IMG/VR virus record: IMGVR_UViG_3300020050_010116
Span: 1-64,000 of that record
DNA length: 64,000 nucleotides
Source of the DNA: a virus
Taxonomy: Duplodnaviria; Caudoviricetes
Direction: 5' to 3' (one strand)
Shown: one piece after another, positions 1 to 64,000 of the stretch
How positions within the stretch are numbered: position 1 is the first letter of the stretch
Layout of the letters: every line of letters starts with the position of its first letter
Translations under genes and position numbers: made by a program
The notes under the pieces: model-generated
What the model saw: only the letters and a program-made list of their open reading frames with translations
Database searches by the model: none
Told to the model about the DNA's origin: nothing

Positions 1-2
1 AG

Positions 3-158
3 ACTGCAAGCACGGGCGCGTTTACACTGTCATACGCGAGCAGTACAGCGGATTTTCCGCTAGGCGAAGCGTATTTTGACGTTCGCATCACATTATCAGG
101 CGTGATTGATTATTCAGACACTGGCGTTATTAATATCGTTGATCGGGTGACAGTATGA
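3..158 (+). CDS. 5'-truncated ORF (window edge), BppU-N-like / tail-fibre adaptor C-terminal part
   Basis: Frame 3 is open from the edge: TASTGAFTLSYASSTADFPLGEAYFDVRITLSGVIDYSDTGVINIVDRVTV*. Its TGA (156-158) overlaps the ATG of the next gene (ATGA coupling). The G-x-x-Y-F-D-V-R-I pattern resembles BppU N-terminal-like domains (recognition by eye). Confidence 0.5.
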   Translation, partial: TASTGAFTLSYASSTADFPLGEAYFDVRITLSGVIDYSDTGVINIVDRVTV

Positions 159-1276
159 GTTTGCAGGTTGAGGTTGGGCGTACAGGGCTGTTTATCCAGA
201 TTGACGAAACCGTGTTAAATCTGAATACGTCGCAGATTACGGTTGTTAGTGGCAACGTCGAAACATTGAACGGTCAGACAGGCAGTTATTATCTTGACCG
301 GTCGAATCACACGGGCACGCAAGCGATTAGTACGATTGATAATTTGCAGGACGCGCTAGATTTAAAACTTGATGCTGCTGATTATAATGATCGGTTTTTG
401 GGATTATACGCATCCTTATTTGATCTGCAAGCGGCACACCCAACCGCATCAGCAGGCGATTATGCGCAGGTCGATCTAGGCATTGGGAGCGATGTGATTA
501 TTTACGCTTGGGATGTATCAGATAATCAATGGGCGGCGGTCGGTAGCAGCGCAATTGCTAATACCGACGCACTACCCGAAGGCTCAAGCAATCTATATTT
601 TACGACTCAGCGCGTCCGCGACGCCACACTAACCGGATTTACCCCAACAAACAGCGCGATTATATCAACAGATAATGTCGTGCAAGCGTTTGGCAAGGCG
701 CAGGGGCAGATTGATGGATTGGCGGAGGTTGCTACATCCGGTAGTTACTTGGACTTGTTAAATCGACCCGATATTGATGAGTCCAAATCATTAGTAGCTT
801 TTTCAGCATCAAACAAAGCCATCACAAGCAATGCAAACGCATCGATCTACAGCAGCGACAAAACTGCTTTTGACGCTGATGTTACGCTTGCAACAGCGCT
901 CTATACGACGTATGTATGCGAGATCGACTTATTGCTTGACTTCCCGACCAGCCAGCTGAACGAAGTCGGCGTGATGGCTTTTATAAATGGCGCGATTATC
1001 CCGCTCAGCACAGAAATGCAAATGACAGTAAGCGGTGTAAATAATGCGCACCTCTACAAGGTGCGCCTAGAGATTGCTAGATACAGCGGCAGTCGTCTTG
1101 GTGTGTCGGGATTTGGGCACGGACTAAATGGCGCTATAGTCACGTATTCGCGCGCGTCGTCATTTTATGGCAGTGCAACTTTTAATGTGTGCGTCAGATT
1201 TACGGGTACACCGCAGACAAACAATAAAATTATTGTCAAATCTGCACGACTGTACCAACTCAATAATGCGCCATGA
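155..1276 (+). CDS. Phage tail fibre / receptor-binding-like protein (higher-GC module)
   Basis: 373 aa with motifs common in phage fibres (YYLDRSNHTGTQAISTI, TDALPEGSSNLYFT, VATSGSYLDLLNRP) and a beta-rich C-terminal domain. It is followed by an assembly-chaperone-like gene. Confidence 0.7.
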   Translation: MSLQVEVGRTGLFIQIDETVLNLNTSQITVVSGNVETLNGQTGSYYLDRSNHTGTQAISTIDNLQDALDLKLDAADYNDRFLGLYASLFDLQAAHPTASAGDYAQVDLGIGSDVIIYAWDVSDNQWAAVGSSAIANTDALPEGSSNLYFTTQRVRDATLTGFTPTNSAIISTDNVVQAFGKAQGQIDGLAEVATSGSYLDLLNRPDIDESKSLVAFSASNKAITSNANASIYSSDKTAFDADVTLATALYTTYVCEIDLLLDFPTSQLNEVGVMAFINGAIIPLSTEMQMTVSGVNNAHLYKVRLEIARYSGSRLGVSGFGHGLNGAIVTYSRASSFYGSATFNVCVRFTGTPQTNNKIIVKSARLYQLNNAP

Positions 1277-1733
1277 TTGTGTATGATATCTTTACATAAG
1301 CACGGGAGCGAGCGATGAGTGCAGACAAAAGCGTATCGGCGATTCTAGCAGCAACTCACAAAACTGATTTGCTGCTGATCGGCTGCGGTATTGGCAATCG
1401 GTTAATGATGCCAGCCACGATGACATTAACGCTGCTATCGCTGGATACGTCGCACCCGTGCCTGATCTAACGCCGCGTCAGTTTAAAAGATTTTTTGTGT
1501 TGTCTGGTTTGGATGTTTTTATTGATCAGAGCTTGCCTGCGTTACGCGCCGCAAATCCTGAGCTGTATGCTGATGTTGTTAGTCAGTTGGATGGTGGTAC
1601 AGTTTATTTTTATGATGTTGCTGAGAGTTTTATGACTCAGTTATTGTATATTTTACCCAATGCGCCAACTGTCGATTTTGAGCAGTTAAAGCAGTTGTGG
1701 ATTGAGCAAGCTACACATCGTATTGCGGTTTAA
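1273..1733 (+). pseudogene. Tail-fibre assembly chaperone-like gene, apparently disrupted; intact 3' part is ORF 1458-1733
   Basis: ATG 1273 overlaps the fibre stop, but there is an in-frame TAA at 1297-1299 and a -1 frame change near 1368 is needed to join ...HKTD to FAADRLRYWQ...VAPVPDLTPRQFKRFF. The LTPRQF motif is typical of small fibre-assembly proteins. Confidence 0.45.
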
Positions 1734-1777
1734 GTTTGTGTAATCAGTGTTCTTATTACGCAGGTAGTTATCTATAG

Positions 1778-2155
1778 CAAACAAGAACTTATTGTAAAGA
1801 TTTAAGTTTAGATGCTGAGATAAACGATTTAACTAGTCTATATGGTTTACAAAAAGCTGTTAAAGAAAGATATGAAGCCAGAGAGTTTATTTTTGATGAA
1901 ATTAAATCTTACACTAATGCAATTATATTACAAGTCTATGCGCAACAAGGTAAGACTTACGAACAGGTACTATTAGAGGGTGGTAGTTTTTGGCGTGATT
2001 ACTCTGCAGAAATTAGCTCTTGGTGTCACATTGGTGGTATCCCTATCATAAGTGATAAACTTAATGCTGACACGAGTTATAGTTTTCTAGACTTACCTTC
2101 AGGATACCCAAACATGACTTTAAGACAATGGCTTATAGATAGGATTACATACTAA
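1778..2155 (+). pseudogene. Headless coding remnant (125 codons, no usable start codon), possibly the native fibre-associated gene
   Basis: The frame is open from after TAG 1775-1777 to TAA 2153-2155 (QTRTYCKDL...YEAREFIFDEIKSY...FWRDYSAEI...MTLRQWLIDRITY*). It has AT-rich native codon style and ends 1 nt before the next ATG. It was missed by the ORF track. Confidence 0.6.
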
Positions 2156-2156
2156 T

Positions 2157-2462
2157 ATGAGTGAAGAGGAAATCAATGGAGTCGGACCGGCTTGGTTTCC
2201 AAAAAAATTGAGGGAAGCTTTAACTAAGTTCTCCCTCGTTTTTTTCGATACTGCCAGTTGGAATAAACACGACACAGCTTACACTAAAGGAGGCTACTTA
2301 AAAGATAAAATAGCTTCTGATGTACAATTTTTAAAAGATTTATTAAAAGAAACAAGCAGAAAAAAACTTCCAATAGCAGTGATCGGAATTCCTTTAGCAT
2401 TTGTATACTTCCTTTCGGTACTTCTGTTTGGATTCTCTGCATACAATTTTATTTATTTGTGA
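2157..2462 (+). CDS. Small HDxxY-motif protein (DUF1353/phospholipase A2-like pattern) with C-terminal hydrophobic helix
   Basis: NGVGP...KHDTAYTKGG...DVQFL matches the NGCG...HDxxY..GG...AD..F pattern. It ends in LPIAVIGIPLAFVYFLSVLLFGF and lies directly before the endolysin. Confidence 0.55.
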   Translation: MSEEEINGVGPAWFPKKLREALTKFSLVFFDTASWNKHDTAYTKGGYLKDKIASDVQFLKDLLKETSRKKLPIAVIGIPLAFVYFLSVLLFGFSAYNFIYL

Positions 2463-2471
2463 GGACAAGAA

Positions 2472-3014
2472 ATGACACAACCGTTACAACAAGATTATGT
2501 ATTTCTAAATAAAGAGACAGGCCCTAGAGTTATTAAAGAAGCTCTAACTCTTTTAGGTGTTAAAGAAGTAGTAGGTGAAAAACACAATGCCCAAATACTA
2601 GGTTGGGCAAAAGAATTAGGATTAGCTCGTATTTACAGTTCAGATGAAATCCCTTGGTGTGGTTTATTCATCGCATACGTTGTTAAACAAGCTGATTTTA
2701 CTCCAGTGGTTGACCCTCTATGGGCTAGAAACTGGGTTAAGTTTGGAACAAAACAAGAAGTAGCTATGCTAGGTGATATCTTAGTATTCTCAAGAGGAGC
2801 GACAGGAGGTCACGTAGGTTTATATGTAGCTGAAGATGCAACATGCTACCACGTATTAGGAGGTAATCAAGGTAATAAAGTATCAATCGTACGTATTGAA
2901 AAATCGAGATGTATTGGCATTAGACGCTGTCCTTGGAAAGTTGCTCAACCAGTAAACGTACGTCAAGTAAAAGTAAAAGTTATTAACGGTATCGTATCTA
3001 AAGATGAATCTTGA
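2472..3014 (+). CDS. TIGR02594-family NlpC/P60-type peptidoglycan hydrolase (probable endolysin)
   Basis: DEIPWC(63)GLF, GDILVFSRG, GGHVG and VLGGNQ are the signature motifs, and the Cys/His catalytic residues are intact. Confidence 0.9.
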   Translation: MTQPLQQDYVFLNKETGPRVIKEALTLLGVKEVVGEKHNAQILGWAKELGLARIYSSDEIPWCGLFIAYVVKQADFTPVVDPLWARNWVKFGTKQEVAMLGDILVFSRGATGGHVGLYVAEDATCYHVLGGNQGNKVSIVRIEKSRCIGIRRCPWKVAQPVNVRQVKVKVINGIVSKDES

Positions 3015-3447
3015 TGAGTCTACTGTAGACTTGATAAGAAACACCAGAGCGTTGTATAATAGTAGAGAAGAAAATTACAAAGGAAGACTTGTAATTGGGT
3101 GGGAACATGAGTTAACTCAGACAGAGTTAAAAAATGGTCTTACATATTTATCAAGAGAAGACTCTGATAAATTATTAATAAGAGATTTAAAAAGAATCTG
3201 TGCTAAACTAAATAAAGAACACATTCCTTGCAACAATCTTTCTCAACAACAATACAATGCTTTAGTGTCTTTAATATACGATGTAGGGTTACATTCTGTT
3301 AAATTATCAGGTTTATTTGAATTAATAAACAACGGTTCTTATACAGAAGCCGGAGCTCTTTTTAGAAAATGGAATACTTATTTAAAACAACGTATATATA
3401 AGCTAACTAAACTAAGAAAATTAGAAATAGACTTATTTAATACTTAA
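3004..3447 (+). CDS. GH24 phage lysozyme homolog with substituted catalytic triad
   Basis: IGWEH, LSQQQYNALVSLIYDVG, LINNGSYTEAGALFRKWN and LRKLEIDLF match GH24 lysozymes. The E-x8-D-x5-T positions read R15/N24/V30. Confidence 0.8.
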   Translation: MNLDESTVDLIRNTRALYNSREENYKGRLVIGWEHELTQTELKNGLTYLSREDSDKLLIRDLKRICAKLNKEHIPCNNLSQQQYNALVSLIYDVGLHSVKLSGLFELINNGSYTEAGALFRKWNTYLKQRIYKLTKLRKLEIDLFNT

Positions 3448-3460
3448 AGGTTTTATATAC

Positions 3461-4753
3461 ATGGATAAGCAAGCAAAAATTCAAGACATTTTTAAAAGAG
3501 CAGAAGAAGCTGCGAAAGCAAAAAAATTACAAGAAACAAAAATAGAAGTAGTAGAAGATACTGCAGACGAATCACCTTCCCACTCATTGCCAGTAGAGTA
3601 CGTTACAGCTTCTGGCATAATGGTGAATTCAAAAGACATCATGACAAATACAAGTTTTTTAAATAAATTAAATTTAAATAACAATGCGTATGACGATCTT
3701 AAGTTTACAAAAGAACAAGCATTAAAGATACAAACCGAAATGGCAAGGATGACTGCAGGGGTTATTAGTGTAACCCCGTTAACTTGCCTAGGACCTGATT
3801 GCATGTTCGCTAAAACGTGTATTGCGCAGGGCACTGAAATTCTTACCTACAGCAGCAAGAATGGTTATAAAAAAATTGAAGATATTGTTGAAGGAGACAT
3901 AATTTATTCCTTCAACAAAGACACTAAAAAGATTGAACACGACTATGTTGAAAAACTAAGTTATATGGGTATTAAAGAAACATACCGTATTACAACTCAT
4001 ACAGGTTTAACACTTAAGTGTACTGCTGATCATCCAATATTAACTTCAATCAATGATAAGCTAATCTATCAATCTATTGATGAAGGTTTAGGGGAAGGAT
4101 CTCAAGTGTACATTTCTGATACAGATGGTACTATGGATGACTTAATTGATTCTTATGGTGATTTGTTAATTGACGTTATAGAAGATGTAGAGTACTTAGG
4201 TAAAGATGAAGTATACGACATAACAGTAAGAAACAACCATAACTTTTTTGCTAATAATATCAACGTCCATAATTGTCCTCTAAATCAAGAAAAAAGAGCT
4301 CCTATTGGAAAAGATTGTTGGTTAGAAGTAAACCAAATTAAGTACTGGATGGAAAAATACATAGAAGAATTCCAAGTAGACGGTTCCTCACTTACAGATT
4401 TACACATGATATCAAGACTATGTGAATATGATGTGTTAGAGATGAGAGCTACTAAGTATTTAAAAGAACACGATCAAGCATTACTAACAGATTTTATCTC
4501 TTCTTATGACGAAGCAGGCAATCCAATAAGTAATAAAGCTTTATCCCCTGCTTTTGAACTCAAAGAAAGAATAGATCGTATGCGTTCAAAAACTCTTAAA
4601 GAATTAATGGCAACACGAGAAGCTAAAGCTAAATTAATAGATGCAGCTAAAGTCTCAAATGCTTCAAATAACTTAAGCGCACTTAAAGAACAACTAGAGC
4701 AACTTATTAAAAATAAAGCACAGATTATAGATGTAACTCCAGCTAAGGACTAA
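3461..4753 (+). CDS. Intein-containing Cys4 Zn-finger protein, candidate terminase small subunit or other packaging-related protein (function uncertain)
   Basis: After intein removal it reads TCLGPDCMFAKT-CPLNQEKRAPIGKDCWLE, followed by a helical C-terminus. It lies beside a head-completion nuclease and upstream of TerL. The TerS assignment is positional inference only. Confidence 0.6.
   Translation: MDKQAKIQDIFKRAEEAAKAKKLQETKIEVVEDTADESPSHSLPVEYVTASGIMVNSKDIMTNTSFLNKLNLNNNAYDDLKFTKEQALKIQTEMARMTAGVISVTPLTCLGPDCMFAKTCIAQGTEILTYSSKNGYKKIEDIVEGDIIYSFNKDTKKIEHDYVEKLSYMGIKETYRITTHTGLTLKCTADHPILTSINDKLIYQSIDEGLGEGSQVYISDTDGTMDDLIDSYGDLLIDVIEDVEYLGKDEVYDITVRNNHNFFANNINVHNCPLNQEKRAPIGKDCWLEVNQIKYWMEKYIEEFQVDGSSLTDLHMISRLCEYDVLEMRATKYLKEHDQALLTDFISSYDEAGNPISNKALSPAFELKERIDRMRSKTLKELMATREAKAKLIDAAKVSNASNNLSALKEQLEQLIKNKAQIIDVTPAKD
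3818..4273 (+). mobile_element. Mini-intein (152 aa, no homing endonuclease)
   Basis: Block A CIAQGTEI starts at Cys120, block B is LKCTADHPIL (TxxH), block F is VYDITV and block G is HNFFANNINVHN followed by +1 Cys. No LAGLIDADG motifs are present. Confidence 0.93.
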
Positions 4754-4757
4754 TACT

Positions 4758-5279
4758 ATGTTAAAGAAACCAATAACATCACAAGAAGAAAGAGTATTAG
4801 TTAAATCACTAGCTAAGAAGAAAAAGAAAGTAAACGTTTACTTTAATAAGAGTAAGAATGGCACGCCAAAATATTTTAACGGCGATTTCTATTCTAAAAA
4901 GAATGATGAAGTATTCAAGTACAGATCTTCTTACGAATTAGCTTATTTCCATCAACTAGAGGAAGATGAAAAAGTTCAGAATTATATGTACGAACCTTTT
5001 GAAGTAGCTTATGTAGATTTCTACAAACAACAAAGAAATTATAGACCTGACTTAATGATCCTACATACAGACGGTTCAATAGTAATTGCTGAAATTAAGC
5101 CAAGTACAATGTTAGGCGATTTTGATGTACAAGCTAAAGCAGCAGCAGCTAGAAAGTTTATTAAAGAGCACTACAAAGATATAGATATAACTTACAGATT
5201 TATTACTGAAAAAACTATCTTTGTTAACAATACGGAATACATTAATTTTCTTAATAAAATAAAGCAAGAGAACAAGTGA
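4758..5279 (+). CDS. TnsA-N / T4 gp4-like PD-(D/E)XK head-completion nuclease
   Basis: YRSSYE, YEPFEVAY, YRPDL and IAEIKP motifs. Confidence 0.8.
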   Translation: MLKKPITSQEERVLVKSLAKKKKKVNVYFNKSKNGTPKYFNGDFYSKKNDEVFKYRSSYELAYFHQLEEDEKVQNYMYEPFEVAYVDFYKQQRNYRPDLMILHTDGSIVIAEIKPSTMLGDFDVQAKAAAARKFIKEHYKDIDITYRFITEKTIFVNNTEYINFLNKIKQENK

Positions 5280-5292
5280 AGGAAACTAGCAT

Positions 5293-7164
5293 ATGTCTAC
5301 TATAAAAATAGGTAACAGAGATTTTTGGGAAGAAGCTTATCAAATATGTAGCGGACATATAGCTGCAATAGAAAAGAATAAAGTAAGAAGCATTATTAAA
5401 GAACCAACTCCCTTTGAGGAATTAAAAGACTATCCAATAGATCTTTCCAGTATCAATAGTTCTTTTGAGAAAAAAGCTACATCGGATGTTAAGACAAGTA
5501 CAAAGCAATTTCAAACAAATGAAATGAACTCTCCTTTAATACCTACATTTTATGAAACACCTCCTAGCGTACTGGCTAACTCAACTAAAAATAAAAATGT
5601 TAAAGTACATGAGGAAAAAGTACTTGGTGTTGAAGATAATGATCTAGATCTGTCTGGTATTCCTGAACGACTCAGACAATTAGAAGCTAACAAGGAAGGC
5701 CTTCCAGTACAAAATCTCCAAGGTATAGCAGCGACACAAGGAGTTCAATTAGAAGACGTACTAAGATTACCTAGTAAGTTGCCTTCCTTAGGTAATAAAA
5801 AGACATTTAAGAATATAGGTTTAAGTTTATTAACAGCAGCGTCTATAATAGGCGGAGGACATTTATTAAATACAAACAGTGCTATAAAATTAACAGCAAA
5901 ACAAGATTCTATTGGCGCTAGTACTCAACTACCTACGAAAATTGGCAATAGAATAACCGAAGATCTTTTAAAATATAGGCTGGATAAGCAAGGTGTATCT
6001 CCTCTTGCACAAAGTATTGCTGTAAAAAATTATGAAATTTTAGAACAAGCATTTAAAGGGAATGTTAATAAACAAGAAGGTGCTTTAGTTAATCTTTTTG
6101 GAGAAAAATCTTCATTACACACCTCTACCGACAACATCGGAAGAGTCAGAGGGTACAATGTTATCGGAGGACATGGTGACACACAGACAGATGGTAACTA
6201 CATGTGGGTAGGCTATACACCAGATGAAGCAAAAAAATTCAAAGGCCAAGTTGGTAGAAAAATAACCCCAGAAGAAGCTTACCAAATAATGGTAAAGTCC
6301 CCTGATTATGATCCTACCTTGCCTACAATTATTCTAAACTGTGAGGCTGCTAAAGGCTCTTTTGCTAAAAAATTTGCAAAGGCATCAAAGCAACCAGTTA
6401 TAGCTGCCACAGAGGAAATGATATTTAACCCTAATTCCGCTAGTACCTGGGGCACTTTTTCAACTATTTTTAAGGAAGGTTCTTCTGTAATAAATTGGAA
6501 AAACCCAGGGAAGATTTTAAAATACGATAGTACTGGATCTGTAGTTCCAACCTCGAACTTAGAAACACAAGGTCTTAGAACTGCGAGCCTTATATTAAAA
6601 AATCAAAAAACGCCTATAACGCCAGAAGTAGCAAAAAAAATACAGTTAAACTCTAAACTGGCGTATTCAAACAACGCTAAAAAGCCTGCTGGAAGCTACA
6701 CTAATTATTTCGGAGACGGGACTTCAATACAACACTCTTCTGCAGAAATTTCAGCCAGAGGTGGCTTTAACATAGTAGTAGGACACGCTTCCCCTGACGG
6801 CATGTTTAAAGGCTCCTTAGCTCACGAGATACAAGATGAAGCGTTAACTACAAAAGGCAAAAAAGTTGGAAAATATGTTAGTACAAAACAACTGGCAACA
6901 GACATAAGAAAATCCGACGGTTATAATAAAGATTTGCCAGTATTTGTTTACGGCTGCAGGTATGCACAATCCAAACAGTTTGCTGCTTTAGCTAAAGAGC
7001 TAAAAACTCCTGTGTATGCTTTTACAGAAAGAGGCTTCGGTACTTTAGGCACTTTTGCTAAAAATTCTAAAACAGGGTTAGCGATATTCGATAAACCAGG
7101 GGATATTTTAAAAGCAACCCCTGATGGTAAAATAGTTCCTATGACTTTAGAGGATCTTAAATGA
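5293..7164 (+). CDS. Protein with two tandem caspase-like (His-Cys dyad) peptidase domains, putative virion/ejected protein
   Basis: Domain 1: VIGGH(294)G...PTIILNC(350)...AKKFAKASKQPVIAAT. Domain 2: IVVGH(498)A...PVFVYGC(555)...AALAKELKTPVYAFT. An internal hydrophobic segment reads IGLSLLTAASIIGGG. Confidence 0.6.
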   Translation: MSTIKIGNRDFWEEAYQICSGHIAAIEKNKVRSIIKEPTPFEELKDYPIDLSSINSSFEKKATSDVKTSTKQFQTNEMNSPLIPTFYETPPSVLANSTKNKNVKVHEEKVLGVEDNDLDLSGIPERLRQLEANKEGLPVQNLQGIAATQGVQLEDVLRLPSKLPSLGNKKTFKNIGLSLLTAASIIGGGHLLNTNSAIKLTAKQDSIGASTQLPTKIGNRITEDLLKYRLDKQGVSPLAQSIAVKNYEILEQAFKGNVNKQEGALVNLFGEKSSLHTSTDNIGRVRGYNVIGGHGDTQTDGNYMWVGYTPDEAKKFKGQVGRKITPEEAYQIMVKSPDYDPTLPTIILNCEAAKGSFAKKFAKASKQPVIAATEEMIFNPNSASTWGTFSTIFKEGSSVINWKNPGKILKYDSTGSVVPTSNLETQGLRTASLILKNQKTPITPEVAKKIQLNSKLAYSNNAKKPAGSYTNYFGDGTSIQHSSAEISARGGFNIVVGHASPDGMFKGSLAHEIQDEALTTKGKKVGKYVSTKQLATDIRKSDGYNKDLPVFVYGCRYAQSKQFAALAKELKTPVYAFTERGFGTLGTFAKNSKTGLAIFDKPGDILKATPDGKIVPMTLEDLK

Positions 7165-9524
7165 GTTTCCCAGAATTATCTAAAAAGATTTCAGAAGGTC
7201 TTGCAGCAGGTGTCAGCAAAGAGAAGATTGATCTAATTCTCAGATCTATGCAAGATAAACCTGAATTAAGAACTAAAGTATTAGCTCTATCTTCTGAGTT
7301 TGATCGTCTTGCTATTCTTGAAGCAGAAAAACTTGCTAAAGAAAAAGCTACGCCTGTTGATAAAACTAATACTAAACCGACGGCCTCAAACTACGAAACT
7401 TCTAAGTTTACAAAGACTCAGGCTGTAAACTATCCTGTACAACAAAAACAAACTACTGCAGATCCTTTAACTCCGAGTGGGCTAGCCGATAGAGATGCTG
7501 TTAAAATAAAACAACATAGTATTTATACGTATAATACAAAACCTGTTGAAGTACTCCTTGGGCGTTTTGATCAAGCTGGTGCTGCAGTAAGAGTAAAACA
7601 ACATAGTATTTATACACACAGGGTAAATTCAACTAACCCGCGATTAGGACGTTTTGATCAAGCTGGAGCAGGATTAAGAGTAAAACAACACAGTACCTAC
7701 ACGTACAGTTCGAGATCAACTAACCCGCGATTAGGCAGAGTAGGTCAAGCTGGTGCTGCTGTTAAAATAAAACAGCACAGCACGTATACACATGCTCCAA
7801 ACTCAACTAACCCGCGATTAGGCAGAGTAGGTCAAGCTGGTGCAGGATTAAATACCAACTATAGACCTCCAGCTCCAACACCTCCTGTTATTACTCCGCC
7901 GCCTGTACCTCCTAAACCAGCACCTAAGAAAACATCTGGATTTAGTAACATAGGGAATAGTGCTAGGTTGTTTTCTTTTGATACAGAGACAACAGGAGTT
8001 AATCCAGCGCATTCACGTATATGGCAGATGGGGTATGCAACTACTGATCAAAAAGGCTCTTTTTCTTTGCTGGATGCGCACTTAAACCCGCACCCCGATT
8101 TTGATAACTTACCTAAGGAGGAGTTAGAGGAGTATCTGAGAAAGGTTAATGGCGAGTTCTCCGAAAAAGCTTTTAAAGAAGGTAACTTTAATACTTTAAT
8201 AGATGCTTACTTGAATAAAGATTTACAGCATGTTGGGGATGCTTTTGAGAATACTCTGCAGAAGCTTCAACTAGGTGATATTCTAATCATGCAAAACATG
8301 AACTTCGAGAATAACATGTTAGCTGCTAATATAGGTATTGATAAGATACCTCAACCATTTTATGATGAGCTTCAAGCAAAGCTTGCCACAACATCTGCTG
8401 ATAAGCAGTTTGATCGTGCAGGTAAAGAGTTATTTCAAAGAGCTTTCAAAGTACAAAAATATATGAGGGAAGCTGACTATGAGTTTAACACGAAGTTTCT
8501 TCCTAACAGAACAGAAAATAATTTTGCTAAGTATGTAACTCAACTAAATAATGCTTATGATGCTTACGATGATATCATTAAAGCTGTGCATCCTAATAGT
8601 AAAGTACCTATAATAGAACTTATGGATATATCTAAGATATTCTATGGAAACTTAGCTGCTTCTGGCTTAATTGAAAAAGAAACCGCAGGTTTAGGACTTA
8701 ACGTGGATTTTCTCACTAGAGCTTTATTTGGAAGAAAAGAAGTTCACACAGCAGCTTCAGATGCTAAAGATACAATCGAAATATTTCAATCATTATGGAA
8801 ACATATTGGAGATATGCGAAATGGAGTTGTAACAGATGAACTTAGAGCTTTAGCTAAAAAAATAAATGAGCAACAACCAGAAGAAATAAATAGACGCTTC
8901 ATATCTTCATTAAAATCTACATTAGATGACTTTGTTAATAAAGGTTTTACTAAAACACGTTCAGGTGCTAATAGGTACTATGGAGGTGAGATTTCTGTAT
9001 TTAATAATGAAACAGGTATTGCTGAAAGATCAGCACCTATCAGTGTAGGTGTTAAGAAAGATTTCACAAGTGATTTAGAAACAGCCCTTAAAGACCAAGT
9101 AGCAAAATACGCTGAGTTGTATAAAGATGATATTATGGGTTTTAACAGAGAAAAGTTTGTTGATGATATACTAGCTAACGCTGAAGACTTAAACGGTAAT
9201 CACAGTATTAAGCAACTGTTGGATTCGGTTGGAAAAGTTGAGTTACCATCAGACAGAAGCCTTCTACCTAAAGCTGTGGGTGACATAATAAATAAAACTG
9301 GATTACCTACTGACGCACTTGTAGAAAACAGAGGTTTTGCTGGCGGCGGTAAAGTTGCTTTAGGTCTTGCAGGTGTAGTGGGATTAGCAGCTATGATGTT
9401 AACTCCAGCACCTAAACAAAAAGAAGAAAACAACGATCCAGTCTTCTATAATTTCTATGATGAACAATACTTAGGTACAGGTTTTGTAGAATTTAAAGAA
9501 CGTAATAAGAGGTATGTATACTAA
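7161..9524 (+). CDS. Repeat-containing DEDDh 3'-5' exonuclease-domain protein with C-terminal hydrophobic segment
   Basis: ExoI FD(274)TE(276)TTG, ExoII-like QNMNFE and ExoIII H(529)TAASD(534). It also has four 29-aa repeats, a Pro-rich linker and a C-terminal GKVALGLAGVVGLAAMML. Confidence 0.75.
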   Translation: MSFPELSKKISEGLAAGVSKEKIDLILRSMQDKPELRTKVLALSSEFDRLAILEAEKLAKEKATPVDKTNTKPTASNYETSKFTKTQAVNYPVQQKQTTADPLTPSGLADRDAVKIKQHSIYTYNTKPVEVLLGRFDQAGAAVRVKQHSIYTHRVNSTNPRLGRFDQAGAGLRVKQHSTYTYSSRSTNPRLGRVGQAGAAVKIKQHSTYTHAPNSTNPRLGRVGQAGAGLNTNYRPPAPTPPVITPPPVPPKPAPKKTSGFSNIGNSARLFSFDTETTGVNPAHSRIWQMGYATTDQKGSFSLLDAHLNPHPDFDNLPKEELEEYLRKVNGEFSEKAFKEGNFNTLIDAYLNKDLQHVGDAFENTLQKLQLGDILIMQNMNFENNMLAANIGIDKIPQPFYDELQAKLATTSADKQFDRAGKELFQRAFKVQKYMREADYEFNTKFLPNRTENNFAKYVTQLNNAYDAYDDIIKAVHPNSKVPIIELMDISKIFYGNLAASGLIEKETAGLGLNVDFLTRALFGRKEVHTAASDAKDTIEIFQSLWKHIGDMRNGVVTDELRALAKKINEQQPEEINRRFISSLKSTLDDFVNKGFTKTRSGANRYYGGEISVFNNETGIAERSAPISVGVKKDFTSDLETALKDQVAKYAELYKDDIMGFNREKFVDDILANAEDLNGNHSIKQLLDSVGKVELPSDRSLLPKAVGDIINKTGLPTDALVENRGFAGGGKVALGLAGVVGLAAMMLTPAPKQKEENNDPVFYNFYDEQYLGTGFVEFKERNKRYVY
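7494..7841 (+). repeat. Four tandem 87-nt (29-aa) coding repeats
   Basis: Unit consensus xx(V/L)(K/R)(I/V)KQHS(I/T)YT....STNPRLGR(F/V)(D/G)QAG. The nucleotide block tcaactaacccgcgattagg recurs three times. Confidence 0.9.
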
Positions 9525-11665
9525 TGGCAAAAAATAAGAAGAAAGGACAAGGTAAAGGGACTGGGGTCAAGGAATGGGCTGAGTTGCAGGGAGCTAATGT
9601 TACTACGGGAATTTCTTTAAATGATACAAATAAATTTCTAAGGCAATTCCCGAACAATCCTGACGCCCTGGCACACAGAGCTGACGCCCTGGCAAATATA
9701 GCAGCATCCAAAGCTAGAGCTGAGCAAAATTATCAGAACAACCCAAAAATTGCAGAACAAAAAACAGCATATTCTGCCGAGATAGAGTACAGTAAACTAA
9801 CTCAAGCTAACCCATTAGGATTAGAGCTAAGCCATGTAGACAGCTTTTTAGAGAAATTTCCTAATTTCCAACGTGCGTTAGACACTAGAGAGCTGCTTCT
9901 CAGTGCACCGCCAACAACCCCACCTCTTTCAAATGTTGGGAGTCAGCCTTCGGCTTCAGTTGAAGATGTTCAGCAACAAATGGCTAAGGCAATAGAAGAA
10001 TCTACAGCTAGGGGGGAGTTAGACGACTTCATGCAGACTCCTTGGACAGACGTGCCTGACCAGCAAACCACTACTCCACCGGTGTCTCGTGCTGAGCAGC
10101 AAAGTAATATTAAAAAAGATGTTCACGCTAATAAAGCCCGTAGTAATCTTGTTGATAGAAAAGCAGGTCTTAGTTCGAATTTAGAAAAAAGGAAAGCTTC
10201 TGGAAAACCAATAACCTACACCTCACTGCAGACTGGTGAAACTACTTCAGGAGAAGTTTTTACTAGTGGAAATACAACTAGCGTAGGACGACCTGTAAGA
10301 AGTGACATAACTAATGAAAGAAAAGCTTCGTGGGATACAGCTAGGGAATTACTTAATGGCGACACTAGAACAGCTTTGGGAGAGGAATATGTTGGCCCCC
10401 ATAATAGTATAAATAGCTATGATTTTTCCGGACCAGAAGCACCTCTCGTACCCAAAAAAGTTAAACACTCTAGCGGCAAAGACAACCCAAAATTAAATGG
10501 AGGTGAAGAGCTTTCTCAATCTGTTATTAACGAGGACGGAGAGAAGCAGAGAGAAGAGGCAATTAAACCCAAACCGTCTGGAGGCATGTTTGAAAGAACA
10601 TCTCCTGAAGAGAAGGCGCGTCTTGCAAGACTAGATGAACTTACAGCAGCATTTCACGGATTAAATACTAATGTTACTGGATCTAAAGGTAGCGTAGAAG
10701 TAGAGCGTAGAGGAAATGTCGCTCATGATGCAACATTTGATCCAGAAATAGATAACTTTGTAGGTCCAAGAACAGATAATAAAGTCACTCAAATTGATTC
10801 TATGACTAGGGCCCCATTTCCTAGTCAACTTACAGGTATTAATAATCTAGAAGGTTCTGATCTAAGTGCTTTTAAAGCAGCTTACAATCAAGATTTAGAA
10901 TTAAATCGTATAGGAAAACAAGCTGGTTTTGTTGCCTTAAAAGATTCTGGTATTTACTCGGATATGACTCCAAAGTCTACAGACCCTTGGGCTGGATCTA
11001 ATCAAAGGTCTCTTACCTATGGTTATGGTATGGGCTGGGGTAATATGTGGAGAGCTTCAGCTAAGGATAATGCTAAGAGAGCTATGACAGTAGTTAATCC
11101 TCTTAGTAGGGGTAATATATCTTTAATGTTGGAACAGTTAGGTCGTGTATCAACAAGAGACATGCTTGCTTTTAAAGCTAACCCTACAATAATGAATAGA
11201 TTGGGTATTACTGCCGCACCAGCTTTTGCTGCTGGTTTCGTAGGTTATGGTATGTACGATAATCAAGACATTGGTGAGATTGTTTCTAACTTAGCTGTAC
11301 CTACATTAGCACTGCCTGGGGCTCGTGCTGGCTTGGCAATAGGCTCAGCTGTCACTCCGGCTGAAACAGCCTTTGGAATACTTAGAGGAACTGGTGTGGC
11401 TGTTGGAGCCACAGTAGGTTTTGTAACGGGAGCTGCTGTTGCTTTAGCTGCTACAGCAGGGATTTCGGATATAACTAGTAATGAGTCTAGTATAAGAAAA
11501 TTTGCAAGTAAGATGGCTAAAACTGAATTTTTAGTGCCAGAGGTTAATTCAAGACAGTCACTAACAGCCAGACAAATGGCTTTAAATAAATTATCAAAAA
11601 GCGGATTAAATGATCGCGCCTTACTCTTAGGAAATGAAGCCGCAGCTTTAGGAGGTTACCTATAA
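9524..11665 (+). CDS. Hypothetical virion/ejection-type protein (low-complexity N half, Gly/Ala hydrophobic C-terminal segments)
   Basis: 713 aa with hydrophobic stretches LGITAAPAFAAGFVGYG and GVAVGATVGFVTGAAVALAATAGI, and a C-terminal RQMAL...LLGNEA. No enzyme motif was recognised. Confidence 0.5.
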   Translation: MAKNKKKGQGKGTGVKEWAELQGANVTTGISLNDTNKFLRQFPNNPDALAHRADALANIAASKARAEQNYQNNPKIAEQKTAYSAEIEYSKLTQANPLGLELSHVDSFLEKFPNFQRALDTRELLLSAPPTTPPLSNVGSQPSASVEDVQQQMAKAIEESTARGELDDFMQTPWTDVPDQQTTTPPVSRAEQQSNIKKDVHANKARSNLVDRKAGLSSNLEKRKASGKPITYTSLQTGETTSGEVFTSGNTTSVGRPVRSDITNERKASWDTARELLNGDTRTALGEEYVGPHNSINSYDFSGPEAPLVPKKVKHSSGKDNPKLNGGEELSQSVINEDGEKQREEAIKPKPSGGMFERTSPEEKARLARLDELTAAFHGLNTNVTGSKGSVEVERRGNVAHDATFDPEIDNFVGPRTDNKVTQIDSMTRAPFPSQLTGINNLEGSDLSAFKAAYNQDLELNRIGKQAGFVALKDSGIYSDMTPKSTDPWAGSNQRSLTYGYGMGWGNMWRASAKDNAKRAMTVVNPLSRGNISLMLEQLGRVSTRDMLAFKANPTIMNRLGITAAPAFAAGFVGYGMYDNQDIGEIVSNLAVPTLALPGARAGLAIGSAVTPAETAFGILRGTGVAVGATVGFVTGAAVALAATAGISDITSNESSIRKFASKMAKTEFLVPEVNSRQSLTARQMALNKLSKSGLNDRALLLGNEAAALGGYL

Positions 11666-11666
11666 T

Positions 11667-12602
11667 ATGAAATACGAAGGTTTAATTGGGAAGATAGGTA
11701 GTGCTATCCCTAATTCTAGTACAACTAAATTTGCCGGGATTGGTGCGGCTGTTGTTGCGCCAATTGGTGCTGGATTAAGTTACTATGAAAATCAAGATTG
11801 GGGTGACGCTGCAGCAGGGGCTTTACGTTCTGCTGCTTTCGGTGGTATACTAGGCGTTGCTGCTCACAGGGTGCCTGGAATTGTTGCAAATAACACAGCA
11901 GGCGTAGGTTTAAAAAGATTAGCTACTAATGAAGATGCTATGGGTTTAGTTGAAACAGTATTTGATACACTAAAACCTTTTAAAAAAGTTTATGATAGTA
12001 GTGAGGATGGTGTAATAGACGGCCCTGGATATGGTGCAGCACTAGCTTCCATAGAAAACAGTCAGATATACAAGGACACTGTGAGCAACTTTACTGAAAA
12101 TCAAAAAAGAATTTTAGAAATGAAAAATGAAAGTAAATGGCAACTAGCTAAATCTTACGGAGCTGTTATGACAGAAGCTGGTTTTAATGCTGTTTATTCC
12201 CACGTTGTCAAACCCACTGGAAATTTTTTACGCGGAGAAATGACTTTAGCTAACGGTGCAGCTGCTGCCTTCACTGGTTATGGTATATATGAAGCAGGTA
12301 GTGCAATCAACGAAGTTCGTCAAGGAAATTATAGTGCAGCAGTCGGAGTAATTAGTACACTTGCAGCTGCTAAAGCAGGCTACGCAGGGCTTGCCGGAGG
12401 CTACAAAGCCTATAAGGTATTTGATAAAGCAGGTGTTACCCCTATTGATTTATATTACGGCGTGCGAGCTACTAGCGCCCTCGGTGGCTATAATCCGTTA
12501 TTACGTAATAATACCGATATTCTAGGTATGGCTGGATCAACATATATGCTAAGTACTCACGCAAGGAAAGTAGCCGCTGCTGTTAAAAAAGCAAACAAAT
12601 AA
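11667..12602 (+). CDS. Hypothetical Gly/Ala-rich multi-hydrophobic-segment protein
   Basis: 311 aa with several amphipathic or hydrophobic Gly/Ala helices (FAGIGAAVVAPIGAGL, AAFGGILGVAA, AAVGVISTLAAAKAG). Confidence 0.5.
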   Translation: MKYEGLIGKIGSAIPNSSTTKFAGIGAAVVAPIGAGLSYYENQDWGDAAAGALRSAAFGGILGVAAHRVPGIVANNTAGVGLKRLATNEDAMGLVETVFDTLKPFKKVYDSSEDGVIDGPGYGAALASIENSQIYKDTVSNFTENQKRILEMKNESKWQLAKSYGAVMTEAGFNAVYSHVVKPTGNFLRGEMTLANGAAAAFTGYGIYEAGSAINEVRQGNYSAAVGVISTLAAAKAGYAGLAGGYKAYKVFDKAGVTPIDLYYGVRATSALGGYNPLLRNNTDILGMAGSTYMLSTHARKVAAAVKKANK

Positions 12603-12615
12603 AAGGTATTTAAAA

Positions 12616-13194
12616 ATGAAATTACAAACAAATAAAAGTTATTTATTAAACTTTGCAAGAAGACAAGGCAAAACAACAAATCTAATCAAGCTAGCAACTA
12701 AGAATGCTAAAGCTAATCCTTCAAGTGTTAGTTTAATTCTAACACCGTATAAACCACTGGAGCAGGAGCTCTACAGCCAGTTACTTTCTAAATTAGATAA
12801 TAAAATAGACTACCAACAAGCTAACACTATAAAACTTAAAAACGGATCTAAGATTTTATGTAAAAGTCTGTCTGATGATATTAATAGTTTTAGAGGTCTC
12901 TCTCTTTCTTATATCTACGTAGATAACTTACTAGAGATCACTGAAGACATTAGAAATCTACTAACTACTTTGCAAGTTTATTCCCCTGATGTTAAGGTTG
13001 TAATTACTACAAACACAGAAGTGTGCAACTTACCTACCTTTACATATTTATTCTTGGTAAAAAACTTTGAGCTTATTATTAAGCCAATTGTACTTAAAGA
13101 AGGTGCTTGTAAGAGTCAACTGGAAGCTGATCTTAATCCTTCAGGGCTAAAATCAGAAATAACTTTAGGACTTGATTATGGAATCTTTAAATAA
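12616..13194 (+). CDS. Stand-alone terminase-like ATPase domain, degenerate Walker B
   Basis: Walker A FARRQGKT, the IKLKNGSKI...SFRG motif paralleling IKFTNGSVL...SLRG of TerL, and Walker B YIYVDN. There is no nuclease domain. Confidence 0.7.
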   Translation: MKLQTNKSYLLNFARRQGKTTNLIKLATKNAKANPSSVSLILTPYKPLEQELYSQLLSKLDNKIDYQQANTIKLKNGSKILCKSLSDDINSFRGLSLSYIYVDNLLEITEDIRNLLTTLQVYSPDVKVVITTNTEVCNLPTFTYLFLVKNFELIIKPIVLKEGACKSQLEADLNPSGLKSEITLGLDYGIFK

Positions 13195-15079
13195 AATAAA
13201 TGTAGTAGAAGTTGATGATACTGATAAGGAAGTAACTAAACTTTCGGAAATATACTGGAAGGACTATCTTGAAGAACAAAACTATAATAAAGATGTTAGC
13301 AAGATGTGTGAGTTGTGTATTGAAGAACAGATTGAGAAATACGGTAAGCAGACAATTCCTTGTAAAGGGCTTCTAACTCCAGAAGTACAACTAGGTTGGG
13401 ATATCTTTAATCTAATTCAAGAGAATTCTACTGAAGAAGATATAAAGACAATGAGAGCTCTCTACAATGCCTACGAGTATATGGAGTTATATTGTGATAC
13501 TGGTAATATCGGTAATGACAAAAGAGCTTTCGTAGGAAGATGGTATCAAAGACTTCTTATGAATTGTTCTGCTCGTTCTAAAGTTGTACGTATGGGCCGT
13601 CGTGCTGGTAAGACAGCATCTTTAGCTATGCAAATCATACACAAGTGTGTTACTGATACTGGAAGTAAAGGGAATGGACACAGAGCTTTATTAGTATCTC
13701 CATTTCAAAACCAAACTGAAGAAGTTGTTGAAACAATCAAGAAGCTTTGTGCAGCTTTAGATGAAAATCCTATTTTATCTTCTAAATCATCCCCCACGCA
13801 TGTTATAAAGTTTACTAACGGGTCTGTACTAAAAGGCTATACTGCAGGGGATGACGGTAACTCATTACGCGGGCAGCCTGCTGACTCTATGTGGTTAGAT
13901 GAATACGATGATATTCCAGCGAAGGCTATCACATCCATATCTGGTATTTTTATGGATAACCCTAATGTTGAGATTTGGCGTTCAGGGACTCCTAAAGGAG
14001 AATTAAATCTCTACAACTCCTCGTTAGACTCTCAAACAAAAGAGTTCCACTACCCTTCTTTCGTAATACCGCACTATAATGATGACATAGACCGTCAAAT
14101 TAGAGCGGATATGGATGAAATTGGATATCTGCAGGAAGCGCTTGCTTTGTACGGAGTATCCTCTAGTGGCATTTTCCAGATACCTCTTATTGAAAGAGCG
14201 CAAGCTAAGCCTAAGTATATTAACTTACTAGATGTAATGTCTAATAGAAATAGTTATATAATAATTATAGGTGTAGATTGGAATCATGATCAAGTAGGTA
14301 CTCGTATAGTAGTTATAGCTTATGATAAGAACGATCCTCAATTCTATATACTAGATAAAGAGAGAGTCGCAGTAGAAGGGTGGACTCAACAATTAGCTAA
14401 AGAGAAAATCATACAGCTTAATAGAAAGTATGTAGCTGATCATATCTTCGTTGATGCTGGCTTTGGAGCGACTCAGATAGGAGATTTAAGACTATTTGGC
14501 GAAACTCAGGCTGCATTGGTACCTAAAGGACACCCTGATTTAAAACTAATGAATGTAGAGGCTGTAGATTTTGGTTCTACAGTTGAAGTGAGAGATCCAA
14601 CTTCAGGGGAGAAATTTAAACAAGGTCTGAAACAATTTGCTGTACAGAATGCTGTTTTAATACTAGAGAAAGACTTACTTACGTTACACCCAGAGAAAGA
14701 TTTAGAAATAGTTAAACAAATGAAGAACTATATTCAAAAATCCAGAAACAAAGGTAAAGTAGTTTATGGGTATGTATCTAAGAAGATAGGCGACCATGAT
14801 CTTGATGCTATGATGATAGGATTGTACGGGTATAAAAAACTGTACTCTGCTGTTCTTGGCGGTGCTTTTGAAGGAGCGATGATGCGATTTGGTTCCTATA
14901 TAAATAGGGATACTGATCCAGCAGGGTTAAATGCTACTGGTATTAATGCTGTACAAACTGGGGGTGTTGTAGCTAGAGCATCCTTAAGATTCGGTGGCTC
15001 TAAGCTTATTGATTCTTCTACTAAAAATGTGGTATCATATAATAAAACCAGAGGAGCTATGCCTCTCAGAGCTTATTAA
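13172..15079 (+). CDS. terL: Terminase large subunit
   Basis: GRWYQ (adenine-binding Q motif), GRRAGKT Walker A, MWLDEYD Walker B, SGTPKG motif, and RNase H-like nuclease residues (GVDWN, FVDAG, DHDLDA). Confidence 0.95.
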   Translation: MIMESLNKINVVEVDDTDKEVTKLSEIYWKDYLEEQNYNKDVSKMCELCIEEQIEKYGKQTIPCKGLLTPEVQLGWDIFNLIQENSTEEDIKTMRALYNAYEYMELYCDTGNIGNDKRAFVGRWYQRLLMNCSARSKVVRMGRRAGKTASLAMQIIHKCVTDTGSKGNGHRALLVSPFQNQTEEVVETIKKLCAALDENPILSSKSSPTHVIKFTNGSVLKGYTAGDDGNSLRGQPADSMWLDEYDDIPAKAITSISGIFMDNPNVEIWRSGTPKGELNLYNSSLDSQTKEFHYPSFVIPHYNDDIDRQIRADMDEIGYLQEALALYGVSSSGIFQIPLIERAQAKPKYINLLDVMSNRNSYIIIIGVDWNHDQVGTRIVVIAYDKNDPQFYILDKERVAVEGWTQQLAKEKIIQLNRKYVADHIFVDAGFGATQIGDLRLFGETQAALVPKGHPDLKLMNVEAVDFGSTVEVRDPTSGEKFKQGLKQFAVQNAVLILEKDLLTLHPEKDLEIVKQMKNYIQKSRNKGKVVYGYVSKKIGDHDLDAMMIGLYGYKKLYSAVLGGAFEGAMMRFGSYINRDTDPAGLNATGINAVQTGGVVARASLRFGGSKLIDSSTKNVVSYNKTRGAMPLRAY

Positions 15080-15106
15080 ATAATTCCAAACAAGAAGGAG
15101 TACACC

Positions 15107-15991
15107 ATGCCTAGTACCTTTACTATAGATAGTATACTAGATGATAACATCGGGTTAATGTATTTTAACCCAACTACTGAAACATTAAAAGAAATAGATA
15201 GCAGTTCTACTTACATAACGTGCAGAGCTTTTACTTATTCTATTAAAAGATTTTATCTTTGCGGAACATCTTTAGAGTATACTAACGATATTACAATCAG
15301 AGTGAGTACTTCTGATCCAGATTTGTACACCACCAAGGTGATATCAGGAGGAATCTTAGTTAACAAGAGTCACTTTGATACGGCAACAGATGAATTAGTA
15401 TTTGACACCTCTTTACTAGGAACTCAATTTACAAATGCTATCCCTATTGACATACTCATTGACTCACAGACTTTAACAGAGAAAGTAATTAATTTAAATA
15501 TTGAGTTATTAGTTGAGGCAACGCCTGTAAGTAGTACGTGTACTCTAATCCCTTCAACTATTACTTATAATAATCCTGAACCTATTGTAGTAGGTTACAC
15601 AGGTTTTTATGGGCTTAAAGCTTTAGTTAACAATGTGCCAAGTGTTGCCAGTGTTTCATCAGCAATCTCTAGCGAAGATGTTGGCGCTATTTTTACAGAT
15701 TTATTAAGTTCTTTGGTTAACGCTGAAGTTGGTAATGTGTTCGACCATTTCGATATTATAGCACACCCTTCTGCAGAGGCACTACAGATACAACCTATTT
15801 TAGCTACTGCTCTAGGGGCTACCCCAGAACAACTAACAATACAATTGCAACCACTTAGTCCCCAAGATGTAATAGACATACAAACTGGACAAGGGAGTGC
15901 AGTAGATGTTATAGATGTTCTTACTTTAATAACTGCATCTGCTGATTTTAATCTTTTTAGAAGTTGCTTTAGAATAAACGGAGCTGCCTAA
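15107..15991 (+). CDS. Hypothetical protein
   Basis: 294-aa ORF with AAGGAG RBS. No motif was recognised. Confidence 0.6.
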   Translation: MPSTFTIDSILDDNIGLMYFNPTTETLKEIDSSSTYITCRAFTYSIKRFYLCGTSLEYTNDITIRVSTSDPDLYTTKVISGGILVNKSHFDTATDELVFDTSLLGTQFTNAIPIDILIDSQTLTEKVINLNIELLVEATPVSSTCTLIPSTITYNNPEPIVVGYTGFYGLKALVNNVPSVASVSSAISSEDVGAIFTDLLSSLVNAEVGNVFDHFDIIAHPSAEALQIQPILATALGATPEQLTIQLQPLSPQDVIDIQTGQGSAVDVIDVLTLITASADFNLFRSCFRINGAA

Positions 15992-15992
15992 T

Positions 15993-16253
15993 ATGCCTTA
16001 TTCAGTAGAAGAAGTTAATAGCACTTTAGAAGAAGCACGCAGTGTAAGTAAGGATTTAAAAGTGGAGTTAAGTAAACTCCGCGTTAAGTTGGATAGAGTA
16101 GAACACGCTCAAGTAATACTAGCAATTAGAGAAGTATTTGGTACAGAGTATATTAGTGATTATGGTAACATCTACATTACTTACGACATGTATGTAACTT
16201 GTATTGATTTAATACGTAATGTAGGTAAGGCTATAGGAGATTCGCGAGTATGA
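15993..16253 (+). CDS. Hypothetical protein (N-terminal coiled coil)
   Basis: 86 aa, tightly coupled to both neighbours. Confidence 0.6.
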   Translation: MPYSVEEVNSTLEEARSVSKDLKVELSKLRVKLDRVEHAQVILAIREVFGTEYISDYGNIYITYDMYVTCIDLIRNVGKAIGDSRV

Positions 16254-16678
16254 CGTTACCTATTATACCAACTAATCCTTTAGATCAAGCAGCACAAAGA
16301 AGTAAAGAAGCCTGGAATCAGTTATATAAAGAAGCCATCGCTGATTTTCCTATACACGATGATATGTATAGATTCTTTACAGATTTAACTGACTGGATGG
16401 AAATTCTTAACAAGAAGATAGAGGAATTAACTAAAATAATTGCAGCGCACCAGCACGTAGTACCAACACTTGACGGACCAGCCTACAGTACTCCGCCTCT
16501 TACTGCAGGAGGTATGGTGTGGACTGGTAAACAATACATATTGCCTCAGTTTATAAATACATCAGGTAAGTTACCTAACATCAAAGGAACTCCGGGTTAT
16601 CAGCAACGATATACCGTACAGATAATGCCGAATATATCGACATTTTCATCTCCAACAAGTTTAACTACAGGATTATAA
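16250..16678 (+). CDS. Hypothetical protein with HxH motif resembling a tail-spike tip
   Basis: A coiled coil followed by AAH(67)QH(69)VVPTLDGPAYSTPP, similar to the HxH..G..T..P ends of gp5/gpV-type spikes. Confidence 0.4.
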   Translation: MTLPIIPTNPLDQAAQRSKEAWNQLYKEAIADFPIHDDMYRFFTDLTDWMEILNKKIEELTKIIAAHQHVVPTLDGPAYSTPPLTAGGMVWTGKQYILPQFINTSGKLPNIKGTPGYQQRYTVQIMPNISTFSSPTSLTTGL

Positions 16679-16683
16679 TTTAA

Positions 16684-18546
16684 ATGGACTTAACTTTAAA
16701 AAGTACTAATAACGATACTTCTCTGTTAAACTTGGTATACAGTGCTCAACTGATTGCTGATACTTTTGCAAAAGGTTTGGAAGATAATAATTGTTTACTT
16801 ATAAGTACTGTACAGCTTCACCAGAAGATAAATGATACTATAAAGGATGTAACTGATCTTACTGAACCTGTATATAATACTCCAGAAGAATTGGTTAACA
16901 AAGTTACGCTACCTAAAGCTGATTCACTTAATCCTTTAGTTGCAGGCGTTATCCAGAGTTCAAAAGAAAGGTGTTTTAATTGTAAAGTGAGTCTTCCTAA
17001 ACTCTCTTTTAAAGGGGATTTAGATTTTTCACTAGATGACATGAAAGCTCATATACAGTTATATAAAGACTTATTTAATTTTCAAAAGATTAATCCTTGT
17101 CAGGCTATTGATATGTTTAAATATCAATGTATTCCTGATGTACTACGCCTTATCGCTTTATTACTCAATGCGTATCTAATGATTACTAGTTTAAGAAGAC
17201 TAACTGGCCTTTCACTTAGTGTGTTCATAAAAGGAATTATTTCAGCGTTATTGGGTAAACTGATAGCTTCAGTAAATATTTCATTAAACTTAGGGCAACT
17301 CAATCTTAGCTGTTTTATTGAGTATTTAAATCAGATTCTAGCTGCTATTCCTAGTACTGATAACATAGTAGCTAATTTCACTTCAGAGCAAATAATCGGT
17401 TTGATTGAAGCACTTCCTATAGAAGTTCAAAGAAATCTAATTGCAACCTATCTTGATAACACATACTTAGTGCCAGATGATGGCCCTTACTATAGTAGGA
17501 ATACACTGAGTATCTTGGCTTCTAGAATACCAAAGTCAGATCTGTCAGGTTTATTAGAGCTTAATGGTTTTAACACTAGTGCTACTGATGCGCTAAATAA
17601 CTTAACTCCTGATCTTAATAAACAAGTTAGTGATGCTTCAACAGAACTAAACACCATTGTTACAGAGAGTACCGCTAAAGCATCAAACTTAATCGAGAAG
17701 TTTAATCAAAGAGCTTTTAAACGTACCGTAAGAGATACTAACGAGGAAATAAAAACAGCACAACAAGGGCTAGACTCTCTCTTCAAAGATTTAAGTGATA
17801 CTGTAAATAATGCTGTAGGCACTTTTAACGGGTTCATAGAACAGATACAGTCTTTAAAGGCTTACTTTGAATGCGAGCTTACTAGATCTTCAGACGACCT
17901 CTTAAGTTTAATGACTGAACTGAACAAAGTAATAAAAATGCTTAATCTTTTAAGTTCTGTTGTATACGCCTTAGCTAAAAAAGATGTAAGAAAGAAATGT
18001 CAAAAAGCAAGCGTAGCTAATAAATTATCTACAGGTGCTAAACTGACAGAAGATGAACTACTGTTAAAAGATTTTCTACAGGATTTCTATCAAAAACAAG
18101 TAGAAATTGTAGCAACTGAAGAAGAGAACATTGAGATATTAGTCTACGAGCGTCCAATCATTACAGGGTTACCCAAGATCAGTCTTCTTGACTGTAGCAT
18201 CGACTCTTTTATAAAAGACCATACTTTAGATGCTGTCGTAGAGAGAGCACTTAAAGACGTACTTGCTGAGACAGAAGATAAAAGAAAGATTGTTGATGAA
18301 CAGCCTTGGGAGTCTTATGTATTTCCAAATCTGACAGGAGGCACTGTTTTTCAAGAAGAGCTTAAAACACTTACAGACATTTTATACTCAAAGCCTGACA
18401 TACCCACAACAAGCTTTGACACAAAACAGTCTTTTAATATAAAACCTAACTACCAAGAGAACAAAAACAATATATTAAATAATACAGTTAAATGTACTTC
18501 CATTGCTGACGTTCTTAATATACTTGATAATTTAGAGGGGCTGTAA
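16684..18546 (+). CDS. Hypothetical helical, Cys-containing protein
   Basis: 620-aa ORF between the TerL region and portal, with long predicted helices and scattered Cys. No family was recognised. Confidence 0.6.
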   Translation: MDLTLKSTNNDTSLLNLVYSAQLIADTFAKGLEDNNCLLISTVQLHQKINDTIKDVTDLTEPVYNTPEELVNKVTLPKADSLNPLVAGVIQSSKERCFNCKVSLPKLSFKGDLDFSLDDMKAHIQLYKDLFNFQKINPCQAIDMFKYQCIPDVLRLIALLLNAYLMITSLRRLTGLSLSVFIKGIISALLGKLIASVNISLNLGQLNLSCFIEYLNQILAAIPSTDNIVANFTSEQIIGLIEALPIEVQRNLIATYLDNTYLVPDDGPYYSRNTLSILASRIPKSDLSGLLELNGFNTSATDALNNLTPDLNKQVSDASTELNTIVTESTAKASNLIEKFNQRAFKRTVRDTNEEIKTAQQGLDSLFKDLSDTVNNAVGTFNGFIEQIQSLKAYFECELTRSSDDLLSLMTELNKVIKMLNLLSSVVYALAKKDVRKKCQKASVANKLSTGAKLTEDELLLKDFLQDFYQKQVEIVATEEENIEILVYERPIITGLPKISLLDCSIDSFIKDHTLDAVVERALKDVLAETEDKRKIVDEQPWESYVFPNLTGGTVFQEELKTLTDILYSKPDIPTTSFDTKQSFNIKPNYQENKNNILNNTVKCTSIADVLNILDNLEGL

Positions 18547-20165
18547 TGTTACTTGAAACAGAATTAAAAAATACACACAACACTACCATACTCGATGCTA
18601 GTAGAGCCATTACGTTAAGGCCTAGTGCATCACCTAACTTTAGATATATAGTTAGCAGATTAAATGGATTGTCTGCTGATTCTTATACAGACATGGAATA
18701 CGATTTTTCAGAACATGGTCGTATTATAGATACAGATAGTTTAGTCACCAATGCATTTAAAAAGAAGCGCCAAGCGATTACCAAGGAAGGTTTTGAACTT
18801 GTTTCTAAAAACAAAAGAAACGTAGATTACATTAATAAGAGAATATCTGAGATTGAGTTTGTAACAGGAACATCGTTTGAGACAATTGTCGAAGAAATTA
18901 CTGAGAATTTAGTTAACTACAATAATTGCTTTCTTCTTAAGTATAAGAATGAGAAGAACTCTACTGGACGTGTTAGAGAAGTTGCTAATAAGACTGTCAA
19001 ACCTATAGCTGGAATATACGTACTAGCTACACCAACTATAGATACAGCTAATAATAAGCAAGGTCAGATAATTCGCTACAGACATAGAATTAGCGATTAC
19101 TACACTAAAATATTTAAAGCAGATGATATCGTACATATTTATCAAAATAAACGTACTGGCATGACTGTAGGAACACCTCCGTTAGAGTCAGTGAGAGATG
19201 ATGTGTATACATTAAGAAATATTGAGCAATGCACTGAAACTATGATATACAGAAATGCTTCTCCTTTTATACATGTAAAAGTAGGCGATAAAGATCAGCC
19301 TGCTAGCTTATTACAAGACGGTAGTTCAGAAGTCGATGTGTATTCAGCTATTATTGATAATATGAGTCAGTACGGAGGTGTAGCGACTCCTCATAGAGTC
19401 AATATTGAACTTAAAGGTTCTGAATCTCAAGCACTACGTCTGGAGAGCTATCTGACTTACTTTCAAAATAGAGTGTTATCAGGTTTAGGTGTCTCTAAAG
19501 TAGATCTATCTATAGGGGACAGTACAACAGGAGGCTCAGCTGCAATTATCTCTCAATCGCTTAAGGATGATGTAAGGGCTTATCAGAAAACTATTAGTAA
19601 CTTCATAACTAACGAAATATTTAATGAATTGCTAATGGAGTCCAAATATTACTACGGCAGACTTACTGTGCCTAAAGAAGAAAAGGTTGTATTTACTTTC
19701 ATAGAGAATGATATAGACCAAAGAATAAAAATAGAAAGTCACTACTTAAATATGGTGCAGGGCGGACTAGTTACTAAAGAGTTTGCTATGCAGTTTATTA
19801 AAAGCATGGAGAAAAAGGATATCCAACCCGACCCTCCTGTTGAGAAAGGAAGTGTTTCTATTACTAAAAAAACTGGAAGCACTAGTAATACTTTAAAAAC
19901 TAACGCTTCTACTCCAAAACGAGCAATCAGAGATAGTGCACTAACATTATATTTTAATAGTAGTGAATCAGATGTAACTAAGTTAATTACTTATGCACAA
20001 CAAGAACTATTGCTAACTACTGAATATTATGATATAATTAATAACTTATATAACACAGCTTTAGAAGTCAGAGAAACTCTGGGTGAAGAGTATGCATATC
20101 AACTTATAGAAGAAACATTAGTTGATTTAGCATTAGAGCAAGTATTAATAAATGAGGAGGAATAA
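18546..20165 (+). CDS. Portal protein
   Basis: 539 aa, immediately upstream of the protease and capsid genes. It has the portal-like GTPPLESVRDD..LRNIE...IYR..SPFIHVKVG and LGVSKVDL patterns. Confidence 0.85.
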   Translation: MLLETELKNTHNTTILDASRAITLRPSASPNFRYIVSRLNGLSADSYTDMEYDFSEHGRIIDTDSLVTNAFKKKRQAITKEGFELVSKNKRNVDYINKRISEIEFVTGTSFETIVEEITENLVNYNNCFLLKYKNEKNSTGRVREVANKTVKPIAGIYVLATPTIDTANNKQGQIIRYRHRISDYYTKIFKADDIVHIYQNKRTGMTVGTPPLESVRDDVYTLRNIEQCTETMIYRNASPFIHVKVGDKDQPASLLQDGSSEVDVYSAIIDNMSQYGGVATPHRVNIELKGSESQALRLESYLTYFQNRVLSGLGVSKVDLSIGDSTTGGSAAIISQSLKDDVRAYQKTISNFITNEIFNELLMESKYYYGRLTVPKEEKVVFTFIENDIDQRIKIESHYLNMVQGGLVTKEFAMQFIKSMEKKDIQPDPPVEKGSVSITKKTGSTSNTLKTNASTPKRAIRDSALTLYFNSSESDVTKLITYAQQELLLTTEYYDIINNLYNTALEVRETLGEEYAYQLIEETLVDLALEQVLINEEE

Positions 20166-21877
20166 TGACTCTAAAACTACAAGATGATATTCTTTTAAAA
20201 TATAATAATTTTACTATAAAAGATAGTAAAGGGATTGATAGTTTAAAAGTAAAAATAGAAGCTTCACACGCAGGTATAATTAATAAGAATGATGTCTTCT
20301 ATACCCCAAAGTCTTTAAGACAAGGTTCTGACACATTAGTGAATCCTTATGCTAAGACATTACAAAGAAAACATTATAATAAGTCTGTAGGTAAAATAGA
20401 AAAATCTTACTATGTTGACACAGTTAGTAAAAATGATGTATACTATAAAGCTATAGAAGAAGCTAAAACTCCTGCTGACTTAGTTAATAGTGTAAACACC
20501 TATCTACAATCTAGCGTCTATAAGAATTCCAATAAGAAAGGATTAGGTGCTTTGTATATTGAAGGCGTTATTTATGATAATTCAAAAATAACTGAATTAC
20601 AGGATAGAGTGTCAGGACATGTATCTATTGCTGGAGACTCAACCAGAGCTTTCTGTAGTATCTGTGCAAAAACAGCAGGAACTTGTACACACAAACCTGG
20701 AAGTACTTATAACAGAAGAAAAGCATTTATTATTGTTGACTCTTCGGAATTAGATCACGTTAGCTTTGAAGAGCATCCTGCTGATGATCAAACACATACT
20801 TACATATTACAAGATAGTGAAATTTATTCAAGTCTGGATATCTTAGACTTTAACGAAAAAGGACCAAATATGAAATTAACTTTAGATGATTTAAAACAAA
20901 AATTATCTGACACTAGTTCTCTATTTACTGAATTTAATATTAAACCAGAACTTGAGCTTAAAGACTCTGAGTTTGATTCAGATTATTTAGTTGATAAACT
21001 ATTGCCACTTACTACCCCTCAAGCTCTTTATATTGCTTCTAAATTAGTACTAGAATTACAAGATTCAGAAGATAAAGATTTCCTTACTGATAAAGTAACT
21101 GCTCAAATGGAGAAAGTACTTGAAGGAAAAACTCTTGAAGAGATTGAAGCAACTATTTTAGCTGTTGCTGCGCCTGAAGAGCCTACTGTTGATCCTGTAG
21201 TTACAGAGCCAGTGTTAGCAGCACCTGTTGATACATCAAAAGAAGAAGTGTTGCTACAACTTAAAACACTAGCAACACAATTAAGTGAACTTTCAACTAG
21301 TGTACTCTCTCTTAAAGACAGTGCTAGTGCAAAACAAGGTACTTTAGTTCAAAAAGAATTAACTATGCTTCGCAGCGACTCTGCATTAAAAGATAAAATA
21401 ATTAGTAACTTGACTGCAGAATTAAAAACTGCTATACTAGATCAAGTAGTTACTAAGATTAAAGATTCTGCTAAAAAAGATCAGTTTTTAACTCAAGTTG
21501 CTGATAAATCTCTGGCAGAAGTTAAAACTGCAATTGCAATTCTGGATTGTTATTTGGAAGATACTCCTGTAGTAGAGCCAGAACAAAAACCAATCGCTAT
21601 TCAAGATAACGCTTTAAACACACCGGAACCAGAGCTTGTGCCTGTTCCTGTTGCTACAGCAATTCTTGACTCAGCTACAAAAACAGATGAAGAATTAGCT
21701 GCTGAAGAGAAAAACAAAGTAGTTGAATCTTATGTTGAAAAATTAGAGATTAAAGATAGTGTTCTTAGTAGAAAAAGCTTTGAAACCACTTTCAAAGAAA
21801 TTGTACGAGATCATGGTTTAGATGTGGCTCGCGACTTTTCAAATCAAATTAAAGATAAAAAATATAGCATTAAATAA
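20165..21877 (+). CDS. Prohead maturation protease fused to scaffold domain
   Basis: IEASH(AG) His motif, GHVSIAG Ser motif, CSIC...CTH Zn insert and ELDHVSF..HPAD. The acidic helical C-terminal half is scaffold-like. Confidence 0.85.
   Translation: MTLKLQDDILLKYNNFTIKDSKGIDSLKVKIEASHAGIINKNDVFYTPKSLRQGSDTLVNPYAKTLQRKHYNKSVGKIEKSYYVDTVSKNDVYYKAIEEAKTPADLVNSVNTYLQSSVYKNSNKKGLGALYIEGVIYDNSKITELQDRVSGHVSIAGDSTRAFCSICAKTAGTCTHKPGSTYNRRKAFIIVDSSELDHVSFEEHPADDQTHTYILQDSEIYSSLDILDFNEKGPNMKLTLDDLKQKLSDTSSLFTEFNIKPELELKDSEFDSDYLVDKLLPLTTPQALYIASKLVLELQDSEDKDFLTDKVTAQMEKVLEGKTLEEIEATILAVAAPEEPTVDPVVTEPVLAAPVDTSKEEVLLQLKTLATQLSELSTSVLSLKDSASAKQGTLVQKELTMLRSDSALKDKIISNLTAELKTAILDQVVTKIKDSAKKDQFLTQVADKSLAEVKTAIAILDCYLEDTPVVEPEQKPIAIQDNALNTPEPELVPVPVATAILDSATKTDEELAAEEKNKVVESYVEKLEIKDSVLSRKSFETTFKEIVRDHGLDVARDFSNQIKDKKYSIK
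20870..21877 (+). CDS. Possible nested in-frame scaffold protein (internal start)
   Basis: In-frame ATG at 20870 preceded by AAAAGGA-ccaaat, right after the protease domain ends. Confidence 0.45.
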   Translation: MKLTLDDLKQKLSDTSSLFTEFNIKPELELKDSEFDSDYLVDKLLPLTTPQALYIASKLVLELQDSEDKDFLTDKVTAQMEKVLEGKTLEEIEATILAVAAPEEPTVDPVVTEPVLAAPVDTSKEEVLLQLKTLATQLSELSTSVLSLKDSASAKQGTLVQKELTMLRSDSALKDKIISNLTAELKTAILDQVVTKIKDSAKKDQFLTQVADKSLAEVKTAIAILDCYLEDTPVVEPEQKPIAIQDNALNTPEPELVPVPVATAILDSATKTDEELAAEEKNKVVESYVEKLEIKDSVLSRKSFETTFKEIVRDHGLDVARDFSNQIKDKKYSIK

Positions 21878-21894
21878 TTTGGAGATATTCAAAT

Positions 21895-22845
21895 ATGCAG
21901 ACTTATGATAGCTTTGCTAACGGTACAGTAAATCGTGCAGGATTCGAGCACTACAAAATTCAACACGTACCAAACAACAGCTTCAGCGATGGTATTGCAC
22001 CCGCTGGTCGTCACGTTGTAGCCCCTTACCTACCACTACTTCGTTATAATGATGAGAAATTTACTCATGTTGTTATTTCAAGTGGTAAGATCGTAGCCAA
22101 AGACTCCCGTGGTGGTGTAGTTCCAGCAGGCTTACGTTTTGAAGCTGAAGCTTATGCTACTGCTCTTGCAACTTCTGTTGCTGCTGCAGATGCTCAGGCA
22201 TTAGTACGTTACACAGCATTAGATGTTGCTAACGGCATTAAAAACTTTAAAGGTATTTTAGTTACAGCTAATGAGCCAGTTGTTAAATCATTCTTCACCG
22301 GTAATACTTTAGACAATGAAATCTCTTTCTATGTTGGTGTTGCCCAGTATGATATTTTCCAACACGCTGGTGGTGATAATTCAAACCCAACTCAGTTGAA
22401 CTACACTAACTTTAACATTCAACCAAACATTTCATTCATGTGCGATTATCATCAACAATACCCTGTTGTAAAAGATGTAGCTACTATGCGTACTGCACCT
22501 CTTGCTGGTATTGCTGCTATGGTCGCTGATTTGGGCACCTATTCATACGGTTCTTTCGTAACCTATGATCGTGAATCAAACTTCGTACCTTGTGCTAAAC
22601 ACGGTTTTGGTAGTGTTAATATGGCTGCTGTTGTTGGTCAAATCACTGACTTTACCCAATTTAAAAATCCTAACACCGGTGCTGTTGTTGGTAACCATAA
22701 CTTCTTGGATAAGATTGTTGCACCTAATGCTGCTACTGCAAATGCATTAAATGCACTTCCAAACTCACAGAATGACGGTCTAGGTACTTTTATTATTAAA
22801 TCAAATGGATACGCAATGGTAGAATTTGGATTGCACTTCCGTTAA
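21895..22845 (+). CDS. Head decoration / capsid-stabilising protein
   Basis: 316 aa between the scaffold and the major capsid protein, with a GGAGA RBS and high-expression codon style (CGT/GGT/GCT). The assignment is by synteny. Confidence 0.6.
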   Translation: MQTYDSFANGTVNRAGFEHYKIQHVPNNSFSDGIAPAGRHVVAPYLPLLRYNDEKFTHVVISSGKIVAKDSRGGVVPAGLRFEAEAYATALATSVAAADAQALVRYTALDVANGIKNFKGILVTANEPVVKSFFTGNTLDNEISFYVGVAQYDIFQHAGGDNSNPTQLNYTNFNIQPNISFMCDYHQQYPVVKDVATMRTAPLAGIAAMVADLGTYSYGSFVTYDRESNFVPCAKHGFGSVNMAAVVGQITDFTQFKNPNTGAVVGNHNFLDKIVAPNAATANALNALPNSQNDGLGTFIIKSNGYAMVEFGLHFR

Positions 22846-22879
22846 TTCTTAACTAAATAATTACAAGGAAAAATAAAAT

Positions 22880-24070
22880 ATGAAATATGAAGATTTACGT
22901 CAGCTTGTAAAAACAGGTGGTTCTTTATTTGATGAGGCCACTCAGAGTGAAATTCGTTATTCTTTGAAAGATGCTGTTGCTACTCCTGATGCTCCTCAAC
23001 ACTTAATGCGCGTATATACCGAAGTTGTTCAAGAAGCTATTGAAATGCAAATGGTAGGTCAACGTCTAATTCGCACTATGCGTTTTGAAGATGTGATGGG
23101 TGAGTCAGTAACCTACAAGTGGATTGGTGCTGGTAACATTCCTAACGTTGATCGTGCAGAGAGTGGCGAATACCCAGAATTCTCAATCGCTGTTGGTCAA
23201 AGCTCAAACATTCGCGCTCAATTCCGTCAATGTGGTCTTGTTGTTAAAGTTACTCGTGAACAAATTGATCAAGGTCAGTGGGATGTAATCCGTGTTCACA
23301 TTACTGAAGCAGCTAAGGCTCTTGCTCGTGCTAAAGAAAAGCGTATCTTTGAATTGTTTGACAGTCAAGGTGTTGTAGTTTTTGATAACGATACTCCTGC
23401 CGGTTCAATCAAAGGTGTTTGTACTGGTCGTGACCGTTTCGGTGTTAAGAATGGTGCTATCACTCAAGAAGATTTGTTCGACATGTATTGTCAAGGTCTT
23501 GCTAATGGTTATAACCCTAATGTAATCTTAATGCACCCACTTGCATTCCCGATCTTCCAAAAAGATCCTATTCTACGTAATGCTGGTTATAACATGTATA
23601 ATCCACGTGAGTTCATTAATAGTCAATTGAATCCAATCAATTCCTATAAGAACGGCACTATTGATACATGGCGTAGTCAACAACGTATGGCTTCAGGTAA
23701 AGGTCAACGTTTGACTAACAAAGAGATTGAACTTACCACTACTGGTTTCAACAGCTTACCAAGCTACAGTCCATTAGCAGGTGTTACAATTGTTACCTCG
23801 CACTTAGTACCGTTTGATCGTATTAATCAAACTACTTCAATTCTCATGATTGATACTGAGTCCTCAGGTGTTCTTAACGTTAAAGCTCCTTTAACTGTTG
23901 ATTCATGGGAAGAGCAGACTCGTGAGATCATTGCCGTACGTTTGAAAGAATCATACAGTATTGATGTAATTGATGGTGGTTTAGGTATTCTTGTTGCTAA
24001 GAATATTCCTCTAGTACCTAACGAATTGTTTATCAACCCACAAGTTGTTATTAACGATTTAACTGACTAA
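22880..24070 (+). CDS. Major capsid protein (HK97 fold)
   Basis: 396 aa with DRAESGEYPEFS, GLVVKVTRE.I...QWDVI..HI..AAKALAR.KE and LKESY motifs. It has high-expression codons and is followed by a terminator. Confidence 0.92.
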   Translation: MKYEDLRQLVKTGGSLFDEATQSEIRYSLKDAVATPDAPQHLMRVYTEVVQEAIEMQMVGQRLIRTMRFEDVMGESVTYKWIGAGNIPNVDRAESGEYPEFSIAVGQSSNIRAQFRQCGLVVKVTREQIDQGQWDVIRVHITEAAKALARAKEKRIFELFDSQGVVVFDNDTPAGSIKGVCTGRDRFGVKNGAITQEDLFDMYCQGLANGYNPNVILMHPLAFPIFQKDPILRNAGYNMYNPREFINSQLNPINSYKNGTIDTWRSQQRMASGKGQRLTNKEIELTTTGFNSLPSYSPLAGVTIVTSHLVPFDRINQTTSILMIDTESSGVLNVKAPLTVDSWEEQTREIIAVRLKESYSIDVIDGGLGILVAKNIPLVPNELFINPQVVINDLTD

Positions 24071-24084
24071 TAAAAATAATTTAT

Positions 24085-24123
24085 GTGTGGGAGGGTTCTT
24101 CTTGTCGCCCTCCCCACTTTTTT
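24085..24123 (+). terminator. Rho-independent terminator after major capsid gene
   Basis: GTGTGGGAGGG...CCCTCCCCAC stem followed by TTTTTT. Confidence 0.75.
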
Positions 24124-24131
24124 AGGAATAT

Positions 24132-24500
24132 ATGATGCTGAAATTAGAAATTAAAAAATACTCTTTCTTCTACTGTGGTGATATTGCCTTGTCGAAGAAA
24201 AGCAAACCTACTATTGAACTCGATATTGATAAACTTGAAGATAAAATTGTAAAAGGCCTTTTACGTGCTATTGCTACTAGTGCTATCGACTGTACTGTAG
24301 GTTATGAAGACTTGCTAAAAAGAGCTGATAAAGTACTTAAAGATGAAGAAGAAAAGGTAGTCGAAGATGATGCAGCCAAAGAAAAAGAAAACGAAGAAAC
24401 CCAAAAAAGTGAAGATGTAGTTTCCTCTGAACCTGCTGAAGAAGTTTCTCAAGTTGAAGATAAACCAACTCCAGCTAAACGTACACGTACTAGTAAATAA
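24132..24500 (+). CDS. Hypothetical protein with acidic/basic disordered tail
   Basis: 122 aa with an AGGA RBS and an E/K-rich C-terminus. Confidence 0.65.
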   Translation: MMLKLEIKKYSFFYCGDIALSKKSKPTIELDIDKLEDKIVKGLLRAIATSAIDCTVGYEDLLKRADKVLKDEEEKVVEDDAAKEKENEETQKSEDVVSSEPAEEVSQVEDKPTPAKRTRTSK

Positions 24501-24525
24501 TATCAAACTTAAAGGGTTTTAGTAT

Positions 24526-25578
24526 ATGAGCTTAACACTTTTAAATCAAATTGAAGAACTCAACTCATTCCCTGTTACTCAAAAAATATTCTTAAAATCT
24601 GCAAGCCAGCTAGAAAGTTCAGATTTTAAGAATACAATCCTTTTATTCGACATTCCTAGAAAGGATGCTTTACTTAACTTAGCTAAACCTCATTCTTTTA
24701 ATTTGGGTTTAGTATCGCGTCAGTATCAAACAGTCTCTCTGGATTATAGGCAAGTACCTGTTGACAATTACTACACAATAGAGGTAACTCCTCAAAAACC
24801 TTTAGAGTTAAGCTCCAGTTACTTATTGTACATTGATAGCGCTTTGTCTACCCCTTTTGTTATTAAAAATAAGCTGGTAAGTAAAAGTAATTCTGATATT
24901 ATTGTTAGCGTAGTAAGTTCTAATGTTAACAGAGATATTCTTTTAAATATTAAAATACTAAGTACTTCTAAGATAACTTCTAATTCTAATCATGTAAAAA
25001 TTGAATTGACTTATGATGGAAGTATTACAACAAAAGTACTTAATTTATTTAATAGTGACACTATAGAATTAAATCAAACAATTATACAGTTTCCTTCTAA
25101 AGTATATCTTGAAGGAGAAGAGTTTAATTTTGTTATACAAGAACGTTACTCTGTAGATAATAGCCCAAGTACTTATATAATTAACACTGTAGATGATCTT
25201 AAGATACTCCCTAGATTAAATACACAAGAAACTTCCAGTGAGATATCAAATCAAGATATTTTAGATTTTTATAATAATGTTGATACTCCTCCTGTTGAAG
25301 TTACTTATGATATTGTCTACACGGATTTAAATCAATTTGAAATAAGACTACCCGCTTTTGTTAATAAATTAGACGTAGATATAAATAACGTTAAAGCAAA
25401 TATTAGTAAGGCTTTCAATAACTATCTAATCCAGAATCTTGGGCTTTATGAAGACTCTAATAAATACTTGTTAAAACTTATATGGGATGAAGATTCAAAG
25501 AGTATCATTGTAGTAGTACTCTACAATGAGGACTCACTTGTCAATGATCGTATTACTATTGACTTAGGAGATTGGTGA
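24526..25578 (+). CDS. Hypothetical beta-rich structural protein
   Basis: 350 aa in the head-neck region. IEVTPQKPLELSSSYLLYI resembles an Ig-like strand pattern. Confidence 0.55.
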   Translation: MSLTLLNQIEELNSFPVTQKIFLKSASQLESSDFKNTILLFDIPRKDALLNLAKPHSFNLGLVSRQYQTVSLDYRQVPVDNYYTIEVTPQKPLELSSSYLLYIDSALSTPFVIKNKLVSKSNSDIIVSVVSSNVNRDILLNIKILSTSKITSNSNHVKIELTYDGSITTKVLNLFNSDTIELNQTIIQFPSKVYLEGEEFNFVIQERYSVDNSPSTYIINTVDDLKILPRLNTQETSSEISNQDILDFYNNVDTPPVEVTYDIVYTDLNQFEIRLPAFVNKLDVDINNVKANISKAFNNYLIQNLGLYEDSNKYLLKLIWDEDSKSIIVVVLYNEDSLVNDRITIDLGDW

Positions 25579-25940
25579 TGCTTACTGTACATAAAAGTAC
25601 TGATACTACTTACGGAAGTATTGCTACGAAATTACTAACAAGTAATTTCATACTGGAGGGTGCTTACCAACTCTTATATATTAAGAATTCAAGTGACAGC
25701 TCTATAACTATACTAGAAGTCAGCGTTTTAAGTCCTCTTGATATTAGTGTAGCAAATGCAACTGGATTTGATCTTTTAGATCCTTTGCTAATTAACTCCA
25801 ATTTTACTTACAGTAGTTCTACTAATCCTGTAGTGTCGTTATTACCTAACGAGTCCTTACCTGTTATGCTAAAAGCAGACATAAATGAATTAGTTGAGCA
25901 TGCTAAAAATAATGTTACTTTGGAGGTAGCTCACGTATGA
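25578..25940 (+). CDS. Hypothetical protein
   Basis: The ORF track starts at TTG 25572. ATG 25578 overlapping the upstream TGA, with a GGAG RBS, is the more likely start. Confidence 0.55.
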   Translation: MLTVHKSTDTTYGSIATKLLTSNFILEGAYQLLYIKNSSDSSITILEVSVLSPLDISVANATGFDLLDPLLINSNFTYSSSTNPVVSLLPNESLPVMLKADINELVEHAKNNVTLEVAHV

Positions 25941-26605
25941 ATATAAATTTAAAATTAGATATCCCTATGTTTAATTATCCAACTTTAAAAGTTAAAACGA
26001 ACCTGTTACTCTATCCTTACTTTTGTACTGAAGATGATGTTTTAAATCCTTTTGAAGATTTTAACGAAGATAAGAATTTTATAAGAAAAATCATATTTGA
26101 TAATTCAATCAGAGTTATGAATAAAACTAAGTTAATTGAGAAGTTAGGAATTGTTGATGAAATAACATTATTTAGTCTTAGACGTGAATACACCATTTGT
26201 CTCAGTTCTCATGATGTTGTTAAAAAACTTAAAGCTGACTTTGTTGCTACTTTAAGTAGAGCTAAATCTTTAGGTGATTTCTCAGTACGTACTACTAAGA
26301 AAACAGATACGATAGTCTTAGAGAGAATCCTCAGAGACAGTCGTGCTTGTATTTTAGAGTATGGAGATCTTATTCAAGAGATAGAATCTAGTCGTGTAGT
26401 ACCAAGAACTTTCATTAAAGGTATAAATAATCCTAACAGTGTGGAGAGTGCTGGACGTTTGTGGTGGTTATCGGAAATGCATCCAAATATTAAGGATGCT
26501 TATGCTTCATCTAAGTATATCTACAATAACAAAAAATATAAAGCAGGAAATTTTCAAATAAAGGAAGAGTATGTTCCAGAATCCAGAGTTGAACCTGAGT
26601 ACTGA
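25937..26605 (+). CDS. Head-tail adaptor / neck protein
   Basis: 222 aa with an SRAKSLGDFSV motif, positioned between capsid and sheath genes. Confidence 0.6.
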   Translation: MNINLKLDIPMFNYPTLKVKTNLLLYPYFCTEDDVLNPFEDFNEDKNFIRKIIFDNSIRVMNKTKLIEKLGIVDEITLFSLRREYTICLSSHDVVKKLKADFVATLSRAKSLGDFSVRTTKKTDTIVLERILRDSRACILEYGDLIQEIESSRVVPRTFIKGINNPNSVESAGRLWWLSEMHPNIKDAYASSKYIYNNKKYKAGNFQIKEEYVPESRVEPEY

Positions 26606-27074
26606 ACTGAGTGATTTTCTATTTACAGATAAGGATTGTAGTCCGATAAAAAGACCGTTAGTCCTCCGTATGTACACAAGGGATTCTAAGTATAATATTG
26701 TTAAATGTCCTTACTGCACATCTGAAGGTTACTCTTCAGCTGCGTTAATGTGTCCTTATTGTAAAGGTGAAGGTAGTTTATTTAAAGATAAAATCATTGA
26801 AGGTTATATTTATAAAACAGCACTAACAAAAGAAAAACGTAATTTTGATATGCCATCTAAAGCTGGCACTAATTTTGCTGAATCTAGCTTTCTAGTTACA
26901 ATTAGTAATTTAGTGCTATACCCTAAAGATAAAATACTTAAGTTAGAATTAGATGCAAACGCTAGAATTAAAGTACCAATTAACATAGAACACACTTACA
27001 ATATATATGCTACTAATAAAGCAAAAGCTTCTACAAATAAAATAGATTATAATATTTCTGTACTATGGGATTAA
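26571..27074 (+). CDS. Head-closure / neck protein with CxxC...CxxCxGxG Zn finger
   Basis: CPYC...CPYCKGEG followed by a beta-rich domain, in neck-region synteny. Confidence 0.6.
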   Translation: MFQNPELNLSTELSDFLFTDKDCSPIKRPLVLRMYTRDSKYNIVKCPYCTSEGYSSAALMCPYCKGEGSLFKDKIIEGYIYKTALTKEKRNFDMPSKAGTNFAESSFLVTISNLVLYPKDKILKLELDANARIKVPINIEHTYNIYATNKAKASTNKIDYNISVLWD

Positions 27075-27078
27075 CTGT

Positions 27079-27699
27079 ATGTCTATTCCATTATTCGCAA
27101 GTTCTTCCCAACAAGAAGAACAATTAAATAATAAAAGAACTCCAGAAGAGTTTTATGAAGTACTTCACAGTTTATTTAAAGAATTAGACTTACTAGACTA
27201 CGAAATTGATAATGTAAAAAGAAGCAAATTTGCTTTTACAGAAGCTTATCCTGACAACGAGTACAATCAAAACAATGTTGTTACATACCATGTCATGGAC
27301 TCTGTACCGTTTGTTGCAAGTAGTTCTACAACACGTAAAGACACAACTTACCATAAAGCTGTACAAGTTAATCAGTACACTGATAAAAATACTGGTGATG
27401 TTATAGATCTTTATGTGACAAATAAAAAACATTGTATTGAATTAAGATGCTTCTCTGTTTCAAGTAGTACTTGCAGGCAATTAGCTAATTTAGTAGAGAG
27501 TGTGTTTAACACTCATTCAAATGTACTGAAGAAGTACATAAAAGATTTCAGATACCTCACCACAACCCAAGTAAGCTTTCTAGGTGAGTATGATAACAAA
27601 CGTTTGTTTACAGTTGCAGTATTTTTTGAAATATATACAAGTGTTCATCACACTGCAAACTTAGAACAAATAAGACAAATAACACTAAAATTTAAATAA
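27079..27699 (+). CDS. Tail terminator / tail completion protein
   Basis: 206 aa directly before the sheath gene. IELRCFS..S..CRQLANLVE matches the tail-terminator fold pattern. Confidence 0.6.
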   Translation: MSIPLFASSSQQEEQLNNKRTPEEFYEVLHSLFKELDLLDYEIDNVKRSKFAFTEAYPDNEYNQNNVVTYHVMDSVPFVASSSTTRKDTTYHKAVQVNQYTDKNTGDVIDLYVTNKKHCIELRCFSVSSSTCRQLANLVESVFNTHSNVLKKYIKDFRYLTTTQVSFLGEYDNKRLFTVAVFFEIYTSVHHTANLEQIRQITLKFK

Positions 27700-27710
27700 A
27701 GGAAAGAAAT

Positions 27711-29756
27711 ATGGTTAATCTTGTAGGTATCCAAACCGAAATTTTAGATGGTAACTTACGTACACAAGTTACCTTACCAGAAAACACTAGTCTGGTTATT
27801 GAACGTGCCAGTTCTGGTCCGTCAAATTCTCTGTATGTAGTTCAGGATTTTAAAATTGCTGAATCTATTTACGGAAGCCAATCCCATCTTATCCAATTAG
27901 CTAAAGATGTTCTTGCTGGTAGTAATGGTGCTACCTCTATTGCACTTTATCGTATTGGTGGTGGCCCAGCTTCAATTAAGAATATCTTCGGGGAATTCAC
28001 AGAGATTTCAACAATTGCTGAAACAATTACAGCAGGTGAAGATCTATCTTTGTATATTGGTCCTCGTCCTAACGATGCAAGCAAAGCATGTGTAATTGTA
28101 TATAAAGCTGGCAAAGTAGTTTACAGCAACGTGCCTAATAACATTGTTAGAGGTTTAGATGTATTAGTTGTTGATGGATTTGATCCTGAAAACCAACCTT
28201 ACCGTGTTGGTAGTGTAACAAGTCCAGTATTGTTTAGTGAAGTTGTTAACAATTTGCTTGATTCTACTATCCAAGTTGTTACTGCTACTGCAGCACAAAC
28301 TCTGATTACTCTAGGTTCTCCAGTGCCTTCGACTACTGCTAATTTAGCAGTTAGTAAAACTGTAGGTGGTGTTACTACTAACTTCACTGCATATACTACG
28401 ACTGTTACTGCCGGAGACTTAGTTTCAATTACACTTACTACGCCTGCTGCTGCAAACGATGTATATACTCTTAATTACACACAACCAACTGATCCTCAGA
28501 CTGTAATTGATAATGAAATTACTTACGCTTCTGGCAAGAACTCACTAAATGCAGATCTTAAAGGTCTTTATGAACTTTATGATTCAGCTTTCGAAGATCT
28601 TGAGAATGTTCGTGCAAGTACTGTGACAATTAAAGATTTATTTAACTGCCGTAATATCGTTGCTGGTGATGATGCCAGTAAAGATCGTTTAACTTACGTA
28701 CAACGTACTGAAGTAGATGAAGGTTTTACTTACGAATGGTCTGTAGATAAATTCTTGTATCAATTAGCTACTAACTCTTCTTTAACAACAACTGATCCTC
28801 TGCTGGCAGCTACTGACGGTAACGGGCAACCAGTTGTTGTTAAAGCCTACAATGAGGTTGATTTTGCTCATCGTTTAGGTATGTGGTGCTGGAAGAACTC
28901 CACAAGTTCTGACTATATTAACGGTACTATTGGAGCTGCACTGCCTAAGTCGACTACGACTGTTGCAGTTAAACGCTGGGTTGGTACACTACCAACCCAT
29001 GATATTTTTGGTAATATTGTAGCTAACGGTACTGGGTTGCTTGGTAACCGCTTTATGGCTGGCACTATTGATAAAGTTCAGGGGTTTTATGCTACTGAGT
29101 CTGGATACCCAGATGGTAGTCCATTAAAAGACAGTTACGGGTCTGTTGTTGATTTAGGCAAATACTTATCAATCGCTACGATTCCAATGTACTTAACTAC
29201 TGATTTATTATCAGGACGTGTATCTCCTTTAGTAGCTCCTCGTTCGTTTGCAGGTGCGTATGCTGGTTTAATTACTACTATTCGTCCAGGTGATAGTACT
29301 ACTAACGTTGCATTTAACAACATTAGCCCGTTGTTCACTATTACTGATAGTGTTGCTAATAAACTTAGTAGCTTAGGTTATGTTGCTTTGGTTCAAAAAC
29401 CAAACAAAGGGGTTACTGTTTATTCAGGTGATTTAGCAACTAACGGTAATTCAGACTTTGACTATGTTTCTACCGCTATTGCTGTATCATATATTGTTCG
29501 TAGAATTAATGATGCTGTTGATCCATTCCTTGGTCGTGGTATTGATTTCCCTCTAGCTGCTGCACTTCAAAATGCTGTGGACTTGGTGATCAAATCTGCA
29601 ACTAGTGCTGGCGTTATCAACGGAGGTTCAGTTTCTATTGCACGTACTTCTCCACATCAAATGCAAATTAGATTAACTATCCAGGCTAAAGAAGAGTTAC
29701 GTCAAGTTGTAACAACTATCGCTCTTACGCCTGATACCACTTTTATTCAACAATAA
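27711..29756 (+). CDS. Contractile tail sheath protein
   Basis: 681 aa with a sheath-type C-terminus (AYAGLI, YSGDL, IVRRINDAVDPFLG, ELRQVVTTIAL), located upstream of the tube gene. Confidence 0.9.
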   Translation: MVNLVGIQTEILDGNLRTQVTLPENTSLVIERASSGPSNSLYVVQDFKIAESIYGSQSHLIQLAKDVLAGSNGATSIALYRIGGGPASIKNIFGEFTEISTIAETITAGEDLSLYIGPRPNDASKACVIVYKAGKVVYSNVPNNIVRGLDVLVVDGFDPENQPYRVGSVTSPVLFSEVVNNLLDSTIQVVTATAAQTLITLGSPVPSTTANLAVSKTVGGVTTNFTAYTTTVTAGDLVSITLTTPAAANDVYTLNYTQPTDPQTVIDNEITYASGKNSLNADLKGLYELYDSAFEDLENVRASTVTIKDLFNCRNIVAGDDASKDRLTYVQRTEVDEGFTYEWSVDKFLYQLATNSSLTTTDPLLAATDGNGQPVVVKAYNEVDFAHRLGMWCWKNSTSSDYINGTIGAALPKSTTTVAVKRWVGTLPTHDIFGNIVANGTGLLGNRFMAGTIDKVQGFYATESGYPDGSPLKDSYGSVVDLGKYLSIATIPMYLTTDLLSGRVSPLVAPRSFAGAYAGLITTIRPGDSTTNVAFNNISPLFTITDSVANKLSSLGYVALVQKPNKGVTVYSGDLATNGNSDFDYVSTAIAVSYIVRRINDAVDPFLGRGIDFPLAAALQNAVDLVIKSATSAGVINGGSVSIARTSPHQMQIRLTIQAKEELRQVVTTIALTPDTTFIQQ

Positions 29757-29770
29757 GGAGTTAGTGTAAT

Positions 29771-30472
29771 ATGACTACAAATACTGAAGTACAAGAATAC
29801 ACTTCTAAATCAGGGACAGAAATTCACGCTGTTTTTGATACTGTAAAATTCGGTGATCTGCATATGGTTAAATATGCAGTTCAACGTGACGTAGCTAACG
29901 TACACGTCATGGGTCGTGTCGATCCTGTTAGTTTAGCCAGAGGTAAACGTCAAACTACTGGAGCTTGTGTATTCACAATCTTCCAAAAGGACCGTTTACT
30001 CGAAGCCATTAATAAAGGAGCCAATGACATCTTTTTAACCAATCACGAATTGGTTAACTATGGCAACCCAAGTGGTACAGACATTAACGGAAAAAAACGT
30101 GGTCAATTGTTCGCACCCGGTTCTCGTCGTTATAATACTGTCAACCCTGACTCTGTGGACGTTGTTTTAACAACTACAGGGGAAAATGCTAGTATTTTCG
30201 ATATTAATACTTACGGTGGCACTACTAAGGCTGCTCTTGCTGATCAAATCCCTCCTTTTGATATCACTCTTGTTGGTATTAGTGAGGTTGATCCAAGTGC
30301 AACTAATCGTATGATCATCCACGGTGTTCAGTTTACTAGTGATCAAGGCGGTACCTCGATTGATGACTTAGTCCTAGAGCGTCAACTGACCTTCTTAGCT
30401 CGTCGTATTAGTCCTTGGACTCCATTATCTGCTTTGGCTGTTCAATCAACAACCAACAACACTAAGGGCTAA
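29771..30472 (+). CDS. Tail tube protein
   Basis: SGTEIHAVF, GRVDPVSLARGKRQTTG, DQIPPFDITL, IHGVQF and SIDDLVLE match large-myovirus tube patterns. Confidence 0.88.
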   Translation: MTTNTEVQEYTSKSGTEIHAVFDTVKFGDLHMVKYAVQRDVANVHVMGRVDPVSLARGKRQTTGACVFTIFQKDRLLEAINKGANDIFLTNHELVNYGNPSGTDINGKKRGQLFAPGSRRYNTVNPDSVDVVLTTTGENASIFDINTYGGTTKAALADQIPPFDITLVGISEVDPSATNRMIIHGVQFTSDQGGTSIDDLVLERQLTFLARRISPWTPLSALAVQSTTNNTKG

Positions 30473-30493
30473 TCCGTCTAATTTAACCATTTC

Positions 30494-30523
30494 AAAGGGT
30501 GACTATTTTAGTCACCCTTTTTT
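30494..30523 (+). terminator. Rho-independent terminator after tube gene
   Basis: Perfect stem AAAGGGTGACTA-TTT-TAGTCACCCTTT followed by TTT. Confidence 0.9.
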
Positions 30524-30542
30524 ATTAACTAAGGAAAAATAA

Positions 30543-31238
30543 ATGTCAAATATTTTTATGACTGGTGCTGCCTCTCATTACGAATTAGAATCTGAATACG
30601 TCCCTATTCCTGGATCTTCAGTTAGTATTGTTTTGGAATTTCCTGAGATAGGTCCTTCAGGTAAGAGTGTTATTTTTCATTTAGATGATGCTATGACTGT
30701 ATCATTTTCAGTGTACCGTAGTAAGGTCAGGGTTATTCCTTTAGGAAGAAATGAAATACTAGGTTATGGATTAGGCACTAGACTTGTAGCTGGTAGTATG
30801 ATAAGATCAGTATTCTCCACTGACAAACTTTCTAAATTACAGGAAGATGTTTATGCAGCTACACAAGAAGAACTGCAAGCTAGGCTTCTTGGAATAAACG
30901 GGAAGATACCGAAAGGGCTTCCAAAACAAGATACGTTAGCTTTAATGAAAGATGATCTTACCTCGTTTAACATACATATAGTGACACAAACTGAAGATTT
31001 AGTTAAGAAAGCGGATGAATCGTATGGACCTTACTCTAGATATGAAGTTATATTAGGTTGCATTATGATGAATACAGGTCAAGTGTACAGTATTGAAGAT
31101 CTTATTACAGAAAGTACTTTTTCATTTGAAGCTAAAAGTGTGAAGACCATAACGAATTTAAATAAAAATAATTATAGTGCAGGGTTCAGTTCAGGCACAA
31201 AAGTAAGATCGGTCAGCGACTTACTAGGAGGGGTATGA
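30543..31238 (+). CDS. Tube-fold paralog (tube initiator / baseplate-tube junction)
   Basis: PLGR..ILGYGLGTRLVAGSMI and GQVYSIEDLITE parallel the tube protein motifs. Confidence 0.7.
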   Translation: MSNIFMTGAASHYELESEYVPIPGSSVSIVLEFPEIGPSGKSVIFHLDDAMTVSFSVYRSKVRVIPLGRNEILGYGLGTRLVAGSMIRSVFSTDKLSKLQEDVYAATQEELQARLLGINGKIPKGLPKQDTLALMKDDLTSFNIHIVTQTEDLVKKADESYGPYSRYEVILGCIMMNTGQVYSIEDLITESTFSFEAKSVKTITNLNKNNYSAGFSSGTKVRSVSDLLGGV

Positions 31239-31852
31239 GTAATCTTTATCAACATTATTACACATCAGCAGATGTTAATGTGTATTTAACATCCTTAGAT
31301 TATACTAGAAAATTACAATTAGATTTAGCCGTAGGTATAGGCTACAACCATCAGATTAGTGCGATGCCTGTGTATGGGTTAGGTTTTAATGAACCTGAGT
31401 TCTACTCAGTAGGGAATTCTATCGTAACAGGGCGTCTTGAAATTACTTATAAGAGTAACAAATATATTACTCTTGCATTAGAGTACTTATACGGAGATGG
31501 AGCTTACAAAATAAAGCTAGAAGAGATTGAAAAGAAACTCAATGCTAATAGAAAATCTGTCACTGACGAAGAACTTCAATTTTACGAACAATTTAAGAAG
31601 ACTCGTAAGACTGAAAGAGGGCCTGACGAATCCCTCGCAAGTTACACAGACCTTGTAAACTTAGTACTTATATTTGATAATACTAATTCATTTAAAACAG
31701 ACACACCTACTGTTACTACAATAACTGGCGTGAGATTTATGGGATTTTCGCAAGGAATTTCTTCTTCAGCAGAAAATACCATAACAGATCAATATTCTTT
31801 TTATGGAAAGAATATTACAAACACTAATACTTTCTCATTTGAGACGAATTAA
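31235..31852 (+). CDS. Tube-fold paralog (tube initiator / baseplate-tube junction)
   Basis: YYTSADV, MPVYGLG..EP..YSVGNSIVTG and ITGVRF...ITDQYSF parallel the tube motifs. Confidence 0.7.
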   Translation: MSNLYQHYYTSADVNVYLTSLDYTRKLQLDLAVGIGYNHQISAMPVYGLGFNEPEFYSVGNSIVTGRLEITYKSNKYITLALEYLYGDGAYKIKLEEIEKKLNANRKSVTDEELQFYEQFKKTRKTERGPDESLASYTDLVNLVLIFDNTNSFKTDTPTVTTITGVRFMGFSQGISSSAENTITDQYSFYGKNITNTNTFSFETN

Positions 31853-31880
31853 TTTTAACTAACTGAGTAATATAAATAAA

Positions 31881-32336
31881 ATGCAAATAAAATTTAATGA
31901 ACAAGAAACCCAAACTCAACAAACTAGTTTAGAAGAAGAATTAGAACTTGACGAAGAGTATCAATTTATTTTAAATATGCACCAAACACTTTCTTTAGTT
32001 GATCCTATAAGCTGCCCTTCAGTAGCAGTTATTGAGAGTTGGAAGCAAAAATATAAGAACATCTACATATCTACTGTTGTAGAACCAAATAAGTACTTTG
32101 TGTGGCGAGCTATTCGCAGAGGTGAGTACAAGAAACTCGAAGGAGAGGGTGCGTTTGAGAAACAAAGCACCATGCATGAAGTCTTAGTAGAGCAATGCTT
32201 ACTTTATCCTACAAGTACCCCTACTTGGAGATTAACACAACCTGCTGGAGTCGTAGATACTTTAGGTAAACAAATAGCATATCATTCTGGATGGATCTCT
32301 GATCAAGAGGCTTTCGCAGCAATAAGAGTTATCTAA
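31881..32336 (+). CDS. Tail assembly chaperone
   Basis: IESWKQKY.NIY, FVWRAIRRGEY, CLLYP and PAGVVDTL; positioned between the tube and tape-measure genes. Confidence 0.7.
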   Translation: MQIKFNEQETQTQQTSLEEELELDEEYQFILNMHQTLSLVDPISCPSVAVIESWKQKYKNIYISTVVEPNKYFVWRAIRRGEYKKLEGEGAFEKQSTMHEVLVEQCLLYPTSTPTWRLTQPAGVVDTLGKQIAYHSGWISDQEAFAAIRVI

Positions 32337-32337
32337 T

Positions 32338-32853
32338 ATGTTCTTAAATTCAGGTTTGTCTTACTATAATGTAGTACTTAACAATAGAATCATATACACT
32401 GAAAAAGGTCTTCAGATAAAAAATCCAAGCTTTAAAATTAGATTATTAACTTATGCTGAGTATGCTAAGATAGATATAATGAGGAAAGCTAATGTGTCTC
32501 CTTCAGACATCTACGAAGACATATTTACAGCTTGTTATTTAGGTATTCTAGGTTTTGAAGATGAAGTGCTAAATGCTGAAGAAACAGGATTACTTATTGA
32601 TACGTTAGGTGCTCTGATATTTAAGGAGTCATCCAAGTACTTTACTAATCCTGAGTATCACTTTAATACTGCCTCAAATGATATATCTAAATTTGATATA
32701 TGGTGCGGATTTATTGCAAGAATACTGAACTTAAATTACGATGATGTTAAACAAAAACCTATTGACGAAATAATTAGATTGTACTCCTTATCATTTATAG
32801 TCTCTGGAGGTACAATCCCACACATAGATTTAAAACCTAAACAAGGAGAGTAA
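32338..32853 (+). CDS. Tail assembly chaperone-like protein 2
   Basis: IRLLTYAEY...IFTAC..G...ETGLLIDTLG parallels the preceding ORF. It lies immediately upstream of the tape-measure protein. Confidence 0.6.
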   Translation: MFLNSGLSYYNVVLNNRIIYTEKGLQIKNPSFKIRLLTYAEYAKIDIMRKANVSPSDIYEDIFTACYLGILGFEDEVLNAEETGLLIDTLGALIFKESSKYFTNPEYHFNTASNDISKFDIWCGFIARILNLNYDDVKQKPIDEIIRLYSLSFIVSGGTIPHIDLKPKQGE

Positions 32854-32859
32854 CATATA

Positions 32860-35800
32860 ATGGATCCTAGATTAGAAGATACAGGTAACCCTATACCAGA
32901 GTTATTAGGTGCATATGCTGGCTATAAAGTACTTAATGCTTCTAATAAAGCTAGGGAGTTGTACAACAAACTGCCTGGAACTACAGCACTGCAGTATCAG
33001 CTTGCACGTTCTAATGTCGCCATCGACACAACAACTCAATCTCTAGACAGAGCCATCTTATCTCAAGTGATGGCTCTCGAAGAAGCATCTCCCTTACACA
33101 TCCTACGTACTTTTCAAATATCTAATCTATTACAACCCTTTATAAAAATATCCGATTTTAATCAGGAAGTGCATATAAGTGGGCAGTCTATAAGAGGACA
33201 ACAAGTCTTCTACGAGTCACTATTACGTGAGCAACAAAAAGAATCTAAAAGACGCGTTAATAGGTTACTACAATCTGAAGATTTAAAAAGAGGCTTAATA
33301 TTTAAAAATAATAAGCTGTATGGTGTAGATAAACAAGGTAAGATTAATCTTAATGATATTGTATTACATGACGCTAGGTTAGTTACAGCCACTCAAAGGA
33401 ATGGAGGAGTTGTATCCCAGAACCATGTACTTAGAAAATACGCAGAGGGTTTAAAAGCACCCCTTAACTTAAAAAATGCTATAAATGATCCGTTAATGGT
33501 GGTTGGCTCGTATCAGAATAATCTAGGCAAGCAACTCAATGCGTACTTGAAATTAGGTATGGAGATGGGTTATAAAACTCTCGACAACCCTATACAAGGT
33601 TTTGAAGATATTGTTTCTGGATTGGGAGGCGATCTTTCTGGATTAACTCGCACAAGTTTCTGGCAAAAAGCTAAATCACTTGCTAATATTAGACTAGGTA
33701 CGGGAGGGGTCTATGATTTAGATCATTTGCAAAGTTTAAAACTTATGACTAAGAATCTTGTAACTAAGAGTGCTGGGGCATACATTGGATATCAGGGTCT
33801 TGACTCCTTATCTCGTTGGCTAGCTCCTGCAGGTTCTGATTTTGATAGTGGTTTATTTGCAGGTTTAGGTGGTATGTATGCAGATTTTAGGATAGGTTTT
33901 GCTAAAGTATGGTCCGACCGTTTCCAAGGATATAAAGAAAGACAAGAACAATCAGCACCCGGTTCTACAGATTTACTTACGTTAATGGGTTTTCCTCTAG
34001 GTGGTGCTTTAGTAGGCGCTCAGTACTCTTACTTTAGCCGTATAGGTAAGACTTTTAAAGATGGAGCCCCAGCAGCAGCAGATAAATACTCAGCTGAGAA
34101 TACATCCAAGCTGCTGCAAAGAGTTGCTGGTATTGATAGTCCAATGACTTTAATGAAACGTAATTCTCTTATTGGGGCTGCAATTGGCGGTGCTCTTACT
34201 TTACCATTCTTGCCTGGAGCTTTAATTGGAGCTTCTTCTAAAGAATTAGAGGAAAGATACTCAGGTAAGAAAGACACAGAGATTAGGGCAAACCGTTGGT
34301 GGTTATTTGGTGGTAACTCTATTCAAGGAGACCATGTAAAGTACTCACAAAAGAATTGGTTTCAATTAGCTAAAAGCGAAGGTAAAACAAAAGCAATTTA
34401 CGGAGACGATGAGACCAAAAAATCCCTTAATCCTTTATTACATCCTTTCTCTTATTTAAGAGACCCTTATAAGTTTGAAAAGCTAACAAATGATTCAATG
34501 CCTTATCCAGTATGGGGTATGGAGATTGGTTATGGTTCTTTCGTAGGTAAAATCTTTGAAAGAACTATAGGTCAGGTTATAAAACCTGATGTACTTAATC
34601 CAGAAATAGCGCAAGCAAAAAAAGAACATGAAGCTCGTGTTAATAAACTTAAAAATACAAATGATATTTTTGGGTTATCTATAGACAAAGAGATAATCTC
34701 GTTTAGAAATAAAAATCTAGGTGCAAGTTACACTCCTTCGACTGAAGATTCTTTTGGAGAAAAGACTACAAGATTATTTGAGTACGGAGAGTATAACCCT
34801 GCTTTAAGAAATATTGTTAATCAAGTGGCTGGTCTTAAGAATACAGATAACACTAAAGTTATTGATTTGTCAAAGTACGATATAAACGTTGAAGACGCTG
34901 ATACAATAGAGTTAAAAAGAAAAGGTCTATTTGGATTTCTAGATAAGAAAGTGCAGGTTCGTCTTGCCGGTGTTGATGCACCGGAGACTTCTGACCATGC
35001 TGCAGGAAGTTCACCTAAAGACGTATTTCATCAAGCTCAGGAGTACAATAAAGAAGCCACACAAACGCTTAAAGACATGCTAGCAAGGCAATCTGAGTTA
35101 AAATTGATTGTTAATACAAAAGATCAAACTTATGGTCGCCAACTAGGTGTTATTGTTGGTGATAATAATTCAAATATCAATATGGAACTTCTAAGACAAG
35201 GTGCTGTTACAGCGTTACCTTGGGATGGGGGCGACATTGTTAGTAAATCTGATTTAATGGCGGCGCAGAAAGAAGCTCAAAGAAATAACAAAGGACTTTG
35301 GCAAGGAAAGCGTTATAAAGCTGAGCAGTTATTCGGAGAATTAACAGGTGAGGTTCAAACCCACAACACTTTTACTAGTCTTCAAAGACTCTCTGAAAAT
35401 CCTGTGTTAGGTTCTTTAGCTACGTATTTAAAAAACATAGAAGGGCAAAAAGGGGGCTTAACTCAAGAACAAGTACAAGATATCACTATGTTAGCTAACA
35501 CATTTCTTAATTTTAAAGAAGGGACTTCAGAACAAAAACAAAGAAGTAGAGATCTAGGTCTAGAAGTTAGAAAGAACCCTACAGACGGAAGCACCTCAGC
35601 TATAAATACTAACTTAAGCTTTACACCTAATGTTCTGCCTTCTCTGGGTTACGGGAATACAGGTGTAAAGCCAGTACTACCTGCACCTAGCTTTGATCCG
35701 ATAACTCAAGGAAGTGAATTAGCATACCAAAGCCTCACAGATTTTGTTGGTATTAAAGGTTGGGCTTTCAGTATGGCTGTTGATGCTTTAGTAAATGACA

Positions 35801-37467
35801 CTCAAAGAAATAAACAATTAGCTAGATCTGGTGAAGCAACAAACGCTGCTAGAGATTTTAAAGATAGTAACTTAGGCGATGTTGTAGGTATAGGTGAGTT
35901 TCAACGTAAAATTATGGGTACTTCTTCAGGAGCACTCCCTCAAACAACCAACATGCTTAAGAATCAAATGCCAAACTGGTTACCTTCTGATGGTAATAGA
36001 TACTATATTGATTTCTCTAAAGGTAATCCTTACTCTCTTGTTGAGAACGGAGAAACAAGGCTTCCAGGCAGAGGCTTCGAAGCACTTCATCCTGAATTAA
36101 AAGGCTTAAAGCCTGAGGACTACCCTTTAATCTATCAGTATAAGATTTTATCTGACGTAGCTAAAGGCTCTTCAGAGCAGTATCGTATGCGAAGAAAGCT
36201 ATTAGATTTATATAAAGAAGGAAGCCTTAGCAAAAAAGAAGAAGACATTTTAGTTGATACTTTAGATAAGGAGGTTGCCAGAGATAATAAGAGACGTTTC
36301 AGAGATACTCCTGACAGTAATGGAGGCCTTTTTGGAATGTTACAGAGTACTCTCTGGAATAATATGATTACTGTATCTAATAGTAATCCTCTAGAGATGC
36401 TGACACCTTGGAGACCTTTTAGTAAATTTGTACATCAAAGAACAGCTATTGAGGATTACGAGGCAACTCAACTAGGAGGTAGTGATACTGCAATCTGGAC
36501 CAACCCTTACAGTCATTTTATAAAACCTGCATTAAATAAAATGCGTTTGTTAGTAGATGATACTTTCAAACCAGATGAGTTAATTGAAAAGGAAAATGTT
36601 AACGAGTACTTCGACAAACTCTCTTTGTTAAAAGGTTTGTTAAATAGTAATGAAAAAGAAGCTTATCAAACGGTAGTGCATTCTAGTTTATCAGGTTTAA
36701 ATACTAAAGAAAAAGTGTTACGTTTTAAAGCCGCGCTAACTGATGATCAAAAAGTATATTTTAATGATTTCTCTAAAGAGACTGGTACAGAGGCTAGAAA
36801 GAGAATACTTGAGATGCTTCCTGACGATGTAGCTCAAGGTTATCAACAAATTTGGAGAAATCTTGATTTAGCCACCAAAGCAAAAAATGCAGGGCAGTCT
36901 GTTCAAAAAGCGCTCATGAATGATTTTATTGAATCAACTGAAAAGTTAAAGAGCAGCTTTGGAGACATACCTTTAAGTAACGAAGAAAAACAGCAGATAA
37001 ATAAAACAATCACTAAAAATCGAGATGATTATGCTAACCAAGGGTATTCTTTATCTGAAAGAAGAGCTATGCTTGAAGCAGAAGCTTACAGGACTAAAGT
37101 AGCTCAAAAAGAAGCTTATCAGTATATTGAGCAAGCTACTGGAACACCTTCTGGATTTTTTGCTGGTTGGGACCCTAGGCTAACTGTTGACGATATAAAG
37201 ATTAAAACTTTAGCTATTGGCGGAGAAGATTTAAGAAAGTTTGGATTTTGGAAGACAGATGAAGAACGTATGAATAACATCTCAGAGCTTAACAGAGAAG
37301 AACAAGTTGTAACTAAATTAGATGCAATCAAAGAAGAAGTAAAAGCTTCAAGAACAACTAAAGAAGCAATTAAACATGCGTTGTTTAATAAAGGGTTTGT
37401 CGCAACAAATGTTAGAATCAACGACTCAGAAATAAATTCAGTTATAGTAAGAAATAATAACAATTAA
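32860..37467 (+). CDS. Tape-measure-position protein with embedded staphylococcal-nuclease (thermonuclease) domain
   Basis: 1535 aa after the chaperones, with hydrophobic segments (GFPLGGALVGA, IGAAIGGALTLPFLPGALIGA). The SNase motifs are ED(679)AD(681)T, VR(701)LAGVD(706)APE(709), YGR(760) and AQKEAQRNNKGLW. Confidence 0.75.
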   Translation: MDPRLEDTGNPIPELLGAYAGYKVLNASNKARELYNKLPGTTALQYQLARSNVAIDTTTQSLDRAILSQVMALEEASPLHILRTFQISNLLQPFIKISDFNQEVHISGQSIRGQQVFYESLLREQQKESKRRVNRLLQSEDLKRGLIFKNNKLYGVDKQGKINLNDIVLHDARLVTATQRNGGVVSQNHVLRKYAEGLKAPLNLKNAINDPLMVVGSYQNNLGKQLNAYLKLGMEMGYKTLDNPIQGFEDIVSGLGGDLSGLTRTSFWQKAKSLANIRLGTGGVYDLDHLQSLKLMTKNLVTKSAGAYIGYQGLDSLSRWLAPAGSDFDSGLFAGLGGMYADFRIGFAKVWSDRFQGYKERQEQSAPGSTDLLTLMGFPLGGALVGAQYSYFSRIGKTFKDGAPAAADKYSAENTSKLLQRVAGIDSPMTLMKRNSLIGAAIGGALTLPFLPGALIGASSKELEERYSGKKDTEIRANRWWLFGGNSIQGDHVKYSQKNWFQLAKSEGKTKAIYGDDETKKSLNPLLHPFSYLRDPYKFEKLTNDSMPYPVWGMEIGYGSFVGKIFERTIGQVIKPDVLNPEIAQAKKEHEARVNKLKNTNDIFGLSIDKEIISFRNKNLGASYTPSTEDSFGEKTTRLFEYGEYNPALRNIVNQVAGLKNTDNTKVIDLSKYDINVEDADTIELKRKGLFGFLDKKVQVRLAGVDAPETSDHAAGSSPKDVFHQAQEYNKEATQTLKDMLARQSELKLIVNTKDQTYGRQLGVIVGDNNSNINMELLRQGAVTALPWDGGDIVSKSDLMAAQKEAQRNNKGLWQGKRYKAEQLFGELTGEVQTHNTFTSLQRLSENPVLGSLATYLKNIEGQKGGLTQEQVQDITMLANTFLNFKEGTSEQKQRSRDLGLEVRKNPTDGSTSAINTNLSFTPNVLPSLGYGNTGVKPVLPAPSFDPITQGSELAYQSLTDFVGIKGWAFSMAVDALVNDTQRNKQLARSGEATNAARDFKDSNLGDVVGIGEFQRKIMGTSSGALPQTTNMLKNQMPNWLPSDGNRYYIDFSKGNPYSLVENGETRLPGRGFEALHPELKGLKPEDYPLIYQYKILSDVAKGSSEQYRMRRKLLDLYKEGSLSKKEEDILVDTLDKEVARDNKRRFRDTPDSNGGLFGMLQSTLWNNMITVSNSNPLEMLTPWRPFSKFVHQRTAIEDYEATQLGGSDTAIWTNPYSHFIKPALNKMRLLVDDTFKPDELIEKENVNEYFDKLSLLKGLLNSNEKEAYQTVVHSSLSGLNTKEKVLRFKAALTDDQKVYFNDFSKETGTEARKRILEMLPDDVAQGYQQIWRNLDLATKAKNAGQSVQKALMNDFIESTEKLKSSFGDIPLSNEEKQQINKTITKNRDDYANQGYSLSERRAMLEAEAYRTKVAQKEAYQYIEQATGTPSGFFAGWDPRLTVDDIKIKTLAIGGEDLRKFGFWKTDEERMNNISELNREEQVVTKLDAIKEEVKASRTTKEAIKHALFNKGFVATNVRINDSEINSVIVRNNNN

Positions 37468-37483
37468 TAAAAGGTTTTATAGA

Positions 37484-40400
37484 ATGCCAATAAGTACTAA
37501 AGGTAAATTTGTATTAGGCGCTGCTGTTACAGGAGCGTACACGGGGGATATAATTGATGATCCCGTTGCTGGTATATTCGGAGCACTAGTTCTTGCAGGT
37601 ACAGCTAGCGCAATGAAGCTTGTTACAAGTGATGTTGTAGGTAACAGTAAAGTTATGAATACTTTTAATATTGATCAAAATAAGATTAATATTACTAGGC
37701 AAACTGGTTACACAGAAGCTGATCTCGCTGTAATGGCAAGAACAAAGAATAAGCTTAACAAAATAAACGCACACTTTAAGAACATAGCTGACTTACGTAC
37801 TCAGTTAGAGGATGTAACTTTAAAGTTACAAGATCCTAATTTAGAACCCGGTGTTCGTAAACGATTAATAAGAACAGGTAAAACTTTAAATAGAAAACTA
37901 GCTAAGGTTGGTAATCAATCTGCTGAAGGTTTTGCTCAAAACATTGCAGAAAAGCTTAAAGTAACTAATACAACTATTAATCCTACACAACAAGGATTAA
38001 TAGATTATGTTAACGCTATTTCTGAACCTTCCAAAGCAAATGCTGTACTAGCTATGTTAGAAGGAGCTTCTCCTGTACAACAACAGAGTATCAAAAAATC
38101 TGTTATGCCTACAAAGAATACAAAAGCTGTTTTTTCACTAAGTAGGAAATCTACACCAGCTTCACTAACAAAGTACTTAATGACTAACCTTGGAAATACT
38201 CAAGCTGACGCTGAGTTAAAAACAAAGTTGGTGTTAGATAGAGCAGTAGGGGATACAATAACTATTCAGAATCATAATATGATGTTTACTGATAAATTTA
38301 CAGGTAAAACCCAAGTTCTTCCATTAACAGCAGAGACAAAGAAAGGGATTATGTATCACTCCCCTTCTGCAGGTACTTATTTTGCTGTCGCAGGTGTTAA
38401 TCCTTACGCTGCTGCTTATAGTACTGGACAAACTGTTAAGATGTTAGATGGTACTACTAGAGTACCAACTTTTCAAGACGCGACTAAAAGAATGCATCCA
38501 GAATTACTAGCGTTACAGTTATATCAAGGTAAGTCTTTAGATGATGGAATTTCATTTGTAAAAGCACAAATGAAATTCTCAGGAGATGAATCTCAAAATG
38601 AACTAATCCACCGTGCCACAAAACTAAACGATACAGATCTTACTCAAAGATTTAGAGCAACAGGTAGTGCTCTTAATATAGAACATACTTTAAATTATGA
38701 CAATTTAGGTAATCTAGTTGAAGATAAGCCACTTAGGAAAATTGCTAAAGTAAGTTCTCAAGGAGGTACTAGTTCTGAATTAAAAGCTGCAATGATGGCA
38801 TATCAACAAGGTTTTATTGACAATGCTGGTGCAGCAGAGAGTATGTTTAATAACGTCTCTATTAACAATTTAACTACTATATCAGGAACTGTTTTCAATC
38901 CTTTAGCACCTATGAGTATGAATCAAAGGGGCGCTACTGCTGTTGGTATTCGTGATACTGTACCTGTAAACCGATCAAGTGCTTATAAAACACTAGCTGC
39001 CTCTGTAAAATCTTTTGAGCAACAATTTGAGAGTTCTAATGTATTTGATAAGATTGATATCCTAGATAAAAAAGCTTTTAATGAAGCTGTTGCACATTTA
39101 TATGGTTCTGATAAAGTATTAGCCGATGGTGCTGGTTTATTTAATTTAAATGCTTCCGCTATGTTCGAGCACGGATTGAATCAACGTATTGTGATCTCCC
39201 CTCAAAAATCTGGAAATCTTTTTATTAAAAATTCGAGAATTAATGAGTTATTACAAGCTCACCAAGAACTTCTTGAATCTAAGAGCAAAGTACTTAAAAA
39301 TGGTAACGGAGTTATTGATGAAGATTTCATAGACCTGTATCAAAAAGCAAAAGGCTTGCGTTCCCTTGATGCAGCTAGAATGAAAAAAGGAGAAGCCTCT
39401 CTTATACCAGATGATGTTAAGACTATTGCTCAACTTATGGATCATGTTGGTACTAAAGCTTATCTTCCTGTTGGATTCCCTCATGAAGACTTAGACAGGT
39501 ACGTAGGTAAGTTTAAGATTAAACCTGAGCAAGTTCTTGCTTACAACGGTGATGGTAGTGCTGTTAAATTACACAAACAGTTTAGTGAAGGAGTTCTTAA
39601 AGGATTGATGATGGACGAATCTGGACAATTAATCTTGCACACCAACTCCACGTTTAACCCAGGAAAAGAAGGTATTGTTAAGTTGTTTTCTGAGGCATCA
39701 AAGAGTAATTTATTCGGTGTATCCAATTACAAGCAAATAGCTGCTTTAGGTGCTCTAACAAACGCAGGTCAAATTACCATCAAAGATGGGCTACCTTACT
39801 ACAAAGGTGATATGCGAGCTCCAATCACGACTGACTTACTAGATAAGTATGTTAGTCTTGTAGAAGATAAAGTTGCAAAAAACGTTCCGTTATCTCCTCT
39901 GGAAATGGCAACAAAAAATGCAATGTCCACTCAAGTACTCTTAGCTGCAGAAGATACAAATATATCTGATTTTATTAAGATGACTAATGCTAGTACTAGA
40001 GATGAGGTAATGGATACTCTTAAGAAAGGGAGCAAAGTTAAATTATCAGATAACAGCTTACAGATGGTGCAAAACGCTTTACACAAAAATTCTTCTCTTA
40101 ACGATACAAAAAGAGCTGCACTAGCTGCTTATATGACTGCTAATTTTAAAGGTGCTACGGATATAACAGGCACTGCTGTAGGAAATATCATGGAGAATTT
40201 CCAAGCTGTAGTAGAGAACAGAAGCACTAAAGCTCAGGAACAAGCTATCTCTAATCTATTTAGTATGTTTTCTGGAGACAAGCCTACAATAGATGGTGTA
40301 AGAACAGACGCAGAAATGCGTAATAAAACTCATGCGAAACTAACAAAGCTTATTGCATCATCAACTAATTTAAAAAATCTAACGGAAGAAGATCCAAAGA

Positions 40401-42664
40401 AAAGACAGGCTGCCTTTAACAGACTTGTTAAATTACTGTCAGGTGTTTCTGATGATGATTTACAAAGATACTCCAGCGGTACTACTAATACAATAGCTTC
40501 TTTAAATAAAGGTCAAGGTGTTCTTGGTATAGGTAATGAAGCTAGATTGTCTTGGACAGCACAACATCAATTATTGCAATCTGGTTTTACTAAAGAACAA
40601 CTCAGTGTTTTCGGTCACAGTGATCCTCAAGCTCTGTTAGAGTTAGAGTCTTTGTTTGGAGAAACAAACTCTGGGTTTGGTAGACGACATGCAAAAACAA
40701 CAATCAATAAGTATCTCACTCAAGACAATTTATCTGACTTTGAACGTACTTTAGCTAGAACTGTCCCTGAAGGAAGACTAGCTGCACTCAAAAAACTAGG
40801 TATTGAGGTATCTGATAAAACTCCTTTTATAACTTACGAATTAAAAAATAGTTACAAAGGTCTTGAGAGATTAAACTTCAGTACAGTTAGTACTAATCGT
40901 TCTGGTTTTTTCACAAAGGATGATCAGTTACTGCTAAAACAACTAGAAGGGCATCGTTTAAACTTGTTCAGATTAGACAGACAACTTGCCAATGCTAAAG
41001 GAGATAAAATTCCTCAAGCTAGAAAGGCTTTTGAAGAAGCAGCAGACGAGTACATAAAAATATCCGAAGGTACTCTTAGAGGGGATAATTCTTTAGTAAA
41101 AAATGCAGCATCACTCAGATCAAAACAAAGTAACGTCGGTCTTGCAAGAGCTATTGGAGGAGAAGCCTCTGCGTATATTCAAAATCAAGTAGACGATGGG
41201 AAAATGCCTAATGGTGTTTTTGTGTCTGAGGAGGGTTTAGATATGCGTTTAAAAAGAATGAATATTGGGGATAAGGAGTGGAGATACGCCCCAATTGACG
41301 GATACTCTGACCTAAATAAAGTACAATATAAAGTTAATAACGAGTGGATAGATTTAAAAGGACTCTATACTAGGGAGCCGTCTCAAGGTAACCTATCTAC
41401 TACTTGGGAAGATATTATTGTTGATCGTTCTATAAAAGACAAAGAAAGTGCGGGACATACTTATGTAACAGAGAATCACATTGCATTCACTACTGGTAAG
41501 GTCATGGATTACGACCAAGATCAACTTCAAGAGTTGTTTCCTAAATTGTCAAGTAAGGCTCAACAGGTCGAGTTAGATACAAAGTTTAATAAAATTGGGG
41601 AAGATGTTAATAGAATTGCCAGATTGCATAAGTTTCTAAAAGTTAAAGGTGCTGATAAGGCAACGCCAACTGCAATGGACTTTGATAATTATGAGGATGC
41701 AGTTAGTTATAAAAATGTTGCTGGTCTTCAAGGACGTGAAAGAAAAGCGTTAGCACCTCCATCCACAGCTTTAGCAGTTGATATAACTGAAGCTTTAAGT
41801 TTAGAATTTGGCAAGGATAGTCAGAGAACACACAATGCTCGTTTCCTAACTCATACCTTAGTTGAAAACTTAATCAAGTCAGCGCACGTTGACACTAAAG
41901 ACTATGAAAAACAAACGGAGTCTAGTATTGAAGCTTTTTCTAGATTAAGAAAAGACTATATCGGGGGGAGAATAGATGCCAAAACATATAGAAAAGAGAT
42001 AACTCCAATTATTGATCAATCCTTAAACTTAGGTAAAGCGTTAGCTAGTACAGATTTATCTCAAGAAGATAAAGATTTTCTATCTGCAGCTAGAGATGAT
42101 ATGGTAACAGCAGAAGTAAATCAAGCTAAAACTGTTGCTTCTCGTGCTAAGCACCCACTACATGTAACTCAAGGTGTTGGAGGTGGTAACATCATGACAA
42201 GAGCGGCAGATGCTTTAGAAAACTTTGTTCTAGGCACTGGAGGTGAGTTTGATTTGCAAGGTACTCAATCCTATGGTAGAATGTTAACCGAAACTAAAAC
42301 TAATATAGCAAAAACAATAAGTCAAAACAAAGGTATAATAGGACTAGGTTTGGGTGCATTAACAGTAGGGTCAATGATGACTAGGTCAGGACCTGATCTT
42401 CCAGATATTGATAAAGTTGATACTGACCGTTATATTAGGAATGATCCTTCCAAGAACTTAAGACCAGCTAGAACAGTACCGACAGGTATAGACACTAATA
42501 AGCAAACTAGTAATTACATAGTACCAAAACAACACACAAAAGCAAGATCCATAGAAATTGATGGCGATTATACTGATCTCTTAGTACCTCCAGAGGAAAG
42601 AGTAAGAGATATGTCTTCGGCAGTATTCGGTGATGCTTTAAGACAAGTACGAATTGAAACATAA
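37484..42664 (+). CDS. Putative single-chain two-barrel (fused beta/beta'-like) virion RNA polymerase
   Basis: Colinear motifs: NQR(480-482), LAD(548)G, K733-x6-K740, GNEAR(1021)L, L(1198)RG..., R(1297)EP, D(1342)YD(1344)QD(1346), R(1420)KAL and ENLIK(1465)SAH(1468). Hydrophobic segments lie at both ends. The call is based on motif recognition only. Confidence 0.72.
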   Translation: MPISTKGKFVLGAAVTGAYTGDIIDDPVAGIFGALVLAGTASAMKLVTSDVVGNSKVMNTFNIDQNKINITRQTGYTEADLAVMARTKNKLNKINAHFKNIADLRTQLEDVTLKLQDPNLEPGVRKRLIRTGKTLNRKLAKVGNQSAEGFAQNIAEKLKVTNTTINPTQQGLIDYVNAISEPSKANAVLAMLEGASPVQQQSIKKSVMPTKNTKAVFSLSRKSTPASLTKYLMTNLGNTQADAELKTKLVLDRAVGDTITIQNHNMMFTDKFTGKTQVLPLTAETKKGIMYHSPSAGTYFAVAGVNPYAAAYSTGQTVKMLDGTTRVPTFQDATKRMHPELLALQLYQGKSLDDGISFVKAQMKFSGDESQNELIHRATKLNDTDLTQRFRATGSALNIEHTLNYDNLGNLVEDKPLRKIAKVSSQGGTSSELKAAMMAYQQGFIDNAGAAESMFNNVSINNLTTISGTVFNPLAPMSMNQRGATAVGIRDTVPVNRSSAYKTLAASVKSFEQQFESSNVFDKIDILDKKAFNEAVAHLYGSDKVLADGAGLFNLNASAMFEHGLNQRIVISPQKSGNLFIKNSRINELLQAHQELLESKSKVLKNGNGVIDEDFIDLYQKAKGLRSLDAARMKKGEASLIPDDVKTIAQLMDHVGTKAYLPVGFPHEDLDRYVGKFKIKPEQVLAYNGDGSAVKLHKQFSEGVLKGLMMDESGQLILHTNSTFNPGKEGIVKLFSEASKSNLFGVSNYKQIAALGALTNAGQITIKDGLPYYKGDMRAPITTDLLDKYVSLVEDKVAKNVPLSPLEMATKNAMSTQVLLAAEDTNISDFIKMTNASTRDEVMDTLKKGSKVKLSDNSLQMVQNALHKNSSLNDTKRAALAAYMTANFKGATDITGTAVGNIMENFQAVVENRSTKAQEQAISNLFSMFSGDKPTIDGVRTDAEMRNKTHAKLTKLIASSTNLKNLTEEDPKKRQAAFNRLVKLLSGVSDDDLQRYSSGTTNTIASLNKGQGVLGIGNEARLSWTAQHQLLQSGFTKEQLSVFGHSDPQALLELESLFGETNSGFGRRHAKTTINKYLTQDNLSDFERTLARTVPEGRLAALKKLGIEVSDKTPFITYELKNSYKGLERLNFSTVSTNRSGFFTKDDQLLLKQLEGHRLNLFRLDRQLANAKGDKIPQARKAFEEAADEYIKISEGTLRGDNSLVKNAASLRSKQSNVGLARAIGGEASAYIQNQVDDGKMPNGVFVSEEGLDMRLKRMNIGDKEWRYAPIDGYSDLNKVQYKVNNEWIDLKGLYTREPSQGNLSTTWEDIIVDRSIKDKESAGHTYVTENHIAFTTGKVMDYDQDQLQELFPKLSSKAQQVELDTKFNKIGEDVNRIARLHKFLKVKGADKATPTAMDFDNYEDAVSYKNVAGLQGRERKALAPPSTALAVDITEALSLEFGKDSQRTHNARFLTHTLVENLIKSAHVDTKDYEKQTESSIEAFSRLRKDYIGGRIDAKTYRKEITPIIDQSLNLGKALASTDLSQEDKDFLSAARDDMVTAEVNQAKTVASRAKHPLHVTQGVGGGNIMTRAADALENFVLGTGGEFDLQGTQSYGRMLTETKTNIAKTISQNKGIIGLGLGALTVGSMMTRSGPDLPDIDKVDTDRYIRNDPSKNLRPARTVPTGIDTNKQTSNYIVPKQHTKARSIEIDGDYTDLLVPPEERVRDMSSAVFGDALRQVRIET

Positions 42665-42678
42665 CAAGGTAAAGTTAA

Positions 42679-45600
42679 ATGAAACAAAAAGAAGTATTTA
42701 TTATAAATGATGTTACTCTAGACGTTAATCCTTCGGATATACGTTTGATTGATGACACTTATGCTATGCGAGAAAGTTACTTAAGAAGTAATGCAGTATT
42801 CTCGCATAAATCTAAGTATGCGTCATCAAAAATAGTTGTGACAATTCCTGTACAAAGTAAAGATATTAATAATCTTTTTTCATATAAAGATTATAGTGAT
42901 CTCTCTGGTATAGTTAAAGTTATTATACAATTAAATAACTATCCTTTTTGTTTCATTAAATCTAAAAGGATAGAGTCTTACGTTAGTCCGACAGCAGTAT
43001 CAGAGAAAACTAATTTTATGATATTTGCTGTCGATGAACTAAATATTGTAACTAAAAGCGAATTAAATGATGTAATGCTGCTAGAAGTAGTTCTAGTTTA
43101 TTTTAATCATAAACCTTTTGTAGATGACTTTACTTTTGCTCGTACACTTAATACTAGCTCTAATCCTGTAGATATTAATGAGAATTCAAATATTAAATTT
43201 GAAACAGAATACCTGTACAATGACGTAGGAGTAACTTCTTTAGAAGAGTCCGAAGCTTGGTCTCGTTATTTTAATAAAACTTTAAGTGATATTAAATATA
43301 AAGTTACCAGAGAAAATGCTAATACATTTTTTAAAGGAACTCGTGGAAATCATTTCCTAAATAGTATTAAACTAGCAATAGGTGTTCCAACTGTTAAAGT
43401 TATAACTTTAGATAGTGCTCAAACTGATTTTTCATTAGTAAACGAAGAGACTAAACTAGTTGTATCCTCTAATACGGAGTTAACTCAAGAAGAACTCTAT
43501 ACTAACTTATTAACAAATAAATCGGCACAAGATTTTAGAAATATTTTAAGGGAAGATAAACAATTTAAAGAGTTAGTTGGCGAAGTTAATCCAGAAACAA
43601 TTATAGACAAAATTACAAATTTCAAAGCAGAAAAAAAAGCTGAGTTTTTTAAGAGACATAAAGTATTTGCTATTGACTATGTCGACATGGATCTAACTAC
43701 ACTTAACATTGCTGTACAATCTTTTGAGTACAGAAAGAAGAACCGTCTTGCTATTAATCATATCGGATCGCTTAAACACCCTGTAGTACAATTCATGGGT
43801 AGATATCCGACTGAGTTGAGTATTAATTTTACTTCTAACATAAACAGACAGTATGAAGGAGAGTACTCTCCTGACAGATCTATTTCAGCTATCGTTAAAG
43901 AGCAATTCAATATTATTGACTACAATGCGAGTTTATACCCTGAAGTCACTGCATATAATAATCTTAAAATTAAAACAACTCCTACATTGTTAACAGGTAA
44001 TGTTCGTTACTTACCTAATCAAGTACATATCTCTGCAACAAGCCAACAGCAAGGACTAGACAGTTTTGCATGTACTTTTGTTGAGAGTGATTTGACAGAG
44101 TTGTTCAAGTTAGGAGAAGTTGTCAATTCAGGTAAAAAAGGTGGTTCCCAGTTAGCTGAGTTTTCTCACAAAGCTGTGCAGCAATTCTTAAGAGAAATGA
44201 AGCAGCTATTACAAGATAAAAATAAAATTAATTCTCTGTCTGAAGTGGATAAGGAGATATTGCTTAACTTGTACTCAAGATGTTTACAGTTAATTAATAT
44301 GATATATCAAGAGTTCGGTGCCAAAGATGTAACAGAATTAGGTGTTGATGATTTAGTTGAAAAAGTAAAAGAGAGCGATTATTACTTGTTGGCTTTACTA
44401 TTTACAACTTATGACCCAGGAGAGCCTTTTAGTGCAGCCACTGTTCTTGCTGGTTTTGCTGGTGTTGCTTTAATCGCATCAGGTGTTGGTTTAATAGCAA
44501 CAGGTGTTGGTTTAATAGCAACAGCGGCTACATATTTAGTAGCGGACCAATTTCAAGAAGAAATTAATTTATCTCCTTATAATTATAAATTATTATTTAA
44601 TAATGATGAAGAAAAGTCAACACCTGTTGTTCAACTTAATTTAAAATTATTAGAAGGCGTGCAAAGCAAAGAATTAATTTTAAATTTAATACAAGCCCGT
44701 TTAAATATTGTTACGAATACAAACGTATCTTCTTTTAAATCTAAGATTCAATTTAGAGAGTTTCCTGAGACAATAAATGCTTTCAGAGAAATACTTTCTT
44801 ACATGCAATTAGGTGCAGAAAAAGGGAACAAGATTTGTCAAAAAGTAGTTTCTTCTTTTAATAAACAATTTTTTGAATTAATTGGTCAGCAAACTGTGTC
44901 TTTTACAGGACAAGCTATTCCTGATATTAAGTTGGAGAAGCTAGTTAATAATTATGTTACTGTTTCTGATAGCATAGTACAAAATATCAACCCTTTCTTT
45001 TTTCTCAGAGAATATAAACATTTTGAAGACTTAGAAATAGAAGAGATATTTAATCAAGTTACAGAGTTAAATAATGCACTTGAAGATGCCACAGGCATCA
45101 CTGATACAATTGTTGAGATTGTAGCTGAAGAGCCTTTAATAGACAAAGTTGCGGGAGATCCTGATGCTTTGTCTTATCAGTCAGCAAAAATTAATTATGT
45201 TATGCCTATTCAGGCAGAGTACAAATACGCTACAGTACCTGAACCTTTGCTAAAATTTGAATCTGCCCTTGCTGAAGTCGAACGTCAAGAACGTGTAAAA
45301 AATAAAACGCCGCTAACTAACTCAACAAGCCCTGCCTACACTCCTTTTAGGGATAATTCAGTCCCTTTGATTAATGATATTAAAAGAGACCACGATAGAG
45401 AGGTGTTACTTAAGTATAAATCTAGAGTTAATCTCCCATTAACAGATGATCAGTGGCTGTACTATGCAAACACTATAGCACACAGGGAATCCAGGTATCG
45501 TCACGATATTAAAGGCGGAGCTAGGAATGCATACATAGGAAAGTATCAGTTAGGTACTGGTGCCTTGGTTGAAGGCCAAGTTCTAGATAGAGCTTCTTCA

Positions 45601-48600
45601 GCAAAACAACTTTTTGCTTGGCAATACACTGAAAAATGGCTGAAAAATTGGAACGCTGATTTCTTCTTGGCAACACCTGACTTGCAAGCTTTTGCTATGG
45701 CGAACTACACGAATGCTAATATAGGTTTTATAAGTGCAGAATTTAAAAAAGCTGGTTTAAGAAATTTTCAATCCTTACCTTTAGAGCAAAGATTAGCTCT
45801 ATTATCAGTGGCTCACTTAACTGGTGCAGACACTGTAGTTGATTTTATGAGAGGTGTTGTTAAGAAAGATGCTAACGGTGTTAAAAATAAATCCCGTTAT
45901 GATGAAATGCTTGCAGTTCAAAAACAACTGATATCTGGCCCACTTACAGGAACAACAGATACTACAGTAGAAAAATATAGTGTTGTCTTCATTGAGGCTG
46001 TAAATGGGGTAACATTTAAAGGAAAAGACTTAAGAACTAACAAAGAGTTTAATTACAGATTTCACGGTTCGTCTGAAGCACTCGAGTCGGGTAAGATTAA
46101 TTTTGAGGCGCTTGGTAAGAATTCTGCAGACCTAGATAGGACACTAAAATCACGTTTAACTACTTTTATGAAGAGACACCCTAATCTTCTAGCACAAGAT
46201 CAAGGAGATACTGCTGCAGGTGACAAGTTAGTTGTAGTGACTTCAGGGAATAATAACTTAAATAATTTAGTATTAGCTGAGGGTTTTGGATTTATAGATC
46301 CAGTTTTTAAATCAAACAGTGCTTATTTAAAAAATACACAGGCTGCAGAAGGAGCTGAGCGAGGCGTATTTGCTCTCTTAAATAAAGATGGAGTTATTAG
46401 TTCAAAAGATGCTAAGAGTGCTTTAGACAACGGAATAAGATCAACTAAAAAATTTACAGATAATGAATTAAGAGTAGCCTCTAATGTTAATTCATTATCT
46501 GCCAATACCGATAAAGGAAAAGTTCTTCAGGTAAGCCAAGCTCCATTTTTAAACAAAGAAGCTAAGTTTGTTATTAGCTCAGGTTTTGGCATAAGAACCA
46601 TAGATGGTAAGACAGGTCCGCACAAAGGTATAGACATTGTATGTACGACAAGAAGTGTGCAAGGAATGGAATTAGTCTCTTTAGCTGACGGTGTTGTTGA
46701 GTCAGTTAATAAAAATGCCGAAGGATATGGTTATGTTGTTAGGGTAGCTCACGGAGGTGATTACAGCACTGTTTACGGACATATGAGTAGAATTGATGTG
46801 AAACAAGGCCAAAGGGTTATAGCCAATAAAACAATACTTGGCCTTGCCGGGGGTGCTAAAAAGACCGTAGGGGCGGGGCGTTCAAGAGGTGCTCACTTAC
46901 ACTATGAAATCTTGTATAAAAATAAGCATATAAATCCTTACAAAATACTTGATTTAGGTCTCGCTGCAGGAGGTCTTGGTGGTATCCTTGAAGGTATCTA
47001 TAATCCGTCTGCAGTGGCTGCCCCTAGCTTTAATACTAAGAAATTTACTGAAACTGTACCTAGCAGCCGCCTAGTTGTTCAAAGCGTATACGACGAATCT
47101 CTCTTGTTAAATAAGATTGTTGAGAAATTAAACAAAAATGTTAACAAAGGAATGGCACAAGCTTTTCCTACTATCAAAGTTTACATTACTGTGGGCAACG
47201 AAGATCAAGATTATTGGTTAGGTCTTGATGCATCAACAATAGAATATTATGAATTAAAAGGTATTAGAGACTTCTCTCTTGTAACCAGTAATCAAAATAA
47301 CCCTATTGATGTTGTAAGTATGGTAGTCGCTGATCCTAATTTTATTAAAAGTGATGAAGTTACTAGCATACTTTCAAGTGTATACTATAAAGACGAAGAC
47401 GGTAATTTAACAAAGACTACGGATACCAATGGTATTTCTATAGATGCAATAGGTACTGATTACGAGAGACAATTTAAGAATAATAGAATCAAACTTAGGC
47501 CGGGGATGAAGCTTCATATACGTTTAGGATATGAAAATAACCCGAATAATCTTGATATCGTCTTTAATGGTTCAGTGATTAATACACAAAATGTAAGCGC
47601 TAATTCTATTAGAGTTGTTGCTGAAAGTTTTGGTAAAGAACTTCTTACAGAAGTACTAGGAACCACGGAGCCACAACGTTTAGGTGGCGGATGGAATAGC
47701 TCTACAGGATCTATTTTTGCTGACTTAATGTTACTACCGGGAATATTTCATTTTGGTAAATCTTATTCCTTTCTAAGGATGGTTGCACAGTTTACGTTAG
47801 GCGATGAGATTGATCCAGAAGCTAAGAGCCTACTACGCGGCAACACTAACTCTCTTTCCCAATCATTTAGTAATGATGGCAGTGCAAATCCTTTTAACAC
47901 CAATTACTACTTAGGTTTTAAAATCTTTAGTAATGTTGTTCAAAGATCTAGAGTGTATACGAATATATACGCCGCAGACATAGAACATGTTGATAGTGAA
48001 TTTGATTCTCCTGTGGCTAATCTATTTGCTAATTCACTGTTTAATTTAAATAGAGCAATCACGTACGATTATTTTGCTGTAAGTGAAACTCCTTGGGAAA
48101 CAATGAAACAGATGACTTATCGTCATCCCGGAACTATAGTCAAACCAATGTGGTACCAAGATCGTTGTACTCTATTTTATGGAATAAAAGAACAGCTGTA
48201 TATTGCTAGAGACGCTGATAATGTTCTTATGAAAGAAACTGTCATTGACAAAGATAACAGCCCAGAAGAACAGTTAGCATTACCAAAGTACGCAGAAGTT
48301 CGTTCTCAACGTATGGAACCAGCATGTAATTTCCATATTTTAAGTACAGAGTTAAATATCATAAATAACGCTATTAAACTAAATGGTAATTATTTTACTA
48401 AGGTAAACGTTGCTTATAGAGATGATAACGATGATATTACAACTATATCTGATTGGGAGACTCTGCAGATGTCTTTGGATGATAACTTATCCCCTTGGTC
48501 GATAAGAAGCACTGAGTTGACTTTAAGTGGTTGCGACAAGCGTTACATGGCTTATAGATATGGTACTCAATTCTTGCTAGAAGAGGCTGAAAAGATGTAT

Positions 48601-49761
48601 GAAGGCAAGATTCTTATTGTAGGTAATCCAACGATGAAAGCAGGAGATTATGCTTTCATAAAAGATACTAACAAGAGAATGTTTGGTATTATTAAGATCA
48701 GAGAATGTAAGCATCATTTTAATGAAAAAGATGGTTTCATTACGGAGATCACTCCAGGCCAATTCGTAGAACCTGCTGAGTTTGTAAGGTCTACTTTCTT
48801 TCTTAGATTAGGTCTCGTAGCTAAAGGTCTTATGGATATAAAATCTAAGAGTCTGTTAAGTAAAGCTTTTAGTAGCGAAAGTCTTCAGATGTTTGTTAAC
48901 TACTTGTATCTACAAGATCAGTTTGCAAAGTTAAATGAAATATCTGGTAGTGCTGATATATTAAAGATTGATACATACGTAGCAGGTTTAACTGAAGATC
49001 CAGGGTTTACGTTAACCCACTTCAGCATGGGGGCATTCTTTACTTATCTAACTTACCGTACAGGTAAGAATTTAATTCTAAAGACAGGTTTTAATTCTAG
49101 ATTTGGTTTCTTTAATAAAGGGGCTCTTCAAGCTCTAAGTAAAGCGGCCTCAGATACTGGAGCGTACTTAACAAGAACTTTTGGGAAACAAGCCTTAGTG
49201 GCCGGAGGAAGATTAGCACTATTTAACGGATTATTAACTTTAGATAAATTTTGGTACGGCCCTGATAAAGCAGCCCTTCTTGCCAGAGGTGCATTAAGAT
49301 TACCCGTTATTGGAGTAAACCTGACAGCTAGACTTTTAGTAAGAAGTGCAATTGTAACTGCTAGTACAACAATGCTAGGAATAAGTATATTTAACCCTAT
49401 TGGTTTTCTTGTTACTGTTGCCATAAGCTTAGCTATCTCTTGGGCTAATGCTAAGATAGAAGAGAACAAATACACTCGCCAACCAGCTTTATTCTACCCT
49501 CTTGTATACCATGGTAAATATTATGTTGCTGGTATGGATGGTGCTGTTAGAAATACCTACTTTGATTCACTAATCTTAGAAGGTAAGACAACTATAGCTC
49601 AAATACAAAAAGCAGCAACAATCGTAGATAAGAAGAGACAATTAACTGGTAACTCTACTCTATTCCCCGGTTTCTTGAAAAACCGTGAATACAAAAGAAG
49701 AGTTACTTTTGAACTTGATTCTGAAGGTAACGTTGTAAAAAATCTTTATGGAGTTAATTAA
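42679..49761 (+). CDS. Multidomain baseplate hub / tail lysin (lytic transglycosylase-like, degenerate SNase-like, M23 peptidase and hub domains)
   Basis: HRE(937)S...GKYQ is lysozyme-like. H(1315)KGID(1319) with H(1406)LH(1408)YEI is an M23 peptidase. LRPGMKLHIRLGY...FNG and GNPTMKAGD are hub-type motifs. Confidence 0.8.
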   Translation: MKQKEVFIINDVTLDVNPSDIRLIDDTYAMRESYLRSNAVFSHKSKYASSKIVVTIPVQSKDINNLFSYKDYSDLSGIVKVIIQLNNYPFCFIKSKRIESYVSPTAVSEKTNFMIFAVDELNIVTKSELNDVMLLEVVLVYFNHKPFVDDFTFARTLNTSSNPVDINENSNIKFETEYLYNDVGVTSLEESEAWSRYFNKTLSDIKYKVTRENANTFFKGTRGNHFLNSIKLAIGVPTVKVITLDSAQTDFSLVNEETKLVVSSNTELTQEELYTNLLTNKSAQDFRNILREDKQFKELVGEVNPETIIDKITNFKAEKKAEFFKRHKVFAIDYVDMDLTTLNIAVQSFEYRKKNRLAINHIGSLKHPVVQFMGRYPTELSINFTSNINRQYEGEYSPDRSISAIVKEQFNIIDYNASLYPEVTAYNNLKIKTTPTLLTGNVRYLPNQVHISATSQQQGLDSFACTFVESDLTELFKLGEVVNSGKKGGSQLAEFSHKAVQQFLREMKQLLQDKNKINSLSEVDKEILLNLYSRCLQLINMIYQEFGAKDVTELGVDDLVEKVKESDYYLLALLFTTYDPGEPFSAATVLAGFAGVALIASGVGLIATGVGLIATAATYLVADQFQEEINLSPYNYKLLFNNDEEKSTPVVQLNLKLLEGVQSKELILNLIQARLNIVTNTNVSSFKSKIQFREFPETINAFREILSYMQLGAEKGNKICQKVVSSFNKQFFELIGQQTVSFTGQAIPDIKLEKLVNNYVTVSDSIVQNINPFFFLREYKHFEDLEIEEIFNQVTELNNALEDATGITDTIVEIVAEEPLIDKVAGDPDALSYQSAKINYVMPIQAEYKYATVPEPLLKFESALAEVERQERVKNKTPLTNSTSPAYTPFRDNSVPLINDIKRDHDREVLLKYKSRVNLPLTDDQWLYYANTIAHRESRYRHDIKGGARNAYIGKYQLGTGALVEGQVLDRASSAKQLFAWQYTEKWLKNWNADFFLATPDLQAFAMANYTNANIGFISAEFKKAGLRNFQSLPLEQRLALLSVAHLTGADTVVDFMRGVVKKDANGVKNKSRYDEMLAVQKQLISGPLTGTTDTTVEKYSVVFIEAVNGVTFKGKDLRTNKEFNYRFHGSSEALESGKINFEALGKNSADLDRTLKSRLTTFMKRHPNLLAQDQGDTAAGDKLVVVTSGNNNLNNLVLAEGFGFIDPVFKSNSAYLKNTQAAEGAERGVFALLNKDGVISSKDAKSALDNGIRSTKKFTDNELRVASNVNSLSANTDKGKVLQVSQAPFLNKEAKFVISSGFGIRTIDGKTGPHKGIDIVCTTRSVQGMELVSLADGVVESVNKNAEGYGYVVRVAHGGDYSTVYGHMSRIDVKQGQRVIANKTILGLAGGAKKTVGAGRSRGAHLHYEILYKNKHINPYKILDLGLAAGGLGGILEGIYNPSAVAAPSFNTKKFTETVPSSRLVVQSVYDESLLLNKIVEKLNKNVNKGMAQAFPTIKVYITVGNEDQDYWLGLDASTIEYYELKGIRDFSLVTSNQNNPIDVVSMVVADPNFIKSDEVTSILSSVYYKDEDGNLTKTTDTNGISIDAIGTDYERQFKNNRIKLRPGMKLHIRLGYENNPNNLDIVFNGSVINTQNVSANSIRVVAESFGKELLTEVLGTTEPQRLGGGWNSSTGSIFADLMLLPGIFHFGKSYSFLRMVAQFTLGDEIDPEAKSLLRGNTNSLSQSFSNDGSANPFNTNYYLGFKIFSNVVQRSRVYTNIYAADIEHVDSEFDSPVANLFANSLFNLNRAITYDYFAVSETPWETMKQMTYRHPGTIVKPMWYQDRCTLFYGIKEQLYIARDADNVLMKETVIDKDNSPEEQLALPKYAEVRSQRMEPACNFHILSTELNIINNAIKLNGNYFTKVNVAYRDDNDDITTISDWETLQMSLDDNLSPWSIRSTELTLSGCDKRYMAYRYGTQFLLEEAEKMYEGKILIVGNPTMKAGDYAFIKDTNKRMFGIIKIRECKHHFNEKDGFITEITPGQFVEPAEFVRSTFFLRLGLVAKGLMDIKSKSLLSKAFSSESLQMFVNYLYLQDQFAKLNEISGSADILKIDTYVAGLTEDPGFTLTHFSMGAFFTYLTYRTGKNLILKTGFNSRFGFFNKGALQALSKAASDTGAYLTRTFGKQALVAGGRLALFNGLLTLDKFWYGPDKAALLARGALRLPVIGVNLTARLLVRSAIVTASTTMLGISIFNPIGFLVTVAISLAISWANAKIEENKYTRQPALFYPLVYHGKYYVAGMDGAVRNTYFDSLILEGKTTIAQIQKAATIVDKKRQLTGNSTLFPGFLKNREYKRRVTFELDSEGNVVKNLYGVN
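44459..44521 (+). repeat. 21-nt tandem repeat (two identical copies plus one 17/21 copy) encoding GVxLIA(S/T)
   Basis: caggtgttggtttaatagcaa at 44480-44500 and 44501-44521, with ctggtgttgctttaatcgcat at 44459-44479. Confidence 0.9.
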
Positions 49762-50444
49762 TGACAAAAGTTACAGATCTTAAACATAACTTAGATCGTT
49801 ACAAAGAATCGTATCAATTAGGTACGATTCTTACTGTAACTCAAGATAAGAATAATTTTATACACGCTATAGTGCAAAAGGATGATTCTGACATAGCTGA
49901 TCCTTCACATGTTGACTCTTTAATATTTAACGATTATAATGTAGGCCCAAATGGGGATAAAAAACTATTAGCTATGCTTTTTATCCCCATAACTAATTTA
50001 ATTGGAAATGCTTATGAGAATATAGAAAGTTATGTAGGCATGAGAGTTAAGGTAAGACTAGTTGACGGTATTGCTAGAGATGCTATTGTACTTCCTGAAG
50101 CTTTTCTTAGTTTCTCTCAACAAAAAACTATTAAAAAGGTTCTTACTGAGTCCAAAACAAAAGACGTTCTCGACAAAGAATTTGAAAATGAGATAAGTGA
50201 GTTGTTAGGGCTTGAGTTGAATGATCTAGGTTTTATTAATTTGCAGGGAAATGACTCTTTTGTTAAAGTAGTCGTTCCTTCAGGCCATGCAACAACAGAT
50301 CAGAAAATACAAAATGAAAACACAAAGAATGATAAGCGCTTAGTACTTAAAGAAGAAATTACAACTATACAAGGAAATAACCTACTATCTAAAATGAAAA
50401 CTGCGTTGTGTCACACACCAGCTAAATTTTTATCAGGTAAATAA
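49761..50444 (+). CDS. Baseplate protein, possible spike N-terminal OB-like part
   Basis: 227 aa directly after the hub gene. VGMRVKVRLVDG resembles a gp5-N/gpV OB-fold strand. The assignment relies on synteny. Confidence 0.4.
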   Translation: MTKVTDLKHNLDRYKESYQLGTILTVTQDKNNFIHAIVQKDDSDIADPSHVDSLIFNDYNVGPNGDKKLLAMLFIPITNLIGNAYENIESYVGMRVKVRLVDGIARDAIVLPEAFLSFSQQKTIKKVLTESKTKDVLDKEFENEISELLGLELNDLGFINLQGNDSFVKVVVPSGHATTDQKIQNENTKNDKRLVLKEEITTIQGNNLLSKMKTALCHTPAKFLSGK

Positions 50445-50448
50445 TCTT

Positions 50449-50757
50449 ATGCTTTTAAAATCAAATAATGCGTCTTCATCTTTTGTAGATATTCAAGACG
50501 AGTATACTCAAATTGCCAGCGGGCCTAACTCAATAACAACTACAAGAGACGCTGGGAACTTTATAAACGGCCCTGTATCTTTCTCAAGCCCTCCTTCTTC
50601 TTATCGTTTCGGAGGAGTTTTTCGTTTTAATCCGTTAATAGCCACTTGTGTGCCTTCAACTATTGCCACACCTATCTCTACATTAACACTAGATGTACCA
50701 ATTAAAAATATAACTACGCTCTCTGCTATTACTGGTATTATAGCTTCTCTTCTTTAA
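50449..50757 (+). CDS. Small baseplate/spike-associated protein
   Basis: 102 aa with short beta-strand periodicity (TQIASGPNSITTTRDAGNFINGP), located before the gp25-like gene. Confidence 0.45.
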   Translation: MLLKSNNASSSFVDIQDEYTQIASGPNSITTTRDAGNFINGPVSFSSPPSSYRFGGVFRFNPLIATCVPSTIATPISTLTLDVPIKNITTLSAITGIIASLL

Positions 50758-50766
50758 GGAATAAAC

Positions 50767-51162
50767 ATGGATTTTAATTACGATTTAGAACTGCACATAG
50801 AGACTGGAGACATACAGATTGTAAATCAAGATATACCTCTTATAAATAATTATAAGAAATATCTGCTAACTTACACTAATAACATCCTTCTTAGCGGTTA
50901 TGATAGCATATTTAATGACCCTTCTTTCGGAGCTAATTTATCTTCATTCATAGGTACTGGTATTAACGATCAGTTACTAGAACGAATTAAGTTAAATATT
51001 ACTAATGCTTTAACTGCAGAAGGAAGTATCTCTAAGAGTATTTTTACTGTAATTGCTACTGAATTAAAAAATACAATTTATGTTAGGGTTATTTTTACAA
51101 CTGAGTCTGATACATTCTCCACTAATTTACAAATAACAAAAGAAGGAGTAGAACTTGACTAA
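50767..51162 (+). CDS. gp25-like baseplate wedge protein
   Basis: DLELHIETGDI, DPSFGANLSSFIG and ERIKLNITNAL match the gp25/GPW pattern. Confidence 0.85.
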   Translation: MDFNYDLELHIETGDIQIVNQDIPLINNYKKYLLTYTNNILLSGYDSIFNDPSFGANLSSFIGTGINDQLLERIKLNITNALTAEGSISKSIFTVIATELKNTIYVRVIFTTESDTFSTNLQITKEGVELD

Positions 51163-52282
51163 TCAATTAACTATAGATTCAGGAAAAATCTACAATAATT
51201 TAATATCTAATTTAAATATGTTAGATATTAGTAAAGATTCCGCTGTATATAAAACAGTTCAACCTGTTATAGATGAAATGAATTCATTTCTAATTTACGC
51301 TAACAATATAACTAAAGAGTTTAATACTACTACCGCTAGCTTTGTATCTCTACAGAGGGAGGCAGCTAATTATAATATTTTCAGACGTTCTTTTAATGAT
51401 CTAATTATTGATACACCTATGGAGGCTTTAAAAATAAGCGTAGATCCTTTGAATGTATTCGGAGATATTCAAAATACAACTCTGTATAAGAAAGGGGCTA
51501 TTATAAACATAGGTAATATATCTATAACATTTTTAAAAGATGTTGTCCTTAGTAATAGTACTGATACTCCGTCTATTAATGCTAAATTAAGTTTAGTTAA
51601 CGTTGACACCTATTACATAGAAGATGGTAGCACCTATTTAGTAACCCCTACTACAAACACAACCTTAGTACCAAATGCATCGTTAACTTTTACAAGAAAT
51701 ATCGGTATTGTAAATATACAAGAAAGTATTGAAGACTTCAGATTAAGAATTATTGCAGCTAAGAGTCTTCCTTTTCGTAATTCAAATAGCGTACTTAATC
51801 AGCTTGTGTTAGAAGTGCCTGGAATTACTAATATAGATGTTGCTACGGAAGAAGATAGTAGCTTCAACAGAATTTACGTGTACACTGAGCGATTATATAC
51901 CACAGGAATAGATGTGTTAATTAATACTGGTTTAATCCCTGCAGTACAATCGGTCCTTAGTGATAAATTAGATTTTAAAATCAAGACGGAAGTATTAAGC
52001 GCAACCCCATTAGAATTAAATATTAACGTAAGCACTTTGAGTTCTAATGTGAGTACAGAAACAGTTAGGGCAACTCTTAATAAAACACTCAGGCAGTATA
52101 AAAACTTAGATAAAAATACTTTATACAACTTATTAAAAAGTCAAATAACAGATTTAAACAAAGTCTCGATTGAATTAAAATCTATCAGTATATTTGAAAA
52201 TAATTTAAATCTGGTCACAGATGCTCCTATCGTACTACCAGAAGGGCGTTTCTTTTATATAAGTAAATTATCTGGAATCTAA
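51155..52282 (+). CDS. Baseplate J / gp6-like wedge protein
   Basis: ESIEDFRLRI and LEVPGITNIDV motifs, located after the gp25-like gene. Confidence 0.8.
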   Translation: MTNQLTIDSGKIYNNLISNLNMLDISKDSAVYKTVQPVIDEMNSFLIYANNITKEFNTTTASFVSLQREAANYNIFRRSFNDLIIDTPMEALKISVDPLNVFGDIQNTTLYKKGAIINIGNISITFLKDVVLSNSTDTPSINAKLSLVNVDTYYIEDGSTYLVTPTTNTTLVPNASLTFTRNIGIVNIQESIEDFRLRIIAAKSLPFRNSNSVLNQLVLEVPGITNIDVATEEDSSFNRIYVYTERLYTTGIDVLINTGLIPAVQSVLSDKLDFKIKTEVLSATPLELNINVSTLSSNVSTETVRATLNKTLRQYKNLDKNTLYNLLKSQITDLNKVSIELKSISIFENNLNLVTDAPIVLPEGRFFYISKLSGI

Positions 52283-52284
52283 TT

Positions 52285-54384
52285 ATGAACTTAACTCTTG
52301 ATAGCATCACAACAGATATCACACCTACAGTATATAACACCATTTATTTTTTTAAAAACTCCGTTTACCATATTTTAAAAATTAACAGTACAGATGTAAT
52401 CAATAGCGTAACGGATCTTCAACTATTCTACGTAGATATTAATGATAACTTTCATTTAATAGAGTTGGATTATTTTTCACATACAAATAATCAATTAGTT
52501 ATTTATTTTTACAATGACTTAGCTGAAGGAGTCTATAAAAATAAGCTGTTGATTAACACGAAGATTAATAACAAACTGTACAAACAATATATTGTTGGTT
52601 TTAATATTAAAACCGTTATTACAAGCAATTTTAACTTCAACGTAAAAAGAAAAACTTATGTACCTATTGAATCAAATTTTCTAATAACTAGAGCTAAAGC
52701 GAGTGTACCTACTTGGAGCACACCTTTTACAAAAGAAGTTAGCAACTATAGTAAATTACTAGAACCCTCTTATAAGTATATTAATAGCTGTTACAATAAA
52801 CTTAAGGATATAATTAAGAATAAAAGAAATCTAGCCTCGTATCAGGTAAATGAAAAACCTTTCAAAGTAGTCGATAGCTCAGGAAAAAAGCATTTAAATT
52901 ATCATAATTTAAAGTCTTCTAATCATAAGCAAATTAGTACTCCTTATCTACTGGATGTAGAGGCTCCTCATATTACTTTTAAATCTTTTGTCTACCACCC
53001 TAATTTTAATTTTAAAGATGTTGCTTTCTCAGGCACTCACTTGTATATAAAAAAAGAAACAGAGAATACAAACACTGTAATTTTTATAGAGGGTTTTTCA
53101 GGAAACAAACTTGTGTCTGAAAGCCTGAATCTACAAGGTACTAATGTTAAAGCTACGCTGCATAAGTACGATATTCTTATTAAAGTTAATTCTAAAGAAA
53201 GCTTAGAAATCTCAGATCATGTGGACTGCACCAAAAACTTTACGTACTATGATTACAATATAACGCCTACACCTTTATTTATAAACGAACGTCAGAATTT
53301 TGAAGCTTACCTTCCGCAATACCGACTAGAGTCTAATAATCAAGGCGACACACCAGTTCTAGTTATTTATGATAAATTAGAAGTTAAATACAAGTATTCT
53401 TTTACTACGCCAGTTGTAGATTCTTTGTACATTGACGACTCTTTAAATATTTATTGGACTTCTGCTGACACTCTATATCAAAGTAATTTAGGACTCAGCC
53501 AAGATAAACATACTACTAACGTTTATGAGAATTCAAATAAATATCTTTATACTGATACTTCAGAATATTTACTAAACGATTGGATTGAAGTCAGTGCAAA
53601 CTTTCCGTTGCTATTGCAAGACGTTCCTGACACATCTTCTGCTGTATTGAGTGTAACAATAGATGACGTTGTAAAATATTTTAACACTGAATTGAATACC
53701 CTAGTCGATCATAAATATGTTATACAAGGTGATAGTTTAAATAGTATTTATACGTTTTCTATGCTTTGTGATAAGACTGAGGGTTATATAGTAACACTAC
53801 AAACAAACAAAAATAACTACACCCTTAATACAATACCTAAAGTAATTCCATCAGTTAATTTTATAAATCTACCTACAGATAGTTTATTACTTCATGTTTA
53901 CAATAATAAGTTAGTACTTGTTGGAGAACAATATGGTGCTAACTTTATTGGCAACACTTACACAGGTGCTACTACTTTAGTATTTTATTGGAATGGTGTG
54001 CAGTCGTTAGATTTTGATTTGGATTTTTATGGTTATTTGATTAATACTGTTGATAAGCAACTTGATGACTCTTTTATTAAACGATTGACAAGCGACGGTT
54101 CTCGTCTAACAGAATCCTACTTGCTAGACATAAATGAGTTACTAAAAATAAGTCCAAACTCATCTTTGGTATTTAAAGTTAAATCAAAATATTCTAAAGA
54201 AGAGAGCTTAAATAAAACAGCTGTTATTGATGGAGATATAACAGCAACCTGTTTAATTACACTATCTGACGGTACAACTAAATCAATTACTTTACATCCT
54301 TTAATTACAGATACAGAAGAATATGAATATACAATAACTGTAACAGGAAATACAATAACAGAGGCACTTAATGTTAATTATTAA
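52285..54384 (+). CDS. Baseplate wedge-associated protein (hypothetical)
   Basis: 699-aa beta-rich ORF after the baseplate J gene. It contains VPTWS, which may correspond to the P.W motif of wedge proteins. Confidence 0.5.
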   Translation: MNLTLDSITTDITPTVYNTIYFFKNSVYHILKINSTDVINSVTDLQLFYVDINDNFHLIELDYFSHTNNQLVIYFYNDLAEGVYKNKLLINTKINNKLYKQYIVGFNIKTVITSNFNFNVKRKTYVPIESNFLITRAKASVPTWSTPFTKEVSNYSKLLEPSYKYINSCYNKLKDIIKNKRNLASYQVNEKPFKVVDSSGKKHLNYHNLKSSNHKQISTPYLLDVEAPHITFKSFVYHPNFNFKDVAFSGTHLYIKKETENTNTVIFIEGFSGNKLVSESLNLQGTNVKATLHKYDILIKVNSKESLEISDHVDCTKNFTYYDYNITPTPLFINERQNFEAYLPQYRLESNNQGDTPVLVIYDKLEVKYKYSFTTPVVDSLYIDDSLNIYWTSADTLYQSNLGLSQDKHTTNVYENSNKYLYTDTSEYLLNDWIEVSANFPLLLQDVPDTSSAVLSVTIDDVVKYFNTELNTLVDHKYVIQGDSLNSIYTFSMLCDKTEGYIVTLQTNKNNYTLNTIPKVIPSVNFINLPTDSLLLHVYNNKLVLVGEQYGANFIGNTYTGATTLVFYWNGVQSLDFDLDFYGYLINTVDKQLDDSFIKRLTSDGSRLTESYLLDINELLKISPNSSLVFKVKSKYSKEESLNKTAVIDGDITATCLITLSDGTTKSITLHPLITDTEEYEYTITVTGNTITEALNVNY

Positions 54385-54985
54385 TAGAACTTTAACAGGT
54401 ATGTACGGCGTTGAATCATTAAATGTAGGTTTTGAGTTTAATGATATAAACTCTACGCTATTTGTAGAGCAACCCAACAATTATAAATTATATGATAAAT
54501 ATGGTAATATTTCTGAAGTCTTCATAGGCGAAGGGGCTGTTTTCACATCTAGTTCTGTACTGCTAGAGTTAAAAGTTTACAGTGGCTTCGAGGACATCAT
54601 TCAAATACTTGTGGATGGTTCTTCAGTCGTATTACCATTCTCTTTAGAAGAGAGTGTTGTAAGTAACATACGTTACAAATACTACAAAATCAGAGGTTTC
54701 AATAATTACTGTTTGTATCTGGCTAATACCAGTTCAGCAGCTAAAGAGATTAAAATACAAACTAATTATTTACATATAAATGGTAATACTATTTTTAATA
54801 AAGAGTCTGCACAACTCGTATCAAAAAGTTCAACTGCTGTTATTGATACTACTTTAAACCCATATGCCAGACCGTACACAGACCAGCAATTTATTTCTGA
54901 TGTCGATAAAGAAACAATTAACCGCGATCTTATAACAACTACGATAGATAATGCATATACTGTTTTTAATTTGGATGGTATTTAA
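54371..54985 (+). CDS. Hypothetical baseplate-region protein
   Basis: 204-aa coupled ORF. Confidence 0.55.
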   Translation: MLIINRTLTGMYGVESLNVGFEFNDINSTLFVEQPNNYKLYDKYGNISEVFIGEGAVFTSSSVLLELKVYSGFEDIIQILVDGSSVVLPFSLEESVVSNIRYKYYKIRGFNNYCLYLANTSSAAKEIKIQTNYLHINGNTIFNKESAQLVSKSSTAVIDTTLNPYARPYTDQQFISDVDKETINRDLITTTIDNAYTVFNLDGI

Positions 54986-54988
54986 TTC

Positions 54989-55606
54989 ATGGATATAGTA
55001 AAAGATACTTTACGCAATTCTTTGTTTAAGGAAGGTACTGGTGTTCTTATAAACTCGCCAGTGGTTAATACAACTAGTAAACAATACGAGGAATCTCTTT
55101 CTAAGCTTCCTCTGTGTAGGATTAATACTACTAAACACATTAAAAAAGAAAGAGATAATTTATTTATAGATGGAGTCTCACACTCTATACTCGACTTTAA
55201 AATTGGAGATATGCTAAGACTGTTGATTGCCAATGATGTAGATTGTTCTATAATTGACTCTCATGTGTGTTGCAACTTACCTGTTTACCATATAATTGAT
55301 TTTAGTAATAAAGTAAGTAAAAGTATAAAAATACAAGAGAGTCCTTTAAATCTAGAATATATATCTGTAGATAACCATAACATATATACTGAACAAAAAA
55401 CACTAAGCTATACTGTTATTGATAGGAATGGTGAAGATGTCGTTAACGACATAATAGGTACTAATGTATTTACAAATTTAGGCGTAGATACTTATTTAAT
55501 TGTAACGCAAACATCTACAGATTTTGACTTATATTTTGTACTCGACGTTGCCTACACAGACAGTAGCAAAATACTTAATGCAGGAGGTTTTATCAATGTT
55601 TCCTAA
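54989..55606 (+). CDS. Hypothetical baseplate-region protein
   Basis: 205-aa ORF. Confidence 0.55.
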   Translation: MDIVKDTLRNSLFKEGTGVLINSPVVNTTSKQYEESLSKLPLCRINTTKHIKKERDNLFIDGVSHSILDFKIGDMLRLLIANDVDCSIIDSHVCCNLPVYHIIDFSNKVSKSIKIQESPLNLEYISVDNHNIYTEQKTLSYTVIDRNGEDVVNDIIGTNVFTNLGVDTYLIVTQTSTDFDLYFVLDVAYTDSSKILNAGGFINVS

Positions 55607-56588
55607 TAGCCTTTATGTAAAAAAATACACTGTTTCTTTGGAGACTATTAATCACAATTTGCATAAAAATGATAACGAAATAAAAGAAAGCTACTCACCT
55701 CAAGGTACAGAATTAGTTGTTGCAGATATTGAGTACAATGTAGACTCCGTGGGCTTAATAAATAAAGAACTTAATAGTTTTGTAATAAGAGAAAATAATA
55801 CTTTAAGGTTTTTACAAGAAGCTTCTAAAATTAACCCAGATCTGATTGAATTAAATTTTCAGCAATATATCGGTACTACTTTTGCTAACGTGCCTGTTAA
55901 TTTAAAATCTTTACTTACAGAGGGCTTTGTAGATACTCAAAACAATGTTACTTTTAGGCTTTTAGGTCATACGACTGATAGCTTTTATTTTTATGTTGAA
56001 AATGATATAATATATGAATTAACCGGTGATGTGGATTATATTAACGGAGTGATATATAATACAAACATACCTTTAAACGTTTCAGTAAAAGTTTACGGAT
56101 TATTGAATATAACCAAAGTTAATTGTAAAGAATTAGGCCAGCCTTCTTCTAAATATAACAGAAGCTCTTTTTATAGAAAAAAATATAATCTAAACAGTAA
56201 TAAAATTATAATAGATTACGTGACAGATTCAGATGAGTACGTACTAACTGTGCAAAATGATGTGTTTGTATCTCCGTTAAATTTGGCTATTATCATTGAC
56301 GGAGTACTTGTGAATTTAAATAATACAATATACTTACCTAAAGGTATTTACCACATAGCCCAAGCAATCAATACGTCAGCTGAATCTTATTCAGATTTTT
56401 CTAATCTTATTTCTGATATGCAAGGCAGCTACTACGCTGACTTTAGAGAAAGTACGTCGACATCTTACAAAGGCGTACAAACAAATGTTCTGTATAAACC
56501 AAATGCTAACACAGGAATTTCTGTTTATTATATAGATCAAAATACAATAAATGCAACAGAAGAAATTTATTTATACTTCGGAGTTTAA
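55596..56588 (+). CDS. Hypothetical baseplate-region protein
   Basis: The ORF track starts at 55524. ATG 55596 with GGAGG at 55583-55587 is the more likely start. Confidence 0.55.
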   Translation: MFPNSLYVKKYTVSLETINHNLHKNDNEIKESYSPQGTELVVADIEYNVDSVGLINKELNSFVIRENNTLRFLQEASKINPDLIELNFQQYIGTTFANVPVNLKSLLTEGFVDTQNNVTFRLLGHTTDSFYFYVENDIIYELTGDVDYINGVIYNTNIPLNVSVKVYGLLNITKVNCKELGQPSSKYNRSSFYRKKYNLNSNKIIIDYVTDSDEYVLTVQNDVFVSPLNLAIIIDGVLVNLNNTIYLPKGIYHIAQAINTSAESYSDFSNLISDMQGSYYADFRESTSTSYKGVQTNVLYKPNANTGISVYYIDQNTINATEEIYLYFGV

Positions 56589-56590
56589 CT

Positions 56591-59500
56591 ATGGTTGATC
56601 TTTTTAATCACACACCTAGTAGCACAACTACAATAAACCAAGTTAATTTATTAGCAGCAGAAGTTGAAGCAGCTTTTACCTTACTTGAGCAATACTTAAT
56701 CGTGGATAACACTTTTAATTCGTCTTTTACAAGCAGTGTAGGTAACTTAGATACAAACACTTATCTTAAAAACTACCATCCAAGTGGAGGTAAAGTAATA
56801 GGGTTTTCTGAAAATCTTTATTTCCTTACTAATGCTAAGGATGCAGCTTTAAGCCTAGTACCGAGTACTGATATTTCAGATTTAGCTGCTATCACTATAG
56901 CTAACTTAGCTAATCCTTCCACTACCTATACATATAAGACAGACGGTATTATTTTATCAGATTATGATTTTACTATCGTAAATAAAAGAGTAATTTTTAA
57001 AGAAACTCCTGTGGATCAACTAGTTATAACTTATAATGGTTATGCTTATGTAGATGGAACTTCTGGGTATAATCTAAAATATAATTTGTTAGTTATAAAC
57101 GGTAGTACTCAACTCTCTACTACCTATCAAGGCAACTATACGTATGAGGTTTCAGGAACTAATCTCTTAGATTTGTGTTCAGATACGATTAAGGATATTA
57201 TCAATAATAATTTAGAGTTATTACCTTACGTCTCTGTATTTAGTAATAATATCAAATTACCTTTGATTGAAGCAACCTTAAGTAATACATTGTTTACTTT
57301 CAAAACAGATGCTACAATCCCAGAAAATAGTCTGACTGATGTAGTGCTGTTTATTGCAAATACAACTTTAGGGGATTTGATAAAAGGTTTGTATAAGATT
57401 GTGTATAATCACAATCACTCTACTACCGAAGGACTTAACGTAAACCACGGAGATTTACTAGGCTTATTCAATAACACCTCTAATATACAGTACCAAGTGA
57501 CTAGTAAGTTAAATTACGATCACCCTCAGTACTTAAACAGAGAAGGTTATATAGCGGATCCAACCGTCTATAATAACTCTTTTCTAGGTGATTTTCATAT
57601 TGGAAGTTCAGCTTCAACAAATCAGTACAACAACTTGGTAGGTGATTCTAACAAGATTATCTTTGGATCTTTTAGTAACGGTCATAAAGTATATTATGAT
57701 TTTTCTCTAAATAGTCTTGTAATAGATGCAAGCACTGATAAAGACTGTTTAGCTTTAAAGGCAGAAATTAATCATACACTATTGCAATTAAATAATAACT
57801 ATGTGAGTAATCTAAAATTATTAGATGATACAAAATATCTTGAAGTAATGTTAGAAGAAAGCAGAGCAGACTCTAATCTGGGTATTATTAAGTTTGTACG
57901 AAGAGTTGTTGACCCTTTAGATAATACAATTAGTACAGTAGATCAAGCTAAGATTTTTGTTAGATATGCAGAGATAGGATCTGTTACGGTTAAAGAAGAA
58001 CTTAATATTCCAGCTAACTCTAAAATTAGTTATGGTTCCTCTACAAGTTACACCACTAGTTTAAATAATACAACTGGCTATTTGGATTTTAACGGCAGTT
58101 CAGGCGGTATTATTGAATTCAAGCTTCCTACTAAACACGTTAAAGTTGAAGCAGCTACTGTAGTATCTCCTATTATTTTATTGGATAATAATGCGTCAAA
58201 AATTTCGTTTAACAATAACACAGAATCAGTCACTTATGATGGCGTTAAATTAACGTTTAATGTGGCAAACTCACCAAACTTTCGTTTAAATGGGTACAAG
58301 AAAGGCTTAAGTTTAGACAAAAAATATTGGATGTATGTTTCTACACCTACTGGAGAAGCACTGCCTGAGAATAACCTAACTAGCCAGAATCTGTATATCG
58401 AAGCAACTACTAACGGAAGTGTCCACTTTATTAAAAATACAGATAATATTTTTACTGAGGGTGTCACTAATCTAGATGAACTAGAAAAAGCTGATATTTT
58501 TGCTAAGGAAGCAACTTTTACTAATTACAAAGTTGTATACAATCCTTCTACTACTAACGGAGTAAGTTTAGATGATATTAACTCAAACCGTATATTCGCT
58601 GGAAAGGATGTTGATGGAAACATCTCAACAGTATTAAAAACAAATTCGAAAGTTATTGTAGTAAATGCATACACGCCTTCTGCCGTAGGTACTCCTGTAA
58701 TTAACTACGGGGAGTTACTCTTAGGTAAGGTTACAACTAATGGAAACAAAGACACATCTTCAGGTTTTTATGGTAACGTATTTATACCTGTAGACAATAA
58801 ACTTGTTGTTAATGGAACTACGATTTTTACAAATGACATAACATTTAATACTAATGTTAAGGTGACCAATCTACTAACAACAAAAGACATAGAGAGTGAA
58901 AGTATCACCTCTGTTGATATTGAAGTAACAGATACATTATCTACAAAGAATTTAGAAGTATCTGACAATGGTACTACTCGCCTAGGTAAGACTGAAGTAC
59001 GAAAAGACTTGGAGGTGACAGGTGCTATAACTCAGAATAGTGCTACCGCTAGTAACGTACTTAACGGGACTTTAAGGGTTGTTGGCAAGACAGAGTTTTT
59101 ATCTGGTTTAAACGCAAGCAATTCGTTAATCACAGGTTTAATTAACTCTCCTGCACCTTCGGCGGATGAGGCTGTTAGTTTTTCTCTATTACAATCTGAA
59201 GAGAGTAAGTTGTATGACAGAGTACTAACCGAGGTAGATAACAAACTGCAAGACTTTGTTAATACTATCCTTGAAAAAACATTTCCAATGTATAGTTTGT
59301 ATTTTAATGCAGTAGATGATAGAAATCCAGCTATAACTATTGGATTTGGTATCTGGCAAAGAGACTTGGAAGGTAGATCACCTATTGGTGTAATTAAAGA
59401 GTTAGCTTTGATTAATAGTACCGAAGTACCTGAAGATGCTAAGCAAAGCCAAGGCTGGACTTTCGGAGAGTATGCTCACAGCTTAACTTCAGAAGAAAAT

Positions 59501-59710
59501 GGTCCTCACTATCATATTAGTAATGGTATAAACCCTGATAATGACTCTTTAGGTATGAAGAATATTGAACATGTTAATGTATTAAACCAAAATACGTTGT
59601 ACACAGACACAGGAGATTCAAGAACTAGGACAGCTTTGTCTGGAGAAGGCGCTCCTCACAACACAGTACATCCAGTACAAATTGTTAGTATTTGGAAGAG
59701 AATAGGATGA
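56591..59710 (+). CDS. Baseplate/short tail-fibre protein with gp10/gp12-like C-terminal collar domain
   Basis: HNH, DHPQYL and an extended beta-strand shaft. The C-terminus FPMYSLYF...NPAITIGFGIWQR...GEYAHSLT.EE.GPHYH...HNTVHP..IVSIWKRIG is the typical collar/tip pattern. Confidence 0.75.
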   Translation: MVDLFNHTPSSTTTINQVNLLAAEVEAAFTLLEQYLIVDNTFNSSFTSSVGNLDTNTYLKNYHPSGGKVIGFSENLYFLTNAKDAALSLVPSTDISDLAAITIANLANPSTTYTYKTDGIILSDYDFTIVNKRVIFKETPVDQLVITYNGYAYVDGTSGYNLKYNLLVINGSTQLSTTYQGNYTYEVSGTNLLDLCSDTIKDIINNNLELLPYVSVFSNNIKLPLIEATLSNTLFTFKTDATIPENSLTDVVLFIANTTLGDLIKGLYKIVYNHNHSTTEGLNVNHGDLLGLFNNTSNIQYQVTSKLNYDHPQYLNREGYIADPTVYNNSFLGDFHIGSSASTNQYNNLVGDSNKIIFGSFSNGHKVYYDFSLNSLVIDASTDKDCLALKAEINHTLLQLNNNYVSNLKLLDDTKYLEVMLEESRADSNLGIIKFVRRVVDPLDNTISTVDQAKIFVRYAEIGSVTVKEELNIPANSKISYGSSTSYTTSLNNTTGYLDFNGSSGGIIEFKLPTKHVKVEAATVVSPIILLDNNASKISFNNNTESVTYDGVKLTFNVANSPNFRLNGYKKGLSLDKKYWMYVSTPTGEALPENNLTSQNLYIEATTNGSVHFIKNTDNIFTEGVTNLDELEKADIFAKEATFTNYKVVYNPSTTNGVSLDDINSNRIFAGKDVDGNISTVLKTNSKVIVVNAYTPSAVGTPVINYGELLLGKVTTNGNKDTSSGFYGNVFIPVDNKLVVNGTTIFTNDITFNTNVKVTNLLTTKDIESESITSVDIEVTDTLSTKNLEVSDNGTTRLGKTEVRKDLEVTGAITQNSATASNVLNGTLRVVGKTEFLSGLNASNSLITGLINSPAPSADEAVSFSLLQSEESKLYDRVLTEVDNKLQDFVNTILEKTFPMYSLYFNAVDDRNPAITIGFGIWQRDLEGRSPIGVIKELALINSTEVPEDAKQSQGWTFGEYAHSLTSEENGPHYHISNGINPDNDSLGMKNIEHVNVLNQNTLYTDTGDSRTRTALSGEGAPHNTVHPVQIVSIWKRIG

Positions 59711-60921
59711 TTAATAAAAAATACAATATTAATATTTTTAAAAAAATTGCAGAGAGTAATGATGAGATGTCAACACCAGACATCTCTGATTCTTTTAAAA
59801 TTTTAGAAAAACAAATTGTTTTCAGTGATATCAAAAACAAGTCTTTGTGTGTTATTAATGATATAACTTATAATGGTACTAACACAGTTTTAACAAGTAA
59901 CACTTTAGGTATTCTTGCTTCAAATAAAACATATTATTTTAATAATAAATACTATTACTATAAGATGGATATTTCAAGTCTGGTAGCAGCTTATCCTACA
60001 AATTATTTAAGCAAACTAAGTACTACTTTATTGGATTTTCATTTATATGATGAAACAACAATATTGTTAAATACAAAGAGAAGCTATTACAGCATAGGAG
60101 AGGTAGTTCTCTATGTAAAACCTATCCTGCACTTAGGTTTAAATAAAGCATTTAACTACGAACATATTAAAGTTAAACGACTTAAAAATAAATTTAAAGT
60201 CACAATTTCTTCTTCGCTAGAGCACGTGTTTAAACTAGAGACTGAATATCTTTACCAACCTATCCAATGGCACGATTCAATCCGATTTAATGAGAGTGTA
60301 GTTTTGCCTGAACACACTTTTACAATCCAATCAAAAACAGAATTAGAGCTTAAAGATGTAGCTGCCACTTACGTAACTAAAAATTACCCTCTAGGTTCGA
60401 TAGTAATACAACCATACACTAACGTTTACTCTAAAGTAATCTACAACACTTACTATTCTAATCTCTGCTTTCCTGCTGTGATCCCAGCCGCCTACGTATG
60501 CGTAACCGACTCACGTATTTATTTAACAATAGACCCTACCGATTCTAACATCTTATGTAGTTATACGTCAAAAAACGTAGAAGTAAAAACCTACTTAAAT
60601 AAATACAAAAGTAACAGAATATATAAGTACAACAAAGACTTGTTATTTTATTATACAACAACTAGTGACTTCTTTAGTTTAAGGTACGGTAGTTCTTTAT
60701 TTAAAATAAATAAAAACTTAAGTTACAGTAATGCTGATTATTACGTAAACAATATCATTCAAAAAGATATGAGCGTAGATTGGAGTGACATACCAGTAAG
60801 TCCTTCGAGAAATACTACAGGCTTGTTCCCTTCTTACCTAGCAGATATATATCAAGATATATTATCTAGCCCAAATTTAAAATCAGACAATAACAGTAAA
60901 CTCTATGAAGAAGTGACATGA
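59707..60921 (+). CDS. Hypothetical baseplate-region protein
   Basis: ATG 59707 overlaps the upstream TGA (the ORF track starts at 59692). The protein is Y/N-rich. Confidence 0.55.
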   Translation: MINKKYNINIFKKIAESNDEMSTPDISDSFKILEKQIVFSDIKNKSLCVINDITYNGTNTVLTSNTLGILASNKTYYFNNKYYYYKMDISSLVAAYPTNYLSKLSTTLLDFHLYDETTILLNTKRSYYSIGEVVLYVKPILHLGLNKAFNYEHIKVKRLKNKFKVTISSSLEHVFKLETEYLYQPIQWHDSIRFNESVVLPEHTFTIQSKTELELKDVAATYVTKNYPLGSIVIQPYTNVYSKVIYNTYYSNLCFPAVIPAAYVCVTDSRIYLTIDPTDSNILCSYTSKNVEVKTYLNKYKSNRIYKYNKDLLFYYTTTSDFFSLRYGSSLFKINKNLSYSNADYYVNNIIQKDMSVDWSDIPVSPSRNTTGLFPSYLADIYQDILSSPNLKSDNNSKLYEEVT

Positions 60922-62099
60922 CCATACAGAATTATCTAACTGAGAATCAAGATTTATATATTAATAGAAAATTCGACTCAACAAGGTACCCAATAAACTT
61001 TGTTGAGTTAGAACTTCAACTGATGCAAGCAGAGTTGGATTCAATTTATTCTGCTATAAATGAACAGAATCAAAGTACAGCTAAAGCAGCTTTAGAGTTT
61101 CAAGACTTGTATTCAAATATGGTAGCTTCTTTTCAAAAAAAGATAGAGTATATTAAAAATGTATCAGAAATTCTTGGCAAACTTAATATAACTTATGATG
61201 CAAACAATATTTCAGATTTTAAAATAGTTGATTATTTTAATAATGATTTTGAATTAAACTCTAACTCGTATTTAGTTTTACCTAAAGAACCTGTGACTTT
61301 TAAAACTAGCTTTATTGTGTCAGGCGATACTTTGGAAGTTTACAACACTAACAAGTCAGTGCACAATAGTATAAGTATTAAAGGTAATTTTACTGATATT
61401 GACTCGTTTTTAATTACAATATTAAAAACAGATGGTACTGTAATACAAGACACGGTAGACAGTTTTGCTAACAATGTAGTTAATTTTGATCATGAGTTAG
61501 CTAATAGCGTAAGCATTGCCATCAGAGTGTTTTTTAATAATCCGAACCTAAGTACCTTAGACAAACAGGTTATATACAACTCTTTTGTTTTTAACTTATG
61601 TCTTAATAACTATTCTAATTACACAACTTACTCACTACCTAAATTAACACTTAAGGTAGCAGATTACTACGTAATAAGTCAACTAACAAAAATACCAACA
61701 AATACTTTTATAAATTATAATATCTCTGTAGATGATGTAAATTATACAATACCTGTAGGTAACAATGTAGTTTGCAAAAGATTAGACAATTTAAATTATA
61801 AAGAAGTAGCTTCTTTTGTTGGACTGTATGTTAAAGATTTATACACTACAGAGAATCTTGACGAAGCATATCTCAGGGCATTAGATAGAAAAGAAGAAAA
61901 ATTCGTAGTCTATATTAGTAAATTAAAAGATAGTGTTGTCTTAAACAACACGCTAAAATTAATTGATAACTTAGGCTTTAAATACTTAAAATATGCGAAT
62001 CAAAATCTGGATATACGTGTCAACGTAGAGTTATATAGTTTTGACAGCACACTAACACCTCAAATAAAAAATATCATAGGTTACTCTAAAAATGAATAA
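60918..62099 (+). CDS. Hypothetical protein (N-terminal coiled coil, beta-rich remainder)
   Basis: 393-aa coupled ORF. Confidence 0.55.
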   Translation: MTIQNYLTENQDLYINRKFDSTRYPINFVELELQLMQAELDSIYSAINEQNQSTAKAALEFQDLYSNMVASFQKKIEYIKNVSEILGKLNITYDANNISDFKIVDYFNNDFELNSNSYLVLPKEPVTFKTSFIVSGDTLEVYNTNKSVHNSISIKGNFTDIDSFLITILKTDGTVIQDTVDSFANNVVNFDHELANSVSIAIRVFFNNPNLSTLDKQVIYNSFVFNLCLNNYSNYTTYSLPKLTLKVADYYVISQLTKIPTNTFINYNISVDDVNYTIPVGNNVVCKRLDNLNYKEVASFVGLYVKDLYTTENLDEAYLRALDRKEEKFVVYISKLKDSVVLNNTLKLIDNLGFKYLKYANQNLDIRVNVELYSFDSTLTPQIKNIIGYSKNE

Positions 62100-64000
62100 A
62101 TATGAAAAACAAAGTATTGCTTCTTTTATGGACGAATTAGAAAAAAGCACTAACGAGTACGTAGACAAATCTAATACACTAAATACAGAGTTATATCGTA
62201 CTATTGTTGATGTGCAAAAAGAAACTACCCCTCTAGTTAAAAAACTTAGTGTAGTCTCAGATATGCTTTTAGATTTAAAATCAATTACTGGTAACACAAA
62301 AAATACTATTGATTTAACTAAAAATCCTGTAGTTTATTTTAAGGACAATGTTATTATTGACAGCAATAGTTTTAAAATAAGTTCTAGTAAAACACAGGTA
62401 GTTGAGTACACAGTTACTGATTCGTCCATGAGATCTTTCTTGCCTTTTACAATAAAAGACGCAACAGGAAATCTTACGAATAAAACTGAAGCCCTTCTTT
62501 ATAAAAAAGATATGGAGGTGTCTTTTGAGAGAAAAGGCTTCAGTTTTAGTTTAGTACTAAAATATAAATCTAAAGCCTTTATCAATGAATTGATTGTACA
62601 ACTAGGTACAACTTACCGAGGAATGCTGCCTATTTTGTCCTTAAAGTACATTGACGAGAATTTAGTTGATACTCCTATTTACGTCAGCGGTACTTCAAAC
62701 CAAATAGATATTAATTCTAAATTAAATAAAGATAATAAGTATAGCTTTAGTTTCTCTACAATATATACAGATCAGTTAATTTTAGAATTTAGCAGTCCTG
62801 CTCTGTCTTCATTTTATCTCAGTAATGTAGTTACTAATTTTGTATCCTATGCTGATAAAGGAGTTATAATTTGTGGCCCGTATTCCACAAAAGATCCTAT
62901 ACTAAAAGCTAGCATTTCTAGTCAAAATAAAACAAGTAATGTATCTGTCAGTGTCAGTAGCGATTTAAGTTCTTGGATAGAATTGGATGAAATAACATCT
63001 TTAAATCTTACAAATAAAAGCAAGATAGCTTCTTTTAATACCATTAATGAGAAATCCTTTAAAACTGAAGATGATGTGAAATCCTTGTATATTAAATTTG
63101 AATTCACTACTAAAGAAAATGCAATAGCAACAGCGTCTTTAAAAACAATAAAAGAAAGAAATCTAACAACTAGTTCTACAAATATTCCAGAAGATAAATA
63201 TACAACTTACACTAATAAAGAAGCATACGCTAGTTACGGAGTTGTATTTAATAAAAACAATCTTAATACTAACTTAGTACCAGTGTCTTCTTTAGATAAA
63301 ATCAAGGTAAACAATAGAACTATGTTCTTAGGTTTTATTGCGGCACCTTTCTGTGTTAAAATAAATAGCACAGATATAGCTAATGTAACTTATATAAATA
63401 AAGAGAAGAAAGTTGGCTTCGCAGAAGTTTCCGCAACTGACTTAGATCCAGTAAATTACACTATAAGAGATATAAATATCTTAGAAGTTAATAGAACTGT
63501 TGTTGGAGGAAGCAATAAAGATATTGTCTATAAATTAAAAGTACCTGAAGGTCAGTATAAGATAACTACTGACACAGATAGTTTAATTTTAGATTTAAGT
63601 ACTCCTTACACCTATAATACCAGCAGTACTATTTTATTTGTTCCTGATAGTTCGGTAAGAATATTTAACGAGTTGAATCAAGAGTTGTTTTCTATTAGAA
63701 AAGAAGATTTAAAGACAGTTATTTATGAAGGAAGTGCTTACAAATATTTAGACTTAACTGATTATTTATATAATAAAATAATTGTTGAAGGTTTTGTAAG
63801 CACAGTGTTAGGTGAGTATACTGAAATACAAACTAATGAATTTGTATTGATTGACGGGGTGTTATTGTTTAAAGGAGAAGCTGTAGTTAAGTGTCACGAA
63901 TTAGTTAAAACTATTGCAACGTATACCCCAATAATTAGCTACACTAACGGGAATTACTTAAAAAGGATTACCTCAGAATTCACCACATATAATAATGAAA
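62092..64000 (+). CDS. 3'-truncated large hypothetical structural protein (runs off window)
   Basis: ATG 62092 overlaps the upstream stop (MNKYEKQSIASFMDELEK...). The frame was open wherever I translated it, through to the window end. It is not in the ORF track because it has no stop codon. Confidence 0.7.
   Translation, partial: MNKYEKQSIASFMDELEKSTNEYVDKSNTLNTELYRTIVDVQKETTPLVKKLSVVSDMLLDLKSITGNTKNTIDLTKNPVVYFKDNVIIDSNSFKISSSKTQVVEYTVTDSSMRSFLPFTIKDATGNLTNKTEALLYKKDMEVSFERKGFSFSLVLKYKSKAFINELIVQLGTTYRGMLPILSLKYIDENLVDTPIYVSGTSNQIDINSKLNKDNKYSFSFSTIYTDQLILEFSSPALSSFYLSNVVTNFVSYADKGVIICGPYSTKDPILKASISSQNKTSNVSVSVSSDLSSWIELDEITSLNLTNKSKIASFNTINEKSFKTEDDVKSLYIKFEFTTKENAIATASLKTIKERNLTTSSTNIPEDKYTTYTNKEAYASYGVVFNKNNLNTNLVPVSSLDKIKVNNRTMFLGFIAAPFCVKINSTDIANVTYINKEKKVGFAEVSATDLDPVNYTIRDINILEVNRTVVGGSNKDIVYKLKVPEGQYKITTDTDSLILDLSTPYTYNTSSTILFVPDSSVRIFNELNQELFSIRKEDLKTVIYEGSAYKYLDLTDYLYNKIIVEGFVSTVLGEYTEIQTNEFVLIDGVLLFKGEAVVKCHELVKTIATYTPIISYTNGNYLKRITSEFTTYNNE

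Follow-up and report, generated by a model that had tools for sequence, protein, structure and literature searches.

The gene at 37484..42664 (+) of the window, the 64,000-nucleotide stretch of phage DNA analysed here, codes for a predicted single-chain two-barrel RNA polymerase (RNAP) with short appendages at its N- and C-termini. The RNAP reading is strongly supported by the predicted fold, by matches in the PDB and by near-invariant catalytic residues. It is likely that the enzyme is catalytically competent, probably carried in the virion, and ejected into the cell, where it would transcribe early genes. An 80.6-kb fragment contains the window, and the source phage is an ME3/0305phi8-36-like jumbo myovirus. 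An earlier sequence-only reading of this DNA had proposed a single polypeptide with beta- and beta'-like halves, and the predicted fold together with an Asp triad invariant in 88 relatives supports that proposal. The open reading frame is present as claimed in the ORF list and translation (ATG start, 1726 aa), and the letters at every residue numbered in that reading match the translation: N480/Q481/R482, D548, K733, K740, G1017-N-E-A-R1021, L1198-R-G-D-N-S-L-V-K1206, R1297-E-P1299, D1342-Y-D-Q-D1346, R1420-K1421 and E1461..K1465..H1468.

AlphaFold2 (AF2) predicts a globular structure for residues 440-1600 (pLDDT 91.1, pTM 0.88), modelled with a 43-sequence alignment as against the 88 relatives found; the blocks of active-site residues have pLDDT values of 83-95. 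The top PDB matches to this model with Foldseek were nearly all beta'/Rpb1/Rpo147 chains (E 1e-4 to 3e-3, probability about 1.0). Likewise, in a search independent of Foldseek over 48,161 PDB representatives, the top 16 were all two-barrel RNAPs. Matches of this type include RDR2, QDE-1, beta'/Rpb1 and phage nvRNAPs. Single-chain RDR2 and QDE-1 align over both halves of the model, while beta/Rpb2-type chains align to the N-terminal half and beta'/Rpb1 chains to residues about 1062-1585, the beta' alignments running from model residue 623 (protein residue 1062) through model residue 1146. For residues 1215-1355 there are matches to isolated double-psi beta-barrels as well. Comparison of a predicted structure with known RNAPs had been suggested as a check on the original proposal, and it returned a confident model with two-barrel RNAPs as all of its best PDB matches. 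A second AF2 model, of residues 1-760, has an alpha/beta fold (pLDDT 87.9, pTM 0.79); it gave no Foldseek match at E <= 0.001, and its fold searches were dominated by generic coiled-coil matches to a helical hairpin, so that residues 196-470 could not be clearly assigned by themselves.

The polymerase-like region takes up all but about 235 N-terminal and about 130 C-terminal residues. The protein begins with hydrophobic Gly/Ala-rich helices (37496..37630 (+), residues about 5-49); G17, Y19 and P27 are conserved there, and the AF2 model has low confidence for helices 5-20 and 27-43. A long helical hairpin or bundle, outside the RNAP in the AF2 model, occupies 37676..38059 (+) (residues about 65-192); its helices 78-115, 122-142, 147-160 and 169-192 have high pLDDT, and generic coiled coils are its only matches. 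The length of this region varies widely, with insertions of roughly 130-440 aa in relatives. The polymerase-like part starts with a beta-like N-terminal alpha/beta region (38189..39034 (+), residues about 236-517), which includes the conserved R490, followed by the beta-like double-psi barrel, DPBB-B (39035..39721 (+), residues about 518-746). DPBB-B has a helical insertion and holds D548-G549 (nt 39125-39130), K733 (nt 39680-39682) and K740 (nt 39701-39703). A connector that is mostly helical by DSSP of the model (39722..41125 (+), residues about 747-1214), with G1015/G1017/S1023/W1024 and K1206, leads to the beta'-like double-psi barrel, DPBB-A (41126..41548 (+), residues 1215-1355), where R1297-E-P1299 (nt 41372-41380) and the predicted metal-binding D1342-Y-D-Q-D1346 (nt 41507-41521) are found.

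Downstream of DPBB-A, a bridge-helix-like helix of 40 residues (41690..41809 (+), residues 1403-1442; model 964-1003 by DSSP) carries R1420-K1421 and T1428 in a region across which beta' chains align. A trigger-loop-like helix-loop-helix (41822..41911 (+), residues 1447-1476) comes after it, with helices assigned by DSSP at model 1008-1025 and 1032-1037, a loop between them, and E1461, K1465 and H1468. Its K1465-x-x-H1468 has what we take to be the same spacing as R933-x-x-H936 of the beta' trigger loop. In the proposed enzyme the barrel of the beta-like half (residues about 236-746) would supply D548 and the basic pair K733/K740, and that of the beta'-like half (residues about 1062-1585) would supply R1297-x-P1299 and the Mg-binding D1342/D1344/D1346, with R1420/K1421 and K1465/H1468 contributed by the two elements that follow the second barrel. 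The model has features expected of the two-barrel RNAP superfamily: a DPBB-A with a DxDxD triad and an upstream [RK]-x-P, a DPBB-B supplying two basic residues and one Asp, and, beyond DPBB-A, elements corresponding to a bridge helix and a trigger loop.

Near the C-terminus, a Gly/Ala-rich hydrophobic segment runs into R-S-G-P (42326..42394 (+), residues 1615-1637; N1615 conserved in 71/75 relatives, K1616 in 67/75 and P1637 in 59/66), and the protein ends with a conserved tail (42476..42664 (+), residues 1665-1726, with Y1678, P1681, F1715 and G1716). The hydrophobic segments that the sequence-only reading placed at both flanks hold at the N-terminus, where residues 23-49 pass Kyte-Doolittle 1.4; the C-terminal stretch (about 1617-1633) fails that threshold here. 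This G/A-rich stretch is a conserved motif and passes in 22 of 86 relatives.

The residues expected to be catalytic are conserved far beyond the rest of the protein. A word-indexed homologue search gave five close relatives only, with three loci in IMG/VR; an exhaustive profile search found 88 relatives of 1.4-2.4 kaa, each representing one 50%-identity cluster. Across these, 47 of the 1726 positions are at least 85% conserved, and ten of the eleven residues numbered in the sequence-only reading are among the 47 (hypergeometric P about 9e-16). The near-invariant set consists of D548 (61/62), K733 and K740 (each 80/80), R1297 with P1299 (each 88/88), D1342 (88/89), D1344 (89/89), D1346 (88/89), R1420 (87/90), K1465 (88/88) and H1468 (83/88); K1206 (87/87), K1421 (89/90), T1428 (83/90) and E1461 (88/88) are also conserved. 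The Asp triad, whose conservation among homologs had been put forward as a further check, is essentially invariant, and between its first and second Asp 66/89 relatives have F or Y, as in DFDGD. Of the nine beta and beta' motif equivalences originally listed, two lack conservation support. In MNQRG, N480 (28/58) and Q481 (7/57) are poorly conserved and it is R490, close by, that is retained (56/58); in GNEAR, R1021 is found in just 26/84, with G1015, G1017 and S1023 (88/88) conserved nearby. Ruprich-Robert & Thuriaux (PMC2919709) gave eight residues as "universal" in two-barrel enzymes, and every one of them has a 98-100% invariant counterpart across the 88 relatives. The sequence also matches the published two-barrel RNAP filter, [RK]xP-x(20-100)-DxDxD (PMC10770324, Supplementary Data 4), with R1297 lying 45 residues before D1342, the same spacing as in QDE-1 (R962 to D1007). 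The catalytic set is 98-100% invariant though overall identity falls below 20%, a pattern characteristic of selection on catalysis.

At the sequence level, similarity to every known RNAP family was not significant by Pfam, by PDB search or by hhalign against P23-45 gp96. Neither the single protein nor an 8-sequence profile found a meaningful match in Pfam, PHROGs or PDB sequences, and no Pfam family matched the protein at E <= 0.1. Multisubunit beta and beta' (bacterial, archaeal and eukaryotic, and the split phiKZ/AR9 enzymes) are separate chains, in contrast to the one polypeptide here, and are 8-11% identical to it; neither a flap (SBHM) insertion nor clamp domains could be identified in the 1726-aa protein. 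QDE-1/RDR2 and the YonO-like phage clade belong to PF05183, to which the protein has no match; none was found in the 80.6-kb genome record either, in a search whose controls were also silent. The protein is far longer than QDE-1, RDR2 or YonO, has a large helical connector between its barrels and, unlike the YonO-like clade, is encoded in a tail operon and not among replication or early genes. The crAss-like virion RNAP phi14:2 gp66 (PDB 6VR4) gave a lower structural score and no detected sequence similarity, and comes from a podovirus-like crassvirus as opposed to a jumbo myovirus.

The closest precedent is gp96 of the Thermus siphovirus P23-45, a virion RNAP fused to a tape measure (Chaban et al. 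2024, PMC10770324; PDB 8H2M/8H2N); the ME3-type proteins are a separate family in contractile-tailed jumbo phages. The ME3-type family was not significantly related to gp96 by hhalign (E 0.12), and no profile-level relatedness to gp96 and gp64 was found. In gp96 one chain combines the polymerase with a long tape measure bearing transmembrane and metallopeptidase domains; the 1726-aa protein has no such fusion and no peptidase domain in Pfam, an M23 domain being located in the hub gene instead. As a polymerase at the tape-measure position is already known from gp96, the novelty here is less; P23-45 is the sole described case found in the literature searched.

The tail-module location given in the sequence-only reading is borne out by nearby genes and by synteny with phage ME3. 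The sheath (27711-29756; PHROG 16991, E 3e-79) and a baseplate wedge protein (51155-52282) are in the window, and the gene lies between a 1535-aa SNase-bearing protein and the baseplate hub. The upstream neighbour (32860..37467 (+)), with an SNase domain at residues 699-815 (Pfam SNase, E 3e-17), comes directly after two chaperone-like genes and is the counterpart of 0305phi8-36 gp145, both by ME3 annotation and conserved synteny. The hub (42679..49761 (+), 2360 aa) has Pfam and PHROG matches, including the M23 peptidase domain, and is 32.5% identical to the ME3 "baseplate hub protein". The order sheath, tube, chaperones, gp145-like protein, 1726-aa gene, hub is kept in eight further loci and extends to distant members of 1551-2441 aa; the slot between tail-assembly genes and hub is strictly kept in relatives down to about 20% identity. 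ME3_36 is a cultured homologue, and ME3 carries one copy of the family only, as judged with the family profile and the [RK]xP..DxDxD pattern on all ORFs of at least 150 aa; the remaining pattern matches look like chance.

This constant position in a contractile-tail operon and the conserved hydrophobic termini make ejection from the virion the most likely role. Virion RNAPs such as P23-45 gp96, crAss-like gp66 and N4 vRNAP transcribe early genes independently of the host. By analogy, the protein would leave through the tail with or after its tape-measure-like neighbour and would then transcribe the first genes of the about 235-kb genome without host polymerase. From conserved synteny and gene position we infer packaging in the virion, passage through the tail and possible membrane tethering. 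Two-barrel RNAPs associated with tails or virions have been described before (PMC10770324). Counting against this role, a folded core of about 1350 residues is too large for the lumen of the tail tube; ejection would require the protein to be unfolded or metastable, or to be packaged in the head. One alternative is an active two-barrel RNAP that is no virion protein but is produced intracellularly, perhaps for middle or late transcription, its place in the tail operon being incidental. Such an enzyme is unlikely, since the slot is strictly conserved, a polymerase produced from a late structural operon would be unable to begin infection, ME3 has the single copy only, and the conserved hydrophobic termini and extreme C-terminus would be unexplained in a soluble cytoplasmic protein.

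A possible though doubtful variant is that the polymerase chain is itself the tail tape measure, extended in the lumen, setting tail length and refolding after ejection, as with P23-45 gp96. The gene sits between the chaperone genes and the hub, in the slot of 0305phi8-36 gp146, which is itself assigned as the tape measure; the N-terminal helical region differs in length between relatives, the longest members have some 650-750 additional residues before the conserved core, and the conserved C-terminal tail could conceivably dock to the hub. However, it is one gene removed from the chaperones, and the canonical slot directly after them is held by the 1535-aa neighbour. A compact, globular fold is also predicted for about 1350 residues of the chain, with extended helix in only about 190 N-terminal residues, and of the extended, mostly alpha-helical chain without globular fold expected of a tape measure, only the long hairpin at about 65-192 is seen. 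Because of that predicted globular fold, a plain tape measure was rejected. A two-barrel fold that serves another activity in place of DNA transcription (RNA synthesis on an RNA template, DNA-replication priming or DNA synthesis like that of PolD) is very unlikely. The best single-chain matches do include the RNA-dependent enzymes RDR2 and QDE-1, which counts against the preferred reading; a bridge helix and trigger loop are a trait of the DNA-dependent branch. Least probable is a structural tail protein whose polymerase-like fold is a decayed, inactive remnant. The positional counterpart gp146 has no DxDxD anywhere in its sequence, suggesting polymerase activity can be lost, but the invariance of the catalytic set at such low overall identity led us to reject decay here.

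Proteins of Bacillus jumbo phages may extend the family. 0305phi8-36 gp146, WH1 gp095, Edson and KLEB27-3 gp034 are encoded at the matching place of a related tail module, flanked by a gp145-like protein and the hub. Tail length was the basis for assigning gp146 as a "hypothetical tape measure protein", and mass spectrometry detected it in virions (PMC2147016). The WH1, Edson and KLEB27-3 proteins (2434-2515 aa) have NRYP-x(37-39)-D[YH]DGD, and their profile, with gp146 excluded, aligned by hhalign with the ME3-type family in this RxP..DxDGD region over 190 columns (E 8.8e-5, prob 60%), which would also suit a tape-measure role for the polymerase chain. With a four-sequence alignment that included gp146 the match was not significant (E 0.17). 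The Bacillus group as a whole (2434-2537 aa) has no HMMER match to the ME3-type family, and none was detected with the family profile in KLEB27-3 gp031, gp033, gp034 or gp035. The C-terminal hydrophobic stretch plus RSGP is common to the Bacillus-phage proteins and the 1726-aa protein. Homology of these proteins to the ME3-type family is best treated as a lead from sequence comparison. Tentatively, an RNAP in the tape-measure slot could be ancestral to the whole 0305phi8-36/ME3 supergroup, in its Gram-negative and Bacillus lineages. The enzyme would travel in the lumen of the tail tube in an unfolded state, either forming part of the ruler or docked to it. It would regain its fold at the inner membrane, with its hydrophobic termini as anchors, and couple early transcription to entry of a genome of >200 kb; 0305phi8-36 would have lost the triad secondarily after acquiring the YonO-like gp99.

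In a 2021 survey of jumbo phages, phage-encoded RNAPs were found only in the phiKZ-like "group 1" phages and a pair from "group 3", while ME3 was placed in group 2.2, and group 2 phages were reported to encode sigma factors (PMC7824862). That picture would change with a polymerase encoded among the tail genes, as the ME3-like group, thought to be without its own polymerase, probably injects one. Infection could then begin independently of the host polymerase, with a later handover to the host's enzyme under redirection by phage sigma factors. The family would also extend the P23-45 case from one Thermus siphovirus group to contractile-tailed phages, where it comprises at least 88 sequence clusters, and it sharpens the puzzle of how a polymerase of about 190 kDa passes through, or is carried inside, a tail tube. 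Automated annotation labels such genes as hypothetical, tape measure or minor tail protein. As a very divergent branch the family is useful for reconstructing the evolution of two-barrel polymerases, and phage ME3 on A. baumannii DSM 30007 provides a cultured test system.

The open reading frame at 37484-42664 (+) encodes a protein of 1726 aa, which had no match in Pfam, PHROGs or PDB sequences when searched as a single sequence or as a small profile. An exhaustive HMMER profile search with residues 440-1600 against 1.84 billion cluster representatives returned 88 proteins, all with E <= 1e-10 and nearly all 1437-2441 aa long. With these relatives mapped onto the query, conservation reaches 85% or more at only 47 of 1726 positions. 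The sequence-only reading had proposed a beta+beta'-like two-barrel RNA polymerase from nine motifs; each residue it numbered is found at its assigned position, and 10 of the 11 belong to the 47 conserved positions, far from chance (P ~9e-16). These are D548 (61/62), K733 and K740 (80/80 each), R1297 (88/88), the Asp triad D1342, D1344 and D1346 (88/89, 89/89 and 88/89), whose conservation in homologs had been put forward as a check, R1420 (87/90), K1465 (88/88) and H1468 (83/88). Their unnumbered neighbors P1299 (88/88), K1421 (89/90) and E1461 (88/88) are likewise invariant, and in 66/89 relatives F or Y separates the first two aspartates, as in canonical DFDGD. Two of the nine motif equivalences fail, as N480 and Q481 of 'MNQRG' and R1021 of 'GNEAR' are unconserved; R490, G1015, G1017 and S1023 are the conserved residues nearby. 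Eight residues are universal to two-barrel polymerases, the beta'-like barrel contributing three Asp and R-x-P, the beta-like barrel one Asp and two basic residues (Ruprich-Robert and Thuriaux, PMC2919709), and the conserved residues of the 1726-aa protein are their counterparts. The sequence also contains the pattern [RK]xP-x(20-100)-DxDxD used as a filter by Chaban et al. (PMC10770324).

Structure prediction and a fold search, also suggested as checks, gave a confident two-barrel polymerase fold. The AlphaFold2 model of residues 440-1600, from a 43-sequence alignment, has a mean pLDDT of 91.1 and a pTM of 0.88, with the 10-residue blocks holding active-site residues averaging 83-95. The modelled region is unlike a tape measure, which would be an extended helical chain. 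Nearly all of the best Foldseek matches in the PDB are the largest subunit of an RNAP (bacterial beta', Rpb1, poxvirus Rpo147 and archaeal A subunit; E 1e-4 to 3e-3, probability ~1.0). Following the beta'-like barrel, a 40-residue helix (1403-1442) bearing R1420/K1421 and a helix-loop-helix (1447-1476) bearing E1461/K1465/H1468 match a bridge helix and a trigger loop in order and form. Support for the beta-like half is weaker than for the beta'-like half. Alignments to the single-chain polymerases RDR2 and QDE-1 cover the whole model, in which D548 directly precedes a strand, K733 lies within a strand and K740 is just ahead of the next, after a helical insertion; this placement fits the beta-barrel layout 'Asp ... 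insertion ... K-x-K'. Two BFVD entries, A0A8S5SD80_1 ('Minor tail protein' of the uncultured Siphoviridae sp. ctnpt50, 1423 aa; E 3.6e-8, TM 0.36) and A0A7R7G2L5_2 (an unnamed viral protein; E 2e-6), have the same fold across ~1160-1300 columns, and there are probably further two-barrel polymerases with tail annotations.

The window covers the opening 64 kb of an 80.6-kb IMG/VR virus record whose completeness is put at 34%. Around 37484-42664 lies a contractile-tailed jumbo phage gene set, including terminase, portal and major head protein. The tail sheath (27711-29756; PHROG 16991, E 3e-79) is followed by two tube-like genes (29771-30472 and 30543-31238), two small chaperone-like genes (31881-32853) and, directly after these, a 1535-aa protein (32860-37467) with one strong hydrophobic segment (436-459) and a staphylococcal-nuclease (SNase) domain (residues 699-815, ~34954-35304; Pfam E 3e-17). 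Downstream of the 1726-aa protein are a 2360-aa hub (42679-49761) with an M23 peptidase (residues 1314-1420) and baseplate wedge genes. The tube-sized genes match each other's PHROGs, 9206 and 34314, and look like paralogous tube proteins; the label 'major head protein' of PHROG 9206 is probably wrong for them. In the hub, residues 581-623 and 2208-2260 are strongly hydrophobic and could be membrane-active parts of an ejection apparatus.

The same order recurs among relatives: sheath-sized, tube-sized and two chaperone-sized genes, a protein of 1231-1550 aa that often has SNase, the polymerase-like gene and a hub with SLT and/or M23. It is found in Acinetobacter phage vB_AbaM_ME3, in three loci of ~40% identity and in two distant members (1802 and 2424 aa), while three shorter contigs keep the immediate neighbors of the polymerase-like gene; the exception is a 2441-aa member with an intervening 423-aa gene and an 831-aa gene at the hub place. 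The SNase domain is present again in four of the neighboring genes among the relatives. ME3 (234.9 kb) is the sole homologue-bearing phage in the GenBank collection; its ME3_36 ('hypothetical protein') is 27% identical to the 1726-aa protein, several genes of its order take their annotation from homologues in Bacillus phage 0305phi8-36, and a search with the family profile detected one copy of the polymerase-like gene and no paralogue. The gene resides at a fixed place in the tail operon. The confident fold and invariant catalytic set support the polymerase interpretation, and the product of 37484-42664 is very probably an active two-barrel polymerase; that it is both this and delivered by the virion is likely.

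Outside the polymerase, residues 1-60 are modelled at low confidence as two hydrophobic, Gly/Ala-rich helices, in which G17, Y19 and P27 are conserved. Residues ~65-192 (37676-38059) form a long helical hairpin that matches generic coiled coils only and whose length is highly variable among relatives. Six of them (P0023-P0027 and P0031) have insertions of ~130-440 aa around query position 107-170, and in the longest members (P0072 and P0081; 2424-2441 aa) ~650-750 extra residues lie somewhere before the conserved C-terminal half. Such variation in N-terminal helical length is reminiscent of a ruler-like spacer. The ruler-like look is limited to ~190 residues of the 1726-aa protein, and the place right behind the chaperones, where a tape measure canonically lies, belongs to the 1535-aa neighbor, which is by position the better tape-measure candidate and the counterpart of 0305phi8-36 gp145. 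It is unlikely that the polymerase-like protein also serves as tail ruler. At its C-terminus the last 60 residues are conserved, with N-K-G-(hydrophobic G/A-rich)-R-S-G-P at 1615-1637.

There is now a precedent for a polymerase at the tape-measure position: in Thermus phage P23-45, the 1200 N-terminal residues of the tape measure, gp96 (5002 aa), are an active two-barrel virion RNAP (Chaban et al. 2024, PMC10770324). The present family is distinct from gp96: profile alignment between the two falls short of significance (E 0.12), with the best path aligning exactly RxP..DxDxD; in structure, QDE-1, RDR2 and beta' are nearer to the model than gp96 is; there is no fusion to a long ruler; and the phages of the family have contractile tails. 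Jumbo phages other than phiKZ-like phages and two others were described as encoding no RNAP (Iyer et al. 2021, PMC7824862). We found no description of the family in the literature, and ME3 is absent from the supplementary list of Chaban et al., a list restricted to viruses with at least two RNAPs (PMC10770324). The family is new and had not been annotated before; its kind of enzyme is known, and the setting is new.

The tape-measure-position proteins of Bacillus jumbo phages KLEB27-3 (gp034; L011:7206-14507), WH1 (gp095; L035:1258-8802) and Edson (L036:1363-8907), 2434-2515 aa long, contain NRYP-x(37-39)-D[YH]DGD and end, as the 1726-aa protein does, in a hydrophobic stretch and RSGP. Their profile aligns with the family over 190 columns across K1206, RxP and DxDxD, in the beta'-like barrel (hhalign E 8.8e-5, probability 60%). 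DxDxD is nowhere in 0305phi8-36 gp146 (2537 aa; L038:2623-10233), a virion protein by mass spectrometry (PMC2147016), and this phage instead carries a YonO-like gp99. Together, the motif-bearing proteins and gp146 suggest an old association of polymerase with the tape-measure slot, lost in one lineage; the Bacillus homology is a lead.

Virion delivery of the polymerase is plausible. The enzyme would be put into the virion together with the tail, be ejected following sheath contraction and transcribe early genes ahead of any phage protein synthesis. The hub M23 peptidase, with an SLT domain in relatives, would open the wall, and the neighbor's SNase domain may have the envelope as its site of action or host nucleic acid as its target. 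Kept at the membrane pore, perhaps by its hydrophobic termini, the enzyme could transcribe as the DNA enters, as proposed for P23-45 gp96 (PMC10770324). Sigma factors reported in group 2 jumbo phages, with ME3 as group 2.2 (Iyer et al. 2021, PMC7824862), would fit a later hand-over to the host polymerase.

Elsewhere, ARAGORN found no tRNA or tmRNA genes in window positions 1-64000, and a 430-aa ORF at 3461-4753 has an intein splicing domain (Pfam PF14890, E 2e-15, residues 134-271). The + strand carries 43/43 of the window ORFs of at least 100 aa not inside a larger ORF.
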